Shown here: positions 1-64,000 of the stretch, piece after piece | Layout: every line of letters starts with the position of its first letter | How positions within the stretch are numbered: position 1 is the stretch's first letter | Source: a virus | Reading direction: 5' to 3' (one strand) | Virus record (IMG/VR): IMGVR_UViG_3300025530_000001 | Span: 1 to 64,000 of that record | Length of the DNA stretch: 64,000 nucleotides | Made by a program: the position numbers and the translations under genes | Notes under the pieces: generated by a model | Told to the model about the DNA's origin: nothing | What the model saw: only the letters and a program-made list of their open reading frames with translations | Database searches by the model: none

Positions 1-74
1 AGCTCTGCACCGTAAAGGATTCGACGCTCATCACGTTCAACAATGATTCCAAACTTTTGAGTTGCATTTGGCAT
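1..74 (-). CDS. hypothetical protein, N-terminal fragment (gene runs off window start)
   Basis: ATG at 72-74 (minus) with GGAGG about 8 nt upstream. Frame stays open to position 1 (MPNATQKFGIIVERDERRILYGAE...). Absent from the ORF track because it is truncated. Confidence 0.4.
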   Translation of the reverse strand, partial: MPNATQKFGIIVERDERRILYGAE

Positions 75-109
75 CTGTATGACCTCCGTATGAGTTATGA
101 GTATTGAAT

Positions 110-559
110 TCAAAGATCTGAGCCAACCTGTAAAATTGATATCGCTTCAACTCGCTTCTGATCATCAAAGCCGGAAATCGGGCTGCAATGAACAAGGAAG
201 GGGAGGAGGTGACCCATATCTCTGTCATCATCGAGTATGACGAATGATTCTACTGGGTGCTTGAAGGCGTCGAGATATGATTGAATCTCAATTCCTCGAA
301 TTTCGCCATTCAGTACCGGCGTTTTCCCGATCAAATATTGATCCAAATCGTACCACGAGAATAGCTCTTTGAGCTGCTTCATGGTTCGACCTTTTCGCCA
401 GGTGGAGCTAATCACGATTCTGGCGCCTGTTATCTTTATCACTTCCCGGAGATTCCGCACTGCATAAGGGCAAAACTCTTGCAATTCATGCAGCCGGCTG
501 CGTTGAAAGAAGTTACGATGATTCATTACACCATCGATATCGAGGAAGATTAACTTCAT
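110..559 (-). CDS. HAD-superfamily phosphatase-like protein
   Basis: 149 aa. N-terminal FLDIDGV (DxDG motif I), SSTWR, and a C-terminal ILDDD acidic motif. AAGGAG RBS 8 nt upstream. Confidence 0.75.
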   Translation of the reverse strand: MKLIFLDIDGVMNHRNFFQRSRLHELQEFCPYAVRNLREVIKITGARIVISSTWRKGRTMKQLKELFSWYDLDQYLIGKTPVLNGEIRGIEIQSYLDAFKHPVESFVILDDDRDMGHLLPFLVHCSPISGFDDQKRVEAISILQVGSDL

Positions 560-562
560 GAG

Positions 563-1003
563 TTACGCTCCTTGTTTGATTGCTTGCTTAGCTAGACGAT
601 CGCACTCATTGTTGTATGGATCATTGGCATGGCCTTCGGTATAGAAGAACTTCACTTCATGCTGAGCTACCAACTCAAGTAGTCTTTCCCAAAGGTCCCG
701 ATTTTCCACCGGTTTGCGCTGAGAGTTCTTCCATCCATTGGCGATCCAGCGTTCTGTCCACTTGTGAACGAATGCATTGACGACAAACTTGGAGTCGCTC
801 TTTACAGTGACACGGCATTTTTCCTTTAAAGATTCCAATGCACGAATCACTGCCAGGAGTTCCATGCGATTATTGGTTGTGGTGCCGGGCTCGAAACCTG
901 AGATCACTTTCTTATGCTGTCCATAAAGCAAAATAGTAGCCCAACCTCCAGGACCAGGATTCCCCGAGCAAGCACCGTCAGTATAGATAATGACATCCTT
1001 CAT
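563..1003 (-). CDS. rnhA: ribonuclease HI
   Basis: 146 aa. YTDGACSGNPGPGGW, NNRMEL, SDSKF and GHANDPYNNECDRLA give the classic RNase H DEDD pattern. AAGGAG RBS. Confidence 0.9.
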   Translation of the reverse strand: MKDVIIYTDGACSGNPGPGGWATILLYGQHKKVISGFEPGTTTNNRMELLAVIRALESLKEKCRVTVKSDSKFVVNAFVHKWTERWIANGWKNSQRKPVENRDLWERLLELVAQHEVKFFYTEGHANDPYNNECDRLAKQAIKQGA

Positions 1004-1015
1004 CGAATCATCTCC

Positions 1016-1442
1016 TTAATTGATTGGTTTGGCTTGTGTCCAAAAGCCTTTCGCCGATTGAGACTCTATGTATTTTCGTTGCATCAAATTTGCGTACCCG
1101 AAGGGGCCGTACTTGATCATCTTCTCTTGACGATCCTCCAGGATCATGTCAACCAGCTTGTCGATCTTCCGGGGTGGGAGGTAATGCCGAATCATCCCCT
1201 TAACATCAATCTCCCGGCGATACTTTTGATAATTCATCATAACGTTATAACGGTACGAAAGATGCTTTTTTTCCAGAATGATCGCTGACCCGTATGGAAT
1301 GGCATACGCCATAGTCCACTTTGATATAAACACTATTGGTGGAATAAGCATCATACCGATGAAGCATGAATCCGCAGCTGAGGAGCATCGAAATGAGCTC
1401 ATCTACAGTCTGCTTGATGGTTTCTTTAGACAGGCAGCTCAC
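1016..1442 (-). CDS. hypothetical protein encoded in two overlapping frames joined at an A7 run (+1 shift, indel or pseudogene)
   Basis: Frame A (1245-1442, GTG start) ends ...VCHSIRVSDHSGKK. Frame B (1016-1402) continues ...KKHLSYRYNVMMNYQ... The junction is the A7 run (T7 on the plus strand, 1266-1272). Only the frame-A N-terminus and the frame-B C-terminus look protein-like. Confidence 0.5.
1266..1272 (-). other. A7 homopolymer at frame junction (slippage or indel site)
   Basis: Reads ggAAAAAAAgc on the minus strand. Removing one A fuses the two frames. Confidence 0.6.
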
Positions 1443-1971
1443 ATCCTTTCTCGTAATTCACAACACGAAGGAGGAGGTTGTGCTCCTTGGCGATATTGAT
1501 CATGTGCTGAGTACCTCTTGATTTGCCATCCCAAAAGCATACGCACGCACCGCCTGGGCCAGCTACCTCTGCCATTACGACATTCCGCCGATATCCAGCT
1601 GACTTGCCGTATCGATCCCAGTCAGCGGGACACTGATGGAGAAGAAACCCATGGTCCCTAGCATATTGTTCACCGAGCGAATCAGCTCCTCTGGCCATAC
1701 CAGAGATGATCACAACATGTTTTGGATCGATATTCTGCAGATAATAATCCATCCAACGGCAGAGCAGGGGATAATCCTGAAAATAACGTGTTCCAGCAAT
1801 GATCACTTTAAATGGAGTAGCAGAACCAATGTCACGAGTATCACAGATGCTTAGGGCGGATCCATCATGCTTATAAAAGAACCGAAGATCAGTTTCATCT
1901 TGACAGCTGGCTACAACCAATTCATTACTTGACGTATGATCCCTATATTGCACCAGTATCATGAAATGCAT
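1426..1971 (-). CDS. SLOG / DUF2493-like nucleotide-binding protein
   Basis: The C-terminal ~125 aa carry KVIIAGTR, ISGMARGADSLGEQYA, YGKSAGYRRN and CFWDGKSRGTQHMI. Start set at ATG 1969-1971 (AAGGA upstream). The start is uncertain because it overlaps a promoter palindrome. Confidence 0.7.
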   Translation of the reverse strand: MHFMILVQYRDHTSSNELVVASCQDETDLRFFYKHDGSALSICDTRDIGSATPFKVIIAGTRYFQDYPLLCRWMDYYLQNIDPKHVVIISGMARGADSLGEQYARDHGFLLHQCPADWDRYGKSAGYRRNVVMAEVAGPGGACVCFWDGKSRGTQHMINIAKEHNLLLRVVNYEKGCELPV

Positions 1972-1975
1972 TACA
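1962..1975. promoter_or_regulatory. palindromic operator/promoter motif copy 1 (TGAAATGCATTACA, 13/14)
   Basis: One mismatch to TGTAA-N4-TTACA. Minus-strand TATAAT at 1994-1999. Confidence 0.5.
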
Positions 1976-2161
1976 CCATCCTTTGATAAGCTTATTATAA
2001 TCAAAATGAGTGGATGGCGATAGCCCAAATAAGAAGAAAAAACATAAGGGAATATGCGAACAAAATGTTACAATAATGTGAACACGAAAAAAATATTTTT
2101 GAAAATCTATAAATTCCCTAGGTTTGTCGGTATATATTATATTATAGAGACACTAAAATCG

Positions 2162-2175
2162 TGTAACACATTACA
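2162..2175. promoter_or_regulatory. palindromic motif copy 2 (TGTAACACATTACA)
   Basis: Exact TGTAA-N4-TTACA in a 450-bp AT-rich intergenic region, with TATATT/TATTAT hexamers just upstream. Confidence 0.55.
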
Positions 2176-2379
2176 TCATGTAGTGTCATCAGAGACATGA
2201 TAATAAATACCAAATCTGTAAACGTAGCCGGTTCAAAAGTGGCCCCTCAGATCCAAGCAGATCTGAAATTTACAGGACCCTGAGAAAGCCACTCGTTGAA
2301 CTGATATCATCAAGTCCCTGATGAAAGTGCTCTATAATATAATCATCACTGGGGCGAGGTCTGTAAATGCAGACCTTTT
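2176..2379 (+). ncRNA. candidate small non-coding RNA antisense-oriented within the leftward gene block
   Basis: No ORF. Nested perfect stems: AGTGGC/GCCACT (2239-2294), TCAGATC/GATCTGA, TCATCA/TGATGA. Ends in a plus-strand terminator at 2357-2379. Confidence 0.25.
2357..2379 (+). terminator. rho-independent terminator (plus-strand orientation)
   Basis: AGGTCTG-taaatg-CAGACCT followed by TTTT. There is no U-run on the minus strand. Confidence 0.5.
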
Positions 2380-2478
2380 ACTAGGCATTGGTTGTTACGG
2401 CAGAATTATGGAACTTGAACGTTACGCATGAAAATTCATGTTCGTAATTTCTCAATACCCGAGGGGTACGTTTAAGTT

Positions 2479-2676
2479 TCACCGCCGCCAGCCTTCCAGG
2501 AATGCCGACTTGATAAAGATGAAAAGTACACGTGCAGCAATTCCAAGGCCAAATACAACCAGGCAAGCCACAACAAGACCAATCAAGAACTTAATAAGTG
2601 GCCATAGTATAACCAATGCTGTGCCAAGCAATACCACAGTGAAAAATCCTTTCGCTTGCTGGCGAAGTGTTCCCAT
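2479..2676 (-). CDS. small membrane protein (2 TM)
   Basis: Start moved to ATG 2674-2676 (GGAGG 7 nt upstream). Hydrophobic stretches FFTVVLLGTALVILWPLI and IGLVVACLVVFGLGIAA. Confidence 0.6.
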   Translation of the reverse strand: MGTLRQQAKGFFTVVLLGTALVILWPLIKFLIGLVVACLVVFGLGIAARVLFIFIKSAFLEGWRR

Positions 2677-2714
2677 GCAATAACCTCCGTTCACATAGAA
2701 TGGTTTAGACATGA

Positions 2715-3041
2715 TCAAGACGTTTTCGCCGTAGCCTCGTCATCAGTGAAGCCGTAAGGAAACTCTATAACAGAACTATCTTCATGCTTCAGATTGGGGT
2801 TTACCGCATTTGATATGTAACCTTTCTTGCGGAGCCAATTGACAGTTGCATCGAAATCCAGGATTTCAAACAACTTGGAGGTAAATTGAACTCCTCTCAC
2901 ATGGAGCCACGACCTACACTCCGGAGAATACCAGAACCCGGCTCGCTCAAGCAACAGGCGTTTGTAGAATATTTCACGGCGGGCTGCCGCATATTTTTGA
3001 ATCATGTGAATGGGCCAGCCCTTCATTGGACGTTTAGCCAT
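2715..3041 (-). CDS. hypothetical protein
   Basis: ORF with GAGGTG RBS upstream of ATG 3039-3041 (MAKRPMKG...). Confidence 0.6.
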   Translation of the reverse strand: MAKRPMKGWPIHMIQKYAAARREIFYKRLLLERAGFWYSPECRSWLHVRGVQFTSKLFEILDFDATVNWLRKKGYISNAVNPNLKHEDSSVIEFPYGFTDDEATAKTS

Positions 3042-3053
3042 CAAGTTCACCTC

Positions 3054-3314
3054 TTACACACGTTCTAGTTGATGAATTATACGATCATTGCTCCAGAACT
3101 TCTCTAGCTCGGGGAGGATTTCACGATACCATGTGCCACCAAAGCTAGTGTTCAAGCACATCGTACAGCAGTTGGGGCGCCGAGATGGATATAAAGTATA
3201 CCCAATCCCGGAACCCCACGGAAATTGATCCAGCCATGAATCAAAACGATCAAGCTCATCCTCAGTGACATTGATAATGATGACCTCATAACCTCTATAA
3301 GATTGAAAGGGCAT
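3054..3314 (-). CDS. hypothetical protein
   Basis: GGAGGTG RBS upstream of ATG 3312-3314 (MPFQSYRG...). Confidence 0.6.
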   Translation of the reverse strand: MPFQSYRGYEVIIINVTEDELDRFDSWLDQFPWGSGIGYTLYPSRRPNCCTMCLNTSFGGTWYREILPELEKFWSNDRIIHQLERV

Positions 3315-3389
3315 GACGTACACCTCCTATTCCAGTATGAGTTAATAAAATCGTGATGGAAACACAAATCCTCACGATGAATAGTCAAT

Positions 3390-3403
3390 TGTAACGCATT
3401 ACA
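3390..3403. promoter_or_regulatory. palindromic motif copy 3 (TGTAACGCATTACA)
   Basis: Exact motif. Minus-strand TATAAT at 3405-3410, immediately upstream. About 75 nt upstream of the 3314 start. Confidence 0.6.
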
Positions 3404-3422
3404 CATTATAAACTTGTGGAAA

Positions 3423-3890
3423 TCAAACAACAAGAGCTTGCACTCGCTCAACAAGCAGGCTGCGATCTTTCACATAGGACATCCACTTGTCTTTAATGGA
3501 TGCAAGGGGGCCTTCGTCGATGATTTTCACGCCACTATCGGTGACTACATGCACGGCGAAAAAGCCTCTTCCAGCAGGCTGCATAAAGAATTTTTTGATG
3601 ATCGGCACAGCTGCAGGTTCCTTTGCAACTTCCAGAGCAAGGGAGGAAGCTGGATCTTCTGCAGATGCAATGAGATCGGCAAATGCTTTGGTTAAAGCTT
3701 TGGAAGGCGACTTGAGAACAACTCTCATGCCGTCCAGATCGTTGGAAACAACAGCATCACGCAAGGACAATATCGTATCTGCATATTGAATCTGAACTCC
3801 CGGCATCGAGAGGGGTATGACATCTTCTTTCTTGCCAATTACCACTTGCTTATTGGCATGATTCACGATAAATGCATAAACTTTCTTCAT
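3423..3890 (-). CDS. hypothetical protein
   Basis: AAAGGAG RBS upstream. Start taken as the second ATG (MKKVYAFIV...). Confidence 0.6.
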   Translation of the reverse strand: MKKVYAFIVNHANKQVVIGKKEDVIPLSMPGVQIQYADTILSLRDAVVSNDLDGMRVVLKSPSKALTKAFADLIASAEDPASSLALEVAKEPAAVPIIKKFFMQPAGRGFFAVHVVTDSGVKIIDEGPLASIKDKWMSYVKDRSLLVERVQALVV

Positions 3891-3916
3891 AAGCATAAAT
3901 CTCCTTTCGTATGAAT

Positions 3917-3959
3917 GAAAAAGCCAATGCTCCAACTGGCCGGAACATTGGCTTTTTTT
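3917..3959. terminator. bidirectional rho-independent terminator
   Basis: AAAAAGCCAATG...CATTGGCTTTTTTT: an 8-bp stem flanked by an A-run and a T-run. Confidence 0.65.
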
Positions 3960-4050
3960 GTGCTGTTTCGGATCCTGATAGATCCATCATCAGGCAGGCT
4001 CAATCATGACAGGTTCATGAAAGTATCTCCCGCGACAGCAAGCACCTGAA

Positions 4051-4260
4051 TTAGAGCCAGGTGCGTGGTGTATACAAATCATGTTCAAGTGCATGTTGCG
4101 CTTCATCTTCAGTTGCGAAATACTCCTGGGAAAGCCGCCGGCCGGGAAGCCAGCAACCAAAGAAGGCATCATACACTTGAGTGCCGATATAATAACCGGC
4201 AAAAGAATGAAGCACTTTAACCTCAGATTCTGTACCATCTGGAATTTGCGTTTTATCCAT
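4051..4260 (-). CDS. hypothetical small protein (YDAF...EDEA motif)
   Basis: 69 aa with GAGGTG RBS 5 nt upstream. Preferred over the overlapping 128-aa ORF, which lacks an RBS. Confidence 0.55.
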   Translation of the reverse strand: MDKTQIPDGTESEVKVLHSFAGYYIGTQVYDAFFGCWLPGRRLSQEYFATEDEAQHALEHDLYTPRTWL

Positions 4261-4372
4261 GTGAACACCTCATCTCGGGTATTGTTTTCATCATGAATGG
4301 CGCCGATAGGCGCTTTATCAATTTGATGCAAAATAAAAGCAAGTAGAGTATTACACAAACAGAAGAGAAGAA

Positions 4373-4630
4373 TCAACTTGCAACACCTTGTGTGACGGCT
4401 CGATAACGGTGATACCCGAAGGGTGTGATCCGGATAACGAACTGTTCCGTTTCAAGATCACGATTTTTAAAGTGATGCATGGTTACATAGCCTTTATTGA
4501 TCAGAAGTGTCAACGCCTGCTTGTCTTTGATCAAGTGATAGGGTGCATCGTTATAACCTCGAACACGTTTATTCCATCTCTTGATCTTCAAGATCTGTTC
4601 AAAACACGCCAAAGCACGTTGGTTGTCCAT
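4373..4630 (-). CDS. hypothetical protein
   Basis: GGAGGTG RBS 6 nt upstream of ATG 4628-4630 (MDNQRALACF...). Confidence 0.6.
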   Translation of the reverse strand: MDNQRALACFEQILKIKRWNKRVRGYNDAPYHLIKDKQALTLLINKGYVTMHHFKNRDLETEQFVIRITPFGYHRYRAVTQGVAS

Positions 4631-4668
4631 CAGCAACACCTCCAGCGAATAGAGTAGGGGGCGGGTAA

Positions 4669-4699
4669 TAAAAAAGGTGCTCCTAAACCTGGAGCACCC
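4669..4699 (-). terminator. rho-independent terminator
   Basis: Minus strand reads GGGTGCTCC-aggttta-GGAGCACC followed by TTTTTTATT. Overlaps the stop of the GNAT gene. Confidence 0.65.
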
Positions 4700-5060
4700 A
4701 ATCAAAGCAAAGATCATCATTCGGGTACCGAAGGGTAAATCCTTTCTTGATACAGAAGGATCTACACTCCTCAGTAAGCACAGATTCCATGCAAATTTCC
4801 GGAATCCGATTCATCCGACAATAGGATAAGCACCAATCTAAAATTGCTGAACCGATGCCTTTACGCATATGATGATAACCCACATCGATCCTGGCAATCG
4901 TCAAACGGTGGCCGGGGGTCACGCGGATATAAAGATCCAGATGATCATTATAGAACAGGCCACTATTTACAAGTCCAGGTGTGTAATGCACTTCTTCTCC
5001 ATAAAGTTTGGAGAGGAGCTCAACAAGCGGCACATACCAGTCTGCAGGGATCCGCATCAT
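4683..5060 (-). CDS. GNAT-family N-acetyltransferase
   Basis: HHMRKGIGSAILDW matches the acetyl-CoA motif A (R/Q-x-x-G-x-G/A). Start at ATG 5058-5060 with GAGGTG RBS. Alternative start at 5090. Confidence 0.65.
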   Translation of the reverse strand: MMRIPADWYVPLVELLSKLYGEEVHYTPGLVNSGLFYNDHLDLYIRVTPGHRLTIARIDVGYHHMRKGIGSAILDWCLSYCRMNRIPEICMESVLTEECRSFCIKKGFTLRYPNDDLCFDWVLQV

Positions 5061-5076
5061 CTCTATCACCTCGGCA

Positions 5077-5280
5077 TTAATCATTGCCATAGATGCTTTT
5101 GATCTCATCAATAGTGAAATCAGGCATCGGCTTTCCTTCATAGTGCTCCAGGGCCTTCCACCAATAGTAGACCCGCTTCCACCGGGGACGGGAATAGATC
5201 TCAGCAACAGAATACTCCTTGCCTTTCACTTCACGCAAGTATTTCTGTATAAGACTGATCATTTCCTCTTCAAACCCCAT
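5077..5280 (-). CDS. hypothetical protein
   Basis: 67 aa with AAGGATGG RBS region upstream. Confidence 0.55.
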   Translation of the reverse strand: MGFEEEMISLIQKYLREVKGKEYSVAEIYSRPRWKRVYYWWKALEHYEGKPMPDFTIDEIKSIYGND

Positions 5281-5396
5281 GGAGCACCATCCTTATGAAT
5301 AGTATAAACATGTGATAGGTGATCACCGACATGCACCTTTATTTCACAGATGGTTCTGGTATTGTGCATGTCGTAATAAGTTTCAACCAGTTCCAT
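5259..5396 (-). CDS. small hypothetical protein (45 aa)
   Basis: Below the ORF-track cutoff: MELVETYYDMHNTRTICEIKVHVGDHLSHVYTIHKDGAPWGLKRK. Its N-terminus MELVETYY parallels MELVSNYL of the upstream gene. The ATG lies 1 nt after that gene's TGA. Confidence 0.4.
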   Translation of the reverse strand: MELVETYYDMHNTRTICEIKVHVGDHLSHVYTIHKDGAPWGLKRK

Positions 5397-5397
5397 A

Positions 5398-5586
5398 TCA
5401 CTCAATTACCTCCATTACAATTCCGGATGTCGTTGTGCTCATCTTTATGTGTTCCTTGTAATACTTTCCACAACGAATACATCGATACACATCAACGTAG
5501 CGATTGTCACTGGTGAAGCAAGACCTTATATGCTCCCAATCATGACAACATTGGTTGTTATTGAGGTAGTTGGACACTAACTCCAT
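5398..5586 (-). CDS. small Cys-rich (zinc-ribbon-like) protein
   Basis: 62 aa with CC-H...C...CIRCG pattern. AAGGTGG RBS. Confidence 0.55.
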   Translation of the reverse strand: MELVSNYLNNNQCCHDWEHIRSCFTSDNRYVDVYRCIRCGKYYKEHIKMSTTTSGIVMEVIE

Positions 5587-5735
5587 GAAAAATTCACCAC
5601 CTTATGCATTTACCTCCATGATGCGAGAATAAATTCTAAGGGTGGGGTAGGGGAAAGGAAATTAAATAGAGCTCCCCATACACACCAGTATAGAGAGCTC
5701 CTAGATTATCTGCAAATAGTCGATTAAAGAAATCA

Positions 5736-6005
5736 TCATGAAGCCACTTCTACAGCAGCATTCACATATCTGAATGCCCAAAGAATAGCTTCATCTCTGG
5801 CCTGACCATACGGCTTCATATCATGATCCTTAACAATATGAATACTGAACCCGTCATACATATCATCAAGTGAAGGATACATGACATAATTGTCCCATGG
5901 ATCCACTGGATCTTCCTCTCGGGCGATATACACTTCACGATTCGGGCTCTCAACCTTCCAAAGCTTCTTGTTGATAATCGTGACAGTCGCAGTCAAGTTA
6001 TTCAT
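5736..6005 (-). CDS. hypothetical small protein (YDGF...RDEA motif)
   Basis: GGAGG RBS 7 nt upstream of ATG 6003-6005. Confidence 0.6.
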   Translation of the reverse strand: MNNLTATVTIINKKLWKVESPNREVYIAREEDPVDPWDNYVMYPSLDDMYDGFSIHIVKDHDMKPYGQARDEAILWAFRYVNAAVEVAS

Positions 6006-6051
6006 GTCACAACCTCCAGGTATAGTATTCAAAGAGTAGGAAAGGGAAGCG

Positions 6052-6090
6052 GGGGAATAAAATAAAGGCCCTATATCATTATAGAGCCCC
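6052..6090 (-). terminator. rho-independent terminator
   Basis: Minus strand reads GGCTCTATA-atga-TATAGGGCC (9 bp, 1 mismatch) followed by TTTATTTTATT. Confidence 0.55.
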
Positions 6091-6125
6091 TATACATATA
6101 TAGCATATAGATAAACAATATAATG

Positions 6126-6479
6126 CTATAACAAAATCTCCGACCACTTGTCAAAGTCTTGAGACATACACCATTCATATGCTTCTTCATAAGTATCAGC
6201 ATCATATAGCATATGAAACCCGTCATATATAGGGTGGAACACCAAGTATGCTTTCTTATCAGCATATACCCCATAATTATTCTCAGAGATCTCAAAGCCA
6301 TTCACATACCTGACACCAATCTCTTTCTCCTTGCGGATCCGATATTCGCAATCAGGTAAGTGTCCATCTATACGACCATTGATCTCCTGAACCGATCGTT
6401 TGCAATGTACACATCGATAATACGGATTGCTATCACCAATAGGCTCTACTACATAATCACTAAAGTGCGTCATGATCAT
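6126..6479 (-). CDS. hypothetical protein with CxxC...C zinc-ribbon-like N-terminus and YDGF...YEEA C-terminus
   Basis: 117 aa with AGGAG RBS upstream. Confidence 0.6.
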   Translation of the reverse strand: MIMTHFSDYVVEPIGDSNPYYRCVHCKRSVQEINGRIDGHLPDCEYRIRKEKEIGVRYVNGFEISENNYGVYADKKAYLVFHPIYDGFHMLYDADTYEEAYEWCMSQDFDKWSEILL

Positions 6480-6516
6480 TCACTCTCCTATGTGTTTATC
6501 ATATACCAAACCATGG

Positions 6517-6753
6517 TCAAACGCTCAATATCGACTGGTAATTTTCACCCCAGGTTGACCATGAAATCGGCACGATCTTTGCCAATTCCATGACATCATC
6601 AAGCGTTTGTGTGATGGAGGATTGCAGCTCGCACACCCGCAAGGAGCACTGGGCACAGCGTGCAACAAGTCTTGCCGATTTGCCCCAGGTTATATATAGG
6701 AGCGGATCAGCAAGGCTTGTTCGCATCGTATAGGGCGCAATAATGCTAGTCAT
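6517..6753 (-). CDS. hypothetical protein
   Basis: 78 aa. ATGA start/stop overlap with the upstream gene suggests translational coupling. Confidence 0.45.
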   Translation of the reverse strand: MTSIIAPYTMRTSLADPLLYITWGKSARLVARCAQCSLRVCELQSSITQTLDDVMELAKIVPISWSTWGENYQSILSV

Positions 6754-7082
6754 GAGCCCTGATCAACATGAATGAGCATGTCATGAAGATAAGCATGATA
6801 TACATCGAGCTGATCATCCGACATCTGCACATCATTTCTGACGAGCGCCATCCATGGATGAGTGATAAGCACATCCGTCAAATTGCTCTGCACAATCAGT
6901 CTGGCAATATGATCATCCTTCAGGATGATGTCGATGTAATCATCGCCGATATCCAGCTGATAGTTGCCGAGGATCTGGAACAATGCATGGGTGACTTCGC
7001 CGATATGAGATGTTGGCAAGCGAAATACCAGATACTGCGCTTCGTCATCAATGCGGAGCTCCATCACTTCGTGTTTGGCCAT
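6750..7082 (-). CDS. hypothetical acidic protein
   Basis: AAAGGAG RBS 10 nt upstream of ATG 7080-7082 (MAKHEVMELRIDDE...). The upstream part of the 218-aa track ORF looks non-coding. Confidence 0.6.
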   Translation of the reverse strand: MAKHEVMELRIDDEAQYLVFRLPTSHIGEVTHALFQILGNYQLDIGDDYIDIILKDDHIARLIVQSNLTDVLITHPWMALVRNDVQMSDDQLDVYHAYLHDMLIHVDQGS

Positions 7083-7229
7083 AGTTAAACGTCTCCTTTC
7101 ATTACAGGGAAAATGTTTGACTGAAGAAATCATCAAGGAAGGAATGAAGAGAGGATGAAATGAAGTGTTTTCAATCTGGTCGTGAAGCTTGCTTCGCAGC
7201 GACCTGGGGATGGAGAGGATCAGAAAAAA

Positions 7230-7483
7230 CATGCGGCCGGAAGAGTAAATGAACAGCCCCTGTCGCATGGTAGGTTTTTTGCATGTGTGCTCGCCTGACG
7301 CAAGCATCATCCGAATGGAATGTGGCGATAGCCACAAGACGGAGTGGTGCAAACCCCGCAGGGTGGTGGAGATAGCTGCATGATGCAGACCCGAAGGGTG
7401 CGCCACGCCGGATGATGGGAGAGGCGAAGATATGCAAACCCGAAGGGTTCCTGCCTTCTATTGAGCAGACCATGCATGTTGTG
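7230..7483 (-). ncRNA. candidate structured RNA / structured 3' UTR with three tandem hairpin repeats
   Basis: GC-rich and lacks any RBS-supported ORF. Three direct repeats, TGCA(A/G)ACCC-[GAAG/CGCA]-GGGT, at about 7347-7365, 7383-7400 and 7432-7449. Further hairpins GTGGC/GCCAC and GCTTGC/GCGAGC. Ends at CATGCG...CGCATG flanked by A6/T6 (7224-7280). Confidence 0.35.
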
Positions 7484-7909
7484 TTAATCTATGGTCTTGA
7501 GAGCTGCTTTATACATGTCCAAGCATTCATCGATCGTGGGGCGATCTACAAATTGGGCAATGTAATGAGCGGCTCTTTTTGCGTTCATGCCAATGAGATT
7601 AAAGCAAAGAACGCACACAGGCTGCTTGAACAACCCATGTGCGTTCCCATAGCGGATGCCGACTGTGATCTTGAATACTCCCCAGCAATCGACATTGCCG
7701 ATTACCTGAGTCAGATCCTTTCGATCCAGTGATAACGTGAGATCCACTGGAACATCGTCGATGAAGCAATCCGTGCCTTTAAATCTATCCTCGTCGTGAG
7801 TGGCATATCGGATCTTGACTATCTCTTCAAGACGATAGATCATCTCGTCTTCAAAGACAAAGCCAGATCTGCGATCCTTGTTGATGTTGTTGTATACAGC
7901 ATTAAACAT
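7484..7909 (-). CDS. hypothetical protein
   Basis: 141 aa with AAAGGAGGTG RBS 7 nt upstream. Confidence 0.7.
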   Translation of the reverse strand: MFNAVYNNINKDRRSGFVFEDEMIYRLEEIVKIRYATHDEDRFKGTDCFIDDVPVDLTLSLDRKDLTQVIGNVDCWGVFKITVGIRYGNAHGLFKQPVCVLCFNLIGMNAKRAAHYIAQFVDRPTIDECLDMYKAALKTID

Positions 7910-8513
7910 GCTGCACCACCTCCTTTAGATATCCATGTTTCTTTGCATCCTTGATGAACATCTCCCAGCCCTTATCGGTCAGGCCTACCCAGAAGCCATA
8001 ATCAACTCCTGATACACGTCTGCCTTTATAGGTCCGGCTGCCACGAGATGTGTATCCACGGAGAACTCCAAGTTCAATCAGCTGATCAATATCGCTATGC
8101 CAGGCTGCATGCAACTTGAAGCTGTTGAAGAAGATCAGGTTCTTGCGATTGATCATCTTTTTGGAGTTCAAACCATACTTCTTGGCGATCTCCATGCCAA
8201 TCTCACGGAAGATGTAGCGGGTTCCGTTGTTCTCTTGCATGTACAAGAGGAACAATGGGTCGCCATCTTCTTCGAGCTTTTTGGCACGTGCCACACGTTC
8301 GCCGAACTCGTCATGAACAGAAACAAGCACGTACTCTGGATTGACCTTGAGTATATGGTCCATCCATTCCCGTGCTTGCCCGTATGACAGATCCCGATTT
8401 GTCGTGAGAACATGGTATGGCGGCCCCTTCTCCTGGAAGGTAACCGTAAATGTCCCGTGATCATCAGGCTTAATGATGACATGAACATGTATTACAGGGT
8501 ATTGGTAGTCCAT
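7902..8513 (-). CDS. hypothetical protein with C-terminal winged-helix-like region
   Basis: 203 aa with GAGGTG RBS. C-terminal LIELGVLRGYTS...YGFWVGLTDKGWEM resembles a MarR-type wHTH (weak). Confidence 0.6.
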   Translation of the reverse strand: MDYQYPVIHVHVIIKPDDHGTFTVTFQEKGPPYHVLTTNRDLSYGQAREWMDHILKVNPEYVLVSVHDEFGERVARAKKLEEDGDPLFLLYMQENNGTRYIFREIGMEIAKKYGLNSKKMINRKNLIFFNSFKLHAAWHSDIDQLIELGVLRGYTSRGSRTYKGRRVSGVDYGFWVGLTDKGWEMFIKDAKKHGYLKEVVQHV

Positions 8514-8587
8514 ACAATCACCTCATATCGATAGTGGTTTTGCATGGTCTGCCCAATACAAAGCAGGAACACCTTGGTGAATCACAA

Positions 8588-8623
8588 CCGTTGAATGATG
8601 AACTCTAATGAGGGGGCGAATGC
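8588..8623. repeat. left arm of long-range inverted repeat bracketing the RNAP gene
   Basis: CCGTTGAATGATGAACTCTAATGAGGGGGCGAATGC. 32 of 37 positions are complementary to 12476-12512. Confidence 0.8.
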
Positions 8624-8645
8624 CGCTCCCCGATTAGATGGCTAT

Positions 8646-11600
8646 TTAGATAGCCTGAACATCCGTGACTTTAACAGTCACAGTGTGCTTTCCGTTAAAG
8701 CTGCAGGAGTCAACAATTGCACGCAACTGCTTATGACCCGCTACGAACGGAAGAGCAGTATACAGAGCCCAGCCAGTCAACACCTCACGGCCGTTTACAG
8801 GAACGTAAACGTTGTAAAGGGTGTTGCGAGTACGTGGCGAAATCTCGGCCTTCACAATGATCTCCTTGTGCTCATTGATATAAGCAGCAAGCTTCTCGCC
8901 GTTGCGGCCGTTCTCCAGGGCAAATGCCATGGTGAATGCGCCACGCTCGAACTGATACGGATTCACAGTAGACTCCGCATTGCCCGATGCCAACGCAACA
9001 GCTTCAAGCAATTGACGCTTGAATACTGTCCAAGGAAGGCTCAGGCCACGAAGACGAGTCACTTCACCGTCTTCGTTCAGTTCTGGCTTGCGGTTCTGTG
9101 TATACGTCACGTAATATGCAACGTATCCGATGTGCTCTGGACGGTAGGCTGCTTCCAACGCTGTTGCTTGTCCTTGGAAATACTCAAGGATGTCTGACCA
9201 CTCAGCTCTGCGCAGCTCCTCGATTTCTTCAAACTTCTCAGCGTGCATATGTTCAGGCAAGTTTTGCATCACCCACTTCTTGCGCTCATTCTCAAGATCC
9301 GAGATTTCGGTGACAGCATCAATGTATTCGCCACGGATGGCTTTAACACGTTGCTCGATCAGCTCGAATGTTGCCGGATCAATCGAAATGGCGGCAGTCA
9401 GCTCGCCGAGAATGTTTGCTTGCTCATAGAAGCTGTGCTTCATCTTGCCGTCTTCAATCGAAAGACCATTTGCTTTCGCTTGGAGATCGGCAATGCGAGG
9501 ATCCAGATTCTCTTTCACCCAATCCTTGATGAAGTTATGCAACTTATCAAGTGTCGAGTGAGTCGAGACTCCATGTTTACCCTTGCGGGATGCCAGGAAT
9601 TGAGGAGTTCTCCATTTCCGCTTACCCGATTTTTCATCAAAGTACGATGCGAAATAAGGAGGGTTGGAGATAAACTCCAATTTAGCCGCCAGCTGTTCCT
9701 CATAGGCTCCACCGTGTTTTGCACGGTCGATCTCCCAGCCTTGCACCAGGCGGAGAAGGTCAATATATTCTTGATACTTGACCATCTCATGCTTCAGCAT
9801 GGCCAGTTGATTAGGAGTCCACTTGCACGGCTTGCCATGCTCATCGATCGATTCATCAATCATCTGACGAATCTTTCTGATGGCATTAGCGAGCTGAGTA
9901 GCCTTATTAGTCATGAAACCAATCTTGTTTGGATTCATAGTGAGAATCACATACTCGATTGAATATTCATGAATGGCTTGTACCAGCTCTTCAGTGTATT
10001 GATCATCACGGAAAACCACGGTATAATCAGAAGCCGAGACACAATCTGCACCGAACTCGAACTTGTCTGCTTCACCAGACTTGTTCATTGGGTAAGGGCA
10101 GCCGGTCTCAAAGCTTCTGATGGAGCCGTCGTCTTTGCGCTCAAAGTAGAGATCCAACACGGGAATGTAAGATTTGCTTTGAGCGGCCGTGACGATGGCT
10201 TCTTCCGTAATGGTCAAGCACGTATCGCCGTCGTTGTCAGCTCCACCCATAGCATACGTATTGTAATCATGCACGCTCATCACGCACAGATTACGGAACG
10301 CATGCATACGAGTTGCTGCGACATAATTGCTCGGCGCCACGCAATCAACCAGTCTTGCTTCACCATTGGTGATCGCAGGGTTGCGTGCCAAGACGACCTT
10401 ACGATCTACCATTGGTTTCAGAGAACGATCAAGCAAGAATACCTCATTCGCTCTCATGCCAATGTTTGCAGGCACGATGAGTTCCCCATCCTCGTTGCGC
10501 ATCCCGATTCTATGAGCTTCAAGAATCGCATATGGATCTTGCACCATAAAGCGATAATGCCCATCCACCGGGATCGTCGAGTTCACCCATTTGTTTACCT
10601 CTTGACGCAGCAATTCGATTGCCCATTGCTGCATCATTGCGTCTTTATGGACGAATGCATTCTCTCCACGACCAGCGTAAAGGAACGCACCAAAGGTAGT
10701 CACAATGGACTTCTTGAGGAGGTATTCTTTCTCGTCTTCATCGAGTCCGCTCATGTCGTTCAGAGCTGCGACACCTGCACGCTTCGCCAATGCTACAGGA
10801 TCATCCAGGTCCGCCAGCAAGGAGTTGAGATTCTTCTCAACAATTCCCTTCAGCACATCATAGCTCAATGGCAAGATATGCGAGAATTGATAAGGCAGAA
10901 TCGTCTTCTCCTTTGTTTGCGCCATGCTCTTATTGAACAAGGCAATGCGGAGTTGAGTGTCGAACTTATGGCAGATCGTGCGAAGATCGCCTTTCATCGC
11001 CGATTTCGTCACTACGATGTTTGCATCATAGTATTTGCGCAGGCCAGGTACGAATACCATAAGACCTTTAGCAAACGGCGTCAGGCGAATCTGCCATGCA
11101 TCAGAATCTTCACCGAATTCTGCAAGCAATGCTTGATAGATTTCCTCATCGCAGAAGATGAGTCCATCACCAGCCGGCAGTTTCAGCGGTACTTCCGATG
11201 CATCGAACGTGTGGAACGAGCCGGTATCCTTATCAAAGGCTTTGTACTTGCCACTGTTGACCATTGCGAATGCATCTTCAATGACTTCAATGGTGTACAA
11301 GCCGCCTTCGATGCGGTAGCCATGTGCTGTATTGCGATACTCTTTCCCGAAAGAAATCGTTTCGCTAGGCACTGTGCTCGTGCCGGCCAGACCAATACGC
11401 TTGAGGTACTTTGTAATATCGAGTACCCAAACAGATTGACCATGGACCACTTTCCGCTTAGCAAATGCCAGGAGATCCATGCCCAAAGCAGCAAATGCTT
11501 CTGGAACCGACATGAATTCCTCATCCAGAAATACTGCTTGCAGCAAACGAGACTGACTTGCAGTTTGCAGGAAGAAGACCGCATGTCTGAGCTCTCCTGT

Positions 11601-12419
11601 TTCCCGGTTCACATACCAGAAGCCTTCACGAAGAATTCGATTACGTGCTTCGATCTGTGCCAGAATTGCAGGATCATTCTCCTTGCCTTCCGGGATCTCA
11701 ATGTTCAGATCCACATAATGGACATGATCCATGATATCCACGACCCGCTCCACAATGATGTCTTTGCCCTTCGACTTGCGACGGAATGCGACAGTGACAT
11801 CACGTTGCGCTGCGAGTGTGTCGGAAAGCGCAGATTGAGATTGCGTGCGGTACGCTGTGTTCTTACCGGTATAGCCATAGTCTCCATAAATCAGAGACGA
11901 CTCAAACCGATCAGCTGCCTCGTTGAACTTGATGTTCTTCAAGGAGCCTGCAGCGACCAGCACCATGTTGCGCTTTGGACGCTGAAGCTTACGAGCAACC
12001 TTGTTGGTCAAGAGGAATTCCTCGAACCAATGAGCTTGCGCCGGATGAATGCCTGCATATTCCACAGGATTATGCAAGATATCCGAGATCGAGATACCTT
12101 CAGCGCATGCAGCCACTACCTTCTTGAAGTTGGTAGTGTTCTCATGGATACCTGGTGCTTTGCGGAGTTCTCGGATGATCGCCTGGTAAGTACGCAGCTC
12201 CTCGCCAGTCATGCGATCCAAACGCTTGGCTTCTTCGTAACGAGCAATTGCTGCACGAGTTGCCTTCTTCAGACCACGTTGGATTTCACGACGACGACGT
12301 GCTTCCTCACGAGCGATAGCGTATTTGATGAACGCTTCCTCGTTCTCCATGCAGAAGACTGGTACTTCATGACGTTGAGACTTGGACTCCAGAGTTTTAG
12401 CAAGTGTCTTATTATTCAT
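8646..12419 (-). CDS. single-chain two-barrel RNA polymerase candidate (YonO / eukaryotic-type RdRP-like)
   Basis: 1,257 aa with GGGAGG RBS 10 nt upstream of ATG 12417-12419. Motifs: FFLQTASQSR (11547-11576), AGDGLIF, WQIRLTPFAKGLMVFVP (11064-11096 core), VLARNPAITNGEARLV (about 10347-10394), GGADNDGD (DNDGD at 10224-10238). Confidence 0.7.
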   Translation of the reverse strand: MNNKTLAKTLESKSQRHEVPVFCMENEEAFIKYAIAREEARRRREIQRGLKKATRAAIARYEEAKRLDRMTGEELRTYQAIIRELRKAPGIHENTTNFKKVVAACAEGISISDILHNPVEYAGIHPAQAHWFEEFLLTNKVARKLQRPKRNMVLVAAGSLKNIKFNEAADRFESSLIYGDYGYTGKNTAYRTQSQSALSDTLAAQRDVTVAFRRKSKGKDIIVERVVDIMDHVHYVDLNIEIPEGKENDPAILAQIEARNRILREGFWYVNRETGELRHAVFFLQTASQSRLLQAVFLDEEFMSVPEAFAALGMDLLAFAKRKVVHGQSVWVLDITKYLKRIGLAGTSTVPSETISFGKEYRNTAHGYRIEGGLYTIEVIEDAFAMVNSGKYKAFDKDTGSFHTFDASEVPLKLPAGDGLIFCDEEIYQALLAEFGEDSDAWQIRLTPFAKGLMVFVPGLRKYYDANIVVTKSAMKGDLRTICHKFDTQLRIALFNKSMAQTKEKTILPYQFSHILPLSYDVLKGIVEKNLNSLLADLDDPVALAKRAGVAALNDMSGLDEDEKEYLLKKSIVTTFGAFLYAGRGENAFVHKDAMMQQWAIELLRQEVNKWVNSTIPVDGHYRFMVQDPYAILEAHRIGMRNEDGELIVPANIGMRANEVFLLDRSLKPMVDRKVVLARNPAITNGEARLVDCVAPSNYVAATRMHAFRNLCVMSVHDYNTYAMGGADNDGDTCLTITEEAIVTAAQSKSYIPVLDLYFERKDDGSIRSFETGCPYPMNKSGEADKFEFGADCVSASDYTVVFRDDQYTEELVQAIHEYSIEYVILTMNPNKIGFMTNKATQLANAIRKIRQMIDESIDEHGKPCKWTPNQLAMLKHEMVKYQEYIDLLRLVQGWEIDRAKHGGAYEEQLAAKLEFISNPPYFASYFDEKSGKRKWRTPQFLASRKGKHGVSTHSTLDKLHNFIKDWVKENLDPRIADLQAKANGLSIEDGKMKHSFYEQANILGELTAAISIDPATFELIEQRVKAIRGEYIDAVTEISDLENERKKWVMQNLPEHMHAEKFEEIEELRRAEWSDILEYFQGQATALEAAYRPEHIGYVAYYVTYTQNRKPELNEDGEVTRLRGLSLPWTVFKRQLLEAVALASGNAESTVNPYQFERGAFTMAFALENGRNGEKLAAYINEHKEIIVKAEISPRTRNTLYNVYVPVNGREVLTGWALYTALPFVAGHKQLRAIVDSCSFNGKHTVTVKVTDVQAI

Positions 12420-12475
12420 AGTGAATATTCCTCCCTGATTATTGTTTGGTGTGTGATGAATAGTCAGGGAAGCAA

Positions 12476-12512
12476 GCACTCGCCCGCCTCATTAGAGCTC
12501 GCCATTCAACGG
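12476..12512. repeat. right arm of long-range inverted repeat bracketing the RNAP gene
   Basis: GCACTCGCCCGCCTCATTAGAGCTCGCCATTCAACGG. Lies 57 nt upstream of the RNAP start codon. Confidence 0.8.
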
Positions 12513-12838
12513 ATACAACCCCTGGGAGTTTCCGACCTACAGGGGAGGTTCCACAATCCTTGGGTGTTCCCTATACCGGGGGAATGTGGACACTTACTAC
12601 CCGGTACAGGTGCCATGGATTGTTACGTAGACATTGAGCCCATAGCCCACCCAATGCATACGGCAAGTCTTCCGTGATTCACTGGCCATGTGAAGACTTG
12701 GCTTAAGCCATAGCCAGATAAGGTGACACTACTCACCCCCACATACGTCACCTAAATAGGTGGGGGAGGGGAAAGCCAGTAGTAGGGGTCTATCATTTCA
12801 CCCTATAACCAGCAATCCCATTGGATGCACCATAGCTG
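12513..12838 (-). ncRNA. candidate structured leader / ncRNA with three tandem H-type pseudoknot arrangements
   Basis: No ORF. Interleaved perfect stems: 12550-55/12585-90 with 12574-80/12600-06; 12664-72/12692-700 with 12682-86/12713-17; 12721-27/12747-53 with 12736-42/12760-66. Also hairpin 12519-24/12540-45. Confidence 0.35.
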
Positions 12839-13390
12839 TTAGGCTACAATGCATGCTGCGACCGCACCCCATGCAAAGGTTGCGATCTTAAACACCAGCC
12901 CTGCAAGCATCAAAGCAAGCATGCCAATGTAAACAAAGGCTGCTGGTGCAACTGCGCCAACAATGCCGGCCATAAGGGCTTTCTTGATAGCGCCGTTCTT
13001 CTTGCGATTCCGGATGTACTCCAGGATCGCTGCACTGACACCGCCAACGATGACTGATCCCACAAGAGAGCTAGTCATCATGGCAGCAGCTAATGCAGAA
13101 ACAGTTCCTACAGCAATTGATGCCTTGTCAGAATCTGCTTCTACTTTCGATTGCATCGCCTTGACAGGGTTGCTGCCGAGCTTCTCGTTGAAGAACCTTT
13201 GGAAGCGTCCAGTTGCAGCTGCTACTCCTTCCTTGGCAGTCTGTACAGACTCCTTGAAGGTTGCTCCTGCCATCGTTGCAGATCCAGCTTTGGTGGCCTG
13301 TGCAGTGCTGATACGGTACACAAGGCGACCAATGTTGCCGAGCACAAACACCTTCATGGTTTCTGCTGTGGATGCGAATTGGTTTTTCAT
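12839..13390 (-). CDS. membrane protein (Ala/Gly-rich, C-terminal TM helices)
   Basis: 183 aa with AAAGGAGAG RBS. TM-like stretches LVGSVIVGGVSAAIL, GIVGAVAPAAFVYIGMLALMLAGLVF and WGAVAACIVA. Confidence 0.7.
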   Translation of the reverse strand: MKNQFASTAETMKVFVLGNIGRLVYRISTAQATKAGSATMAGATFKESVQTAKEGVAAATGRFQRFFNEKLGSNPVKAMQSKVEADSDKASIAVGTVSALAAAMMTSSLVGSVIVGGVSAAILEYIRNRKKNGAIKKALMAGIVGAVAPAAFVYIGMLALMLAGLVFKIATFAWGAVAACIVA

Positions 13391-13498
13391 AGAAGATCTC
13401 TCCTTTGCCCTTTCGGGCTTGATAGTGTGACAGTTACGGCTTGTCAGGCCCCCAGGAGCTCCCCCTGAGTATTACACCGCCTATGGCTGCGGTAATCT

Positions 13499-13562
13499 CC
13501 CACTCTGCGTTTACCAGGGCTTGTGACCTGCACCATAAAGGTGGCCGCATTAAGAGAGGGGG
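13499..13562. repeat. conserved ~65-nt intercistronic element, copy 1
   Basis: CCCACTCTGCGTTTAC-CA-GGGCTTGTGACC-[CACC ataaa GGTG hairpin]-GCCGCATTA-purine tract. Starts 5 nt after the stop of the HExxH gene in the sense direction. Confidence 0.7.
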
Positions 13563-13567
13563 GAAAG

Positions 13568-14020
13568 TTATGCCCCCTGAATGATCTTGATTCTTCTCTT
13601 GATCTCCTTGTTCGGATAAACACTGTAGAGCTCTTGAAGCGCATGAATCATACGCCCCTTACCAACCTTGCTGACAGCATAGGCGTCTGCTTCAACTTCG
13701 TTGGCATACACCTTCCCAAAGAGGGAGGCCAGAATGCGACGGCGCAAAGAGGATCTGTGCTTCAGGACAAGATGAGCCTCTTCATGGTAAACAATTGCTT
13801 CCTGTGTCTCCGGGGAGAGCTTGAGGAAATCGTCATCCACTGCAATGAATTGCTCACCATTCGTCAGCTCAACAGCGACAGCGAACTTGAAACCATTTGC
13901 CATGACAAAATCCTTATCACGGACGACAAGTCGTTCACCAACCTGAACAAAAGAAGGGAACCAAATGTAGCGTTGCTGTAATCTCTTAATGGCCTTTCTC
14001 ATTTCGATGAATTTCTTCAT
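13568..14020 (-). CDS. HExxH zinc metallopeptidase (ImmA/IrrE-like size and motif)
   Basis: 150 aa with IVYHEEAHLVLKH motif. AAAGGAG RBS 9 nt upstream. Confidence 0.6.
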   Translation of the reverse strand: MKKFIEMRKAIKRLQQRYIWFPSFVQVGERLVVRDKDFVMANGFKFAVAVELTNGEQFIAVDDDFLKLSPETQEAIVYHEEAHLVLKHRSSLRRRILASLFGKVYANEVEADAYAVSKVGKGRMIHALQELYSVYPNKEIKRRIKIIQGA

Positions 14021-14050
14021 AGTGAATTGCTCCTTTCGATTTATTGTTTT

Positions 14051-14117
14051 CCCACTCTGCGTTTACACGGGCTTGTGACCGTTACCTATACAGGTAGCCG
14101 CATTAGGAAAGAAGGGA
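14051..14117. repeat. conserved ~65-nt intercistronic element, copy 2
   Basis: CCCACTCTGCGTTTAC-AC-GGGCTTGTGACC-[GTTACC tataca GGTAGC hairpin]-GCCGCATTA-purine tract. Starts 6 nt after the stop of the 14124 gene. Confidence 0.7.
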
Positions 14118-14123
14118 GCCAAG

Positions 14124-14339
14124 TTAGGAAACCTGGCTCTTTGAGTTGCCCTCAACGGCTCTCCATAGCACAATGGAATAGCCCTCAGCATCGTAGTCGA
14201 GAACTGCCTTCTCCTCCTTGATCTGGTTCTTGATTGTGGCAGGATGAAATCCTTGTCTCATCAGATCTCCAAATCGGATAGCCACACCTTTGGACTTTGC
14301 GTACTCGAACACCTTTGCCAACTGTTGTTTCTTGCTCAT
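14124..14339 (-). CDS. small winged-helix DNA-binding-like protein
   Basis: 71 aa from ATG 14337-14339 (AAGGAGG 9 nt upstream). LAKVFEYAKSKGVAIRFGDLMRQGFHPATIKNQI...GYSIV resembles the AbiEi-N/wHTH pattern (weak). Confidence 0.5.
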   Translation of the reverse strand: MSKKQQLAKVFEYAKSKGVAIRFGDLMRQGFHPATIKNQIKEEKAVLDYDAEGYSIVLWRAVEGNSKSQVS

Positions 14340-14353
14340 ACGAATCATCCTCC

Positions 14354-14629
14354 TTAGTTATTGATTGCTACTGGGATCTCAATGACAGTGCCAGCCATGA
14401 TGGATGCTCCACCAATACGTTGGGAAGCCATACGGACCAGAAGACGAACATCTCCTTCATAATCAGGATTGTAACGCCTTACAAGTGACCACAGTGTGTC
14501 ACCGGGCTCCACCACCACTGCTTCATAGGTGTATTGCACTGAGTTATCATTCGCCCCCAAGAGACATCCGGACGACAAAGCAACAACACCTGCGACAATT
14601 GCGGCAACAGCAAAACGACGGATCTTCAT
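14354..14629 (-). CDS. LysM-domain lipoprotein
   Basis: 91 aa from ATG 14627-14629 (AAAGGAG RBS). Signal peptide with lipobox LSSGC. LysM-like VVEPGDTLWSLVRRYN...IMAGTVIEIP. Confidence 0.7.
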   Translation of the reverse strand: MKIRRFAVAAIVAGVVALSSGCLLGANDNSVQYTYEAVVVEPGDTLWSLVRRYNPDYEGDVRLLVRMASQRIGGASIMAGTVIEIPVAINN

Positions 14630-14936
14630 GGTAATCTCCTTTCGATATGCACTTTCCTGGGTGAGTGCGAACCATATTTTTGGCACGACAGCCCCATGTC
14701 CAGGACCTGGAGCTATAAGGGGTGGGGCTCCGAACGTCGAGGACATCGGCGCTATAGATGCCTACTACCTCTCGCAATTTTTTTGAAAATTTTGCCCCAT
14801 ATAGGGCTTTCCATAGGTTTTGATTAATAGGGGTATCCTGAAAAATTTTTTTATAAAAATTTTCTGGCCATATAGGAACTTGGGGTAAACTAGGGATAAA
14901 ATAAAAAATAAAGAAGTTGACGAAGGGAGCCGTCAC
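14630..14936. promoter_or_regulatory. divergent control region between leftward and rightward gene blocks
   Basis: Strand switch. The left part is GC-rich with nested stems (AGCCCCA/TGGGGCT). The right part is AT-rich with A/T tracts (14840-14864) and CCATATAGG copies at 14797-14805 and 14868-14876. Confidence 0.5.
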
Positions 14937-15284
14937 ATGAGAAAAGAGATCGAGTTAAAAGATTGCCCGCAGGAATTACAAGATAAAGTCAACTGGATGA
15001 TGGCCAAATTAACAGAGCTCAAGATCCTATCGATTCAGCAATGGATAGCGACGCCATACATAGATAAATCAATCGAGGAATATAGGTACAACGTGTTTTA
15101 TGAGCATGGAACAATTGTTGGGGTAGTCAGTCAAAGAGTGGTTCCTAGCATGCCGATGTTCAGCGAATCAGAAGCATCAGATCGGTGTTTGACACATGGA
15201 GAACTGATTGAAATCGTCAAGCGAAGTGAAACAGCCAGGGATGCTGTCAAATTTGCCATGAAAAACGAAGGAGTTTCAGAATAG
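14937..15284 (+). CDS. hypothetical protein
   Basis: 115 aa with GAAGGGAG RBS 7 nt upstream. Confidence 0.7.
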   Translation: MRKEIELKDCPQELQDKVNWMMAKLTELKILSIQQWIATPYIDKSIEEYRYNVFYEHGTIVGVVSQRVVPSMPMFSESEASDRCLTHGELIEIVKRSETARDAVKFAMKNEGVSE

Positions 15285-15307
15285 TCACCCTATGGGGTGA
15301 TTTTTTA
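15285..15307 (+). terminator. rho-independent terminator
   Basis: TCACCC-tatg-GGGTGA followed by TTTTTTATT. Confidence 0.7.
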
Positions 15308-15344
15308 TTGCCCAAAATAAGAAATAGATTATATAATGGTATTG

Positions 15345-15358
15345 TGTAATGCGTTACA
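15345..15358. promoter_or_regulatory. palindromic motif copy 4 (TGTAATGCGTTACA)
   Basis: Exact motif. TATAAT at 15332-15337, 7 nt upstream. Confidence 0.65.
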
Positions 15359-15378
15359 CAATAGGCAGGTGATGGGTC

Positions 15379-15669
15379 GTGTTGCAAAGCAACATGAGTG
15401 TGCGTGGCAACCCATTATTTGTCGCAGCATCTAAACTGATTGGTTTTGGCAGCGCTGTTGGCAATACGACCACACGAGCGATGCAAAGGATCAAGGCAGA
15501 GAGGGCGGCGGCAAGGGCTGCAGCACAAACACCCAGGAGCTTTGCCTTCGAAGATGGGGACCTGACCTTTTCGATGTCTCAGCGAGAGCTCGATCGGATG
15601 AATAAAAGGCTGCAAAGAAGGAATGCTGCCGGCATGACCGATGCTGAGTTCATCGCCAAGTATCTATAA
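15379..15669 (+). CDS. hypothetical protein
   Basis: 96 aa. GTG start with AGGTGA RBS 6 nt upstream. Confidence 0.55.
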   Translation: MLQSNMSVRGNPLFVAASKLIGFGSAVGNTTTRAMQRIKAERAAARAAAQTPRSFAFEDGDLTFSMSQRELDRMNKRLQRRNAAGMTDAEFIAKYL

Positions 15670-15723
15670 GCAGGTCAGAAGAACCTGGCTCGCTATTACA
15701 TCAAGATAGAGAGGGATTAAGTA

Positions 15724-15951
15724 ATGGGAAGAGGAATACTACCAGTTTCGCATGAGCTGCTGGAACAATTGATTGGACTTAAGGATGGCATTAAAATTCT
15801 AGGAGTCAGAACTGATCCGTTTCGCAATATGGCAGAGATCTTGCTGGAGGGGCCAGAGGAATACAGTCTGCCACATGTAGCGCCTGGAGCAGAACCTCCA
15901 ATGGTCGAACCAGAGGCCGTCCTGCAGATGCATGAACGAGCTTCAGTGTAA
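15724..15951 (+). CDS. hypothetical protein
   Basis: 75 aa with GAGAGGGA RBS region. Confidence 0.55.
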   Translation: MGRGILPVSHELLEQLIGLKDGIKILGVRTDPFRNMAEILLEGPEEYSLPHVAPGAEPPMVEPEAVLQMHERASV

Positions 15952-16018
15952 ATCAGCAATGTTGATATAGGATCAATCCAAACACCAACTAGATTTAGCA
16001 TCACGGGGAGGAAACCAC

Positions 16019-16201
16019 ATGGAGCAAATTCTCATGAAGCTCGTTGAGCGAATCAAATACGAAGAGAGAGCTGCCAAGGAGCGATTGGAAAATAGTCCGA
16101 TGATGACGGACTACTGGATGGGCAGAAACAGTCTGGCGAGAGAACTCCTTAATCTGTATAGGACACTCAGTGACGATAAAATTGAAGTGAAGGAAGGTTG
16201 A
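16019..16201 (+). CDS. hypothetical protein
   Basis: 60 aa with GGGGAGG RBS 7 nt upstream. Confidence 0.6.
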   Translation: MEQILMKLVERIKYEERAAKERLENSPMMTDYWMGRNSLARELLNLYRTLSDDKIEVKEG

Positions 16202-16206
16202 TCTGA

Positions 16207-16521
16207 ATGGCTGTTTGGTATCGAGGGGGGGGCTGGATATACGATGACTTTACCAGGGAAGTGGTATACATAGAACCGCATGAGCGGGAAGAAGGAACGT
16301 TGATCGACAGGCAATATGTATCGATCGTCATCCCATTTGAACATGTTCAAGACTTGGTGCATCTTCTCGAACAGAAAGGACTGTTTGTTCCGAAGATGAC
16401 GAGAAAAACCAGGGATCCGGATCTAAAGATCATTCATCGTCTGATGGATATCATCGAGAAGCAGGTGGAACACAATGACAGAGCTTGCGGAAGCGTACAT
16501 ATGGAAGCTCAACGGAATTAA
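16207..16521 (+). CDS. hypothetical protein
   Basis: 104 aa with GAAGGAAGG RBS region. Confidence 0.6.
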   Translation: MAVWYRGGGWIYDDFTREVVYIEPHEREEGTLIDRQYVSIVIPFEHVQDLVHLLEQKGLFVPKMTRKTRDPDLKIIHRLMDIIEKQVEHNDRACGSVHMEAQRN

Positions 16522-16894
16522 CCACGTGAAAGACGGCGTGTACGTAGCATATGCAAAAGACAGTGATTTTGATCCTCTTGTTCATTTTTGGTGGAGCAAG
16601 TATCAAGGTGAACGAGTGTTGCTGTGCTTGCTGCCAGGAGAACGATTGGAGCACCTGGAGCGATTTGATTTCAGTATTGCTATGAGATTGATGCCTCAAG
16701 GCTATATAGTGGCCAGGATCGACTGGGAAAAAGAATATTTGACGATGGATAAGCATGGGATCTGGATTCACACTGCGGGCGAAGAGGAAAAAGCCATGTG
16801 GCAGCCGTGCATGGATGATCTCATGGCCACCGATTGGCAAGTGCTGCGGCCGGCGACTCTGAATATTAAAGAAGGTGACATGTCAGATGAATAG
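16475..16894 (+). CDS. DUF2829 (Tad2-like) domain protein
   Basis: 139 aa with AGGTGGA RBS. The C-terminal ~60 aa, FSIAMRLMPQGYIVARIDW...MWQPCMDDLMATDWQVL, match the DUF2829 pattern F..A....G..V.R..W ... W.....DLLA.DW.[IV]. Confidence 0.6.
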   Translation: MTELAEAYIWKLNGINHVKDGVYVAYAKDSDFDPLVHFWWSKYQGERVLLCLLPGERLEHLERFDFSIAMRLMPQGYIVARIDWEKEYLTMDKHGIWIHTAGEEEKAMWQPCMDDLMATDWQVLRPATLNIKEGDMSDE

Positions 16895-16916
16895 CCATGA
16901 AAAAGAAGACGGAAAA

Positions 16917-17000
16917 ATGGTATACGGTGTCATGTGGGCTCTTTGGATTGAGATTGTAGCAACCATCGTGATATTCGGCATCATCAAGCTCTGGGGGTAA
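16917..17000 (+). CDS. tiny hydrophobic peptide (27 aa)
   Basis: MVYGVMWALWIEIVATIVIFGIIKLWG is a single TM-like helix. Weak RBS. Below the ORF-track cutoff. Confidence 0.25.
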   Translation: MVYGVMWALWIEIVATIVIFGIIKLWG

Positions 17001-17170
17001 TGAGTATGTCATTGTGTTTGCGATGTGTAGAGTTTTCCAGGCGACCAGGCGAAGAGGAGAATAATTTCTGTTGTCACTACAAAGTGAAGCTGGGAGAGCT
17101 GAAGAAGGACTGCACTCACTTCTTTGACAGGAAGGACGCAACCAGCACGCCGAAACCGAAAGGAAATTGA
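17000..17170 (+). CDS. small Cys-rich protein (56 aa)
   Basis: MSMSLCLRCVEF...NNFCCHYKV...KKDCTHFF has a CxxC/CC/C-x-H pattern. TAATG overlap with the preceding peptide. Followed by a terminator. Confidence 0.35.
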   Translation: MSMSLCLRCVEFSRRPGEEENNFCCHYKVKLGELKKDCTHFFDRKDATSTPKPKGN

Positions 17171-17207
17171 AGAAAAATGGAGATATTTAAAGATTTAAAA
17201 AATTTTC

Positions 17208-17230
17208 GAAAAGAGCCTTCGGCTCTTTTA
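17208..17230 (+). terminator. rho-independent terminator (A-run/T-run, bidirectional shape)
   Basis: AAAAGAGCC-ttc-GGCTCTTTT. Confidence 0.7.
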
Positions 17231-17276
17231 ATAATAACGGGCCAATAAGCGCTGTAGCGCCCGATATTCATTCGAA

Positions 17277-17480
17277 ATGGCGCCATTTGCAAAACGAAAA
17301 TACATCTACACGGTGCTCGGGATAGGAAGACATTCAGAGTCGGGTGATCTGATGGTGGCATGCACATGTGACGAAGAAGGGCTGACCATTGTGCCGTTAA
17401 ATCGTTGGGCAAAGTGCTTTACGGAAATCAAGGCAGGTGAACTGCGTGGAGCTAGTCAACCTATATTTAGAAATGGCTAA
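17277..17480 (+). CDS. DUF1653-like small protein
   Basis: 67 aa. YIYTVLGIGRHSESGDLMVAC...PLNRWAKCF resembles the DUF1653 pattern Y.v...a.HSE....vvY...RP...F. No clear RBS. Confidence 0.45.
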   Translation: MAPFAKRKYIYTVLGIGRHSESGDLMVACTCDEEGLTIVPLNRWAKCFTEIKAGELRGASQPIFRNG

Positions 17481-18039
17481 AAGAAGGCGGCATCGAAGCG
17501 AAAACAGATTTCAGGTTTGGGATGATTTCATAAACTCTGAGGAGCGCTTCATCGCTGTGGTGGCAGGAAGAAGGACCGGAAAAACAACAGCTGCTATGAA
17601 AAGGGCGATCATGAACACGAAAAATACTTATTTGATCACAGACTGCATGCCAAGACAATTAGACGTGTTTATCCAAATAGCCAACGAAATGGGCATGGAA
17701 TACGAGATCGTAAGAAACTCACCACCTGGCTATGCTGAAGTGCGAGTAAATGATAAAAGCGTTCATTTGTGTTCACCACATTGGTTTAATAAATTTGCTC
17801 ATTTTTCTATGTTGCATGGAAATGAGATTATTTTGGATGAACCAGAAATGAACGTTGTATTATTTAATATGTTAGAACAAAATTCGCAATACCTTGAGAA
17901 TATCGCCGACGTAGTAATGGTTGGTAGTATTCAATATAATTCTCCCTCTGAATTCAAAAATTTTTATGAGCGATGCAGAAATGGCAAGGGATATAGCGCC
18001 AAAATCACACTCAAATCCGGAGTGTATCAGCAAGGCTGA
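17446..18039 (+). CDS. P-loop ATPase resembling a stand-alone terminase-type ATPase domain
   Basis: Walker A VVAGRRTGKTTAA and Walker B IILDEPE, followed by VMVGS. Start placed at GTG 17446 (AGGTGA 5 nt upstream). Track start is 17437. Confidence 0.6.
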   Translation: MELVNLYLEMAKRRRHRSENRFQVWDDFINSEERFIAVVAGRRTGKTTAAMKRAIMNTKNTYLITDCMPRQLDVFIQIANEMGMEYEIVRNSPPGYAEVRVNDKSVHLCSPHWFNKFAHFSMLHGNEIILDEPEMNVVLFNMLEQNSQYLENIADVVMVGSIQYNSPSEFKNFYERCRNGKGYSAKITLKSGVYQQG

Positions 18040-18078
18040 CTGTTTTCTGTCGGAGCAAGCACAAACATCAAATTATAT

Positions 18079-18092
18079 TGTAATGCATTACA
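18079..18092. promoter_or_regulatory. palindromic motif copy 5 (TGTAATGCATTACA)
   Basis: Exact motif occupying the -35 region of TATAAT 18101-18106, upstream of tRNA-Ser. Confidence 0.65.
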
Positions 18093-18210
18093 ATATATTA
18101 TATAATGGTTGTGGCGAGTCATGTTCTTCTCCTTTCTTTCGGAGAGTTCCTGGCATTTGTGCCCTTGTGTGGATTGGATCACCGATCGATGCAGGGGCAC
18201 TTGTTCGTAA

Positions 18211-18299
18211 GGATGGATACCGAAGTGGTCATAACGGGGCGGTCTTGAAAACCGTTAGGGTGCAAGCCCACGGGGGTTCGAATCCCTCTCCATCCGCCA
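18211..18299 (+). tRNA. trnS(UGA): tRNA-Ser (anticodon UGA), type II with long variable arm, CCA encoded
   Basis: Acceptor GGATGGA/TCCATCC. Anticodon stem GCGGT/ACCGT with loop CTTGAAA. Variable arm GGGTGCAAGCCC. T-arm GGGGG-TTCGAAT-CCCTC. Discriminator G plus CCA. Confidence 0.85.
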
Positions 18300-18311
18300 A
18301 CAAGAATCAAC

Positions 18312-18340
18312 CCAGCGATCAAGGAGTCGCTGGTTTTTTT
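18312..18340 (+). terminator. rho-independent terminator after tRNA
   Basis: CCAGCGA-tcaaggag-TCGCTGG followed by TTTTTTT. Confidence 0.8.
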
Positions 18341-18399
18341 ATGCTCGATAAGGAAAAGAGTTGAAATTTCATCCAACCTGGGGTAAAATAAGAACATAA

Positions 18400-18419
18400 A
18401 TAAGAACATATGTTCTTAT
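18400..18419. promoter_or_regulatory. perfect 20-bp palindrome containing a Gram-positive LexA (Cheo) box
   Basis: ATAAGAACATATGTTCTTAT. The core AGAACATATGTTCT fits GAAC-N4-GTTC. An extra direct half-site, ATAAGAACATA, lies at 18388-18398. Confidence 0.6.
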
Positions 18420-18438
18420 AAAATTTATCATTGGGGGA

Positions 18439-18467
18439 TTGATTAAAACGGTGTAATGCATTACAAT
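18439..18467 (+). promoter_or_regulatory. sigma-A-type promoter (TTGATT-17-TACAAT)
   Basis: -35 at 18439-18444 and -10 at 18462-18467. The spacer and -10 overlap palindrome copy 6. Confidence 0.6.
18452..18465. promoter_or_regulatory. palindromic motif copy 6 (TGTAATGCATTACA)
   Basis: Exact motif overlapping the -10 TACAAT. Confidence 0.65.
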
Positions 18468-18473
18468 ATTATT

Positions 18474-18574
18474 GTCACTCTCGAAAGTCACAGACGGTAG
18501 AGATCATGCTCATGCGAATCAATCAAACCACAGGATGCAAAAGAAGCGGGCCGGCACACCCGCTTCTTTTGTTT
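18474..18574 (+). ncRNA. candidate ~100-nt sRNA
   Basis: Bounded by promoter 18439-18467 and strong terminator 18539-18574. The only overlapping ORF (TTG start, no RBS) reads through the terminator. Confidence 0.4.
18539..18574 (+). terminator. rho-independent terminator
   Basis: AAGAAGCGGG-ccggcaca-CCCGCTTCTT (10 bp) followed by TTGTTT. Confidence 0.8.
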
Positions 18575-18634
18575 ATCTATCAAAAATTTATTTGGCAGAA
18601 TATGCTTGTATTACGAGATTGAATCTGATATATT

Positions 18635-18663
18635 TGTCATACAGTGTATGCAATTGTATGACA
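18635..18663. repeat. inverted repeat upstream of parM-like gene (operator / centromere-like candidate)
   Basis: TGTCATACA-N11-TGTATGACA. TTGTAT-like repeats nearby. 32 nt upstream of ATG 18695. Confidence 0.45.
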
Positions 18664-18694
18664 CTATAAATTAAGAGAGAGGAGATTTGTACAT

Positions 18695-19900
18695 ATGGCG
18701 AAAACAGAAAATGAGCTGAAACAGGTTCAGAAAGCTTCACGACGCCCGATCCTGGTCGCACTGGATTTGGGGTATGGATGGACAAAGATTCTGTCCAGCG
18801 CCGGAATTAACTTCACCTATCCTAGTATGGCTGTTCCAGGTGTTGCGAACACGAAGCTGTTCCGTTTGAGTGAGATCGATCGCCGCAAGATGATTGTGAC
18901 GGTTGATGGAGGCACCTGGCTGGTCGGCGACTACGCCAAGACGAAATCGGATGGAAGAACTACGAATCGCACAGAGGAACGGGATCGTGTGTCGGATCCA
19001 AAATCTCGTGTGCTGTATCGCACTGGTATTGCTCTCGGGGTTCCGGATGAAGAGGGCGAATACGATGTCATTATTGAAACCGGTGTGCCAAACGAAGAGT
19101 ATTTCTGGGCCGGCTACATGAAGCGGCTGGAAGATTTCCTCAGAGAATCCTTTGAAATCACATTCGATTTGGGTCAAGGGAAGTCGGTGACTAAGAAAAT
19201 CAACGTGGTTGATGTGCATATCATTCGCCAGCCTGAAGGAACGGTTCTGAATAGCCAATTCCAATTCAATCCGAATTACGGTGCAAATGAAAGCGAGCCA
19301 TTCCTCAATCAGATCGACGACACTGACAAGTTCTTTGGCGTCATTGATATTGGCCAGGGGACAACTGACTATGCACTGTTTGATGGCGTGTCGATTCGCA
19401 ACGACGAACGCTCATCCGGCTCTACGGAAGCAACCAATGCCGTGTATGATAAGCTGCGCACCAGCTTGTCGATTCGGTTCTCAGAAGAGGGCAGAACCTA
19501 CAAGCCCACAGACTCTGAACTTGACACCATGATTCGCACAAAGAGCCTGTGGTACGCACAGGACACCCATGATGTCTCCGAAGAAGTAAGCCGTGCAGTA
19601 TCAGAGGTGGCGGAGCTGCTGGTTGATGAGGTGACACGTTCGTGGAAGGATGACATCAATCGTCTCCAGTCCATTCTGATCACCGGCGGCGGAGCAGAAG
19701 CTTTCTATGACGCGCTCGTCGAGGCGTTTAAGTCTCGCAAAATTACCGGCCTTGTCAAGGCGAACTTCGCACAATACAGCAATGTGCTGGGCTTCTATCA
19801 AATGGGTGTTCTCCACCAGATCGACCTTGGCCTGGAAGTAGATTCGGCGTTTGAGTCCTATGTTAAGCCCCTGCTTGAAATGCTGGGAGAGGCAGAGTGA
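18695..19900 (+). CDS. actin-like segregation ATPase (ParM/Alp family)
   Basis: 401 aa. Phosphate-1 ALDLGYGWTK, phosphate-2 VIDIGQGTTDY, adenosine motif ILITGGGA. GAGAGGAG RBS. Confidence 0.8.
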   Translation: MAKTENELKQVQKASRRPILVALDLGYGWTKILSSAGINFTYPSMAVPGVANTKLFRLSEIDRRKMIVTVDGGTWLVGDYAKTKSDGRTTNRTEERDRVSDPKSRVLYRTGIALGVPDEEGEYDVIIETGVPNEEYFWAGYMKRLEDFLRESFEITFDLGQGKSVTKKINVVDVHIIRQPEGTVLNSQFQFNPNYGANESEPFLNQIDDTDKFFGVIDIGQGTTDYALFDGVSIRNDERSSGSTEATNAVYDKLRTSLSIRFSEEGRTYKPTDSELDTMIRTKSLWYAQDTHDVSEEVSRAVSEVAELLVDEVTRSWKDDINRLQSILITGGGAEAFYDALVEAFKSRKITGLVKANFAQYSNVLGFYQMGVLHQIDLGLEVDSAFESYVKPLLEMLGEAE

Positions 19901-19907
19901 TTCTGCG

Positions 19908-20099
19908 ATGCTTCTACAATCCAGAATCAATCAGGTACGTCAGAAAAAGATTCACGACTACTTTCAGAAGATTCCTGATGGCGAAAGAAGCAGGGAGCTG
20001 CGCCGACTACTGAATATTGCCATAGATATTGAGAATAAACGGAAAAAATCTAAGAAAATAGACACAAATGACGATGATTTGATTGAGCAACACTCCTGA
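19908..20099 (+). CDS. small ribbon-helix-helix-like adaptor candidate (ParR-like)
   Basis: 63 aa immediately downstream of the parM-like gene. Basic tail KRKKSKK. Weak RBS. Confidence 0.45.
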   Translation: MLLQSRINQVRQKKIHDYFQKIPDGERSRELRRLLNIAIDIENKRKKSKKIDTNDDDLIEQHS

Positions 20100-20118
20100 T
20101 GGAGTGTTGCTCTTTTTT
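20085..20118 (+). terminator. rho-independent terminator
   Basis: GAGCAACACTCC-tgat-GGAGTGTTGCTC (12 bp) followed by TTTTTTG. Confidence 0.85.
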
Positions 20119-20271
20119 GTTGATGGGGATCAAGTTTAAGTTAATCTAAGCTGTCATTGTAAAATTAAGATGTAGGGGTCTATGCACCGCCCTAACCAAC
20201 ACCAATGGGGATTTATGAGGGTAAGAGTGCGGACCTCTTATTCTTTAATTGCAGGAAGGGATGGAAGTCAA

Positions 20272-21036
20272 ATGAGTACGGGGCCCAAGACAGAAGCTGG
20301 TAAGCTAACAGTATCGCAAAATCTGAGCCCTACTGCCTGGACGTTGAATCCGGATGCTGTGGCTGCCATTGATGTAGCAAAGCGCATGAGAAGCACCAAG
20401 CATGGCCTTTATGCCAGCGTGCCTATTATTTGCAAAGGCCGGGCTTGTCCATATAGAGAAAACTGCATCCTGTACAAATCCGATATGGCGCCGGTGGAGG
20501 AAAAATGCCCGATCGAGATCGCTGCGATTGAGGATCTCTATGAGCGATACTGCCAGCATTTCAATATCAACCCGGATAATCCAAGTCCTAAAGACACCAT
20601 TGACTTGACGATGATCCGGGAGATGGTAGACATCGATGTCACCATTTTGCGATGCGACAACAAGATGGCCATTGATGCCGATTTTATTATCCAGAACGTA
20701 GTCGGCTTGACTGAAGATAGCGAGCCGATCACCAAATCCGAGCTTCACCCGGTGGTTGAATATAAGGAGAAGCTAAGAAGCCAAAAGTTCAAGATCCTGC
20801 AGCTCATGAACTCTACTCGCCGAGACAAAGAAGGCACGAAGATTCATGTAGAGGTGGATCCATCTGAGCGAGCAGCTCAAATGATTCAGATTCAGAGTGA
20901 ATTGGCACGGATTGAACAAGAAGAGGACGAGGCGGAAAGAAAATACTATGAGCGCATGAGAGGATCATCGACAATCATAGATGTGACGCCAATCGGTTTC
21001 GACGAGGAGGAAGGTGATCAGAATGGCTCCAACTAG
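20272..21036 (+). CDS. hypothetical protein; small-terminase candidate by position only
   Basis: 254 aa from ATG 20272. CKGRACPYRENC Cys cluster and C-terminal coiled-coil/acidic tail. Lies 1.3 kb upstream of TerL. Confidence 0.35.
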   Translation: MSTGPKTEAGKLTVSQNLSPTAWTLNPDAVAAIDVAKRMRSTKHGLYASVPIICKGRACPYRENCILYKSDMAPVEEKCPIEIAAIEDLYERYCQHFNINPDNPSPKDTIDLTMIREMVDIDVTILRCDNKMAIDADFIIQNVVGLTEDSEPITKSELHPVVEYKEKLRSQKFKILQLMNSTRRDKEGTKIHVEVDPSERAAQMIQIQSELARIEQEEDEAERKYYERMRGSSTIIDVTPIGFDEEEGDQNGSN

Positions 21037-21355
21037 GTTTTACGGCATGCTTCAGCAAACCGGGGTCCGATCCGTCAACAATTTATGGAGCGGGTATGAG
21101 TTGTCCAGCAAAGGAAAGAAGGCGGCATGGGGCGTTCTCGGGACGTATGCTGCTTACCGAGTGATCCGGAGCGGCAACGATGAGATCAGAAACGCAGTCG
21201 AGAACTACAATCTTGATCAAGGCGGCGTTCAATCTCTGCCATCAACAAGGGCAGATGGAATTGGATATACAGCTTCGCCAGGCGGATACAAAGACAGCAT
21301 GCTTCCTACCGGAGATCTCGTATTCGCTCTTCACAATTTGAGGCATGGAGGATGA
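21023..21355 (+). CDS. hypothetical protein
   Basis: AAGGTGA RBS 5 nt upstream of ATG 21023. Confidence 0.6.
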   Translation: MAPTRFYGMLQQTGVRSVNNLWSGYELSSKGKKAAWGVLGTYAAYRVIRSGNDEIRNAVENYNLDQGGVQSLPSTRADGIGYTASPGGYKDSMLPTGDLVFALHNLRHGG

Positions 21356-21361
21356 TGGGAC

Positions 21362-21829
21362 ATGCCAATTTCACCGCAATATGCATTACAAGCCAAAAAC
21401 CCGCAAAAAGCCAAAACCACCGCTGATGTTCAAGGAAAACAACCAAGGAGCATGAAGGGTGTGCTGGGCTCTGCCTTCGGGTATGGCATGATCGGCGTCG
21501 ATGCATACATGCGAGTAAAAAATGGTGAAAGCATGCTGCCAGCTGTCGGAAAGGCGCTGGTCACGAACGCTCTATGGGCCATGGCGCCTGGTGGTTGGGG
21601 CGCAGCTCTCGGGCTGGGATTCCTGGAGTCAGCACCGCAACTCGCCAATATTGTTGACGCCAAAGCGAGCATGCTTGGCGCAAAAGTTCAAATGTTTGGC
21701 GGTGGCTACACACAAAACGAAGGCCAAGAGTGGATGAAAAATGAAAGTATGATGAACATGGTTCAAGCCAGAAACACAGGTGCAGCAATAATGGCCAATC
21801 ATGCCCGTTCAGCGAGAAAGCTATATTGA
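21362..21829 (+). CDS. membrane protein (Gly-rich TM segments)
   Basis: 155 aa with GGAGGA RBS. Gly-rich stretches GVLGSAFGYGMIGV and MAPGGWGAALGLGFL. Confidence 0.6.
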   Translation: MPISPQYALQAKNPQKAKTTADVQGKQPRSMKGVLGSAFGYGMIGVDAYMRVKNGESMLPAVGKALVTNALWAMAPGGWGAALGLGFLESAPQLANIVDAKASMLGAKVQMFGGGYTQNEGQEWMKNESMMNMVQARNTGAAIMANHARSARKLY

Positions 21830-21842
21830 GGAGGTCATCATC

Positions 21843-22253
21843 ATGAATGAACCGTATTACAGGGTCAAGCGAGATAGTGTTTGGGATGGTGCGGCCACAG
21901 GAGCATTGGTCGGCGGGGTTGCAGTTTCCGGAGCTCAATTTGCTGCAGCTCGGGTCAGAAGATCCCAACTCAGCGACTACAGGAGACGCATGCGCGGAAT
22001 TGAAGACATTCGTGACAGAGAATTGCTAAGAGCTGCAAGTATGGCACAAAGGGGAGATACGCTTGGAGCAGTTACTCATGCAACCGGTGCTGCAAATATG
22101 TCTGAAACCGCCATGAATGCGCTCAGGAAAGACGTTAGGGCCAACAACATGTACGGCAAATTCTTTGGGACACGCCAAAGAAGATTGGCTACCTATGCCG
22201 CAGGCGTTCTTGGTATGGGATTGGCTGGCGCGGCCATTGATCGTATGAATTAA
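21843..22253 (+). CDS. glycine-zipper membrane protein, MNEPY paralog 1
   Basis: GAGGAGG RBS. MNEPYYRV...GAATGALVGGVAVSG...GVLGMGLAGAAI. Confidence 0.65.
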   Translation: MNEPYYRVKRDSVWDGAATGALVGGVAVSGAQFAAARVRRSQLSDYRRRMRGIEDIRDRELLRAASMAQRGDTLGAVTHATGAANMSETAMNALRKDVRANNMYGKFFGTRQRRLATYAAGVLGMGLAGAAIDRMN

Positions 22254-22315
22254 AACAAGCGAATACGATCCAGCTATTCTGTTGGTCTGCTGACGAGATT
22301 TCATAAAGTGTGGTG

Positions 22316-24076
22316 ATGCATGTGTCGTCAGCAGTTGTTCTTGATGACAATATTGATGAGATGGAGCGAGAGACCCGCTCCGACCCAATTAAATGGGCAT
22401 ATTGGAAGTTGAAAGACCCGAAAGGACGGCCATGGAAAGCCAGATGGTATCAGCGAAAGTTGATTCGAGATATCATGAATGGCGTAAGGCGTTTGGCCGT
22501 TCGAATGGGGCGACGTGTTGGAAAAACAGAAACGATGGTTGTCTTTTGCTTGTGGTATGCCTTTCATCACAAGAATGCCAGATTGATTATTGCCGCTCCA
22601 TATGAGAACCAGGTCCGATTGATCTTTATGCGATTGAATGAGATGATTTCGGATTGCGATGAGCTGAAAGAGTCTGTCGTGACGAACACGAAGAATCCGT
22701 TTATCATTTCATTCGGCAATGGATCCACGATAATGGGCTTCACTGTTGGAGCCACCCAGGGACAAGCTGGTGCATCCATTCGCGGTCAGCGTGCAGACTG
22801 GATCTTCATGGACGAAATTGACTACATGGATCGTGCCGGGATCGACGCCACGACAGCGATCGCCATGGAAGACCCGAACCGGATTGGGATCTGGTGCTCC
22901 TCAACACCTACCGGAAAGCGGGATTTCTTCTACGAAATTTGTACCAATCCTCATACCGGATATAAATCATATCACTATCCATCCATGGTAAACCCGGATT
23001 GGGATGAGCGCATGGAAGGCGAACTCCGAGCGACCATGACCGAGCAAGCATATATTCATGAGGTCCTGGCTGAATTCGGAGAAGAAACGGTCGGTGTCTT
23101 CAGCAAAGACGCAGTAGAACGAGCAAAGTCACAATTCTTGTACTCATATCGTGAATTAAACACCTGGGAGATCGAGCAGTACAGAAGAGCTGGCATGGCT
23201 GTGGATGACATCGTATATTACGGCCCTTATACTAAGAGTAGACCGGCTCCAAAGGCTATCCGGATAATCGGGGTAGACTGGGACAAATATGGAGCAGCCA
23301 CGCAAATTGTGGTCACAGAGTTTGATGAAGTCCACAAGAAATTCAGGGTTGCAACTCGATCCGAAATTCCAAGAGGACAGTTTACATTGGATAATGCAGT
23401 GCAACGGATTATTGAACTAAATGAGATCTATGATCCGAAATTTATCTATGTGGACCGTGGCTTTGGCGAATATCAGATCGAAATGTTGCACAAATATGGC
23501 CTGGAACATCCGGAATCCGGCCTGCGGCATAAGGTAAAACCGATTCACTTCAGCAATAAGATCGATATTCGGGATCCTGGAACCAACCAGATCGACAAGA
23601 AAGATGTCAAGGATTTCATGATCAATCAGACGGCAATTCTTCTTGATCGTGATCAAATTCTTCTTTCGCCATTTGACGACGAGATCTGGAAGCAAATGAT
23701 GAACTACTCTGTGGTTCGCATTACGCAAAATGGAAAACCTATCTACACCAGCGAAAACGAACATGCTCTGGATGCATTTATGTTGACGATCATGGGCTTC
23801 ACGCTGGAATTCCCGGATATTACGAAGATCCTTGAAGAAGCAAGGATTGCCAGGATCGCCAAGAAAGTAAAGAACACCAACGAGCAGAAGCTTGTTGAAA
23901 AGGTGTTTGGCGGCGATCGTGATGTATATGTGTCGGCCAAGAAGGTAGAGCGTGAGCCAAAGGATAATCCGAATTGGTATTTGCAAAGTGTTCCACTTGG
24001 ATACTCGAAACGCAAGTCCAATCCATGGGGAAGAGGGACAACAAGATCGAGGCCGCCAACCAGATTCAGGATCTAA
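22316..24076 (+). CDS. terL: terminase large subunit
   Basis: Walker A RMGRRVGKTE, Walker B DWIFMDEID, coupling CSSTPTG, and nuclease-domain acidic motifs IGVDWDKYG, YVDRGFGE and HALDAFM. Start uncertain (22310 GTG or 22316 ATG). Confidence 0.85.
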   Translation: MHVSSAVVLDDNIDEMERETRSDPIKWAYWKLKDPKGRPWKARWYQRKLIRDIMNGVRRLAVRMGRRVGKTETMVVFCLWYAFHHKNARLIIAAPYENQVRLIFMRLNEMISDCDELKESVVTNTKNPFIISFGNGSTIMGFTVGATQGQAGASIRGQRADWIFMDEIDYMDRAGIDATTAIAMEDPNRIGIWCSSTPTGKRDFFYEICTNPHTGYKSYHYPSMVNPDWDERMEGELRATMTEQAYIHEVLAEFGEETVGVFSKDAVERAKSQFLYSYRELNTWEIEQYRRAGMAVDDIVYYGPYTKSRPAPKAIRIIGVDWDKYGAATQIVVTEFDEVHKKFRVATRSEIPRGQFTLDNAVQRIIELNEIYDPKFIYVDRGFGEYQIEMLHKYGLEHPESGLRHKVKPIHFSNKIDIRDPGTNQIDKKDVKDFMINQTAILLDRDQILLSPFDDEIWKQMMNYSVVRITQNGKPIYTSENEHALDAFMLTIMGFTLEFPDITKILEEARIARIAKKVKNTNEQKLVEKVFGGDRDVYVSAKKVEREPKDNPNWYLQSVPLGYSKRKSNPWGRGTTRSRPPTRFRI

Positions 24077-24091
24077 GGAGGCGACTGGATA

Positions 24092-24298
24092 ATGAATGAG
24101 CCTTATCAAAGAGTCAGTGAACCACTGCCAAACACACGAAAAATGCTTACTGGGGCTATCGATGGGGCTCTAATAGGTGGATTACTGCTATCGCCAATGG
24201 CTTTGAGATCAGAACAGCCACGGCGAATATTGAGAGCAGGTCTTGTCGGTGGAGCCGCCGTGGCAGGCGCAATGATTGGATTAAAAAGCTATCACTGA
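24092..24298 (+). CDS. glycine-zipper membrane protein, MNEPY paralog 2
   Basis: 68 aa with AAGGAGG RBS. MNEPYQRV...GAIDGALIGGLLL...GLVGGAAVAGAMIG. Confidence 0.65.
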   Translation: MNEPYQRVSEPLPNTRKMLTGAIDGALIGGLLLSPMALRSEQPRRILRAGLVGGAAVAGAMIGLKSYH

Positions 24299-24478
24299 GA
24301 TGAGCAATTAGGAAACATTTCTGGAACGCCTGAAGTAATGCGTTGACCCTCATGCAATTTGCATGGGGTGGAAGGCAAATATCCCCTGTCCCCTTTTCTC
24401 GGCTCTAATCTCTTCCCTGGGGCGTCGGTATAACCGGCGCCTTTACATATAATCTTGAAGCCATCGGGGTGAAATTTT

Positions 24479-25741
24479 ATGGAAGATTTGTACGGTCAAC
24501 ATGGGATCGATACGGAATATGAACGAAAAAAGGTGGCCTATCGCCCCAACATCTATTTTCCGGATAAAGAGCGTTATGCCAGGATTAATCCTTCAATCGT
24601 CATCAAAATTGAGCGTGCCAAGGATTTTACGATTTCTCAATCGATTACGGATTATGATCAGTTGATTAGACGAATTGAAAATCTGATGTCTTACATCAAA
24701 GAAAAGAACACCAGCGAGACATTTAAGGCTTATTTCAAAGCAGCCGACGCCAAGGAATCTAAGGCTATGGAGGAGATTGAGTCACAGCTGAGTAGCTATA
24801 GAGGCTCACCTGATGCAGAGATCTATACGCTACTGACTCGAATGAAAAGCTCCCTTGAAGAACGAGTAATCTTTTTGGATCGCTATTATCGAAGCCAGAT
24901 TACAGACAATACCAATCTTGAAGATCTTCCTGAAATAGAAGCCGCTTCGATTGATGAGTGGGCAATGTTGGAGTCTAAGTTCATTCAGATCGAAGATAAA
25001 ATCAATGAAGTGTATAACAGCTCTTCACATGAAGAAGAGATCAATACCGAAATTGAACGGCAGATACACTTACTGGAGCAAGAACTAGCTGCGATCGAAA
25101 TGGCCAAGCAAACAAAAGAGGCTTTTCATACAACGTTGGCTGATACATCCTATGCGCACCGGAATCGCTATGTCATGTTCTCGTCCATTGTGGATCAGAT
25201 GGAAGAGCTCATCAAGTCGCCACAAAATCTGATAAAGGGGAATCTCAAGGACTTTATCATGCAGCTCTCGACATTGCAAGATACAGCTGCTGCAAAGTCC
25301 CACTTGATTCTTTCTTTCCGCGAACTGAAGCATCAGCATGCAGCTTTAAAAGGTCAATACATGATGATAGACGACAATAAGGAAACGTTTATCAGTAAAC
25401 AACAGTGGATGTATCAGCAGATGGAGGTCAAGACGAATCAGCCCCTGGTCAACTGGCTCTACAATCAAAGTGAAGACAGCATTGACGCTTTCCATTTATT
25501 TGCTGATATATTGGCTACATCCATTCAAAAGACGAGCGAAATATATTTGAACAGCAATGTGGAGTTGCTTCGATTTTATCAACAAGAGGCGGTTTTTTAT
25601 GAAGATCAGATGTCGCTGATTCGAAAAAAAGAGGAAATTCGAAGATTTCTTCGAATCATCGAGGATTTAGAAGAAGTGGGGTTGATCACGGAAGATTGGG
25701 CTGTGGAGTATTTAATGACCAAAGGCTATGCAGTTTCTTGA
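24479..25741 (+). CDS. hypothetical coiled-coil-rich acidic protein
   Basis: 420 aa with GGGGTGA RBS. Lies between TerL and the portal gene. Confidence 0.65.
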   Translation: MEDLYGQHGIDTEYERKKVAYRPNIYFPDKERYARINPSIVIKIERAKDFTISQSITDYDQLIRRIENLMSYIKEKNTSETFKAYFKAADAKESKAMEEIESQLSSYRGSPDAEIYTLLTRMKSSLEERVIFLDRYYRSQITDNTNLEDLPEIEAASIDEWAMLESKFIQIEDKINEVYNSSSHEEEINTEIERQIHLLEQELAAIEMAKQTKEAFHTTLADTSYAHRNRYVMFSSIVDQMEELIKSPQNLIKGNLKDFIMQLSTLQDTAAAKSHLILSFRELKHQHAALKGQYMMIDDNKETFISKQQWMYQQMEVKTNQPLVNWLYNQSEDSIDAFHLFADILATSIQKTSEIYLNSNVELLRFYQQEAVFYEDQMSLIRKKEEIRRFLRIIEDLEEVGLITEDWAVEYLMTKGYAVS

Positions 25742-25745
25742 GGTG

Positions 25746-25759
25746 TGTAATGCAATACA
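25746..25759. promoter_or_regulatory. palindromic motif copy 7 (TGTAATGCAATACA, 13/14)
   Basis: Occupies the -35 region of TATAAT 25769-25774, upstream of the portal gene. Confidence 0.55.
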
Positions 25760-25840
25760 AGCATCATGTATAATTGGTAATGATATAAAATGCAAAAAAT
25801 TAACCTTGCATTCCATTCGGAGCCGGGGAGGTGTGAGTTC

Positions 25841-28087
25841 TTGGCGAAACTATTCTATCAAGTCATGGCACGAATGGGACTCAAGAACGCACCATCGACC
25901 AGCTCGGGGGGTTCAAACAGCAAGGGCTCATCAAGTGGGATTGGATCCTTTACCCGCGATCCAAAGACCACCCAGGTCAGACGGATAGGCTATCAATTAA
26001 GCAGTTCCAGAGGCGGCGGGCGAGATGAATTCGAAGAATCGAAGGTAGACTTAAGCCTGATTGCGACAGCCATTGAAAAAGATTCTTATTTGATGCAAGC
26101 TGTCATGCGTTACAGAGAGCTCATTTTCAAGTCCGGATATGCGTTTGTAGGCAAGAATGAGCAATCGCTGGAGTACATCAGGATGCGGCTTGAAATGATG
26201 GCGATCGCAACACAAACACCGACTGAAGAACTGTTTAAGGGTATCGCCGATGATGTGGTCAGGTATGCTAATTGTTTTCTAGTCAAGGCAAGAGGCAAAT
26301 CCGGGCAGGGTCTAGCACCAGGTGTGGTGGCCAATCCGATGCCGCCGGCCAAATATCCGGTGGTTGGCTATTTTCGGTTGCCGCCGCAAACCATGTCCAT
26401 TCAGAGAGATGCGAACGGTAATATCACAAAGTATAGGCAGGAAGTAGAAGGCGGCGGAGACGCCTTGGAGTTCAGACCGGAAGACATTGTTCACATTACA
26501 GTGAATCGTCCTGTTGGAGAGGCATTCGGTATTCCGTGGATATCGCCTGTCATTGAAGACGTTCGACTCCTCCGGAAGGTAGAGGAAAACGCGGCACTTC
26601 TGTTGTATCGCCACATCTTCCCGCTCCTTGCTTACACCGTAGGTATTGCGGAGCCTGGATATGAATCCACGGATGAAGAAATCGCCAACCTCCAGTCGGT
26701 TATCGAGGATATGCCAACAGATGGCGCCATTGTTCTCCCTGAGCGCCACAAGATCCAAGCAGTCAATATTCAGACAATGGATGTCAGGCCGCTGATGGAT
26801 TACTTTGAGAACCGGGTGTTCACGGGAATGGGTATGTCCCAGGTAGATATGGGACGTGGCGATACTGCAAACAGAAATACCGCAGATGCCATGAGCGGAA
26901 TGAAAGCGGATCGCGTTAAAGGATGGCAACAACAGATTCAAGTGCAGATTGACAAGTTCATGATCGAAGAGATTCTCGTTGAGGGCGGATTCGATCCAAT
27001 GGTGAATCCCGATTTTGATGTCAACTTCATCTTTAACGAGATCGAACAAGAGATGCGGATCAAACAAGAGACGCATGAAATCTACAAATTTGAACACAAT
27101 CTGCAAACCTGGGAAGAAACTCGTAAGGCAATGGGAATGGATCCGGTGGTGGATGAATCCCGATTGTCCTACCAGATGATCGGCGCTTCGAAGACAGGAT
27201 CGTCTGCTGAGACGGATAATAAACAACAGCCGACCAATCAACATGGCACCAGGTCCGGGCCTAAGCGAAGTACGGAATACGTGAATGCGGAGGAATACTT
27301 CATGGATAAGTTTCCGGCAACAGGCTATTTCCGATACAAGGGGCCACTTGTCAAGAAGGCTACACGAAGTCCTGAGCCAGTTCAAGAATCCGTATCTGCC
27401 CGATATCCGAAGGATAAGATCGATGAATTGAGAGCCAGTGTTGATGCCATTTATACAGGCATCGAAGAAGATATATTGGGCGAAATCAGGCGATTGAAAG
27501 AGCGCAAGGCTTTTCCAATTACAGATATCAAATCAACCTTATCCTCGATATATTTCGGCAAAGAGAAGATGCTGCAACAAGTATTAAAAGCATCCAACGA
27601 TGCCATTCTGACCGGAGCTAAAGAAGCAATGAAGGATGCAGGTAGATCCAGACTGGTTGCAGTGAATACGAGCGCTGCGAGGCAGATGATTGCAGACTCT
27701 GCTACCCAGTCGTTTGATTACACCGAAAAGCTAATTTCCGACATACTTTCAGAAAAGCTCGATGGATTGGACAATCCATCAGAGGCAATGCTCCGTGTAA
27801 GAGGCGTTTTCCAGTCTCTAAAGCATCGCAATTCAGTAATTTGCCGATCAATGATTGCCAAAGCATTTAACTATGGTTATGTACTGGCCATGATTCGATA
27901 CGGAGAATCCGAGGTTTATACCGATTATGACGGTGCTTGTCCAACATGCCTGGAAAAATCACAGGAGCCAATCAAACTGAGTCGTCTTTCATCCATGGAT
28001 GAGATGACCATATATGAACATATTCCACCGTGGCATCCGAACTGCGATTGCTCACTGGTACTTGGCAAGGGAGGTGAATCGAAATGA
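25841..28087 (+). CDS. portal protein fused to a Mu F / SPP1 gp7-like minor head protein domain
   Basis: Position next to TerL and upstream of protease and MCP. Start moved to TTG 25841 (GGGGAGGTG 7 nt upstream) because track ATG 25790 lies only 16 nt from the -10. C-terminal ...YTDYDGACPTCLE...IPPWHPNCDCSL is the MuF-family signature. Confidence 0.7.
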   Translation: MAKLFYQVMARMGLKNAPSTSSGGSNSKGSSSGIGSFTRDPKTTQVRRIGYQLSSSRGGGRDEFEESKVDLSLIATAIEKDSYLMQAVMRYRELIFKSGYAFVGKNEQSLEYIRMRLEMMAIATQTPTEELFKGIADDVVRYANCFLVKARGKSGQGLAPGVVANPMPPAKYPVVGYFRLPPQTMSIQRDANGNITKYRQEVEGGGDALEFRPEDIVHITVNRPVGEAFGIPWISPVIEDVRLLRKVEENAALLLYRHIFPLLAYTVGIAEPGYESTDEEIANLQSVIEDMPTDGAIVLPERHKIQAVNIQTMDVRPLMDYFENRVFTGMGMSQVDMGRGDTANRNTADAMSGMKADRVKGWQQQIQVQIDKFMIEEILVEGGFDPMVNPDFDVNFIFNEIEQEMRIKQETHEIYKFEHNLQTWEETRKAMGMDPVVDESRLSYQMIGASKTGSSAETDNKQQPTNQHGTRSGPKRSTEYVNAEEYFMDKFPATGYFRYKGPLVKKATRSPEPVQESVSARYPKDKIDELRASVDAIYTGIEEDILGEIRRLKERKAFPITDIKSTLSSIYFGKEKMLQQVLKASNDAILTGAKEAMKDAGRSRLVAVNTSAARQMIADSATQSFDYTEKLISDILSEKLDGLDNPSEAMLRVRGVFQSLKHRNSVICRSMIAKAFNYGYVLAMIRYGESEVYTDYDGACPTCLEKSQEPIKLSRLSSMDEMTIYEHIPPWHPNCDCSLVLGKGGESK

Positions 28088-29547
28088 GGTACACGCTGCA
28101 AGAGCACAAAGAAAAGCGCCTTTTCCCGAAGGATGGTATTGATGAAAGGCTTGGTATGCCTGCCAAGATCACCCGTGAATCCGCCAAGATCTTGAATGAA
28201 TCCGCACAAGGCAAGAAGCGAAAGCTGATTGTCCAAATGGAAGCAATCCACGTGGGGCGAACCGCCAATTACACCTACTATACCAAAGAGGGGCTACAGG
28301 GAGGATTAGAGAGCTGGACAACTCCTCGGCCAAAGCCTGTGCTTACTCACCACAATCAGTATTCTGGCGAACCGATCGGCCGCATCCTGAAGGCTGAGTT
28401 TCATGATGTAACACCATCCGGAAAACCTGGATTGATGTTTACTGTTGAGATTACGGATCCAGATGCGATTGAAAAGGTAATTGACGGGCGTTACCAAACC
28501 GTATCAATTGGGGCAAGTACGGACAAGGTAACGTGCAATATCTGTGGTACAAACCGCATTGAGGAATGGTGTGATCACTATCCTGGCGAGAAGTACGAGG
28601 ATCAAACTTGCTACTTTATCATTGGCACTACGTATGGCCGTGAAGTTAGCTATGTCAATGTACCGGCTGACGAGTTTGCTGGCAACACATCCGTTACGGT
28701 GGTTGAAGGCGATGAAGGCGAAAGGAAAGAGTCCATTCACATGGATATCTTCCAGATTGCCGAAGGTCTATATCAAAACGCAAGCAACCCCTCGCTGAAC
28801 ATGTACGAGTCTGTAGGGCAGGATATCAAGTCGGCGATTGACAAGATCCTTGCCTTCGAAGAAAGGAGTCTCCCGAATATGGATAATCCGCAGCAAGTAG
28901 CGAATCCGGCGGAGGGCGAAAACCTGGATACCAATTCAGGCGCTGAAGCAACTCCGACTGCAAACCCAACTGAAGGTCAGCCTCCAGCGGAATCAGCCGG
29001 CGATCAGACACTTGAGATCCAGGCTGGCCAGGAGCAACAGCCTGCAGCTGCTAATGCATCTCCATCTGCACAGCCAATTCAAGAAAGTGTTCTTGATCTG
29101 AAGTCTCGTATTACACTTCTTGAAGGCCAAAACCAAGCGCTAATTCAAGAAAATGTCAGGTTGCAAACCGCATTGCAAGCCAAGGAAGGCGAGTACCAAG
29201 CCGCACTTCAAGAAAATGCGACTTTGCAATCCAAGATTCACCGAATGCTCGCCGAGAAGGTCGTAGATCTGAAACGATCGTTGGGCAAACCAGACGTGGT
29301 TGGCATCGACCGTGAAGAAGCCGTTGATGCGCATGTTGGGCGCTCTAAGGAGTCGCTGGAGAATACGCTGAACGATCTGATGGTTGAAATGAAACAATGG
29401 CGGCCTGAGCCGGGAAGTGTCAAGAATCCAGGCATCTCTGTAATTAGCGACACAGTGGAAGGCAATCAAGACAAGAAGCTGACCGTGGCTGACGGAATCA
29501 ATATGCTTTCCGAAATGCTCGGCGGAGCAAAGCGCAAAAAGCGCTAA
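28084..29547 (+). CDS. prohead protease - scaffold fusion candidate
   Basis: 487 aa with GGAGGTG RBS. The N-terminal half is protease-like (HVGRTAN..., RYQTVSIGAS). The C-terminal half has a P/A/Q-rich linker and a heptad coiled coil (LEGQNQALIQENVRLQTALQAKEGEYQAALQEN). Confidence 0.55.
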   Translation: MRYTLQEHKEKRLFPKDGIDERLGMPAKITRESAKILNESAQGKKRKLIVQMEAIHVGRTANYTYYTKEGLQGGLESWTTPRPKPVLTHHNQYSGEPIGRILKAEFHDVTPSGKPGLMFTVEITDPDAIEKVIDGRYQTVSIGASTDKVTCNICGTNRIEEWCDHYPGEKYEDQTCYFIIGTTYGREVSYVNVPADEFAGNTSVTVVEGDEGERKESIHMDIFQIAEGLYQNASNPSLNMYESVGQDIKSAIDKILAFEERSLPNMDNPQQVANPAEGENLDTNSGAEATPTANPTEGQPPAESAGDQTLEIQAGQEQQPAAANASPSAQPIQESVLDLKSRITLLEGQNQALIQENVRLQTALQAKEGEYQAALQENATLQSKIHRMLAEKVVDLKRSLGKPDVVGIDREEAVDAHVGRSKESLENTLNDLMVEMKQWRPEPGSVKNPGISVISDTVEGNQDKKLTVADGINMLSEMLGGAKRKKR

Positions 29548-29572
29548 AAACTAAGCTAAGGAGTGAGTAAAG

Positions 29573-30814
29573 ATGGCATTGTTTCGCGGTTACTCAAACC
29601 CGATCAGGGATCAGAAAGATCAATACTTCCGTTCAAACACCAAGCTGCAAGCTGGTACACACGACAGCCCAGGCGAGAAGTTTTTGGTTGACCCTCGCCT
29701 GAAGAGATTGTTCCGCTATCATTTCGGCGGAGACGGCTGGGTTGTCATTCCGAAGGGGCGTGTCGTTGCTCCGGCGACAGACGATGGTGGCATCTTCAGA
29801 AATGGCATGATCAAGGACTTCGACACCAATCAGTGGACGCCGGTTCTGACTCTGGCAAACGGCGGCAAGGATGTTGCCGAAGTCGGCAAGGATGGCAAGA
29901 GCTACACGCGCAAGGCCAACAAGCCAATCGGCGTGGCATACGGCAATCTCTACGAGCAGTTCGTTGACGGCTTCAACGGTATGCAGCCGACGGTCGAAAA
30001 CGAGATCTACATTGAGCTGCCGTATATTCCAAAGAAAGAAGATGCAGAAGAAATCGAATGGGGATCATTCTACGATGTCGATCCTTCTCGTCCGGCCAAG
30101 CCTGGCGATTATGTCATGTCTGATGAAAACGGCCGTGTCATTGTCGCTGACTTTGACAAGGTTCGCCAGAATATCGCAAACGCAACAACGCTGGACGAAC
30201 TGAAGGAAGCGCTGGCTGAGCTGAGCCGGCTGAGTGAGCAAACCATCGGCCAAATCTGGGCAATTGAAACGCCTATCAAGGATGGGGTTGCGCCTCAAGG
30301 ATGGCTGCAATGGGTTATGTGGAGCCAAGAAGATATGCGTCAAGACGACGCTCGCATCAACAACAGCGGCTTCCGTCCGGAAGACATTGGCGCCCAAGAC
30401 GGCTTCCCAGGATATCCGTATGAGAAGACCTACATGAACATGGATATCGCAACTGGAAAGTATCAGCCAAAGGGTATTCCTGGGCTGACCAACGGCGCCA
30501 ATATCGAGCTGACCTACACAGACGAAGTGATCGGCATGGTACAGCCGGGCCAAAGCGGTCGTCATGACTTCCGCCTGAAGCATCTGCCGGCCGTGGAAGG
30601 ATCTGTTGAAATCAAGGTTGGCGGAACGGTTGTCACTCCGGATTATGTCAATGCAGAGCTCGGCCTTGTGGTCGTAACGGTTGACAACACGAGCGGAACT
30701 TCTCCGGTTGCGGTAACGGCAACATACAAGGCGACCGGCCAACTGCCTGGTATCCCGACTGGTTGGGACTTCAAGGGATCTATCGGTGCAGTTCGCATCC
30801 TGCTTCAAAAATAA
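29573..30814 (+). CDS. head structural protein (decoration / auxiliary capsid candidate)
   Basis: 413 aa with AAGGAG RBS. Lies between the scaffold and MCP genes. No diagnostic motif recognised. Confidence 0.45.
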   Translation: MALFRGYSNPIRDQKDQYFRSNTKLQAGTHDSPGEKFLVDPRLKRLFRYHFGGDGWVVIPKGRVVAPATDDGGIFRNGMIKDFDTNQWTPVLTLANGGKDVAEVGKDGKSYTRKANKPIGVAYGNLYEQFVDGFNGMQPTVENEIYIELPYIPKKEDAEEIEWGSFYDVDPSRPAKPGDYVMSDENGRVIVADFDKVRQNIANATTLDELKEALAELSRLSEQTIGQIWAIETPIKDGVAPQGWLQWVMWSQEDMRQDDARINNSGFRPEDIGAQDGFPGYPYEKTYMNMDIATGKYQPKGIPGLTNGANIELTYTDEVIGMVQPGQSGRHDFRLKHLPAVEGSVEIKVGGTVVTPDYVNAELGLVVVTVDNTSGTSPVAVTATYKATGQLPGIPTGWDFKGSIGAVRILLQK

Positions 30815-30844
30815 TCTCTGACGATCCAAGGGAGGGCAAACAAT

Positions 30845-31930
30845 ATGCTTAATATTAACGAACAGCAACTTTCTGAAAGCTCGCTGAATGTGCTGAAGCG
30901 CATGAAGCGACAACTGGACCTCAATGAAGACTGGACTCAGATTCCGAAGTCTGAGCTGGTGACAGTGAAAGAAGCATTGACAACGCAAGACGCATCCATC
31001 CTGATCCCTCGTGTCGTTACGGGGCTGATGCGTGAAGCCGCTGAGCCGATGTATATCGGTAGCCAGCTGCTGCAAACGGTGCGACTGACCGAAGGTCGTT
31101 CTATCGAGTTCCCTTCGATCGGTGCGATGAGAGCGCATGACATCGGCGAATCGCAATCCTACCTCGAAGAAACGGTGGACTTCCAACTGCACCGTACTCA
31201 AGAGGTGAAGGTTGGTAAGTCCGGTATGGTCGTTCGTGTCACCGACGAAATGATCAACGACTCTCAATGGGATGTTATCGGCATCCTCGTGCGCAAGGCC
31301 GGCGAAGCTATGGCTCGCCTGAAAGAAGAGAAGATCTTCCTGCAATTTTCCAAGCACGGCCACATTGTATTCGACAACGATATCCGCGAGAAGTATCCAG
31401 ATGCGGGTACGCACGGCTATGACGAAAACGGTAATCTCAACAATACGATGAGCACTGAAGACCTCATCGATATGTTCATCGCCGTTATGGCCAATGGCTT
31501 TACGCCTTCCGACATCCTCATGCATCCGCTGACTTGGAGCGTCTTCTTCAAGAACGATCTGATGCAGTCACTGACGCACGCTGCGCTGGGCGGAAGCCAA
31601 GTCACGAATCTGACTATTACGCCAGAACAAGTTTCCGGCCGGATTCCATTTGCGATCAACATCCAATTCACGCCATTTGCTCCGTTCAACTACGAAAGCA
31701 AGAAGTTCGACATGTATGTGGTTGACCGGAACAATGTCGGTATTCTTCTGGTGAAGGATCCGCTGTCCACTGAACAGTTCGACGACCCGATGCGTGATAT
31801 CCAAACCATCAAAGTCAAGGAACGCTACGGTATCGGCATCCTGAACGAAGGCAAGGCTGTAGCGGTCGCTCGCAACCTCGCATTCGAGAAGAGCTACCCG
31901 GCTCCGGAACGCATTCGCATCGTATCGTAA
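30845..31930 (+). CDS. major capsid protein (HK97-fold type)
   Basis: 361 aa with GGGAGGG RBS. Size, position and overall HK97-like sequence character. Followed by a strong hairpin. Confidence 0.7.
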   Translation: MLNINEQQLSESSLNVLKRMKRQLDLNEDWTQIPKSELVTVKEALTTQDASILIPRVVTGLMREAAEPMYIGSQLLQTVRLTEGRSIEFPSIGAMRAHDIGESQSYLEETVDFQLHRTQEVKVGKSGMVVRVTDEMINDSQWDVIGILVRKAGEAMARLKEEKIFLQFSKHGHIVFDNDIREKYPDAGTHGYDENGNLNNTMSTEDLIDMFIAVMANGFTPSDILMHPLTWSVFFKNDLMQSLTHAALGGSQVTNLTITPEQVSGRIPFAINIQFTPFAPFNYESKKFDMYVVDRNNVGILLVKDPLSTEQFDDPMRDIQTIKVKERYGIGILNEGKAVAVARNLAFEKSYPAPERIRIVS

Positions 31931-31967
31931 TCCTCTCCGATAATCAGAATCTGATTCAAATTCAACC

Positions 31968-31993
31968 GGGCGAGCAGCAATAGCAGCTCGCCC
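31968..31993 (+). terminator. hairpin after MCP gene (weak terminator / mRNA stabiliser)
   Basis: GGGCGAGC-agcaatagca-GCTCGCCC. The downstream tract is only moderately T-rich. Confidence 0.4.
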
Positions 31994-32021
31994 TATCTAA
32001 ATAATAGGAGGTATTGGGAAA

Positions 32022-32528
32022 ATGCCTGCAATCAAAGTTGGCCTGGCGCCAAGAAAGACAAGCTATTTCGATCCTCTGACAGTCACCTATTTGACGCTGG
32101 AAAATCCAGTGAAGATCATTGAATATGATGACAATACGGATCTGTCCAAGATCACGCATGCTGTTTTCTGTCAACCTCCGGCTCTTGTGCTGTATGAGGG
32201 ATCAATCCCACAAAAGTTTGTGGACGCCTGGAAAAACAAATACAGCATCGTCGGAAAGGGTGCTCACCAGCGTGCAGACAAAGTGCTTTCCAAGTCGGCA
32301 GAACAGGTAACGTATCCGAACAACCAGCAAAATGACGAAGAAGTGTCTGCCATGAGCTTATCGGCTCCTGATTCGGATGCGGAATCTACAGATGAGCAAG
32401 CTGCAGACGTGCAGACTGCAGACCAAGATGTTGTAGCTGATGTCGAAACTGAAAAAGCGGCAGATACTGACGAAAAGGTTCAAGAACAGGAATCCGATGA
32501 GCCAAAGACCAGAAAGAGTAAGAAATAA
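32022..32528 (+). CDS. hypothetical head-module protein with acidic C-terminal tail
   Basis: 168 aa with AGGAGG RBS. Confidence 0.65.
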   Translation: MPAIKVGLAPRKTSYFDPLTVTYLTLENPVKIIEYDDNTDLSKITHAVFCQPPALVLYEGSIPQKFVDAWKNKYSIVGKGAHQRADKVLSKSAEQVTYPNNQQNDEEVSAMSLSAPDSDAESTDEQAADVQTADQDVVADVETEKAADTDEKVQEQESDEPKTRKSKK

Positions 32529-32551
32529 TAGCTGAAAAGGCAGGGATCGCT

Positions 32552-34564
32552 ATGCTGGAGTCTTTGAAGTCCAATCAAATTCGTGCAGTGCCAGCAGCCG
32601 TGCCTTTCCCTGTTTCGTTCAAAGAGCAGAACCAAGATCGACTTTTCAAGCAGGTTGCTTTTCCAGGAAAATCTGGCTCATATCGGATTCGCACCATAGG
32701 TGCCGATCTTCGCTCCGTATCAACGGTTTCGCAGAAATCGTTGAATACCGGATTAAGCGCAGATGGGCCGAGTGGCCAGTTATTCCGAGTCAAGGCATTT
32801 CTGAGCAAACCGGATACTGGGGTCAGTGAATCTTATTGGCTCACGATGAAGAATAGCTACTATGGCGGGGTTCAGGCTCACAATCAGTACCGTATGCGTG
32901 GCGTCTCGCTGGAGAAGTTGAAGAGCGACTGGGTGTATTCCGAAGCACGTGATGAAACCAATCACATCATCATTTATGAGCTCCTCTACGATTTGCTCAA
33001 TATCATCGATTATATCGAAGATGATAATATTGAAGCTTTCCTGTCATTGATCGCAAAAGAGGCGTATCGATCAGTCGTTCACAAGGAAAATGTAGTGCTC
33101 CTGCAAGGCGTGGAGCCAGACGAATCGGTGGAGTACAACATGCAGGATTCAATTGCTTCGTTGCTTTCAGGAGCAAAACGCTTGGATGAATCAGTCATGA
33201 CACATATCAAGAGCGCCTTTGAATATGTGGCAAGCAAGCTTCAGTATGCGTTCCGTGAGGACTTCCTGGCAAACAAGCAAGAATTCCTCGAATTGATGAG
33301 AGTCTATCGGATATACGAGAAGATACAACAAAGACCTTCGGATGTTGTGTCTGTAGTGCTTGAAATGTTCCTGGAGGAATATATCGATCGAATTGTTCAA
33401 TCTTCAAATCTTGAAGTGCTCTTCGAAAACGATGAAAATAAGGCGATTTATTTAGAAGGCCGCTATGAGTTGGATGTGAAAGCAGAACTATTGAAGGCAG
33501 CATTTGCTATAATGCCGCATGACAGTTTTGTTTTCCGCGCAAATGGTACGGTAAAATTGTTTACAGAGCCTGTGTCCAATGAGCAGTTCGATTATCGAGC
33601 AGCAGAGTCTGTTTGTGATACACTGGCGTTTGTGTCCAGTCAGATTAAAGAGACTCTTCAAATTGGCGCATCTGAAGAAATCTATCAATTCTTGAGGCTG
33701 CTGATTCAAGAAATCTACCTTCCGTATGCTCTTGTTGATCTGCGATCTGCATTGGTGTCTATCGATCTGGAGGACGCCAAAGATGAAAACGGAATTGATG
33801 ACCGGCTTGTCGAGTACGATCTCATTGAAGGAGATTATGTGTATCGATCTATGCTGCTCCGAGATATTCTTACGCAGCTGCTGGTCGGCGGCGACTCCAT
33901 AAAAAATGACATCGAAGCAGAATTCGTGGATCGGTTCATTGATCATTTCATTGATCAGCGACACGCACTTGTTAGCTATGAGCTTGCAGAGTATATGGTC
34001 CTGCTCTCTGAAATGGGCGAACGATTTATGATCAAGCACAGCGAGCTTTTTGAGCATCAAGACAGCATTGGCATAGAGGCTAAGGATTATTCCAGCATTC
34101 ATCCGGCATTGCAAGAAAGTTTGACGCATGCCATCGACGTAATGTTGGATAGTTCATTCGCTGTATCCTCAGATAGCCCCGTTCCTCATGATGAAGTCTT
34201 TGATGCGCATTACGCAGAGATCATAAAAAAACATCTTGATCTAAAATGTGCATTGATGGACTACTATTGCGTTTTAGCCCATACTGGCATTTTACTGTCC
34301 GCAGACTCTCCTATCCATGCTGGAGACGAGAAAGCGGTATTGGCAGATGATGGAGTTTTCACCGTCTACAAGCCACACTTAAAAGACACGAAGTTAATTA
34401 ACCCGCGCACGCATCGAGCGATTCATCTGCACACAGAGCTGAGTGATCGATACCGTCTTCCAGGCAAAGAGGAAGTTATGTACGCTCTTGGTGATGTCAC
34501 AAAGCAGGGATGGCCAATCGGTGTGTTTGTACTGGGAACCAATACTCTAAAAGGACAGGAGTGA
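32552..34564 (+). CDS. hypothetical virion-module protein
   Basis: 670-aa long ORF in the structural operon. Confidence 0.65.
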   Translation: MLESLKSNQIRAVPAAVPFPVSFKEQNQDRLFKQVAFPGKSGSYRIRTIGADLRSVSTVSQKSLNTGLSADGPSGQLFRVKAFLSKPDTGVSESYWLTMKNSYYGGVQAHNQYRMRGVSLEKLKSDWVYSEARDETNHIIIYELLYDLLNIIDYIEDDNIEAFLSLIAKEAYRSVVHKENVVLLQGVEPDESVEYNMQDSIASLLSGAKRLDESVMTHIKSAFEYVASKLQYAFREDFLANKQEFLELMRVYRIYEKIQQRPSDVVSVVLEMFLEEYIDRIVQSSNLEVLFENDENKAIYLEGRYELDVKAELLKAAFAIMPHDSFVFRANGTVKLFTEPVSNEQFDYRAAESVCDTLAFVSSQIKETLQIGASEEIYQFLRLLIQEIYLPYALVDLRSALVSIDLEDAKDENGIDDRLVEYDLIEGDYVYRSMLLRDILTQLLVGGDSIKNDIEAEFVDRFIDHFIDQRHALVSYELAEYMVLLSEMGERFMIKHSELFEHQDSIGIEAKDYSSIHPALQESLTHAIDVMLDSSFAVSSDSPVPHDEVFDAHYAEIIKKHLDLKCALMDYYCVLAHTGILLSADSPIHAGDEKAVLADDGVFTVYKPHLKDTKLINPRTHRAIHLHTELSDRYRLPGKEEVMYALGDVTKQGWPIGVFVLGTNTLKGQE

Positions 34565-34572
34565 ATTTTCCA

Positions 34573-36645
34573 ATGAATATGAAGGCAATCCAAAGGCTCC
34601 TAAACTTGCTTCCTGACGGCCCGAAGAAAGAGCAGCTTATGGCCAAGTTTGCAAAAGCGCAGGGTCAAGCAAAAGATGGTCTTCATGACGTGTTCGAGTT
34701 TGCTGCAAAAGGTCACATCAAGATCGAGCAAATCGACGAGAAGGGCAATGTGATGGGTGTGCTCGCAGACCAGGCCAACCTGGTCGTAGACGGAGCTGAG
34801 GAAATTCTTTTGCGTGCTTTCTCTGGCGATCCGGACCGCACTCTGTATAAGGTTCGCATTCCAAAGAGCGAAGATGGCACAAAGACTTTCCACATCGCAG
34901 TTGATGGTATCTCAGAGGTAGTGGATGGTGTCGATCAGCTCAAATATGCGCCAAACGTATACTGGAAGGCTGTCGAAGACGATGAGTTCGACATCTCTTA
35001 CGGCTACCGGCCTAAGACAGTGTATCTGAAAGAAGAAGCTTCCATGGAAGTCGGCAAGAAAGCATTCAAGATTTACCCGAAGCCGGTGTCTGGCGGCATT
35101 CCGATTACTTCGGAAATTTACAGTACGCAAACCAATCTGTTCATCGGCCTCGGAGACGGGGAAAATGCCCCAATTGCGTTGGATGATAGCCGTCTGAAGT
35201 ATACGGGCGATTGGACAGATGAGGATGGAGCAAAAGTGGCTGGGGCACCCAGCGATAGTGTGACCTTTGAAGAAAAGATCAGTAACTTCGCTGTAGAATT
35301 CGCCACTTCCGAGTCCGGGGCTCGTGCCGAAATCCTCGTGAACGATCTGGTGGTGGATACGGTTGAGACGTTCTCAGCAACACCTGGCATCAAGAAGGTC
35401 GAGTTCAAAGGCTATGATCACACTGCAACAACCAAGGTTCAAATTCGATTCAAAGATGCAGCTCCGTCCATTGAAGAGCCAAAGCTCGTGATTAAGAGCT
35501 TCCATTCCGATGCGCTGTCGAAAGACATGAACAAGCTGATTCACGAGTTTGAAAACTTCACGAACAACTTCGACACGGTGACCTCATATAACACAACGAA
35601 TGTCGCTCCGTTCTACACACAGCTTGAACATTATCCTGTTGATCCTGATTCGGTTGTGGTGGACTATGGAAGCACCGCATATGAGCGTGTCGGCTCCTTG
35701 GATGAAGTGACCGAAGGCAAATATTATCTGGACGCAAAGACTGGCAAACTGTACTTTAACAGAACACTCAGCGGCTTGCTGATCAAGTATCACACAACCG
35801 GCGAGCGTTACTTGCTGAAACCGCACACTGCATTTACGGCAACAACTGTAACACGCAGCATCAAAAACGAGGTGCCGGATGGTGCGATCGACGGAACCAA
35901 CACAAAATTCCAACTCTCGAAAGTTCCGGTAAATGTCGGCTCACTGAAACTGAGGCTGGTTGAGGAAGGCGGAAGCGACAGGGATCTCGTTGCTAACGTG
36001 GATTACACAATCAATGTAGCGACCGGTGAGGTCATCTTGACGAGTGCTCCGGTAGAGGGCCAGGCCCTGGTAGCTGAATATAAATCTGACGCTTCAGGAA
36101 GATTCATCGAGCTTCCGCATGCCATTGATTCTGTGAAGGTTCTCGATTTTGCGACGGGTGCCGAACTATCTCAGGCTGTAGATGAAGCAAGATTTGACAA
36201 AGGAATGTTCTTGATCGATGCGTCAAACAAGAAGAGAATCATTGTCAGCGATCAAGATGCTTCTGGGGCCAGCATTGTGAATTATGAAATCCTGTATCGA
36301 TCTTCGGAAGCTCCAGGATTTGAAACGGGGTATACACGTCAGGTGATTGAGAAGCCAAAGATTGGAATCGCCTATCCATGGTATCAGCTGGATAAAGGTT
36401 CTGTCAGCTTCATTGCAGAATTCCCAGAAGGTGTCCCGAACCATAACGTCACAATTCGTGAAATGATCCTGGCCAATGGCCCACGGAAAGATGACAACAT
36501 CGACGGGTTCAATGATTACCCGGTGGATGCATTCTCTATCGTTCGTGTCGGAGAGACTCGCAAAGAAGTGACAACCGGAATTCGAGTAACCTGGACGATC
36601 ACGCTGCTTAACAAAGACGGAAATCCGTTCTACGGCGGCTATTAA
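34573..36645 (+). CDS. virion structural protein, paralog A
   Basis: 690 aa from ATG 34573 (AGGAGTGA RBS). N- and C-terminal similarity to the next gene. Confidence 0.65.
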   Translation: MNMKAIQRLLNLLPDGPKKEQLMAKFAKAQGQAKDGLHDVFEFAAKGHIKIEQIDEKGNVMGVLADQANLVVDGAEEILLRAFSGDPDRTLYKVRIPKSEDGTKTFHIAVDGISEVVDGVDQLKYAPNVYWKAVEDDEFDISYGYRPKTVYLKEEASMEVGKKAFKIYPKPVSGGIPITSEIYSTQTNLFIGLGDGENAPIALDDSRLKYTGDWTDEDGAKVAGAPSDSVTFEEKISNFAVEFATSESGARAEILVNDLVVDTVETFSATPGIKKVEFKGYDHTATTKVQIRFKDAAPSIEEPKLVIKSFHSDALSKDMNKLIHEFENFTNNFDTVTSYNTTNVAPFYTQLEHYPVDPDSVVVDYGSTAYERVGSLDEVTEGKYYLDAKTGKLYFNRTLSGLLIKYHTTGERYLLKPHTAFTATTVTRSIKNEVPDGAIDGTNTKFQLSKVPVNVGSLKLRLVEEGGSDRDLVANVDYTINVATGEVILTSAPVEGQALVAEYKSDASGRFIELPHAIDSVKVLDFATGAELSQAVDEARFDKGMFLIDASNKKRIIVSDQDASGASIVNYEILYRSSEAPGFETGYTRQVIEKPKIGIAYPWYQLDKGSVSFIAEFPEGVPNHNVTIREMILANGPRKDDNIDGFNDYPVDAFSIVRVGETRKEVTTGIRVTWTITLLNKDGNPFYGGY

Positions 36646-36665
36646 GAATGGGGAGGTAATCGGCG

Positions 36666-38375
36666 ATGTTTGATCAAATGCAAGTGAACGCAAAGGGCCG
36701 GGTAAAGCTGGAGCTCTACAATGAGCATGGCACATTTTTCGTGAAGGAAAAGAAAAACCTGGTCGTCAACTCGGCGAACGAAATCATAGGAAAGGTGATG
36801 TCGGACCCGGCGAAAACCGTCCGGGCCCATCAAACCGACAGAGGCGACACAACAGTGGCCGCCAATGCGAATGGGCATTATGTGTTTGCGCTGTCCAAGC
36901 AGCGTGAAATGGATGGAGTCTACGAGGTTGACAAAGGCTCATCCAACACCAGCCTTGAGCTCATCATCCCGGATATCAAGCAAATCACTGAACTCAAGAA
37001 GGTAACAGTGAATGGTGTCGATCTGATTATTGATCAGGACGTATTCGTGAAGGATGCCGACGCCGGCAAACTGGTGTTCACCGAAGCTCCTCTGAATACG
37101 GTCAGGATCGAATTCCGCCATCTTGTGAATCCTTATGTGGAAATCGTCGCCGGCACGGAAGAGGTCAAGGTTGGTGGAGTAGTCTTCCAAAGAGGAGCAG
37201 CACCATCTGATGCAAATCGAACCTATGCTATCGATTATGCGACCGGCGTGGTTCTGTTCGAAAGTGCAAAAACAAAAGTTGATGTGAGCTACGACTTCAA
37301 GGTACGCTATGGCCTTGGATTTATGGGAATCGGCGGACTGCCAGAGGGCCACCCGCAAGGCAAACCGGTTGAGTTCAATAACAGCGACAAACTCAAAACC
37401 GGCATGAGCGGTGAGTATCAAGGCGCTCGCCAGCTGATCCAGTATCCGGCTGCGATCTCGAAAGGCAAAGCAGAGGTTCAAGTGCTGCCAACCAAACCGA
37501 TTCAATATGCAGAGAAAACATTTACTGCCACAGGCGACGGCGAAACCGACACGTTCGATGTTCAGAACCAGAATAAGGTTTTGAAAGTGGTCAGCGCCAA
37601 AGTCAATGGCGAGAGCACTGAAGCAACTCTGGTGAGCGCCGTTGATGGAACAGTGAAGATGGGGACTGTGCCTGAAGAAGGAGCCATCGTTGAAATCGTG
37701 TTCCAGGAGCAACTGGGAAATGATTATCTGACCTACTACCTGGCTGAAGGTCCTGTGTTGGAGCTGGTGTCAGTTCGACACGAATCGAACGATCATACAA
37801 TTACTGATTTCGTCGTGGAATCGAAAGGCTTGGCAATCGGCAAGGGCGATGTGTGGCTGCTGAATCCAACACAAGGCATTGTGCAGTTCAAAGAAAATCC
37901 ATCGGTCGGTGTAACGCCTGATACGCCGGGATTCTTGACCTTCGAATATCGCATCAATTCCGGCACCACAGTTCAGTTCGTTGCCGATTTCCCGAAGGGC
38001 GTGCCAGGACCGATGCTGGTGGAAGAAACTGAAGTGCTGCCGATTGCGGAGGGCGTATCGACGTATGTGCTGAAGCACACAGTCGCTAAAGACAACTCCG
38101 GCAACAATCTGGCTGAAGTAAGACGAAATGGAGCGCTTCTGGCCGAAGGAACACACTACACCATTGAAGGGTCACAAATCCGGTTCAACTCCAGCTATGC
38201 GCCAACAGATGTCATCGCTGTAAAGTACAGCTGGTACAATGAAACGCATGACATCTATCAAGTGGCCATGTTCACAGAGCAAGAAGGCGGAGAAATGTTC
38301 AATATCTCTGGCATTGGACCGGTAACAAAGGACAAGAATACCGGCATGCGGATCACTTGGTCTGTAACATTCTAA
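36666..38375 (+). CDS. virion structural protein, paralog B
   Basis: 569 aa with GGGGAGG RBS. Confidence 0.65.
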   Translation: MFDQMQVNAKGRVKLELYNEHGTFFVKEKKNLVVNSANEIIGKVMSDPAKTVRAHQTDRGDTTVAANANGHYVFALSKQREMDGVYEVDKGSSNTSLELIIPDIKQITELKKVTVNGVDLIIDQDVFVKDADAGKLVFTEAPLNTVRIEFRHLVNPYVEIVAGTEEVKVGGVVFQRGAAPSDANRTYAIDYATGVVLFESAKTKVDVSYDFKVRYGLGFMGIGGLPEGHPQGKPVEFNNSDKLKTGMSGEYQGARQLIQYPAAISKGKAEVQVLPTKPIQYAEKTFTATGDGETDTFDVQNQNKVLKVVSAKVNGESTEATLVSAVDGTVKMGTVPEEGAIVEIVFQEQLGNDYLTYYLAEGPVLELVSVRHESNDHTITDFVVESKGLAIGKGDVWLLNPTQGIVQFKENPSVGVTPDTPGFLTFEYRINSGTTVQFVADFPKGVPGPMLVEETEVLPIAEGVSTYVLKHTVAKDNSGNNLAEVRRNGALLAEGTHYTIEGSQIRFNSSYAPTDVIAVKYSWYNETHDIYQVAMFTEQEGGEMFNISGIGPVTKDKNTGMRITWSVTF

Positions 38376-38387
38376 TGAGGTGATTAT

Positions 38388-38900
38388 ATGGCAGCAACCA
38401 ACTACATGAAACGGATTGCTTTCCTGGACGGCCAAGTATTGCACGACTTTCATCTGAATACCATGCAGGCCAACATTTCAGAGGCAATCAAGCTCAAGAC
38501 GACTCAAGAGCGATATGACATGTTGTTGTTGGTGTCGCCATATAAATACTATTTTTCCGAGGCCTTTACGGATGATAGTTTCCGTGATCCATCGAGTACG
38601 GCGGAACGGAGTACGCTGACGTTCTCCATCAATTCCGACTCGTGGATCACGCCCCTCTTGGAATTGCCAGCCGCCACCGACGAGCTCTATATTCTGTCGA
38701 ACGTGGAGGAAGATCCGGAATACGGATCGTTTGTGAAATTCTACTACCGCCACAATACAAGTGGCGCGTGGACAGAAGTACAAACAGACAAAGCAATTTA
38801 CCTTGCGACTCCAAGTAAATTCGTGCAGCTCCGGGTGCAATGTGTGTACACAGGCACGGTTCGCCCGGTCTGTTACGATTTTGCACTCATGTGGAAGTAA
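38388..38900 (+). CDS. hypothetical structural-module protein
   Basis: 170 aa with GAGGTGA RBS. Confidence 0.6.
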   Translation: MAATNYMKRIAFLDGQVLHDFHLNTMQANISEAIKLKTTQERYDMLLLVSPYKYYFSEAFTDDSFRDPSSTAERSTLTFSINSDSWITPLLELPAATDELYILSNVEEDPEYGSFVKFYYRHNTSGAWTEVQTDKAIYLATPSKFVQLRVQCVYTGTVRPVCYDFALMWK

Positions 38901-38916
38901 GGAGGGGGGAGAAGAT

Positions 38917-39228
38917 ATGGCGCACGTTCAACAACACCCCCGCTTTTCTCATATTCGGATGAAAATCGGGGTTATGGCTGATTTCTCCGGATCACAGCAA
39001 GTTTTCCAGGAAGAGCCGACTGGCATTAAAGATGGTGTAAACAAAGTCTTTCGCCTCTCTCACGAGCCCATGAAGAACAGCGAGTGGGTCTTCAAAAGCG
39101 GCATGTATATGCGCAAAGGGCCTGACAAGGATTATGTAATTAACGGGAAAGACATTATCTTTTCAGAAGCGCCAGGACCCAATCATGTGATTGTCGTGAA
39201 TTACAAGTATGAGGGTGGTTCTTCATGA
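38917..39228 (+). CDS. hypothetical structural-module protein
   Basis: 103 aa from ATG 38917 (AAGGAGGGG RBS). Confidence 0.6.
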   Translation: MAHVQQHPRFSHIRMKIGVMADFSGSQQVFQEEPTGIKDGVNKVFRLSHEPMKNSEWVFKSGMYMRKGPDKDYVINGKDIIFSEAPGPNHVIVVNYKYEGGSS

Positions 39229-40130
39229 ACTTTGTTCTGAAGACCTCTCCTTCTCATACTGCGACGAATGTGCCTCTTGATGCCCGTCTTGAAGTACACT
39301 TCATGGTGGATATGAATATCAACACTCTGCTGGATAATGTCGTGCTGTTTAATGTTGATGATCAGCGAAGTGAACCGGTCGAATGCGAATATAAAAATCG
39401 CTACTTGCTGATTCAACCGAAGTCAAAGATGGAGCCATTAAGGCACTACCAAGTACAACTGGTCGGCGGAAATGACGGAATGATGGATATCACGGGCCGG
39501 CGAATGCCTGCTTCATACACCTTTGAGTTTTATACAGCTGATGTAAAAGGCATAAAGGCGCCGATACTCACGTCGCCTACGGATCAATCTGTAAGGACCA
39601 ACAAAAACGTTAAGTTCTCATGGGAAGCGGTAGAGGGCGCTTATTATTACGAATTGGAGATCTCCAAAAGTAACACGTTCGACGTGATTGAGTGGCCAAA
39701 GAGTCGAATACGCATATTCGAGCAAGAAATCATTCCGGATATCTCGTATGCAGCCGGCAATTACTATGCCAGGGTGCGATCCGTCAAAAACGATGGCACA
39801 CGAAGTGCTTATTCGGATCCTGTTCAGTTCTACTACAGCGAAGATAATGAAGAAATCGTTGAAGTCAAAGAACCGAAAACAGAGCATGGAAGCAATGAGC
39901 CATCATTAACAGCGCCCAATGCATCGGATCCATCACCAGTTGAAAGTTTGCAACAAATCTTATCCGAACAGGCCACAGAGCCCAGTGAGTTGAATGTAGT
40001 CAAGATGAGTCCTTCACCGGATTCGCTCCATCTGGCAGTTACCCAGGTGAAGGAAATTGTCCTTGAGTTTGACGAAGCCATTGACCCAGACTCTCTGGAA
40101 TGGATTTACGTGGTATCAGAAAGGAATTAA
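39225..40130 (+). CDS. Ig-like (SbsA/Big_5-type) plus FN3-like domain structural protein, ends inside a third Ig-like domain
   Basis: TSPSHTATNVPLDARLEVHF...YTFEFYT, FSWEAVEGAYYYELEIS...YYARVRS, and C-terminal SPSPDSLHLAVTQVKEIVLEFDEAIDPDSL. Confidence 0.65.
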   Translation: MNFVLKTSPSHTATNVPLDARLEVHFMVDMNINTLLDNVVLFNVDDQRSEPVECEYKNRYLLIQPKSKMEPLRHYQVQLVGGNDGMMDITGRRMPASYTFEFYTADVKGIKAPILTSPTDQSVRTNKNVKFSWEAVEGAYYYELEISKSNTFDVIEWPKSRIRIFEQEIIPDISYAAGNYYARVRSVKNDGTRSAYSDPVQFYYSEDNEEIVEVKEPKTEHGSNEPSLTAPNASDPSPVESLQQILSEQATEPSELNVVKMSPSPDSLHLAVTQVKEIVLEFDEAIDPDSLEWIYVVSERN

Positions 40131-40164
40131 ACTGCTTTCTCCTCCTCATATTATATAGATCAAG

Positions 40165-40184
40165 GCCCCTCGTTTATGAGGGGC
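40165..40184 (+). terminator. hairpin (possible terminator)
   Basis: GCCCCTC-gtttat-GAGGGGC with no strong T-run. Confidence 0.35.
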
Positions 40185-40212
40185 ATTACATATCTGAAAG
40201 GAGGGCATTGTA

Positions 40213-40506
40213 TTGAACTATATTAGAGAATTTACTAGAAATTCAACAATATTGCATGATTTATTGACTTATAATGAGTCGGACAATCCGATAGATGCTG
40301 AATTTCCACCTATGACAAAGCTCGGCTATTTTCACAATGATGGTGTTTTCGAGGATGGTCATGCTACACTGAAAACAGTAGGTTCAGGCAATAACTATGC
40401 CCTTTTTCAGATGCCAGAAAGGTTTCTTGAAGGCCATTGCATTGTCTACCAAGACACTGTTTCCGATGACCAAAGGTATTCTGCAACAAAGAGGACGGTG
40501 CATTAG
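40213..40506 (+). CDS. ORFan in AT-rich insert
   Basis: 97 aa. TTG start with AAGGAGGG RBS 7 nt upstream. Confidence 0.5.
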   Translation: MNYIREFTRNSTILHDLLTYNESDNPIDAEFPPMTKLGYFHNDGVFEDGHATLKTVGSGNNYALFQMPERFLEGHCIVYQDTVSDDQRYSATKRTVH

Positions 40507-40508
40507 CC

Positions 40509-41285
40509 ATGATACACTTGGAAGACAATTTCATTCCTCCTAAAGAATTCGGGATGAGTGGCGTCTCCGTGTCTCTTGATCCAGATAACCCCAAGAAGGT
40601 CATCATCAGGTTTTCGCAAGAATTAGAGCCTAACCATAATTATTTGGTTGTTGTCAATGAAAACCTTCGATCTGAATCTGGCAAGAGATTTTCTGAATCA
40701 CAAGTGCTGAGATTCTCAACGGAATATAGCCCGTTATATGCCAGTCCGCTCGAAGTACACAGCATTCTTCGGGGGCTATATTCTCAGTTTACGCTGTCAG
40801 AAATATATGTTGCATTGAGGAATGCTGGTCAAAAGGCGCATCAGCTGCAAGGGCTTGAGGTCGATCCATCTATTCCAGGCTTCGAGTTTTTAGCTGAAGA
40901 CGACTCGACTTATTTTCCTACCACAAAGTTTGTCGTTTACGAAGCAGCCAGAGCGCTACTGACCTCTCTGCTTATGAAGGTGTTGAGCGATAATGGGCTT
41001 GGCACAGACAGCAGCTCAAATGATCTTACGGCAGATTCTGTCACACTCGGTGATTTCTCGATCTCCGGATCCGGCGGAGGAGGCAATGCGACAGACGACA
41101 GCACAAATCCCACTTATCTCATCAAGGCAATCAACTCAACATTAGATGGAATCAAAGATGAATTGAAGTTCTGGCAAGATGCTATGATGGGCAGAAACAG
41201 ACGCGGATACGCATCTCCAGTTTCGGTAAGCTTCAGAACTGATGCGGGCAGCCCAGAAAGCAGGGATATAGATGACCAAGCGTAA
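40509..41285 (+). CDS. structural protein starting with the distal half of an Ig-like domain (neck/adaptor candidate)
   Basis: 258 aa with N-terminal GVSVSLDPDNPKKVIIRFSQELEPNHNYLVVVNENLRSESGKRF...LRFST. Confidence 0.6.
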   Translation: MIHLEDNFIPPKEFGMSGVSVSLDPDNPKKVIIRFSQELEPNHNYLVVVNENLRSESGKRFSESQVLRFSTEYSPLYASPLEVHSILRGLYSQFTLSEIYVALRNAGQKAHQLQGLEVDPSIPGFEFLAEDDSTYFPTTKFVVYEAARALLTSLLMKVLSDNGLGTDSSSNDLTADSVTLGDFSISGSGGGGNATDDSTNPTYLIKAINSTLDGIKDELKFWQDAMMGRNRRGYASPVSVSFRTDAGSPESRDIDDQA

Positions 41286-41760
41286 TCTAAGGGCTGAATT
41301 TTCAGCGGTGCTCAGGAAATATGGGCACTCAATCATCTTTGTCCATCAAGATAAGCGATTCCGATGCAAGTGTTATTCTGAGAGAAGTGGAGAAGGCAGG
41401 TCAGATTGCGGCACATGTTTTGGGACAACCTATAGGGTCAGCGTAGAAAAACGACTGACTAGGAGAAAGGTCAACACGGTTCCCGAAACACTTCCTGGAG
41501 TAAAAAAGGTTATGCCAGCTGGACACAGTGATTCGCTTGCTTATGTTTATTATCTGGAATATGACGTGGAACCCAAGGAGGGGGATTTGATCCTTGAGGT
41601 TGAATGGCAAGACAATGTTCCAGCACGCATTAAAGAGAAGCTTGTGGTCAGTGTGGCTGAACCTATGAGGCTTGTAGAGGGCCGAGTGGAGTTTTATCAG
41701 GTTTACGTTAGAACAGAGGCTAAAGGGGCGAATGATCATGCGGCCCTCACCCAGCATTGA
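41272..41760 (+). CDS. head-tail joining candidate with CxC...CxxC cluster
   Basis: 162 aa. Function assigned by position only. Confidence 0.5.
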   Translation: MTKRNLRAEFSAVLRKYGHSIIFVHQDKRFRCKCYSERSGEGRSDCGTCFGTTYRVSVEKRLTRRKVNTVPETLPGVKKVMPAGHSDSLAYVYYLEYDVEPKEGDLILEVEWQDNVPARIKEKLVVSVAEPMRLVEGRVEFYQVYVRTEAKGANDHAALTQH

Positions 41761-42766
41761 ATATATCCAGCTTCCGCACTTGTATTTCGGTGGCGGTATT
41801 GAGAGAGGAAAGCGTCTGGTGATCGCCGCCGAATCTACGCAAGGCGATTATTATAACCCGCTCCCGATCGGAGATGTTGAATATGCGAAGCATGTTTTCG
41901 GATCCGGACCCCTGATTGATCGTTATTCAGATGTCAGTCTGTTTGAAGAAGATGTTTATCTGATGAGGATAGAACGTAATGCGTTTCATGACGTTTTTAA
42001 ATGCCTTGCTCCTTTCCCTCTCGATCTTCTTTATGTGGATGGTCTTTATTTTGATCAACATTATGATGAGATCCAGGCATTCATCGACTTTGCAAAAGAA
42101 AAAGAGCATCAAGGGCAATTGATTCATGGGTTCATCAATATTAGTAAAGATGCTGACATCGATCAAGTTAAGGGTCAAATACGGCAATTAAGCATCATTA
42201 CGGAAGATGGGACTGAAGAGACAGGAAAATACCTGTCAGCTGTATTGAATCAATTCAAAAACCAAAGTGCTGCAGCTGTTTATGCAGGGCTGGTTGCATC
42301 GCTTGACGTTGGGAAAAGCCCGGTTAATAAGACCATTGATAATGTGGAGCTCAGCTACGAAGTCGATGACAAGATCAAAGAATATCGAGGAGCCGGCATT
42401 GTATGCTTTCGGCAATCATTCAAGAAGGGCGTCGTTTGTGCGTCAGCGCCTTGTGCGGTCGCCACAAAAGATAGTGTTCATAAGCAAATTTCTAACTTCC
42501 GGATCGCACAAGACATTATCAATGAAATTGCCATCATGCAACAAGCCTATGTCGGTCGCATCGGATTTAATCTGGTAGTTTCTGAGCTCGAAACGTTAAC
42601 GGAAGAACTGCTTTTGAATCGAGTCGGTTTGCAACAGATACGAAAATACGACTTTGAAATCACAGGGGATCCGATCAATGGCATCATCAATACCTCGATT
42701 GAAGTAGTGCCGATCTTTTCGATCCAGTCGATGACAGGATATGCACAAGTAAAGGTGAGATTATGA
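41732..42766 (+). CDS. neck / tail-proximal structural protein
   Basis: 344 aa. Function assigned by position only. Confidence 0.5.
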   Translation: MIMRPSPSIEYIQLPHLYFGGGIERGKRLVIAAESTQGDYYNPLPIGDVEYAKHVFGSGPLIDRYSDVSLFEEDVYLMRIERNAFHDVFKCLAPFPLDLLYVDGLYFDQHYDEIQAFIDFAKEKEHQGQLIHGFINISKDADIDQVKGQIRQLSIITEDGTEETGKYLSAVLNQFKNQSAAAVYAGLVASLDVGKSPVNKTIDNVELSYEVDDKIKEYRGAGIVCFRQSFKKGVVCASAPCAVATKDSVHKQISNFRIAQDIINEIAIMQQAYVGRIGFNLVVSELETLTEELLLNRVGLQQIRKYDFEITGDPINGIINTSIEVVPIFSIQSMTGYAQVKVRL

Positions 42767-43380
42767 AGCAAGAGATGAACGTGGAAATCATTCAAGATCC
42801 TTATGTCGATAACCGGCTGCGATCTAACAAACCAACCAACTATCTCGGTTTCATCGATGAACTCATCCGGCTTTGGAAGCTTGCCGGAAAAAGAGGGAGA
42901 TTTATTCGAGATACGCCGCTCAAAGATGTGATTCAGGATGATGACAACAACATCTTGCCGGTCATCACTTATCGCAAGCTGAGAAGGCAGTATACGCCCG
43001 AATTCAAGGAACGAAAGCCAAGGCATAGGGCTACCATTCGACACCCGGAACGACCTGATGAATGGATTGACCTGTTTGGCCAAATGTTCGACATCTGGGT
43101 TGAGTTTGATGTGTACGCCGCATCCGCTGAAGAGGCGGACGAAATAGCAGAAGAGCTTGATGATTTTCTGTTCATCTATAAAGGGTTCTTCAAAGCTCAC
43201 GGCGTTCACGAGATTATGTTTTATGCGCAGCTGCAAGACAAGGTGATCACGGACTACAAGTACCCAATTGCTTGTAGGCCGATCCAATACACAATGCGGT
43301 TTGAAAAAATAACCCCTCTGTTCCTGAATCAAATCAGACAGATGCTTGTTCAAGCCGAAGTTGTCCAGCCAAACGAATGA
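42763..43380 (+). CDS. tail completion / sheath-terminator candidate
   Basis: 205 aa with AAAGGTGA RBS. Lies immediately upstream of the sheath gene. Confidence 0.45.
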   Translation: MKQEMNVEIIQDPYVDNRLRSNKPTNYLGFIDELIRLWKLAGKRGRFIRDTPLKDVIQDDDNNILPVITYRKLRRQYTPEFKERKPRHRATIRHPERPDEWIDLFGQMFDIWVEFDVYAASAEEADEIAEELDDFLFIYKGFFKAHGVHEIMFYAQLQDKVITDYKYPIACRPIQYTMRFEKITPLFLNQIRQMLVQAEVVQPNE

Positions 43381-43402
43381 TTCACGAGGAGGATGAGTGA
43401 CA

Positions 43403-46168
43403 ATGGCAATTGATAACACTTCGAACCTGCCTGGGGTAAAGGTCACGTATGAAGACAATCAGCTGCATACGAGCAACCAGACCCAGGCAGCGACCACAAA
43501 GTCAATCCTGCTGATTGGTACAGCGGTTGACGGCCCAGTTGGTGAACCTGTTCGTGTTCGTGACCTGGGCATCAAGGCAACTGAAAAGCTGTTTGGCGGT
43601 ATGATTAACCGGAAGACCAAGCAGCCGAATCAGGCCAGCCTGATCCGCGGCATGCATGAAGCGATCAAGGTCGGAAACGACGACATTCGCCTGCTGCGTG
43701 TAGGCGGCAAACACGCCAAAACAGAGCTGAAAGCAAAGGATATCGCTCGCAACATGGAGCAATATCTGGGTGAAGCTGAGGGCAACACGGCATTTGTCGT
43801 GGAGATTCACGTTCCTGCCGGCGGAAAGTTCGTCGGTGTAAGCAAGGTCGAAGAAATCGACAAGGATGGAAACGTCAAGACGCTGGCAGCTAATTCCGTC
43901 ATCGATTATGTCGATACGACTTCCGGCAGCGAGAAGGTGTACTTCTATGCTGACAAGATTCGTCCTGGGCACAGCGTGAGAGTTCACTACGACTATGAAA
44001 CTCGCAACTATACGATGGTTCCGAAGCTCGAAGGCGGCGTACCGGATTACTCAGATCCAGACTACACGCTGACGCAGGATGCTTCCAACAACCGCTACTT
44101 CTATTCGGCTCGGAAGAACTGGTCTGATCGCCTTGAGTCCGGCCATATCCCGGTGGTTGTCGTCAAAAACAATGACACCGGTGATGTGTATACAATCGCA
44201 TCCACCAATCCGAACGGTGATTATATCTACAGGATTGGAAAAGGCCAAGTTTCAAATCCGCTTACCGATCCGATTTCCGCACAGGATTACAAGGATGGAG
44301 GCATTTTCTTCACCACGGCATACGACGATGAAGTAGCCAAAGGTGTATATCCGGCGCTGACAGGCAACATCACAGTTACGTGTGAGTACGCATGGTATAC
44401 GGCGTATGCGGAAACAGGCACAGAAACAAGCGTTGCTCCAGGTGTCGCTGTTGATTACAATCTCGACTACACACCAATTGCCAATGAGTTCAGCGTCTAC
44501 TATGTGTCTGGAACAGAGCGCGTGACGTTGACAGAGGGCGTCGATTACGGCGTATCGCTCACGGAACGAATCGTCACGATCAATGCCGGTGTGGCACCTG
44601 TTGGTGCACAACTTTATGCTTCCTATAAGACCTCTTCGTCTACGGTTCAAGACCCGTACATCGAGGTTCTGGGCAAATACCCCGGCTCTGTTTACGGCAG
44701 CCTGACGGATCTTTACGACAAGGGCACTCTGACTGGCGTAAAGGTTGAGGTGCAGGCGGATCCGGATGATCCGACCGGGATGGAGAAGATCATCATCTTC
44801 CACAAGCCAGAAGAGAAGCGTCTCTCTTACAAGGATGATTACCTGGTCTACAAGACCAAGAATCTGGCCAACATCAAGACCATTCGCCAGTTCGTGAACT
44901 ACGTCAACAACGACGCTTCTAACAATATCGTAACGCTTTACGCAGAAAATGATTATGGCAACGTGCCGATTCAAGGTCTGCTCGTTACTGAAGCGAAGTA
45001 TCTCGGCGAAGAAGAGCCAGGCAAGCTGAAAGAAGACATGACAAAGCCACTGGGAACACTGGATCGCTATCCGTGGCTCGGTGATGACGGTCTTGTCGAT
45101 GTCACCAATCCGTCTGATATGGACAGGTTGTATACACTGCTGGGCGGCCGATACGAGCTGGTCAACGGCGAATACAAGCTGGTAGAGCAAGGCATCTACA
45201 GCAAGCTGGAAAACTATGTTGTTGACGAAATTCAGCTCCTGGATGTGTACGCCAACACGCTGATTGATCCGCTGACTCCAGAGAAGAACTTTGCCACCCA
45301 GCTTGCGCAGCACTGCGCAACGGCTACTGCAAAGACATGGGAGACGATTGGCATCATCGGTGTCGCTCCGGCACTGAGCACCAAGCTGCTCGATGTTCAA
45401 GAGTACATCGACTTGCTGACGATTCCTGGTTTTCTGGATGGCGCAGGAAATGAAGCAAGGCGCAAGAAATATGAGGCCGCCGGCATTCGCACGGACTATG
45501 TAAATGAGCATTACCTCTACAACGAGGCAACTCACGAGTACGTGCTGAACGATGAAGGTGATCGTATCGACATTGGCCGCTACATCAGTGTGGTCTTTGG
45601 TCCGGAAGTCGGATTGTCCAGCGACAAGATTGGAAATTACGTGACTAGCGGCTCCACAGTATATGCGGCATTGATCTCTACGCTTTCACCGGAAGTGTCC
45701 ACGACTAATCGCCCGGTGTCTGTAATTCGTGGATTGCGCTATAACCTCTCTGAAGCGCAGCACAGCCAACTGATCGATGGACGCTATGTGACCTTTACGC
45801 AGCAAATCGACGAAAACGGGATCACCAAGTTTGTCGTCAAAGACGGCGTAACGGCAGCTCTTGCAAATTCCGATTACACTCGGCTGTCCACGCTTCGGAT
45901 TGTTCACACGGCGGTCCAGCTGGTGCGACGCAAAGCCACTCCTTTCATCGGTTTGCCGAATGGCCTGGCACAGCGTAATGCCCTGGCGGCAGAAATTCAG
46001 GCAGGTCTCGATAAGCTGAAGGAGAACGGATTGCTGCAGCGGTTTAAATTCACGATTTTCAGCTCCGTTCAAGATAAAGTGCTTGGCAATGCCTTCATCA
46101 CTCTTGAACTGGTGCCTGAATACGAGACCAGACAGTTCAACACGAGTGTTGTTCTGCGAGCTGCGTAA
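43403..46168 (+). CDS. contractile tail sheath protein
   Basis: 921 aa with GAGGAGGA RBS. N-terminal NLPGVKVTYED...SILLIGTAVDGP is typical of sheath proteins. Followed by tube genes. Confidence 0.75.
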   Translation: MAIDNTSNLPGVKVTYEDNQLHTSNQTQAATTKSILLIGTAVDGPVGEPVRVRDLGIKATEKLFGGMINRKTKQPNQASLIRGMHEAIKVGNDDIRLLRVGGKHAKTELKAKDIARNMEQYLGEAEGNTAFVVEIHVPAGGKFVGVSKVEEIDKDGNVKTLAANSVIDYVDTTSGSEKVYFYADKIRPGHSVRVHYDYETRNYTMVPKLEGGVPDYSDPDYTLTQDASNNRYFYSARKNWSDRLESGHIPVVVVKNNDTGDVYTIASTNPNGDYIYRIGKGQVSNPLTDPISAQDYKDGGIFFTTAYDDEVAKGVYPALTGNITVTCEYAWYTAYAETGTETSVAPGVAVDYNLDYTPIANEFSVYYVSGTERVTLTEGVDYGVSLTERIVTINAGVAPVGAQLYASYKTSSSTVQDPYIEVLGKYPGSVYGSLTDLYDKGTLTGVKVEVQADPDDPTGMEKIIIFHKPEEKRLSYKDDYLVYKTKNLANIKTIRQFVNYVNNDASNNIVTLYAENDYGNVPIQGLLVTEAKYLGEEEPGKLKEDMTKPLGTLDRYPWLGDDGLVDVTNPSDMDRLYTLLGGRYELVNGEYKLVEQGIYSKLENYVVDEIQLLDVYANTLIDPLTPEKNFATQLAQHCATATAKTWETIGIIGVAPALSTKLLDVQEYIDLLTIPGFLDGAGNEARRKKYEAAGIRTDYVNEHYLYNEATHEYVLNDEGDRIDIGRYISVVFGPEVGLSSDKIGNYVTSGSTVYAALISTLSPEVSTTNRPVSVIRGLRYNLSEAQHSQLIDGRYVTFTQQIDENGITKFVVKDGVTAALANSDYTRLSTLRIVHTAVQLVRRKATPFIGLPNGLAQRNALAAEIQAGLDKLKENGLLQRFKFTIFSSVQDKVLGNAFITLELVPEYETRQFNTSVVLRAA

Positions 46169-46182
46169 TCTCAGAAGTGGTG

Positions 46183-46207
46183 GGGGCCTGGATACAGGCC
46201 AGGCCCC
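46183..46207 (+). terminator. hairpin after sheath gene
   Basis: GGGGCCTGG-atacagg-CCAGGCCCC with a weak T tract. Confidence 0.4.
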
Positions 46208-46240
46208 TGTTATACATCAAAATAAAGGAGTGAAACACTC

Positions 46241-46969
46241 ATGACATTCGATCTTGAGCAATATACTCGCACGTTCAGCTCGTTCTCCGGAGCGGATATC
46301 GTGGCGACATTCAATGGCAGGATCATCGGCGAGCTGCAAGGCATTACGTATTCCATTGCTCGTGAAGTTGCTCCGGTATATACAATGGGATCCCCGGACC
46401 CTCGGTCTTTCAGCCGTGGCAAGCGGGGGATCTCCGGTAGCCTGATCTTCACACAATTCGATCGTGATGCGCTCCTCGAAGAAATGAAGAAGAGCTACAA
46501 TGGTGCGCCTGAGCTGATGACCTTCCAGCAATATCAATGGAACGTTGGCTCTAAAGAGAACCAAATCCTCAGCGGCTTGCAAGCCGCCAAGACCGGCGGC
46601 TATGGTATTGAAACCTGGGACGAGCAAATGACCAGGCTTGGTTACGGCGCCGTATCGGCTTCGAATGGGTTCAATGCAGACGCATTGACTGGATTCTATG
46701 TTCCGGAGTATGCTGACCAACTGATGCCATTCAACATCTCGATTACGATGGCGAACGAATTTGGCCAACGTGCCGGTATGGATATCTACGGCGTTCAAAT
46801 CCTGAACGAGGGATCAGGCTTTACCATCGATGATGTTGTGGCTTCCAAAGCCTACACATTCGTCGCTCGCAAGATCAAGGGTGTTGAGCGCAAAGCAAAT
46901 CTTCGCACGAGCGGCCAAAGCAGCGCCAACGCAGCAAGCGGAGATTCGTTCCAAGTGCTCTACGCCTAA
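46241..46969 (+). CDS. tail tube protein (tube-family paralog 1)
   Basis: 242 aa with AAAGGAG RBS. FSGADIVATFNGRIIGELQGITYS motif is shared with the next two genes. Confidence 0.65.
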   Translation: MTFDLEQYTRTFSSFSGADIVATFNGRIIGELQGITYSIAREVAPVYTMGSPDPRSFSRGKRGISGSLIFTQFDRDALLEEMKKSYNGAPELMTFQQYQWNVGSKENQILSGLQAAKTGGYGIETWDEQMTRLGYGAVSASNGFNADALTGFYVPEYADQLMPFNISITMANEFGQRAGMDIYGVQILNEGSGFTIDDVVASKAYTFVARKIKGVERKANLRTSGQSSANAASGDSFQVLYA

Positions 46970-46982
46970 TGAGATCTGGCAG

Positions 46983-47011
46983 AAAAGGCAGCTCACAAGG
47001 CTGCCTTTTTT
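46983..47011 (+). terminator. rho-independent terminator
   Basis: AAAAGGCAGC-tcacaag-GCTGCCTTTTTT. Confidence 0.7.
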
Positions 47012-47033
47012 ACATAAGAGAGGAGGAAGGCTT

Positions 47034-47525
47034 ATGGTTTATCAGAATCCGACTGATCCTGGCTATCATCATACATTTACCACATATTCAGGAGCCGATA
47101 TGGTTGCAACAATCAATGTTCCTGGAAAGGGTCCTGTTGTGTTTGGCAGCTTGTCTTCGATTGCCTACTCCATTTACCGTGCCAAATATCCCGTTCTTAC
47201 GCTTGGTCGTATCACACCGAAGGGATTCACCAGAGGGATTCGGCAAATTACCGGGGTCATGAGATTCATCGATTTTGATGAAACGATCGTTTATCGCTGT
47301 CTTGAAGAGATCAAGAACATGGGATACAAGATGCTCATGGATGAAATGCCAATGTTTGATGTCACCATCAGCATGGCCAATGAATTTGGCTCAAAAAGCA
47401 AAATCACCATCTATGGCATCACCACCTACACAGAAGGCAAAACCATGGATATCAATGAAGTGCGAACTGAAAATGTTTATGAGTTCTATGCGCTTGATGT
47501 CGATCCACTAACCAAGGCAAAGTGA
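47034..47525 (+). CDS. tube-family paralog 2
   Basis: 163 aa from ATG 47034 (GAGGAGGAAGG RBS). YSGADMVATINVPGKG motif. Confidence 0.6.
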   Translation: MVYQNPTDPGYHHTFTTYSGADMVATINVPGKGPVVFGSLSSIAYSIYRAKYPVLTLGRITPKGFTRGIRQITGVMRFIDFDETIVYRCLEEIKNMGYKMLMDEMPMFDVTISMANEFGSKSKITIYGITTYTEGKTMDINEVRTENVYEFYALDVDPLTKAK

Positions 47526-47535
47526 GGGGAAACAT

Positions 47536-48318
47536 ATGGCCTACAATCCGTATCGCATACGGCAGCCGGCACCGGTGGGAAACGTTTATCAACGCCCGAC
47601 TAATCGAGTGGAATATCAAATCTTCAGTGAAGATTACTTCTCGGGAGCTGACGTAAACATCTTCTTCGGAAATATTTGGGTGGATGAAGCACACGAATTG
47701 AGCTTTCAAATTGAAGAGCGCATTATGCCGATTTATGGATATAATTCATTCACATTTGATGCAGTTGCTCGGGGAAACCGGCTTGTACAAGGATACTTCA
47801 AGATTAATTTCAAATCGGTCGGTTATCTGAAGACCATTCTTGAAAATGCTATGGCTATTGAATACACCATTTTGAAGGCGCAGAGCGAAGGAAAACTGTC
47901 TCCGGCAGATTTCAATAAATATAAGCTTGAAGACATCTTGCAAATCGCAGGTAAATCAGGATTTGACCAAATCGCAGATGAATATGAAAAAGCTCTTTGG
48001 GGTGTAGAAGAAGACGCAAATTCCATTCTTTCATATGGGACCAGCACTTTCTTTCCATCCAGCCAATATGGGTTTGATATCAAGATCAACTATGGGGCGG
48101 TTTCTGAGGCCATGTCAACTTCACAGCGATATATCACAGCAAGCAAATACAATCAAAAGCCGAACCTGACAGTAGAGACAATCAATGGTGTTCAGCTATT
48201 TGGTATGAAAAAAGATGGCATTGCGACAGGAGAAGACGGAAGGCCGATCACAGAAACCTATAGCTTTATCGCCCGAGATATAAATGGGCCTTTATATATT
48301 CAGCAAAACCGTATATAA
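47536..48318 (+). CDS. tube-family paralog 3 (tube initiator/baseplate-tube candidate)
   Basis: 260 aa with GAGGGG RBS. FSGADVNIFFGNIWVDE motif. Confidence 0.6.
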   Translation: MAYNPYRIRQPAPVGNVYQRPTNRVEYQIFSEDYFSGADVNIFFGNIWVDEAHELSFQIEERIMPIYGYNSFTFDAVARGNRLVQGYFKINFKSVGYLKTILENAMAIEYTILKAQSEGKLSPADFNKYKLEDILQIAGKSGFDQIADEYEKALWGVEEDANSILSYGTSTFFPSSQYGFDIKINYGAVSEAMSTSQRYITASKYNQKPNLTVETINGVQLFGMKKDGIATGEDGRPITETYSFIARDINGPLYIQQNRI

Positions 48319-48325
48319 TTAACTG

Positions 48326-48339
48326 TGTAATGCATTACA
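48326..48339. promoter_or_regulatory. palindromic motif copy 8 (TGTAATGCATTACA)
   Basis: Exact motif, 6 nt downstream of TATAAT 48314-48319 and 15 nt upstream of ATG 48354. Confidence 0.65.
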
Positions 48340-48353
48340 AGGGAGGAAAGACG

Positions 48354-48773
48354 ATGAGCCAGCGTCAAGAAATAGATGCAACACAAGAAAAGGAAAGTCG
48401 GGTTGAAGTAGCATACGGGCTGACCCAAGAAGAGCTGGATGCGCCTGCGATTCCTGGTTTTGAAGAAGGGCCCACTCGGCTCGAAATTGAGCAATGGAAA
48501 GAGAAATACGGTTCAATCTACTTTACGCCATTTGATGATGAAATCTATATCTGGCGCATTTTGCAGCGACAAGAGTACAATGCGATCATTTCGGACCGGC
48601 AATTGACCGCATTGGACCGGGAAGAGATCTTCACAGAAAAATGCGTCCTGTATCCAAGGAATTACACCCGTGAAAAAATGAAAGAGGGCAAGGCCGGTGT
48701 TCCAACGCTGTTAAATGAAATGATCATGGACAAATCTGGCTTTATCGCACAAAGTGCCCCGATCAAATTATAA
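48354..48773 (+). CDS. tail assembly chaperone-like protein, paralog 1
   Basis: 139 aa from ATG 48354 (GGGAGG RBS). IEQWKEKYGSIYFTPFDDEIYIWRILQRQEYNAI parallels the next gene. Confidence 0.55.
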   Translation: MSQRQEIDATQEKESRVEVAYGLTQEELDAPAIPGFEEGPTRLEIEQWKEKYGSIYFTPFDDEIYIWRILQRQEYNAIISDRQLTALDREEIFTEKCVLYPRNYTREKMKEGKAGVPTLLNEMIMDKSGFIAQSAPIKL

Positions 48774-48782
48774 GGAGCCAAA

Positions 48783-48810
48783 AGCAGGGCATCTGACCCT
48801 GCTTAATTTA
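48783..48810 (+). terminator. rho-independent terminator
   Basis: AGCAGGG-catctga-CCCTGCT followed by TAATTTAT. Confidence 0.55.
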
Positions 48811-48830
48811 TATGTATGGAGAGATGATCC

Positions 48831-49634
48831 ATGGTCCCACATCATCAGATTCAACAGTGGAAGGCTCAATATGAAGAAGTCTATATGGTCACGATTCAGG
48901 ATCAGGTGTTTTATTATCGGCTGATCAATCGGGAAGAGTATGAAGACATTGTGGCGCAAGAACTCCCTTATGGGAAAATGCAAGAAGCGGTGTGCGAGGT
49001 GGCTGTTCTACATCCTGTAGACTTTGATTTCGAGACCGGAGGAGCGGGATATGCAGAAGCATTATGTGATTTGATTCTTGAGGCTTCTGGGTTCCTTGGT
49101 GGGCAAATCAAAGAATTGCTGGAAGAATACCGGAAAGATATGCAACTCTTCGATAACCAAGTGGATTGCATTATCCATGAGGTGTTTCCGGAATATAGGA
49201 TCGAAGAGATTCGACGGTGGAGCGCAAAGAAAACCATGTGGTATTTAGCCAGAGCGGAATATGTGCTGGAAAATCTACGTGGTGTCAAGCTGGTGGCAGT
49301 CGAGGCAAATGAGCAAACAAACCAGATGGACCAGCAACCTCCGCAGCCGGCGCCAGCTCCGAAGCAAATGATGAGTCCTCAAGAACGAGCAGAATCCTCA
49401 CCCCTTGCTACGTATCAACAGCCTGACGCCAAACCGCAAATGGATAAAAAGGCAGCAACACAGGCACCGCCAGCGGATGAAGCGGCTATGTTGGCCATGT
49501 TGCAACAGGCCATGATGAATCACCCAAGTGCCCAAGGAAATCGCCAAATCGCTCCGCCGACAACCAGTCTTGATTCCATGCCAGAACTTAGTTGGTTCCG
49601 AGCTGAAGAAGAATTAAAGGGAGAATTCGATTGA
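48831..49634 (+). CDS. tail assembly chaperone-like protein, paralog 2 with Q/P/A-rich extension
   Basis: 267 aa. IQQWKAQYEEVYMVTIQDQVFYYRLINREEYEDI. Confidence 0.55.
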   Translation: MVPHHQIQQWKAQYEEVYMVTIQDQVFYYRLINREEYEDIVAQELPYGKMQEAVCEVAVLHPVDFDFETGGAGYAEALCDLILEASGFLGGQIKELLEEYRKDMQLFDNQVDCIIHEVFPEYRIEEIRRWSAKKTMWYLARAEYVLENLRGVKLVAVEANEQTNQMDQQPPQPAPAPKQMMSPQERAESSPLATYQQPDAKPQMDKKAATQAPPADEAAMLAMLQQAMMNHPSAQGNRQIAPPTTSLDSMPELSWFRAEEELKGEFD

Positions 49635-49664
49635 CAACCATAGCTTACGAAGGAGTGAGTCACG

Positions 49665-52600
49665 ATGCCGGAAATGGAGAATGAATATTCTAGCTATCTG
49701 GATATGGATTCGAGGCCGATGTCTCGTTATCTTCGTTCCGATCGTGAGCGAGATGAGGATGCTCCACTTCTTCGTAAGATGATGGTAGGAACAGGAATTG
49801 CTGCAGGTGCGCTGGCTGTGGCCTATCGCACCGGTGGCATGCGCAAATTGGCTGGAGCCATCGAAGTGTATGGAAAAGGAATTGCACAAGCAGCAAAAGA
49901 GACGATGGACCAGGAGTCAGGTGGCCATCTTTTTCGTCTTTTTGGACATGCTGTTTCTGCACCGGCTGGTCGCAGGCTCTTTAACAAGGAGTTTGTTGAG
50001 CGAGCCAAACGTTCGATCGAGCAGAGAAAACGGGCTGTAGCCCAGTTTGGGGCCAATCGTGAATATGACATGCAACGTCTGATTCGACAATTGAATCGGA
50101 TGGTAGACAAGAAGGTTCCTTATCACATTGAAGAAGGAATCCGATTCAATCTGGTTATCGACGAGTTGCGAAAGAGCCATCACTTTTCGGAAGAGCAGGT
50201 CAATCAGGTTGCTCGTGCCTTTTTGAAGGCCAATCAGGAATCTAAGGGAAGCTTTTCACTGAAATATACTCACGATCGAGAAATCATTTTCCATCTCAAC
50301 AATGCCGGCATTGCTGATAAAGACACGGTTGAGAAGATCCTGGCAGCTCGCAAGAAGCATCGGATTATCCAAGATGAAAAAGCGCTTCAGGATATGAAGG
50401 AGCGCATCTCTCGTATGCAAGAGAGATTGACACGTCAAGCTTACAACGAGATGCAAGAGATGACTAGGAAGGATGGTTTCTTAAAGAGAGCAATCCGTGG
50501 CCACAGGCAAGCAACTGTGCAAGATGTGCTTGATATGCATCACGCTGGGCGCATTAAGCTTGATGAAGAAACCTACAAATCTTTGAACCGGATTATTCGT
50601 CAAAACCAGAAGTTTGGCGATGCGATATTCGATGAGCAACTGTATGTTAAGACACGAAATGGAAAAGCACATGATCTGATCGATTATAAGATCTTCAATG
50701 AAATGAAGTGGAAGATGGTGGACTATTGGGCAACCTCGTTGCCTGGTGGTCTGCTCCACCTGCGGGATTTTCTTAACATTCGGGAAGCCAGACTGAAATC
50801 GCCATTTGACATCATTGGTCGGGGATCTATTCAGCCAGGATTAAATGCGCAAATGGGCATTGCCAACAACGAGATGCTCAAAAGCGAAGTCGTCTATGTG
50901 AATGGCCGGTTTTATAACCTTTTTGATGGCGGGACAAGAGATACACCTCTTGAGCCTCTCAACAAAGGAAGACGAATGTATGGGATCTCCTCTCAGTTTG
51001 GCACCATCGGAAAGATCATGCAGCATACCAGCGGCATTGTTACTGGTGTCAAGGAGAATCAAAACTGGTTTGCTCGGACATTTGATCTCGGCAACCAAAG
51101 CAAAGAGTCGGGATTCCGATCTGTCTTATCCGGCATTACGAAATTCGGTAATCCAGAGTGGGGAAGAAATCTGATCTATGACGCCTTGAATCATGGCGTT
51201 GATTATGATGATTTCTTCAAAATCAAGAATTACTTTGAACGCTACACCAAAGGATTCAGCCCCAGAGTTCTAAATAACATTACGGATCATTTGCCGACGC
51301 ATTTGAGGCGTTTTATCCAGGACAATGAAATCAACTTCAGCCGGGAAGAAGACATGCTGAAGCTGTTTGAGTATTTAGCCAATCCGGATATGATGGTCAA
51401 TATCAATGGCGTAATGCAAAAGAACATCGCAGCCAACGGGGCATCCGAGGATCTGAAAAGGCTCTGGCGACAATATGAACGTGACAAGTATGAGTTCATG
51501 GCGAAGAAGCAGCCTGTTGGTGAAGCCAGCCTGCTTGGATTCGGAGAATACACGAACATCCAAACCAGCATGGATCAAGTGCGTCAGCAAATGGGTTTGG
51601 AAATCCTGCGTCAGATTTCAGAAGCCAACATGATGCACGGATCCACTCCGGTGTCATTCAAAGGCATCTTGAAAGACCTCCGGGAAGCCGGCAAAATCTC
51701 ATTGGAAGATATGCGTCAAGCAGAAGATCTGTATGCGCATTACCAATTCATGTCGTCAGGAAGGCACATCTACAGCAGCACTGATATCGCATTGGCTCAG
51801 ATCAATGGGTTGTTCAGAGGAACATCGGAACGGTCTCGGGAATTCCAGGAGCAGATTCAACGAATGGTGAGAAAGACCAATCCGATCTTCCAGCGTTTTT
51901 CTGGCATCCGACCTGTGAACCAGGTTGGGGATGATCTGATCTATGTCAATGAAGCCTTTGAAAATGGCTTCTTCCAGCAATTCACGTCGTTCAGAGGCGT
52001 TGCAGATCTGTTTAGGCAAGCCTTTGCCGGCAGACGGAACATGGAAGACTTCACAACATTGACGGCATATAACATGTATATTCCGTTCCGTCTGCAGGAT
52101 GCTTTAGGCAATGTGGGGCTTGGATTCTCCGATAGATCAATGGGGAACGCAGCCCAAATCTGGAGTTCGCTTCTGTTGAAACGCTTCTTGCCAGCGGTGG
52201 CCATTCCTACTTACGCTGAATACATCGATGACAAGACTGATCAATATTTCGGCACCAGCATCTCCGAGCGGTGGGAAATTTATAAGGCAACTCGTGAGTT
52301 AAGGCTTGCCGCAGAGCGGGATCCGAGCGACATTTACGGCATTTTGACTAATGCCAAAACATCTGATGAGCTGAAGCGGGAAATGTCGCTTCGTCCGGGG
52401 ATTGAACACTTTGGTGCCGGGCCTGAGCTTTATCTTCCGGGCATAGGCAAAGTAGGCGTTCTGAGAACCATTGGAAAGCTTCTGGGCGGAGGCGCACCGG
52501 TAGATGAAAAGGACACGTACACGGTTGAGGAGCTGCAGGATTACTACGCATATGGTGTGGATGAGGTGCGCCAGGGCCGCTGGTGGTTGTTTGGTTCCAA

Positions 52601-55600
52601 GAGTGCCTATCGTGGCGATCGCATCATCGAATTCCGTCCTAACTCCTATCGTTTGGCGCTTAGCGACTGGGAATATACGAGTGTCACCTCGACCATGCAA
52701 GAGCGCTGGGAACATACCTTGTTTCCGACGTTTGAGAACTGGTTCGGATTGAAGAATCTGATCCGAAGCAGAGAGGATCTCTACTGGTGGGAAATCAAGC
52801 ACTACTATGATCGTCCTTACTTGCTGACCGGCTCCATGTTCAATCCAAATACGCCATTCATCGGCGACATCGGCAATGCGACAATCGGGCAAATTTTCAA
52901 GCCGATCCGTCAAATGCATCCGGAATATTGGGGTGATCCGGTGCTCATGCAAGAGCAGGCGGATCAGTATGGGGCTCGTCCGACTGAGCCGATTATGACA
53001 AAAATCTCTCCTGCCGGGCGCATGGAGCATGTGGTTCCAGCAACGGTGCAAGATTATGGATCATCTATATTTCCGACGATTCCGGTCACTGGTGATCCAT
53101 ACGCAGTGACGCAAATCCGAAGCCTTGCACAAAGTGCAGGAATGCGCATGCCTCAATACTTTGTGACCAGGAATTTGAGCACAGACGGCTATTATACAGG
53201 AGACTTTGTGCTGCAAAAAACCAGGTCTGGCCAGGCCGTGTATGTTCCTGCAGATATTGGAGCAGCAGGATTCACGCCTGAGCAGCTGTTCGAAATGGGA
53301 GCTCCTGCTTCGCCATATATTGAAACCAAGCCGAGAGGATTGATGGAGCAGGAATATCCATATCGAAGTGAATTCAAATATCAAAAGCTCCTCAATCTGC
53401 AGGATCCACGAGATTTAAATTATCAGGCCAAGCAGTTCTTCGACAACGTTCGTGAAACACTCGGTATTTATAACTGGATTGGAGAAGAACTGACTGGATC
53501 TAAGCCTGAAAACAGAATGATCATTCAAAAAGCAGACTATGCGAACAACTTGTCGAACACCTTCTGGGAATCAAATCTCGGCTCGCTTGGCGGCGATTTT
53601 TCAGAAATCATGCGCCGTTTCCTTCGGAGAGATGACGGAAAGCAAGAACAATACAACCCGATCCGGAACACCATGCCTGATTGGCTGCCAGGCGGCAATT
53701 ACTTCATCAACTTCCAGGTGGGTGATCCGTACTCCAAGATTCCTCATGGCGAATATCGTCTTCCAGGTGAAGCTTATGAGCGATTGAATTATCTCCACCC
53801 GGACGAAACAGGCAGATATGGCGCATTCGATAAGTTTAAGATACTGGCAGATGTAGCGCCATGGAGCGAAGAGTATAAATTCTGGAAGGAATATGTCGAG
53901 GAAAACATTACGGATCCTGAGTTGAGGAAGCAAATTGCTGTAATCAAGGATCAAGTCGCTAGACGAAAAAGGAAATATGAGTTTACTCCATACCGTTTTG
54001 CAGATGCAGAAATCGAAAAACAGAAGGTTACTGTTACCAAGTTCCTGGACGATTACACCTTCTTGACAAAAGAATTTGGCGACACACCAATCCGCCTGGC
54101 AGGCATGCAGTATCAGGCCAATGCAGAGGGAGTGCTGCAAAGCTATATCAGTGTAGGAGATCGTATTACCATTGGCATCGATCCCAATCCGGCCAGACGG
54201 ATTTCGGATGACACTTACGGCACCATCCGGGCAGTTGTTTACCGAAACAACACGAATATTAACAGAGACATCCTGGAGCGGGGGCTGATGAAGGAGAACA
54301 AGAATGATTTCTCTGCAGTCGGTGTTCATGCTAGGTATACGCCTTCTGAGATCCGGTCCGGCGCTCGGTGGGAAAGACTAGCGCACGCAGATACGCCATT
54401 CAACACCAAGTTCCTTCCGGTTCGCACGGCACTCGAAGAGTACGAGCGGGATCAAATATATGGGAAGGACTGGGCGACCTGGGAAGGCTTCCTCATGAAA
54501 GACTATGGAATTCCGATTTACCATAGTGCCATCAAAGATAACCCCATTATGGCCGGCGCACAAATCGCCGGATGGGCCACAGTCTTGGCTTATCTGTTTT
54601 TGCCAAGAGGAAAAAGCGGACGCCATCACTGGTATTGGGGTTTAGCGGGGTTTGCAGCTGGTGCAGGAGGCAGCCTCTGGAGAATGGGCTATGAAGCTTC
54701 GACCGGAGAGGCTTGGATTCCTGAAAGGCGCCGTATCGAACATGACATCAATGAATACTTCGACATCCTGAAATACATGAAGTATACCGGACTCTACGAG
54801 CGAGCCAAAGAAGAGCTGCTTCAGCAAGGCATCGACATCGAAGCCATAGAGACCGAGCGAGAGCTCAAAGAGCAAATGACCAAGGAGCGTCGCAAGGAAC
54901 TTGAAGCAGAGCGAAGAAGGTTGTTTATTGAGCAGCCAGCAGGTTGGGAAGAGCGAAGGAGAGAGATCAATCAGGAGCTCAAGATTATCTCACAAAACAA
55001 GGATGAGCTTTTTCTCCCTGAAGCGGTTCTGCAAGCATTAAGTTATAAGGAAAAAGCAGAAACCACCTTGTATGCAGTAGATCCGTTTGGCGATCGCATG
55101 AAAGTCATGCAGGCCATGCCGCACAAGGATCGATGGTTCTTCAATGAATTTGCCAATGCAGAGGATTATGAAAAGGAACGTATCCTGGAGCTGGTGGCAC
55201 CTAATCAACGCCGCATATACAAGGCTCTGTGGGGCGGTGAGCTTGAGCCTCAAATCCCGCTGGAGGAATATTTCAAAAACCGATACTTGCCAGGCCCGGA
55301 TTGGATTGGATGGCGACCAGAAGTCAATCTGGATGACATTATGGTTAAAGCCGTTCAGGAATACGATCTTGACCTGAATGATTTCAACTTCTGGGATGAA
55401 GACGTGGCAGCCGGGCAGCTGGCGCCTGATCTGAATGAAGAAGGAAACGGCATATATGGATTCTCCGGATATAAGGATATGCGGAAAAACATTCGGGAGA
55501 TTCTGGAAGGGAAAGGTCTTCGGGACGTGTCGGTTACAGTTACACCATCAAGTAGTCAAGGCGCACGCATCGTAATGAATTACCAAGAAGATCGTAGTCG

Positions 55601-55646
55601 GGAGATCGACAACTACTTGCGGTACAATATGGAATACTTGATGTAG
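49665..55646 (+). CDS. giant tail-module protein (tape-measure candidate) with TM segments and an SNase-like OB-fold segment
   Basis: 1,993 aa with AAGGAG RBS. Follows the chaperone pair. TM-like stretches MMVGTGIAAGALAVAY, IMAGAQIAGWATVLAYLFL and WGLAGFAAGAGGSLW. SNase-like segment at 54027-54306. Confidence 0.6.
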   Translation: MPEMENEYSSYLDMDSRPMSRYLRSDRERDEDAPLLRKMMVGTGIAAGALAVAYRTGGMRKLAGAIEVYGKGIAQAAKETMDQESGGHLFRLFGHAVSAPAGRRLFNKEFVERAKRSIEQRKRAVAQFGANREYDMQRLIRQLNRMVDKKVPYHIEEGIRFNLVIDELRKSHHFSEEQVNQVARAFLKANQESKGSFSLKYTHDREIIFHLNNAGIADKDTVEKILAARKKHRIIQDEKALQDMKERISRMQERLTRQAYNEMQEMTRKDGFLKRAIRGHRQATVQDVLDMHHAGRIKLDEETYKSLNRIIRQNQKFGDAIFDEQLYVKTRNGKAHDLIDYKIFNEMKWKMVDYWATSLPGGLLHLRDFLNIREARLKSPFDIIGRGSIQPGLNAQMGIANNEMLKSEVVYVNGRFYNLFDGGTRDTPLEPLNKGRRMYGISSQFGTIGKIMQHTSGIVTGVKENQNWFARTFDLGNQSKESGFRSVLSGITKFGNPEWGRNLIYDALNHGVDYDDFFKIKNYFERYTKGFSPRVLNNITDHLPTHLRRFIQDNEINFSREEDMLKLFEYLANPDMMVNINGVMQKNIAANGASEDLKRLWRQYERDKYEFMAKKQPVGEASLLGFGEYTNIQTSMDQVRQQMGLEILRQISEANMMHGSTPVSFKGILKDLREAGKISLEDMRQAEDLYAHYQFMSSGRHIYSSTDIALAQINGLFRGTSERSREFQEQIQRMVRKTNPIFQRFSGIRPVNQVGDDLIYVNEAFENGFFQQFTSFRGVADLFRQAFAGRRNMEDFTTLTAYNMYIPFRLQDALGNVGLGFSDRSMGNAAQIWSSLLLKRFLPAVAIPTYAEYIDDKTDQYFGTSISERWEIYKATRELRLAAERDPSDIYGILTNAKTSDELKREMSLRPGIEHFGAGPELYLPGIGKVGVLRTIGKLLGGGAPVDEKDTYTVEELQDYYAYGVDEVRQGRWWLFGSKSAYRGDRIIEFRPNSYRLALSDWEYTSVTSTMQERWEHTLFPTFENWFGLKNLIRSREDLYWWEIKHYYDRPYLLTGSMFNPNTPFIGDIGNATIGQIFKPIRQMHPEYWGDPVLMQEQADQYGARPTEPIMTKISPAGRMEHVVPATVQDYGSSIFPTIPVTGDPYAVTQIRSLAQSAGMRMPQYFVTRNLSTDGYYTGDFVLQKTRSGQAVYVPADIGAAGFTPEQLFEMGAPASPYIETKPRGLMEQEYPYRSEFKYQKLLNLQDPRDLNYQAKQFFDNVRETLGIYNWIGEELTGSKPENRMIIQKADYANNLSNTFWESNLGSLGGDFSEIMRRFLRRDDGKQEQYNPIRNTMPDWLPGGNYFINFQVGDPYSKIPHGEYRLPGEAYERLNYLHPDETGRYGAFDKFKILADVAPWSEEYKFWKEYVEENITDPELRKQIAVIKDQVARRKRKYEFTPYRFADAEIEKQKVTVTKFLDDYTFLTKEFGDTPIRLAGMQYQANAEGVLQSYISVGDRITIGIDPNPARRISDDTYGTIRAVVYRNNTNINRDILERGLMKENKNDFSAVGVHARYTPSEIRSGARWERLAHADTPFNTKFLPVRTALEEYERDQIYGKDWATWEGFLMKDYGIPIYHSAIKDNPIMAGAQIAGWATVLAYLFLPRGKSGRHHWYWGLAGFAAGAGGSLWRMGYEASTGEAWIPERRRIEHDINEYFDILKYMKYTGLYERAKEELLQQGIDIEAIETERELKEQMTKERRKELEAERRRLFIEQPAGWEERRREINQELKIISQNKDELFLPEAVLQALSYKEKAETTLYAVDPFGDRMKVMQAMPHKDRWFFNEFANAEDYEKERILELVAPNQRRIYKALWGGELEPQIPLEEYFKNRYLPGPDWIGWRPEVNLDDIMVKAVQEYDLDLNDFNFWDEDVAAGQLAPDLNEEGNGIYGFSGYKDMRKNIREILEGKGLRDVSVTVTPSSSQGARIVMNYQEDRSREIDNYLRYNMEYLM

Positions 55647-55659
55647 GAGCGTGGCATAT

Positions 55660-58600
55660 ATGGCTGATCATGAATTGAATGCTAACCGGGCCATTAATGG
55701 AAATGCTGAATCAGAAAGCCGAGCGGCTGGAAAGAAGAAAAAGAAGGTAACCATAAGACAAAAAATCGAATCACTCTTGGGCGCCGGCGTGCAGTCGGCA
55801 CCCGTTCCTCCATCCAAACAGTTTGAGCTGGTATCAACCTTTGGCGTGTTGAATCGAGCGCCATTTGAAAAGGATCCAGATCGCTTGAATAAACTCCAGC
55901 CGACGATCAACCTGATTCATAAAGCGATGGCAGATGCAGAAGCGTTTCGCAACAAAGGAACCATCAAGTCGCAAGGATCTGTGATTTTCACCAACTTCAA
56001 CAGCCCTCACCAAATGGGAGGACAAAAGGAAATTGAAACACTCTTAAGGTTTGAGAGAACCAAGCAGAAAAACATATTCGCTTATGACGTTGAAACTTTT
56101 GGAGACATCAAAACAGGCGATGGCTTTCACATCGTGGAGATTGCATTTCAAGAACTGGAACGCACAAATAAAGATGCCTTTCGCTCCACGAACAATCGTC
56201 AGAGCCTGCTGATCAAGCCGACTGAATCTGCCCAGAAATACCTGAGACAACTTATCCGTCGATTTGAGGCTGACCCATATATCTTCAATACATTGGATAG
56301 TGCAGCACAGGTTTCTCTTGTTAACTTGATGCGATATTCAACGATCGGCGGAGAAGGAATCAGTGTTGCCAATCTGGATGAAGCCAATCTTTCTCACAAC
56401 TCAATCATCAACAGCGTGTATCGCAAGGTAGACAACTACATTAACGCGGAAAAACTGCTTACTCATAAAGATCTCTATCTTAAGCACATCAAGTCAGGCT
56501 TCCAAAACCTGATCAGCCTGGGAGAAAGGCATAGTGTTTCGAATGCCTTAGAGCGTCTCAGAAACTTCTATAATCCCATCGCTGATCAATACTTTGTTTC
56601 ATACAATGGCGTTGGCTTTGACATCAAAGCTTTCGAGTTGTTTGGAGCCAAAAACAATACGAAAATCGATTTGCCGCAGAAGCATATTGACTGGTATCGC
56701 TTGCTCACAACTGCATATCCAAGCTCCGGATATTTTCACTATAAAGTGCTTGGCAGACAGAATGGGCTTGGATTTGAGCAAGGCGCCTGGACCCTGAACG
56801 AAATGCGCAGGAGCTTGGGCATGGATACAAGCGAAGCCCACCTTGCAATGGCAGACGTTGACGACCGTGGCCTTGGTGGAGTATTTTCTGCAACGCATCG
56901 CAAAGTGTATAACGAAATCCTGAAGGCCAAACGAAGAGAGAAAAAATTGCAGAAAAGTGGCTCCTTGAATCGGCCGCCAGTTTTCACCTGGTCAAATAAT
57001 AGTGCCTTGAAAATTGGGCAAACCCTATTTTCACCATCTGGTGTCATGATTCATGGTGGCGGTGAATATGATTTTCAGGCCAGAATTGACGAAAATGGAA
57101 ATTTGACTGTTCTCAATCCGGAGTTCCAGAAAACGGTTTTGAATGCAAGAACCTTTTACAAGGTTGATGCCTTTATGGAGCTTAAGGACAATGCGGGGAA
57201 TATCATTGGCCACACATTGAGGTTATATGATGAGGATAACGATATATATACGTATATCAACCGCTACGGTCATTCCTCCATGGCTGACATCCAGACATAC
57301 GTTCAACAGAACCTCTATAACTGGGATGGCATCTCAAAGCAAGAGAGACTGGCAATTCGTGAAGAGCGTACTAGAGACAGGGCTCGCCGTGATTATGAGC
57401 GCCTGACCTCGCTGGCCGGCGCCGGAGCTGGTAAAACATATGGTTTTGAGGCTGCGAAACGGGCCTATGCAAATGTTGAAGTTTACGAGAAGCGGGTCAA
57501 GGGCGGCAAGAGAAAATACATTGAGCAAAGAGCCGCTGAACTCATGGAGGAAGAAGCTGAACGATTGGGCGTCACTGATCCAAAAGAACGTGAAGTCATC
57601 AGGCAGAAATATATTGGACAGTTGATGGCGAATCGAATAAGTCATGAAGAAATGCTCAAGGCCATGGATTTCAACAGCCAGGCTGTATATAAGAACGGAG
57701 TCTTCAAAGGATGGACAATTAAGCCAGAAGAGCAAGAATCGTTCTTCAGAATGGCACCGCGTTTGATGTCAGAACGGGAACGATTTCAGGAAGCTATGAA
57801 GATTATCGAGGAGCATTTCCCCATCGAGAGCATGAGTGGAGCTGAATTGGAGAAGGCTAAGCAGCGCCGCGACATGGCATTTCGCATTTACGCTCGCAGT
57901 GTGGATGGCGTGCTTGGAAGACACGTTGAAGAACATGCGCTTAAGGAATATGAGCGACATGGATACACCTTCATGTTCGATGGCAGGCAGCGAAGAATCA
58001 ATTTCCTCTCATTGGATAAAGCAGAGAAAAGTATCTGGTCAATTGTAAGGGAGGCGCCTGAAGGAGATCCACAGTTCCAGGTTCACCGCCTGTATCAATT
58101 GATCAATGCGTTGCAGGAGTCAGGGGCATTCAACAGAAAAATGGCCAACAGACTTATCAATAACATGTCCAATTTCAGTAGAGTCGGCGACATGGTGCAG
58201 AAGCTGGCATTAGAAATGATGAATAATGCCAATTATCTACAGGACACTGTTGTAATCAATTCCTTGAAGCCGAGGGATATGACCAGACTCACTGCAGACC
58301 TGAACATGGAACTGGCCAGAGCTGCCATTCAGAAAGTGCTTAATGCTGAGGGCAAGGTGCTTCCTGGTGGGATCGTCAAACTCGCACCAGAAATCGAGCA
58401 ACGTATTCAAGCGATTGAACCGGTGGATCATATTTCGGGGCTTAAAGCCAATAACCGGGATGCGATCGCTACGGTCATTAACGCTATACACAACACCCGC
58501 TATAACCTTCAGTATGAGCTGGCTCTGAACAAAGATCCAAATGCACCAGTGGCCAGGATTGTCGTGTTTCGACCTGAGCACTCAACGAGTGTAACAGAGG

Positions 58601-61600
58601 CTATTGAGTCCGGAAGGAAACATCCAAGGGCTGTTGAGATTGATCTTCCACTTATCAATTCGGAGGGCTACCAAATCTATGGCAAGCGAAACCTGATCGG
58701 CCACAGTGTTGCCATCCGAGAAAATGGAATGACCAAACTCATCTCAACTGCACAAATGGTTGGCATGCAATATGCCTATAACATAGAAAAGATCTTGAGC
58801 CCAATCATTGGCGAGGATCCGGACTATGAGCTGGCCAATTATCGAAGCAAAAGGTTCCTTGATGATGTACTGAAAAATGTAGCTGCTTCGTCAGACAATC
58901 CTCATGAGTTCAATGATGCTTTTGAAGCAAAAGGAGTTCTGAGTGACTTCGACAAGATGACTCATGTACGCTTGGCTCCTGCTTATATTCACGACATGAT
59001 TAAAGATATGACTCTTAAAGAACAGGAAGCCTTTCTGACTGACGATGCGTTCTATTGGACGCATGAAGATGGCCGAGCCACGAAAAAGGTAAAAACCTTC
59101 CTGACCATGGATCATGTGCGCAAAGATAGATTCAATATGTTAATGGGTATCATTGACTGGGCAAATTCGACAGAGTGGGAAGGAGAGAAGCCGGAGCTTT
59201 TTTTCAATGCTATCAAAGAGAACAATGCTGCAAGGGCGATTCTCTCCACACAAGACTTGGCAGAGAAGACCTTGTATGGTCGATTCATCAATCTGGCCCG
59301 TCCGAATATGATCCAGAGAAGAAATTTCTACAGCATCACAGAAGATGTCGCCCAAAAGTTGTCTCAAGTCAATGGATATGTGAACTTGGATCCAATTGTC
59401 GAAACGGAGTCCAATTGGAAGTTTCTTGATAAATACATGGCCAATACAAAAGAATATTCAGGCGTCAATGTGATGGTTGCCTATATGGATCCTGAAGAAG
59501 TCTATCGAAGAACAATGGCCATGATGAATGACGCGGAGGGACGAGAAATCCTCCGAGAAGAGGGAATTCTGGTTACCCGAAATGGCCAGGAAGTTATTGA
59601 TCCGGTTCGTCTCAAATCAACCTATGAAAACCTGTCAATTATTCAAAAAGATCTGATGAATGCTCTGGCATTCACTGATTCCAAGCGGTTTGACAAAGGA
59701 GAAGGCACATTCCAATGGCACAAAAAGTTTGTCTCCGATGCATCAAAACTCTACGGAGATTTTGCGGCGGATGGCACTGTAATGGAAGGTGCTATTGTGA
59801 AACCGGGAGATGTGATTGGCAGAAAATACGAAGATGGAGTATGGAAAGAGATCGTCTATGAAGAGAAGATAGAAGGCAGATTAAAAGGGACTGCCAATCA
59901 AATCTTTCAGGTGGAATATACGGATACGAACCCATTCAAGTTTTCGTTCGGCGGCGAGAAGGGTACTGACTTCAATGCAGCTGGTAAACGTTTTATGCAG
60001 CGATTGACTGGCAGTGATCAAGTTGTGGCCGTCATTGCACCAGACCCTGGCAAACGTAAATTCTACGGGATGCTCATGGAAGGTCAGGCAAAAATGATCT
60101 TGGATGAGCTGAATAGGCGAGGACAAGAAGCACGAGCTCAACTCGTAGAACAGCTCCAATTGAATCGTATTGGTATCATGCTTGAAAACGGCAGATTCGT
60201 GGATCGGAGTTATCTCATGGACAGTATTGATGTTGAAGCCTTCCATGAAATTGCTGATCAGCTCGGCGTTAAGTTTAAGACAGATGCTGATGTTCATGTG
60301 GGGATTTTGGAGATGCGCCTCATGCGCAATCCAAGATACTTCAAGACAGTGGACGAGACAGGGAGAGCGATCATCGGACGTGATGAAGCGGGCAATAAGA
60401 TTTATGCTCGTGGCGAACGTGATGGCGTTGCTTATGGTCACCGTGAGATGAATGTGCTTGAGCGCATTGGCGCAACTAAGACTTATGAGCATGTATTCAA
60501 TGAAATGCGCAGGCAAGGGCTAGAGACAGGCAAATGGGTTGATGCCCTCAACACTGACTATGCGATTATGGCACTGGCCGGCGATCCTGCAACTGAATCT
60601 TATAAAGATCGTGTAGTGAAGTCATATGACTTTAACCTCATGCCGGAGGTTGACCTGGATGACTTCACCATTAAGGGCACAATCCTGGATCATGAAGCCG
60701 TAGCTAGGCAACTGGGTGTTAGCACGGATGAGCTCGGGAAGTTTTTCTGGCTCGACTTGAATACTGAGGTTGACGTGGAGCTGGAAGGCAAGGGGAAAGG
60801 CACCACCAAGATCAGTCGTATTCCTGTGCCTGTCCTGAATCATTATTATGATGAGTCTGGCAAGATTCGATTGAGAGATTCACAGCAACTTATCGCCAAT
60901 ATCAATAACAGCCTGAAAATGAAGGCTCGTTCTGTTGGCAAAGGAGAAAGAGGTCCGAAGGGTCCAGATTATTGGGACAGACGGATCGCAGCTGATGTAA
61001 AGAATTATCTTGATCAATTAGTGATGGATGCCACCTCGTCAAAGGGGTTGTCGGGCGAAGGCGCCTTAAAGGTCAGACTCGGGACATCTGCTTCCGGCCT
61101 AATGAAAACCATAGATCCATTTGCTTCGCAGCACGTCGGAGATGAAGTCACCTGGATCTCGGTGCAGCAGGCAAAAGATATGGGCATCTATGAAAAGCTC
61201 ATCGGCGAAAACAACATCGGCACAGCCATGGAAGAAGAAATTCTGAATGACTGGACAAGGCAGCAGTATAAATACGCCGAAGTTACCCGCTTCCCGACAA
61301 AGAGTATCCATGCCAAGCAGTACACCCGTATAGTGATCGATCCGGGTCTGACAACAGGCAACATTGCCACTACTGCTTTCTCCGTGCTCAAGCTGGAGGG
61401 TGACAATGACGGTGACGAAAGCCATGTTGTGGTAATCGACAAAGACGAAGTTCAAAAAGAGTGGAAGCGTCTGGCGAACGAGCGTAAGGTGTACTATTCC
61501 GATGGTCAAGATTGGAAAGTGTTCCAGAATCAATGGGCAGCCGAACTCGCTGAAAAGAAAACGGAATTCGATCTGAAAGAGCTTGCCAAACGTGATTTCG

Positions 61601-62688
61601 GCAGCACTGTCGTTCAAGCGTTTGAACCCAATAGCGATTTCGAGCGGGCAAGTAAGCTGGATAAAACACAGGTTGGTAAAATCTCGAACCTGAATAGAGC
61701 CTTGCAGGATTACGCTGCTTATGTGTTCGGTCATGACTCCAAAGAATATCGCATCTTCTCCGAGTTCGGCAGTGAACTGGAACAGGTGGGGATCGACTCT
61801 GCGAAGGCCGGCGTTAATTATATCCCAGGGCAGCCGCATATTGCGGCCAAGTTCAGAAATGCTTTGCTCAGATATGACTGGAACACGGTTCGTGAAGTTG
61901 CGGATATCTACGGCGAAAAGATGGACAGAAACCTTCTTGAAGAGGTTATTTACTTACTGGATAAAACCAAGGGGTTAGGTGTTGGACTGAATGACCCTGC
62001 TTTTTCGGTTGGTTCCAGTACAGGTGTAAACCTTGCGGAACATGGCATTAAAGGTGTCTATGATGTCTTACACACAAGTCAAGTAAATTCTGTTCAATTC
62101 ACTCGATTGAAGCGACGCATGCTTCGAGATACACTTGGCGATGAAGTGCCAGCTCCGGAACCAGAAGTGAGAGGTGTTTACAAGGAGTCCATTCTGGATG
62201 CCTATGAAACCTTGGCCTCAGAACCCAAACCGCGTCGTCCATCTGCAGCAGAACAAATCTTGAATGATGCAACAGGCGGGTGGATTCCCGATGACATCTT
62301 CAGCGGCGAAAAAGGCCCACGAAATCAGCGTATAGCCTTGTTTGCAGGTCTAGCTTTAGCTGGCGTAATGGGTTACAATGTTCTTAGTAATACTTCGGCA
62401 CCGATTGCTCCCGCAGCTCCTCCGCCGCCTCCCGCAGGATCGGTAGGGCCTGTAGTTCCACAGCCGGCTCTTCCGCCTGTTCAGTATACTGCTCCGGCAA
62501 TGGGGGCCAAAATCGCAATCACGGCAAAAGGCGAGGGGTCGCAAAGAAGCAATATGCCCCCGTGGATTCAGGAAGGCATGCGAAGAAGCGGATTCCAGGG
62601 ACAAATGAATATGACTGTGAACTATTCAGATAACACCAGAAACCTTTCAAGGATCTGGTATCGAGATAAGGTCGAAGAATACATCTAG
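55660..62688 (+). CDS. giant multidomain protein: DEDDh 3'-5' exonuclease plus DxDGD two-barrel polymerase-like core plus C-terminal TM/Pro-rich region
   Basis: 2,342 aa from ATG 55660 (AGGAG 10 nt upstream). ExoI FAYDVETFG (D/E at 56086-56094), ExoII SYNGVGFD, ExoIII HLAMAD (56839-56856). VTRFPTKSIHAKQY...LEGDNDGDESHVVV (61282-61440; DNDGD at 61402-61416). Confidence 0.65.
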   Translation: MADHELNANRAINGNAESESRAAGKKKKKVTIRQKIESLLGAGVQSAPVPPSKQFELVSTFGVLNRAPFEKDPDRLNKLQPTINLIHKAMADAEAFRNKGTIKSQGSVIFTNFNSPHQMGGQKEIETLLRFERTKQKNIFAYDVETFGDIKTGDGFHIVEIAFQELERTNKDAFRSTNNRQSLLIKPTESAQKYLRQLIRRFEADPYIFNTLDSAAQVSLVNLMRYSTIGGEGISVANLDEANLSHNSIINSVYRKVDNYINAEKLLTHKDLYLKHIKSGFQNLISLGERHSVSNALERLRNFYNPIADQYFVSYNGVGFDIKAFELFGAKNNTKIDLPQKHIDWYRLLTTAYPSSGYFHYKVLGRQNGLGFEQGAWTLNEMRRSLGMDTSEAHLAMADVDDRGLGGVFSATHRKVYNEILKAKRREKKLQKSGSLNRPPVFTWSNNSALKIGQTLFSPSGVMIHGGGEYDFQARIDENGNLTVLNPEFQKTVLNARTFYKVDAFMELKDNAGNIIGHTLRLYDEDNDIYTYINRYGHSSMADIQTYVQQNLYNWDGISKQERLAIREERTRDRARRDYERLTSLAGAGAGKTYGFEAAKRAYANVEVYEKRVKGGKRKYIEQRAAELMEEEAERLGVTDPKEREVIRQKYIGQLMANRISHEEMLKAMDFNSQAVYKNGVFKGWTIKPEEQESFFRMAPRLMSERERFQEAMKIIEEHFPIESMSGAELEKAKQRRDMAFRIYARSVDGVLGRHVEEHALKEYERHGYTFMFDGRQRRINFLSLDKAEKSIWSIVREAPEGDPQFQVHRLYQLINALQESGAFNRKMANRLINNMSNFSRVGDMVQKLALEMMNNANYLQDTVVINSLKPRDMTRLTADLNMELARAAIQKVLNAEGKVLPGGIVKLAPEIEQRIQAIEPVDHISGLKANNRDAIATVINAIHNTRYNLQYELALNKDPNAPVARIVVFRPEHSTSVTEAIESGRKHPRAVEIDLPLINSEGYQIYGKRNLIGHSVAIRENGMTKLISTAQMVGMQYAYNIEKILSPIIGEDPDYELANYRSKRFLDDVLKNVAASSDNPHEFNDAFEAKGVLSDFDKMTHVRLAPAYIHDMIKDMTLKEQEAFLTDDAFYWTHEDGRATKKVKTFLTMDHVRKDRFNMLMGIIDWANSTEWEGEKPELFFNAIKENNAARAILSTQDLAEKTLYGRFINLARPNMIQRRNFYSITEDVAQKLSQVNGYVNLDPIVETESNWKFLDKYMANTKEYSGVNVMVAYMDPEEVYRRTMAMMNDAEGREILREEGILVTRNGQEVIDPVRLKSTYENLSIIQKDLMNALAFTDSKRFDKGEGTFQWHKKFVSDASKLYGDFAADGTVMEGAIVKPGDVIGRKYEDGVWKEIVYEEKIEGRLKGTANQIFQVEYTDTNPFKFSFGGEKGTDFNAAGKRFMQRLTGSDQVVAVIAPDPGKRKFYGMLMEGQAKMILDELNRRGQEARAQLVEQLQLNRIGIMLENGRFVDRSYLMDSIDVEAFHEIADQLGVKFKTDADVHVGILEMRLMRNPRYFKTVDETGRAIIGRDEAGNKIYARGERDGVAYGHREMNVLERIGATKTYEHVFNEMRRQGLETGKWVDALNTDYAIMALAGDPATESYKDRVVKSYDFNLMPEVDLDDFTIKGTILDHEAVARQLGVSTDELGKFFWLDLNTEVDVELEGKGKGTTKISRIPVPVLNHYYDESGKIRLRDSQQLIANINNSLKMKARSVGKGERGPKGPDYWDRRIAADVKNYLDQLVMDATSSKGLSGEGALKVRLGTSASGLMKTIDPFASQHVGDEVTWISVQQAKDMGIYEKLIGENNIGTAMEEEILNDWTRQQYKYAEVTRFPTKSIHAKQYTRIVIDPGLTTGNIATTAFSVLKLEGDNDGDESHVVVIDKDEVQKEWKRLANERKVYYSDGQDWKVFQNQWAAELAEKKTEFDLKELAKRDFGSTVVQAFEPNSDFERASKLDKTQVGKISNLNRALQDYAAYVFGHDSKEYRIFSEFGSELEQVGIDSAKAGVNYIPGQPHIAAKFRNALLRYDWNTVREVADIYGEKMDRNLLEEVIYLLDKTKGLGVGLNDPAFSVGSSTGVNLAEHGIKGVYDVLHTSQVNSVQFTRLKRRMLRDTLGDEVPAPEPEVRGVYKESILDAYETLASEPKPRRPSAAEQILNDATGGWIPDDIFSGEKGPRNQRIALFAGLALAGVMGYNVLSNTSAPIAPAAPPPPPAGSVGPVVPQPALPPVQYTAPAMGAKIAITAKGEGSQRSNMPPWIQEGMRRSGFQGQMNMTVNYSDNTRNLSRIWYRDKVEEYI

Positions 62689-62700
62689 GAGGTGTACTCA

Positions 62701-64000
62701 TGGCAGCTGGCCTTGGATATGATGATCGAGACCCCCTGCTCGGGAGTCTCAAACCCCATCATTTGCGCATCGGTGATGCGCAGTTTTTCGTTCCTCCTAC
62801 GGCGATTACCGTGACCAGGCGAATGAAAAATGAAACCATAAACATGATCAGAAGCCGAGGGAGCTTCATCAAAAACAGCGGATACTTTGATCTCATTATC
62901 GATATCGACTTGTTCTTCCCGGATAAACAATCGATCAACAATGAATTGAGGCCGCTGCTTGCTCAGGTCAAGAAATGCCCGTTTTTGCCAATTGAGAATG
63001 CGCACCTGAATGAAGTGTACGATATTCAAGCTGTAACGATCGCCGGCATCACTGTGTCTTCTGTAGAAGGATTCCCAAATTCTCTTATAGCAAGTTTACA
63101 GCTTTATGCGTTCAATCCGAATGTCTACATCTTCAATGAAAACGACAAAAGCTTTGATGAGATGTTCAATTGGCCGTTGTTTCGATGGTATTATCGAAGA
63201 AATCTGCAGCCAAGCAACGGCAGATTTACGTACTTCGAGCCCATGCTTCAGGAGCTGGGGAGTGAATTTACATTCCGAACCGCATTCGAAGGTGATTTGC
63301 AAGCACTTCGGGAATGGCGCATCCAGCGAGACAAGATCATCAGAGATTGGACGAAAGACAAAGCCAATAAAAGCGGTTTTGATATCGTCTATGAGTTATT
63401 TAACGGAACTCCATCTCTGCTGCCTGACGAAATTGACGAAGACCTTTTTAATGCCAAAATTGATGAGCATTACAAAAAAGCAATATTTGAATATGACATC
63501 ACGATGGAAGACTGGATCTTCGATGACCTGGTGCTTGAAGATATCAGCGTATCGTTTCAGAATGTGATTACATCGTTTCAGTTGCAGGAACATGAATCGC
63601 CAGCGCATCAATATCTAGGATCTCAAGACACCATCATTACCTGTCGGTTCAGGACGCACGATCGTGAGACGCTGGCCAACTTCGAGGGGATGATACGACG
63701 GGCCAATTATCTGGTTCGTGAGTATCACAAGGAAATCTCGAACGGGTTCCTGGAGTTTGACCACCCGCTTCTGCGATTGTTTGGTGTCAAATATGTAGTG
63801 GTGGATGACGTGGAATCCAAAACCGTGGAAGGTTTGCCTGGCGTATTCGATATTACCCTCTCACTGATTGCATACAACCGGGCACAGAAAAAATTCACGG
63901 AAACAAAACTGCTTAGTGGTGAAGCTGCTTGGGATATTAACGAGTATCAAGATGCCAGCCTGCTTGTTGCTCAGCCTATTCAATGGTTATTGGACAGGCC
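62701..64000 (+). CDS. tail/baseplate-module protein, 5' part (open to window end)
   Basis: ATG 62701 with AGGAGGTG 5 nt upstream. Frame open for at least 433 codons to position 64000 (MAAGLGYDDRDPLLGSLKPHHLRIGDAQFFVPP...). Absent from the ORF track because it lacks a stop. Confidence 0.6.

Follow-up and report, generated by a model that had tools for sequence, protein, structure and literature searches.

The window analyzed here comprises positions 1 to 64,000 of the viral record IMGVR_UViG_3300025530_000001, and its right-hand end carries a tail module in which a 2,342-amino-acid (aa) protein, hereafter called the giant, is encoded between two other very large genes. The features to which we refer are listed below in window coordinates, with residue numbers being those of the giant.

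8646 to 12419, minus strand: 1,257-aa two-barrel RNA polymerase (RNAP) of the YonO/QDE-1 type, candidate nonvirion RNAP (RNPAIT...ADNDGD; Pfam RdRP)
49665 to 55646, plus strand: 1,993-aa giant protein, homologue of 0305phi8-36 gp145 (BLASTP E, 1e-106)
55660 to 62688, plus strand: whole gene of the giant (P0001), at the tape-measure position (ATG at 55660, stop at 62688; gene order kept in relatives)
56050 to 56919, plus strand: predicted DEDDh (RNase T/DnaQ-like) 3'-5' exonuclease domain, residues ~131 to 420 (AF2, Foldseek, Pfam in relatives, family profile)
56086 to 56094, plus strand: Exo I, D143-x-E145, catalytic (kept in 37/38 homologues)
56605 to 56622, plus strand: Exo II, N316-x4-D321 (37/38)
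56839 to 56856, plus strand: Exo III, H394-x4-D399, the "h" of DEDDh (37/38)
56920 to 59787, plus strand: middle region, residues ~421 to 1376, with no assignable domain (Pfam search, family comparison)
59788 to 60069, plus strand: candidate beta-like barrel (DPBB-B), residues ~1377 to 1470, including PGDVIGRK (six beta-strands predicted by AF2)
59938 to 59961, plus strand: K1427 and K1434 of the candidate DPBB-B (38/38, invariant)
61267 to 61434, plus strand: predicted beta'-like catalytic barrel (DPBB-A), residues ~1870 to 1925 (Foldseek, profile, PF00623 in relative P0020, 38/38)
61288 to 61296, plus strand: R1877-F-P1879 (38/38, invariant)
61402 to 61416, plus strand: D1915-N-D-G-D1919 (38/38, invariant)
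61636 to 61728, plus strand: long helix, residues 1993 to 2023, with invariant G2006, candidate bridge helix (AF2 secondary structure, invariance)
62329 to 62388, plus strand: predicted transmembrane helix, residues ~2224 to 2243 (from sequence; kept in the family and in 0305phi8-36 gp146)
62401 to 62685, plus strand: proline-rich tract and conserved C-terminal tail (..NMTVNYSDNT..L.R.WYRDKVEE..), common to gp146, MTATph1, and pG9842_140
62700 to 64000, plus strand, running off the window end: start of a 2,078-aa baseplate hub/cell-wall hydrolase (phrog_20474; E, 1.8e-124)

The open reading frame of the giant is real and conserved, and every string quoted from it in the initial annotation was found in the translation: FAYDVETFG (residues 141 to 149), SYNGVGFD (residues 314 to 321), EAHLAMADVDD (residues 392 to 402), VTRFPTKSIHAKQY (from residue 1875), LEGDNDGDESHVVV (from residue 1912), IALFAGLALAGVMGY (residues 2225 to 2239), and a proline tract (residues 2248 to 2273). 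The coordinates proposed there for Asp-to-Ala mutants were likewise right, with 56086 to 56094 encoding D143 to E145 and 61402 to 61416 encoding D1915 to D1919. An in-frame GTG lies upstream, at 55651; the start at 55660 is the one chosen by the gene callers in three public assemblies. In public annotation, such giants are at present labeled "hypothetical" or "ribonuclease H-like," so the assignments made here also correct that annotation.

The giant belongs to a family of ~40 clusters (at 50% identity) among 1.84 billion representatives, and its carriers are contractile-tailed jumbo phage-plasmids of Bacillus and Paenibacillus; ~205-kb plasmids of B. licheniformis and a plasmid of P. rhizovicinus are among the relatives. 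Conservation was assessed over 38 full-length homologues, 16.6 to 42% identical to the query. Eight residues of the putative polymerase core (K1427, K1434, R1877, P1879, D1915, D1917, G1918, and D1919) are kept in all 38, and the six exonuclease residues (D143, E145, N316, D321, H394, and D399) are kept in 37, the sole exception being a homologue from which the whole N-terminal domain is absent. Judged by this retention across so wide a range of identity, the motifs of the giant exceed chance. Single-sequence searches with the giant against Pfam, PHROGs, and PDB sequences (phmmer) found nothing, tblastn against 50,697 GenBank phage records gave zero matches, and neither a scan of GTDB representative genomes for relatives nor a word-indexed homologue search with the exonuclease alignment returned anything. 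Three-sequence profiles of the exonuclease or polymerase domain also gave nothing significant against PDB sequences, significance being reached only with a 20-sequence version. Both the giant family and its conserved exonuclease fusion appear to be undescribed.

By family profile and predicted fold, residues ~130 to 420 are a DEDDh exonuclease. All three DnaQ/RNase T motifs claimed for this region at the outset are present, and the AF2 model, although of moderate confidence (pLDDT, 58), has the order beta1-3/alpha/beta4/alpha/beta5, with a helical insert of ~100 aa separating Exo I from Exo II. This N-terminal model matches RNase T (Foldseek E, 2e-4; probability, 1.0) as well as TREX1/2, Orn, and ExoI, so that the RNase T-like fold expected at residues 140 to 410 is indeed predicted there. 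The query itself falls below every Pfam threshold and has no Pfam exonuclease match; among 20 relatives, however, RNase_H_2 was matched in 8 (best E, 1.3e-6) and RNase_T in 3 (best E, 9.7e-8), the PolB exonuclease family was also matched, and the family profile of the segment matches the exonucleases of PolB and T7 DNA polymerase (DNAP) and DnaQ. Compared with RNase T, Orn, TREX, and DnaQ, the domain is alike in its D-E-D-H-D set, its strand/helix order, and its fold but differs in carrying the ~100-residue insert and in sitting inside a 260-kDa protein.

The polymerase core (residues 1290 to 2170) was modeled by AF2 with a pLDDT of 87.5 and a pTM of 0.86. Foldseek returned 546 PDB matches to this model at an E value of ≤1e-3, and the best 50 of these were all RNAP beta', archaeal Rpo1, or AR9 beta'-like chains (top E, 5e-8). 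[quoted passage not shown] At the sequence level, the 20-sequence profile matched Pol V NRPE1 (6e-5), Rpo1N (2.7e-3), beta' (3.3e-3), Rpb1, and the phiKZ RNAP in the PDB, and all of these matches register on RxPT...DxDGD, in register with the NADFDGD loop; in relative P0020, a match to Pfam PF00623 covers the same barrel segment. The giant also satisfies the pattern [RK]xP-x(20-100)-DxDxD, used by Chaban et al. as a filter for two-barrel RNAPs, with the invariant R1877-F-P1879 lying 35 residues upstream of DxDxD. The double-psi barrel sought around residues 1870 to 1930 is thus present by fold (beta'/Rpo1) and by profile, and we regard the membership of residues ~1290 to 2170 in the two-barrel RNA polymerase superfamily as confirmed at the level of profile and model. 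One other candidate, a calcium-binding DxDxDG loop at DNDGD, was excluded by the upstream RxP, the register-exact alignment with RNAP loops, and the fold match.

The partner barrel is a candidate assignment, made from its six predicted strands and from the presence of K1427, K1434, T1436, and K1465 in 38/38 homologues; no beta-subunit chain matched it among the best 50 of the 546 PDB matches. Here the initial annotation was off target: the real signature, PFK(1427)FSFGGEK(1434)GTD, comes just before the weak first-barrel string that it proposed, FMQRLTGSDQVVAVIAPDP. Beyond the catalytic barrel, the 31-residue helix at residues 1993 to 2023 is followed by a second one (residues 2028 to 2050) with an invariant K2049, and from the model we tentatively read the former as the bridge helix. 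As in YonO, QDE-1, and the Pfam RdRP family, both barrels would lie on one chain, beta-like and then beta'-like, with no SBHM flap-type inserts recognized. Unlike YonO and QDE-1, neither the giant nor any of 20 relatives matched PF05183 (Pfam RdRP), while the polymerase encoded at 8646 to 12419 does so clearly (E, 4.6e-13; 49.2 bits versus a cutoff of 23.8).

The giant had been placed between a tape-measure-like 1,993-aa gene and a baseplate-like gene; that location stands, but both neighbors were reidentified, the upstream one as a gp145 homologue containing hydrophobic segments and the downstream one as a glucosaminidase hub, the full gene of which, with PF01832 (Glucosaminidase), is present in L009. 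The record annotation of 0305phi8-36 gp145 states that mass spectrometry detected it in virions. Close relatives and members as little as 17% identical alike have their genes arranged as sheath, tube paralogues, two chaperone-like genes, gp145 homologue, giant, and giant peptidoglycan-hydrolase hub. The giant is therefore at the tape-measure position, after the tail tube and chaperones and before the hub, with one gp145-like giant in between, and it stands where 0305phi8-36 has gp146, flanked by the gp145 and gp147 homologues. Annotated as a putative tape measure, gp146 has been identified by mass spectrometry as a virion component (PMC2147016). Besides gene position, the giant resembles gp146 in size, in its C-terminal module, and in an exonuclease-like DIET segment, which in gp146 lies at residue ~1200 rather than ~140; the DxDxD motif is absent from gp146, as is any detectable polymerase core. 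The C-terminal module matches gp146 with an E value of 1e-14, CDS0031 of Moorella phage MTATph1 with an E value of 3e-12, and the Bacillus cereus homologue pG9842_140 with an E value of 8.5e-29. Direct BLASTP of the giant against the MTATph1 positional homologue was not significant, but the family HMM does recover both the exonuclease domain and the C-terminal module in it.

In pG9842_140, which occupies the same position, Exo I, Exo III, DPBB-B, RxP, and DxDGD have all been lost together, while the N-terminal 1,000 aa and the C-terminal module are retained; the middle region (residues ~421 to 1376) is well conserved in the family, this catalytically dead homologue included. No giant other than this dead copy is encoded between its chaperone-like genes and its hub, an indication of a structural role. 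Such a relic, together with the DxDxD-less positional homologue in 0305phi8-36, might suggest that the giant too has only a structural part to play, as a tape measure with inactive enzyme-like domains, but relics would not be expected to keep the catalytic residues of both centers in 37 to 38 of 38 homologues at 17 to 42% identity, and we consider this reading very improbable.

By prediction, compact globular enzyme domains take up at least ~1,300 of the 2,342 residues, a poor fit with an extended tape measure or with passage through the tail tube unless the giant unfolds, and what it has in common with the mass spectrometry-verified gp146 is limited to the C-terminal module and the weak, differently placed exonuclease segment, which counts against a virion location. 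With so much of the protein being globular enzyme, and with a gp145 homologue upstream that has hydrophobic segments and a verified virion counterpart, the giant could instead be an intracellular, nonvirion enzyme merely encoded in the tail block, the true tape measure being the 1,993-aa protein. We find this quite unlikely: the slot between the gp145-like and hub genes is kept down to 17% identity, the transmembrane/Pro-rich/WYRDKV module is common to the giant and a virion protein, pG9842_140 keeps a dead copy as its sole giant there, and a separate, free-standing RNAP is already available for intracellular transcription. From the synteny and the C-terminal module, we infer that the giant is packaged in the virion and ejected.

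Two virion polymerases offer precedents, gp96 of Thermus phage P23-45, a two-barrel virion RNAP fused to the tape measure (Chaban et al. 2024, PMC10770324), and gp66 of phi14:2, a virion-packaged two-barrel RNAP (Drobysheva et al., bioRxiv 10.1101/2020.03.07.982082). They also qualify the initial claim that no polymerase of this superfamily was known to be joined to a 3'-5' exonuclease and encoded among tail genes: the fusion still looks new, but tail-encoded two-barrel polymerases, given gp96 and gp66, are not. Like gp96, the giant is a very large protein in the tape-measure slot of a tail module, with a putative single-chain two-barrel RNAP ([RK]xP...DxDGD) N-terminal to membrane segments, in a genome that has a second, nonvirion two-barrel RNAP, and its proposed role, pre-early transcription coupled to DNA entry, is the same. 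P23-45, however, is a siphovirus, and its RNAP, with a clamp-less and flat core (PMC10770324), lies at the extreme N terminus of a 5,002-aa protein that also has a metallopeptidase, whereas the giant belongs to a contractile tail, has its RNAP at residues ~1377 to 2100 and an added N-terminal DEDDh domain, and has the cell-wall hydrolase on the next gene. No gp96 chain was among the PDB matches of the single-sequence, 3-sequence, or 20-sequence profile searches, assuming that such chains were in the PDB copy used. With crAss-like gp66, the giant shares the layout of a ~2,200-aa, virion-associated (here putatively so) single-chain two-barrel RNAP among giant structural genes; gp66 differs in having DFDID instead of DxDGD, a podovirus-like virion, a cleft-blocking domain, and no exonuclease, and no sequence similarity between the two was found. 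By analogy with these two proteins, an ejected virion RNA polymerase is the most likely identity of the giant, and we think it probable, on balance, that it is a tail-internal virion protein at the tape-measure position with two active enzymes, starting phage transcription on ejection.

Its product might nevertheless be DNA. Covalent linkage of a polymerase and a 3'-5' exonuclease is a hallmark of DNA polymerase design, the exonuclease profile matches the proofreading domains of PolB, T7 DNAP, and DnaQ, and both activities were lost together in pG9842_140; archaeal PolD is established as a DNA polymerase of the two-barrel type (PMC7281927), and there too a two-barrel catalytic core works with a 3'-5' exonuclease. 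On this reading, an ejected or tail-associated polymerase, arranged like PolD and proofread by its DEDDh domain, would synthesize DNA or primers, so that the incoming genome is filled in, repaired, or primed instead of being transcribed. We rate this as unlikely, since the best 50 of the 546 PDB neighbors and all profile matches of the barrel segment are RNA polymerases, with PolD not among the matches listed, since the closest functional precedents, gp96 and gp66, are RNAPs, and since ~1,000 residues separate the exonuclease from the polymerase core, which is not the case for proofreading modules. In PolD, moreover, the exonuclease is no DEDDh domain but a Mre11-like phosphodiesterase that forms a subunit of its own (DP1). 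The invariant R1877 of RxP also registers with a beta' arginine (R425 in Escherichia coli) that contacts the ribose 2'-OH, a point that would favor RNA as the product.

The polymerase gene at 8646 to 12419 is found on 8/8 PLSDB plasmid records carrying a full-length giant. When the giant's core was compared by hhalign with this polymerase and its family, only RxP...DxDGD aligned, at a nonsignificant E value of 0.07 for a single comparison, and we therefore do not claim close paralogy of the two polymerases of the genome. A 902-aa plus-strand open reading frame at 9969 to 12677 was rejected as a shadow of the real minus-strand gene. TATAAT-like boxes occur upstream of some early-region genes, so host RNAP may suffice for part of early transcription. 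The early region also carries counterdefense-type genes, e.g., a Tad2-like gene. The JGI, ENA, and Logan assemblies of the element begin at different points (i.e., are differently permuted), which leaves its physical genome ends undefined.

Returning to the ejected RNA polymerase that we favor, we propose the following course of events. The giant, with its N-terminal DEDDh exonuclease (residues ~130 to 420), single-chain two-barrel core (residues ~1377 to 2100), transmembrane helix, proline-rich tract, and C-terminal tail, would be built into the tail with its C-terminal module beside the giant hub; sheath contraction would expel it, and the transmembrane helix would anchor it at the cytoplasmic membrane. 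In the core, the beta-like barrel would contribute K1427 and K1434, and the beta'-like barrel would contribute R1877-x-P and the Mg-binding D1915-x-D-G-D1919. The polymerase would then act on the incoming DNA, transcribing pre-early genes without the help of host RNAP, and these genes may include that of the YonO/RdRP-type polymerase, which would take over later. In P23-45, the tape-measure-fused virion RNAP transcribes the gene of the nonvirion RNAP (PMC10770324), and we propose, by analogy, that a two-polymerase cascade in this genome parallels that one. The exonuclease most plausibly would attack the end of the incoming DNA, where removal of the 3'-ended strand would leave a single-stranded template exposed. 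That it makes the template in this way is purely conjectural and is prompted by gp66, which, like QDE-1, strongly prefers single-stranded templates in vitro (bioRxiv 10.1101/2020.03.07.982082). RNA rather than DNA synthesis, the choice of template, and the role of the exonuclease are inferred.

A stronger version of this proposal couples the two activities in an entry machine, in which 3'-strand digestion would yield a single-stranded template that is transcribed without promoter melting or host factors, the exposed strand serving as the template for genes pointing toward the entering end of the linear genome; a variant would be a proofreading two-barrel polymerase. We hold this, in either form, to be doubtful, though it would have consequences: the coupled machine would be a way of starting infection not described for any virus, and the proofreading variant would be the first such two-barrel polymerase outside archaeal PolD.

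The exonuclease might, conversely, be the main activity of an ejected effector that degrades host or defense nucleic acids or short oligonucleotide signals where the DNA enters, with the polymerase serving chiefly to draw DNA into the cell by transcribing it or to make decoy RNA. The nearest exonuclease folds, RNase T, Orn, and TREX, do act on short 3' ends and oligonucleotides, the Tad2-like gene is of a counterdefense type, and RNAP-driven internalization of the genome has been raised as a possibility for this lineage by Hardies et al. (2007, PMC2147016). Among the families searched, however, no defense-related one was matched, and the polymerase and exonuclease centers are so strictly conserved together, and were lost together, that they would seem to act in one pathway, making an effector improbable in our judgment.

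Experimental proof of virion-delivered two-barrel RNA polymerases has so far come from crAss-like phages and Thermus phage P23-45, and the giants described here would add a third, sequence-unrelated family of putative members. Their domain combination is new, in that a strictly co-conserved 3'-5' exonuclease has been described for no RNA polymerase of the superfamily in the literature that we searched. The dead copy in pG9842_140 and the polymerase-less gp146 show enzyme modules coming and going on a tail-protein scaffold that is itself conserved. Cultured strains are among the carriers, which makes experiments feasible, and if the two activities do act together on the end of the incoming DNA, that would account for how the polymerases of this class, with their preference for single-stranded DNA, obtain their template in vivo.

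A phage structural module makes up the window, and the gene under study lies in its tail section. The features of the module that bear on its role are as follows.

22310: terminase
25790: portal
30845: major head protein
41732-42766 and 43397-46168: two sheath paralogues (344 and 923 aa)
46241-46969, 46830-47525 and 47536-48318: three tube-like paralogues
48330 and 48831: two small chaperone-like genes
49665-55646: upstream neighbour, a giant of 1,993 aa
55660-62688, + strand: gene under study
from 62700: next ORF, truncated by the window end

The sheath protein places Moorella phage MTATph1 and Bacillus phage 0305phi8-36 nearest among sequenced phages. The upstream giant shows clear homology to gp145 of the latter (E 1e-106), while the ORF from 62700, which on the full contig encodes 2,078 aa with a glucosaminidase domain, matches the PHROG of its gp147 hub/endolysin (E 1.8e-124); this puts the gene under study in the gp146 slot. 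The same trio of genes (giant, family member and giant hub with a glucosaminidase or M23 peptidase domain) is kept around a family member only 17% identical to the giant studied here. The duplicated sheath and tube genes also mirror those of 0305phi8-36, and the "major head protein" label that PHROGs attaches to the tube paralogues is a mis-annotation inherited from the RefSeq record of that phage.

On the + strand, the ORF runs uninterrupted from an ATG at 55660 to a stop at 62688, encoding 2,342 aa, and an identical protein is called on the ~197-kb metagenomic contig, available in three public assemblies. The initial annotation, made from sequence alone, had read this protein as a DEDDh exonuclease fused to a polymerase; every motif string it quoted was found at the residues assigned to it, and its nucleotide coordinates for the catalytic codons were correct. 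With the giant as single query, no match was found in Pfam, PHROGs or (by phmmer) the PDB, nor did tblastn find one in 50,697 GenBank phage records; three-sequence profiles likewise matched no PDB sequence. The gene has thus stayed unannotated because single-sequence searches are blind to its domains. Two close homologues (41 to 43% identity over 99% of the length, every motif retained) were located, one on the 228.8-kb Paenibacillus rhizovicinus "plasmid" CP048288 and the other on a 70-kb viral contig. An exhaustive HMMER search of 1.84 billion cluster representatives with a profile of residues 1290-2170 recovered 45 proteins, 29 of them at E<1e-30 and nearly all 2,100-2,730 aa long; the giant belongs to a coherent family of giant proteins.

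The C-terminal half of the giant is, as predicted from model and sequence, a two-barrel RNA polymerase core. An AlphaFold2 model of residues 1290-2170, built from a 38-sequence alignment, was confident (pLDDT 87.5, pTM 0.86), and Foldseek returned 546 PDB matches at E<=1e-3 (best E 5e-8, probability 1.0), the best 50 of which were all RNAP beta', archaeal Rpo1 or phage AR9 beta'-like chains. In BFVD, the best matches were other giant phage proteins: A0A7R7G2L5 (E 2.6e-20, TM 0.57), an uncultured siphovirus "minor tail protein" (E 1.3e-16) and an Acinetobacter jumbo phage ME3 protein. Below these ranked giant-virus and jumbo-phage RNAP subunits, and then crAss-like proteins, including gp66 of phage phi14:2. 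A 20-member family profile gave significant matches to PDB sequences, namely, Pol V NRPE1 (E 6e-5), Rpo1N (2.7e-3) and bacterial beta' (3.3e-3), and also matched ASFV and eukaryotic Rpb1 and the phiKZ RNAP, in every case in register, with the family "vRyPtfh...raDsDGD" aligned to the RNAP "NRPPTTH...SADFDGD". Pfam RNA_pol_Rpb1_2 matched 2 of the 20 members below threshold, and in one of these (P0020) the match spans exactly RFPT(2142)...DSDGD(2180). The motif of the giant also passes the [RK]xP-x(20-100)-DxDxD filter of a published two-barrel RNAP survey. Some 450 residues upstream of the catalytic motif, a six-strand segment (model residues 96-148) carries PGDVIGRK, and the invariant K1427 and K1434 sit within it, in PFKFSFGGEKGTD. 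The beta-type barrel supplies two basic residues to two-barrel RNAPs (PMC7824862), and this segment is likely, rather than proven, to be the beta-type first barrel, since no beta chain was found among the best 50 of the 546 PDB matches. The string originally proposed for the first barrel was misplaced; the K1427/K1434 signature lies just upstream of it. Taken alone, the sequence is compatible with RNA or DNA synthesis by this core.

The N-terminal domain, in turn, is predicted to be a DEDDh exonuclease. Its model, from three sequences only, was of moderate quality (pLDDT 58, pTM 0.59). Its elements run in the order expected (beta1-beta2-beta3-alpha-beta4-alpha-beta5-alpha) and include a helical insert of ~100 residues. 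Its ~30 top Foldseek matches were all RNase T (E 2e-4, probability 1.0), with TREX1/2, Orn and exonuclease I ranking next. Among 20 family members, Pfam identified RNase_H_2 in 8 (best E 1.3e-6), RNase_T in 3 (9.7e-8) and a PolB-type exonuclease model in 3, and the Exo II segment of the family profile matched PolB exonuclease domains (2.6e-4), small DEDDh exonucleases, DnaQ and the T7 DNAP exonuclease. A homologue in B. thuringiensis (CP097261) bears the PGAP label "ribonuclease H-like domain-containing protein". We regard the two domain identities, exonuclease and two-barrel polymerase, as highly probable.

Across the family alignment (38 full-length members, 16.6 to 42% identity to the giant), 12 residues of polymerase type are invariant in all 38: K1427, K1434, T1436, K1465, E1596, R1877, P1879, D1915, D1917, G1918, D1919 and G2006. 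The exonuclease residues D143, E145, N316, D321, H394 and D399 are kept in 37 of the 38; the single exception is shorter and has no N-terminal domain. Because these residues persist at such low identity, the alignment means that both catalytic centres are under purifying selection.

The 0305phi8-36 record lists gp146 as the hypothetical tape measure and notes its detection in virions by mass spectrometry; Hardies et al. assigned the tape-measure role mainly from tail length (PMC2147016). More than half of the giant is globular, which fits a classical ruler poorly and implies that passage would involve unfolding. The family HMM matches the C-terminal module of gp146 (E 1e-14; TM helix, Pro-rich tract and terminal D-x-T..L-N-R-x-W motif) and, around residue 1200, a weak exonuclease-like segment; no DxDxD motif occurs anywhere in gp146. 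In MTATph1 (30512-37868), a transposase (CDS0028) splits the gene at the gp146 position, leaving the exonuclease domain in CDS0027 and the conserved C-terminal module in CDS0031, with no DxDxD motif found in the pieces. B. cereus G9842 plasmid pG9842_140 encodes, at the same tail position (8713-14046), a 1,777-aa homologue, with no other giant between the chaperone-like genes and the hub. Similarity extends over the N-terminal ~1,000 residues (E 2e-162) and the C-terminal module (E 8.5e-29), whereas Exo I (FNFEI instead), Exo III, RxP, DxDGD and the entire first barrel have been lost; by its sequence, this homologue is a catalytically dead relic. Retention of the dead copy points to a scaffold role that does not depend on catalysis, as would fit a structural tail protein, and the joint loss of both centres is consistent with exonuclease and polymerase sharing one pathway.

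Two further genes bear on the nature of the element.

8646-12419, - strand: second, free-standing two-barrel polymerase, 1,257 aa, RNPAIT...ADNDGD
18695-19900, + strand: actin-like ParM/ALP partition protein (Pfam ALP_N E 5e-21; phrog_691)

The former exceeds the threshold of Pfam RdRP PF05183 (E 4.6e-13) and is, by sequence, a polymerase of the YonO/QDE-1 type, which 0305phi8-36 also encodes, as orf99 (PMC2147016; PMC7824862). A 902-aa + strand ORF opposite it (9969-12677) was rejected as a shadow ORF. By tblastn against PLSDB, full-length giants were found on eight non-mobilizable "plasmids" of 200-260 kb from cultured Bacillus and Paenibacillus, all eight of which also carry the RdRP-type gene; the Paenibacillus record is listed as a viral genome in IMG/VR. 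Cultured carriers include B. licheniformis (plasmids CP014843, CP021670 and CP035189), B. paralicheniformis (AP025341), B. halotolerans (CP114067), B. thuringiensis (CP097261), P. rhizovicinus (CP048288) and P. urinalis (CP118109). Given these plasmid records, the viral listing and the partition gene, the element is most aptly called a jumbo phage-plasmid that encodes two two-barrel polymerases. Its assemblies start at different positions (JGI, 197,400 bp; ENA, 197,328 bp; Logan, 143,169 bp), consistent with a circular or a circularly permuted/terminally redundant genome, and this differing permutation leaves the physical genome ends undefined.

A 14-bp perfect palindrome, TGTAATGCATTACA, has 10 copies at <=2 mismatches in the window, versus 0.19 expected.

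1962, 2162, 3390, 14470, 15345, 18079, 18452, 25746, 26101 and 48326: TGTAATGCATTACA copies
18211-18299, + strand: tRNA-Ser, anticodon TGA, with exact copies on both sides (18079 and 18452)

The copies are mostly intergenic and look like operators for a phage regulator or transcript 5' hairpins. Several directly adjoin TATAAT-like boxes (e.g., immediately before the genes that start at 25790 and 48330), which suggest that host RNAP also reads some genes. The early region holds candidate counter-defence or signalling genes, encoding a Tad2-like protein (16475-16894, + strand; PF11195, from precomputed hits on the same contig) and a YspA/SLOG-family (YAcAr) protein (1426-2028, - strand; E 5.6e-16).

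The closest functional parallel to the giant is gp96 of Thermus phage P23-45 and, more loosely, crAss-like gp66. Given these two proteins, the claim that no such polymerase is known among tail genes is outdated; the initial annotation over-stated novelty, whereas its observations were confirmed and its reading as exonuclease plus polymerase is supported. In sequence and fold, the giant shows the features that define two-barrel polymerases and DEDDh exonucleases, and it gave no match that would place it in the gp96 family, PF05183 or any curated model. No exonuclease-fused two-barrel or virion RNAP came to light in full-text literature searches, and the word "exonuclease" is absent from the supplementary files of Chaban et al. 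that were searchable as text. What we rate as new is the family, its host group and tail type, and the strictly co-conserved exonuclease partner.

In P23-45, a tape-measure-fused virion RNAP was shown experimentally to transcribe the gene for a non-virion RNAP (PMC10770324); the two polymerase genes of the present element share this arrangement. We propose that the giant is built into the tail, expelled on contraction and anchored by its predicted TM helix, a delivery with the virion that we consider fairly probable. It would then transcribe pre-early genes from the entering DNA, independently of host RNAP, before handing transcription over to the RdRP-type enzyme. The exonuclease, we propose, would resect the 3'-ended strand of the terminus that enters the cell, exposing the template strand of genes that point toward this end; in vitro, single-stranded DNA is a far better template than duplex DNA for gp66 and QDE-1. 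On balance, we lean towards this full mechanism, in which exonuclease and polymerase would act together on the entering genome.
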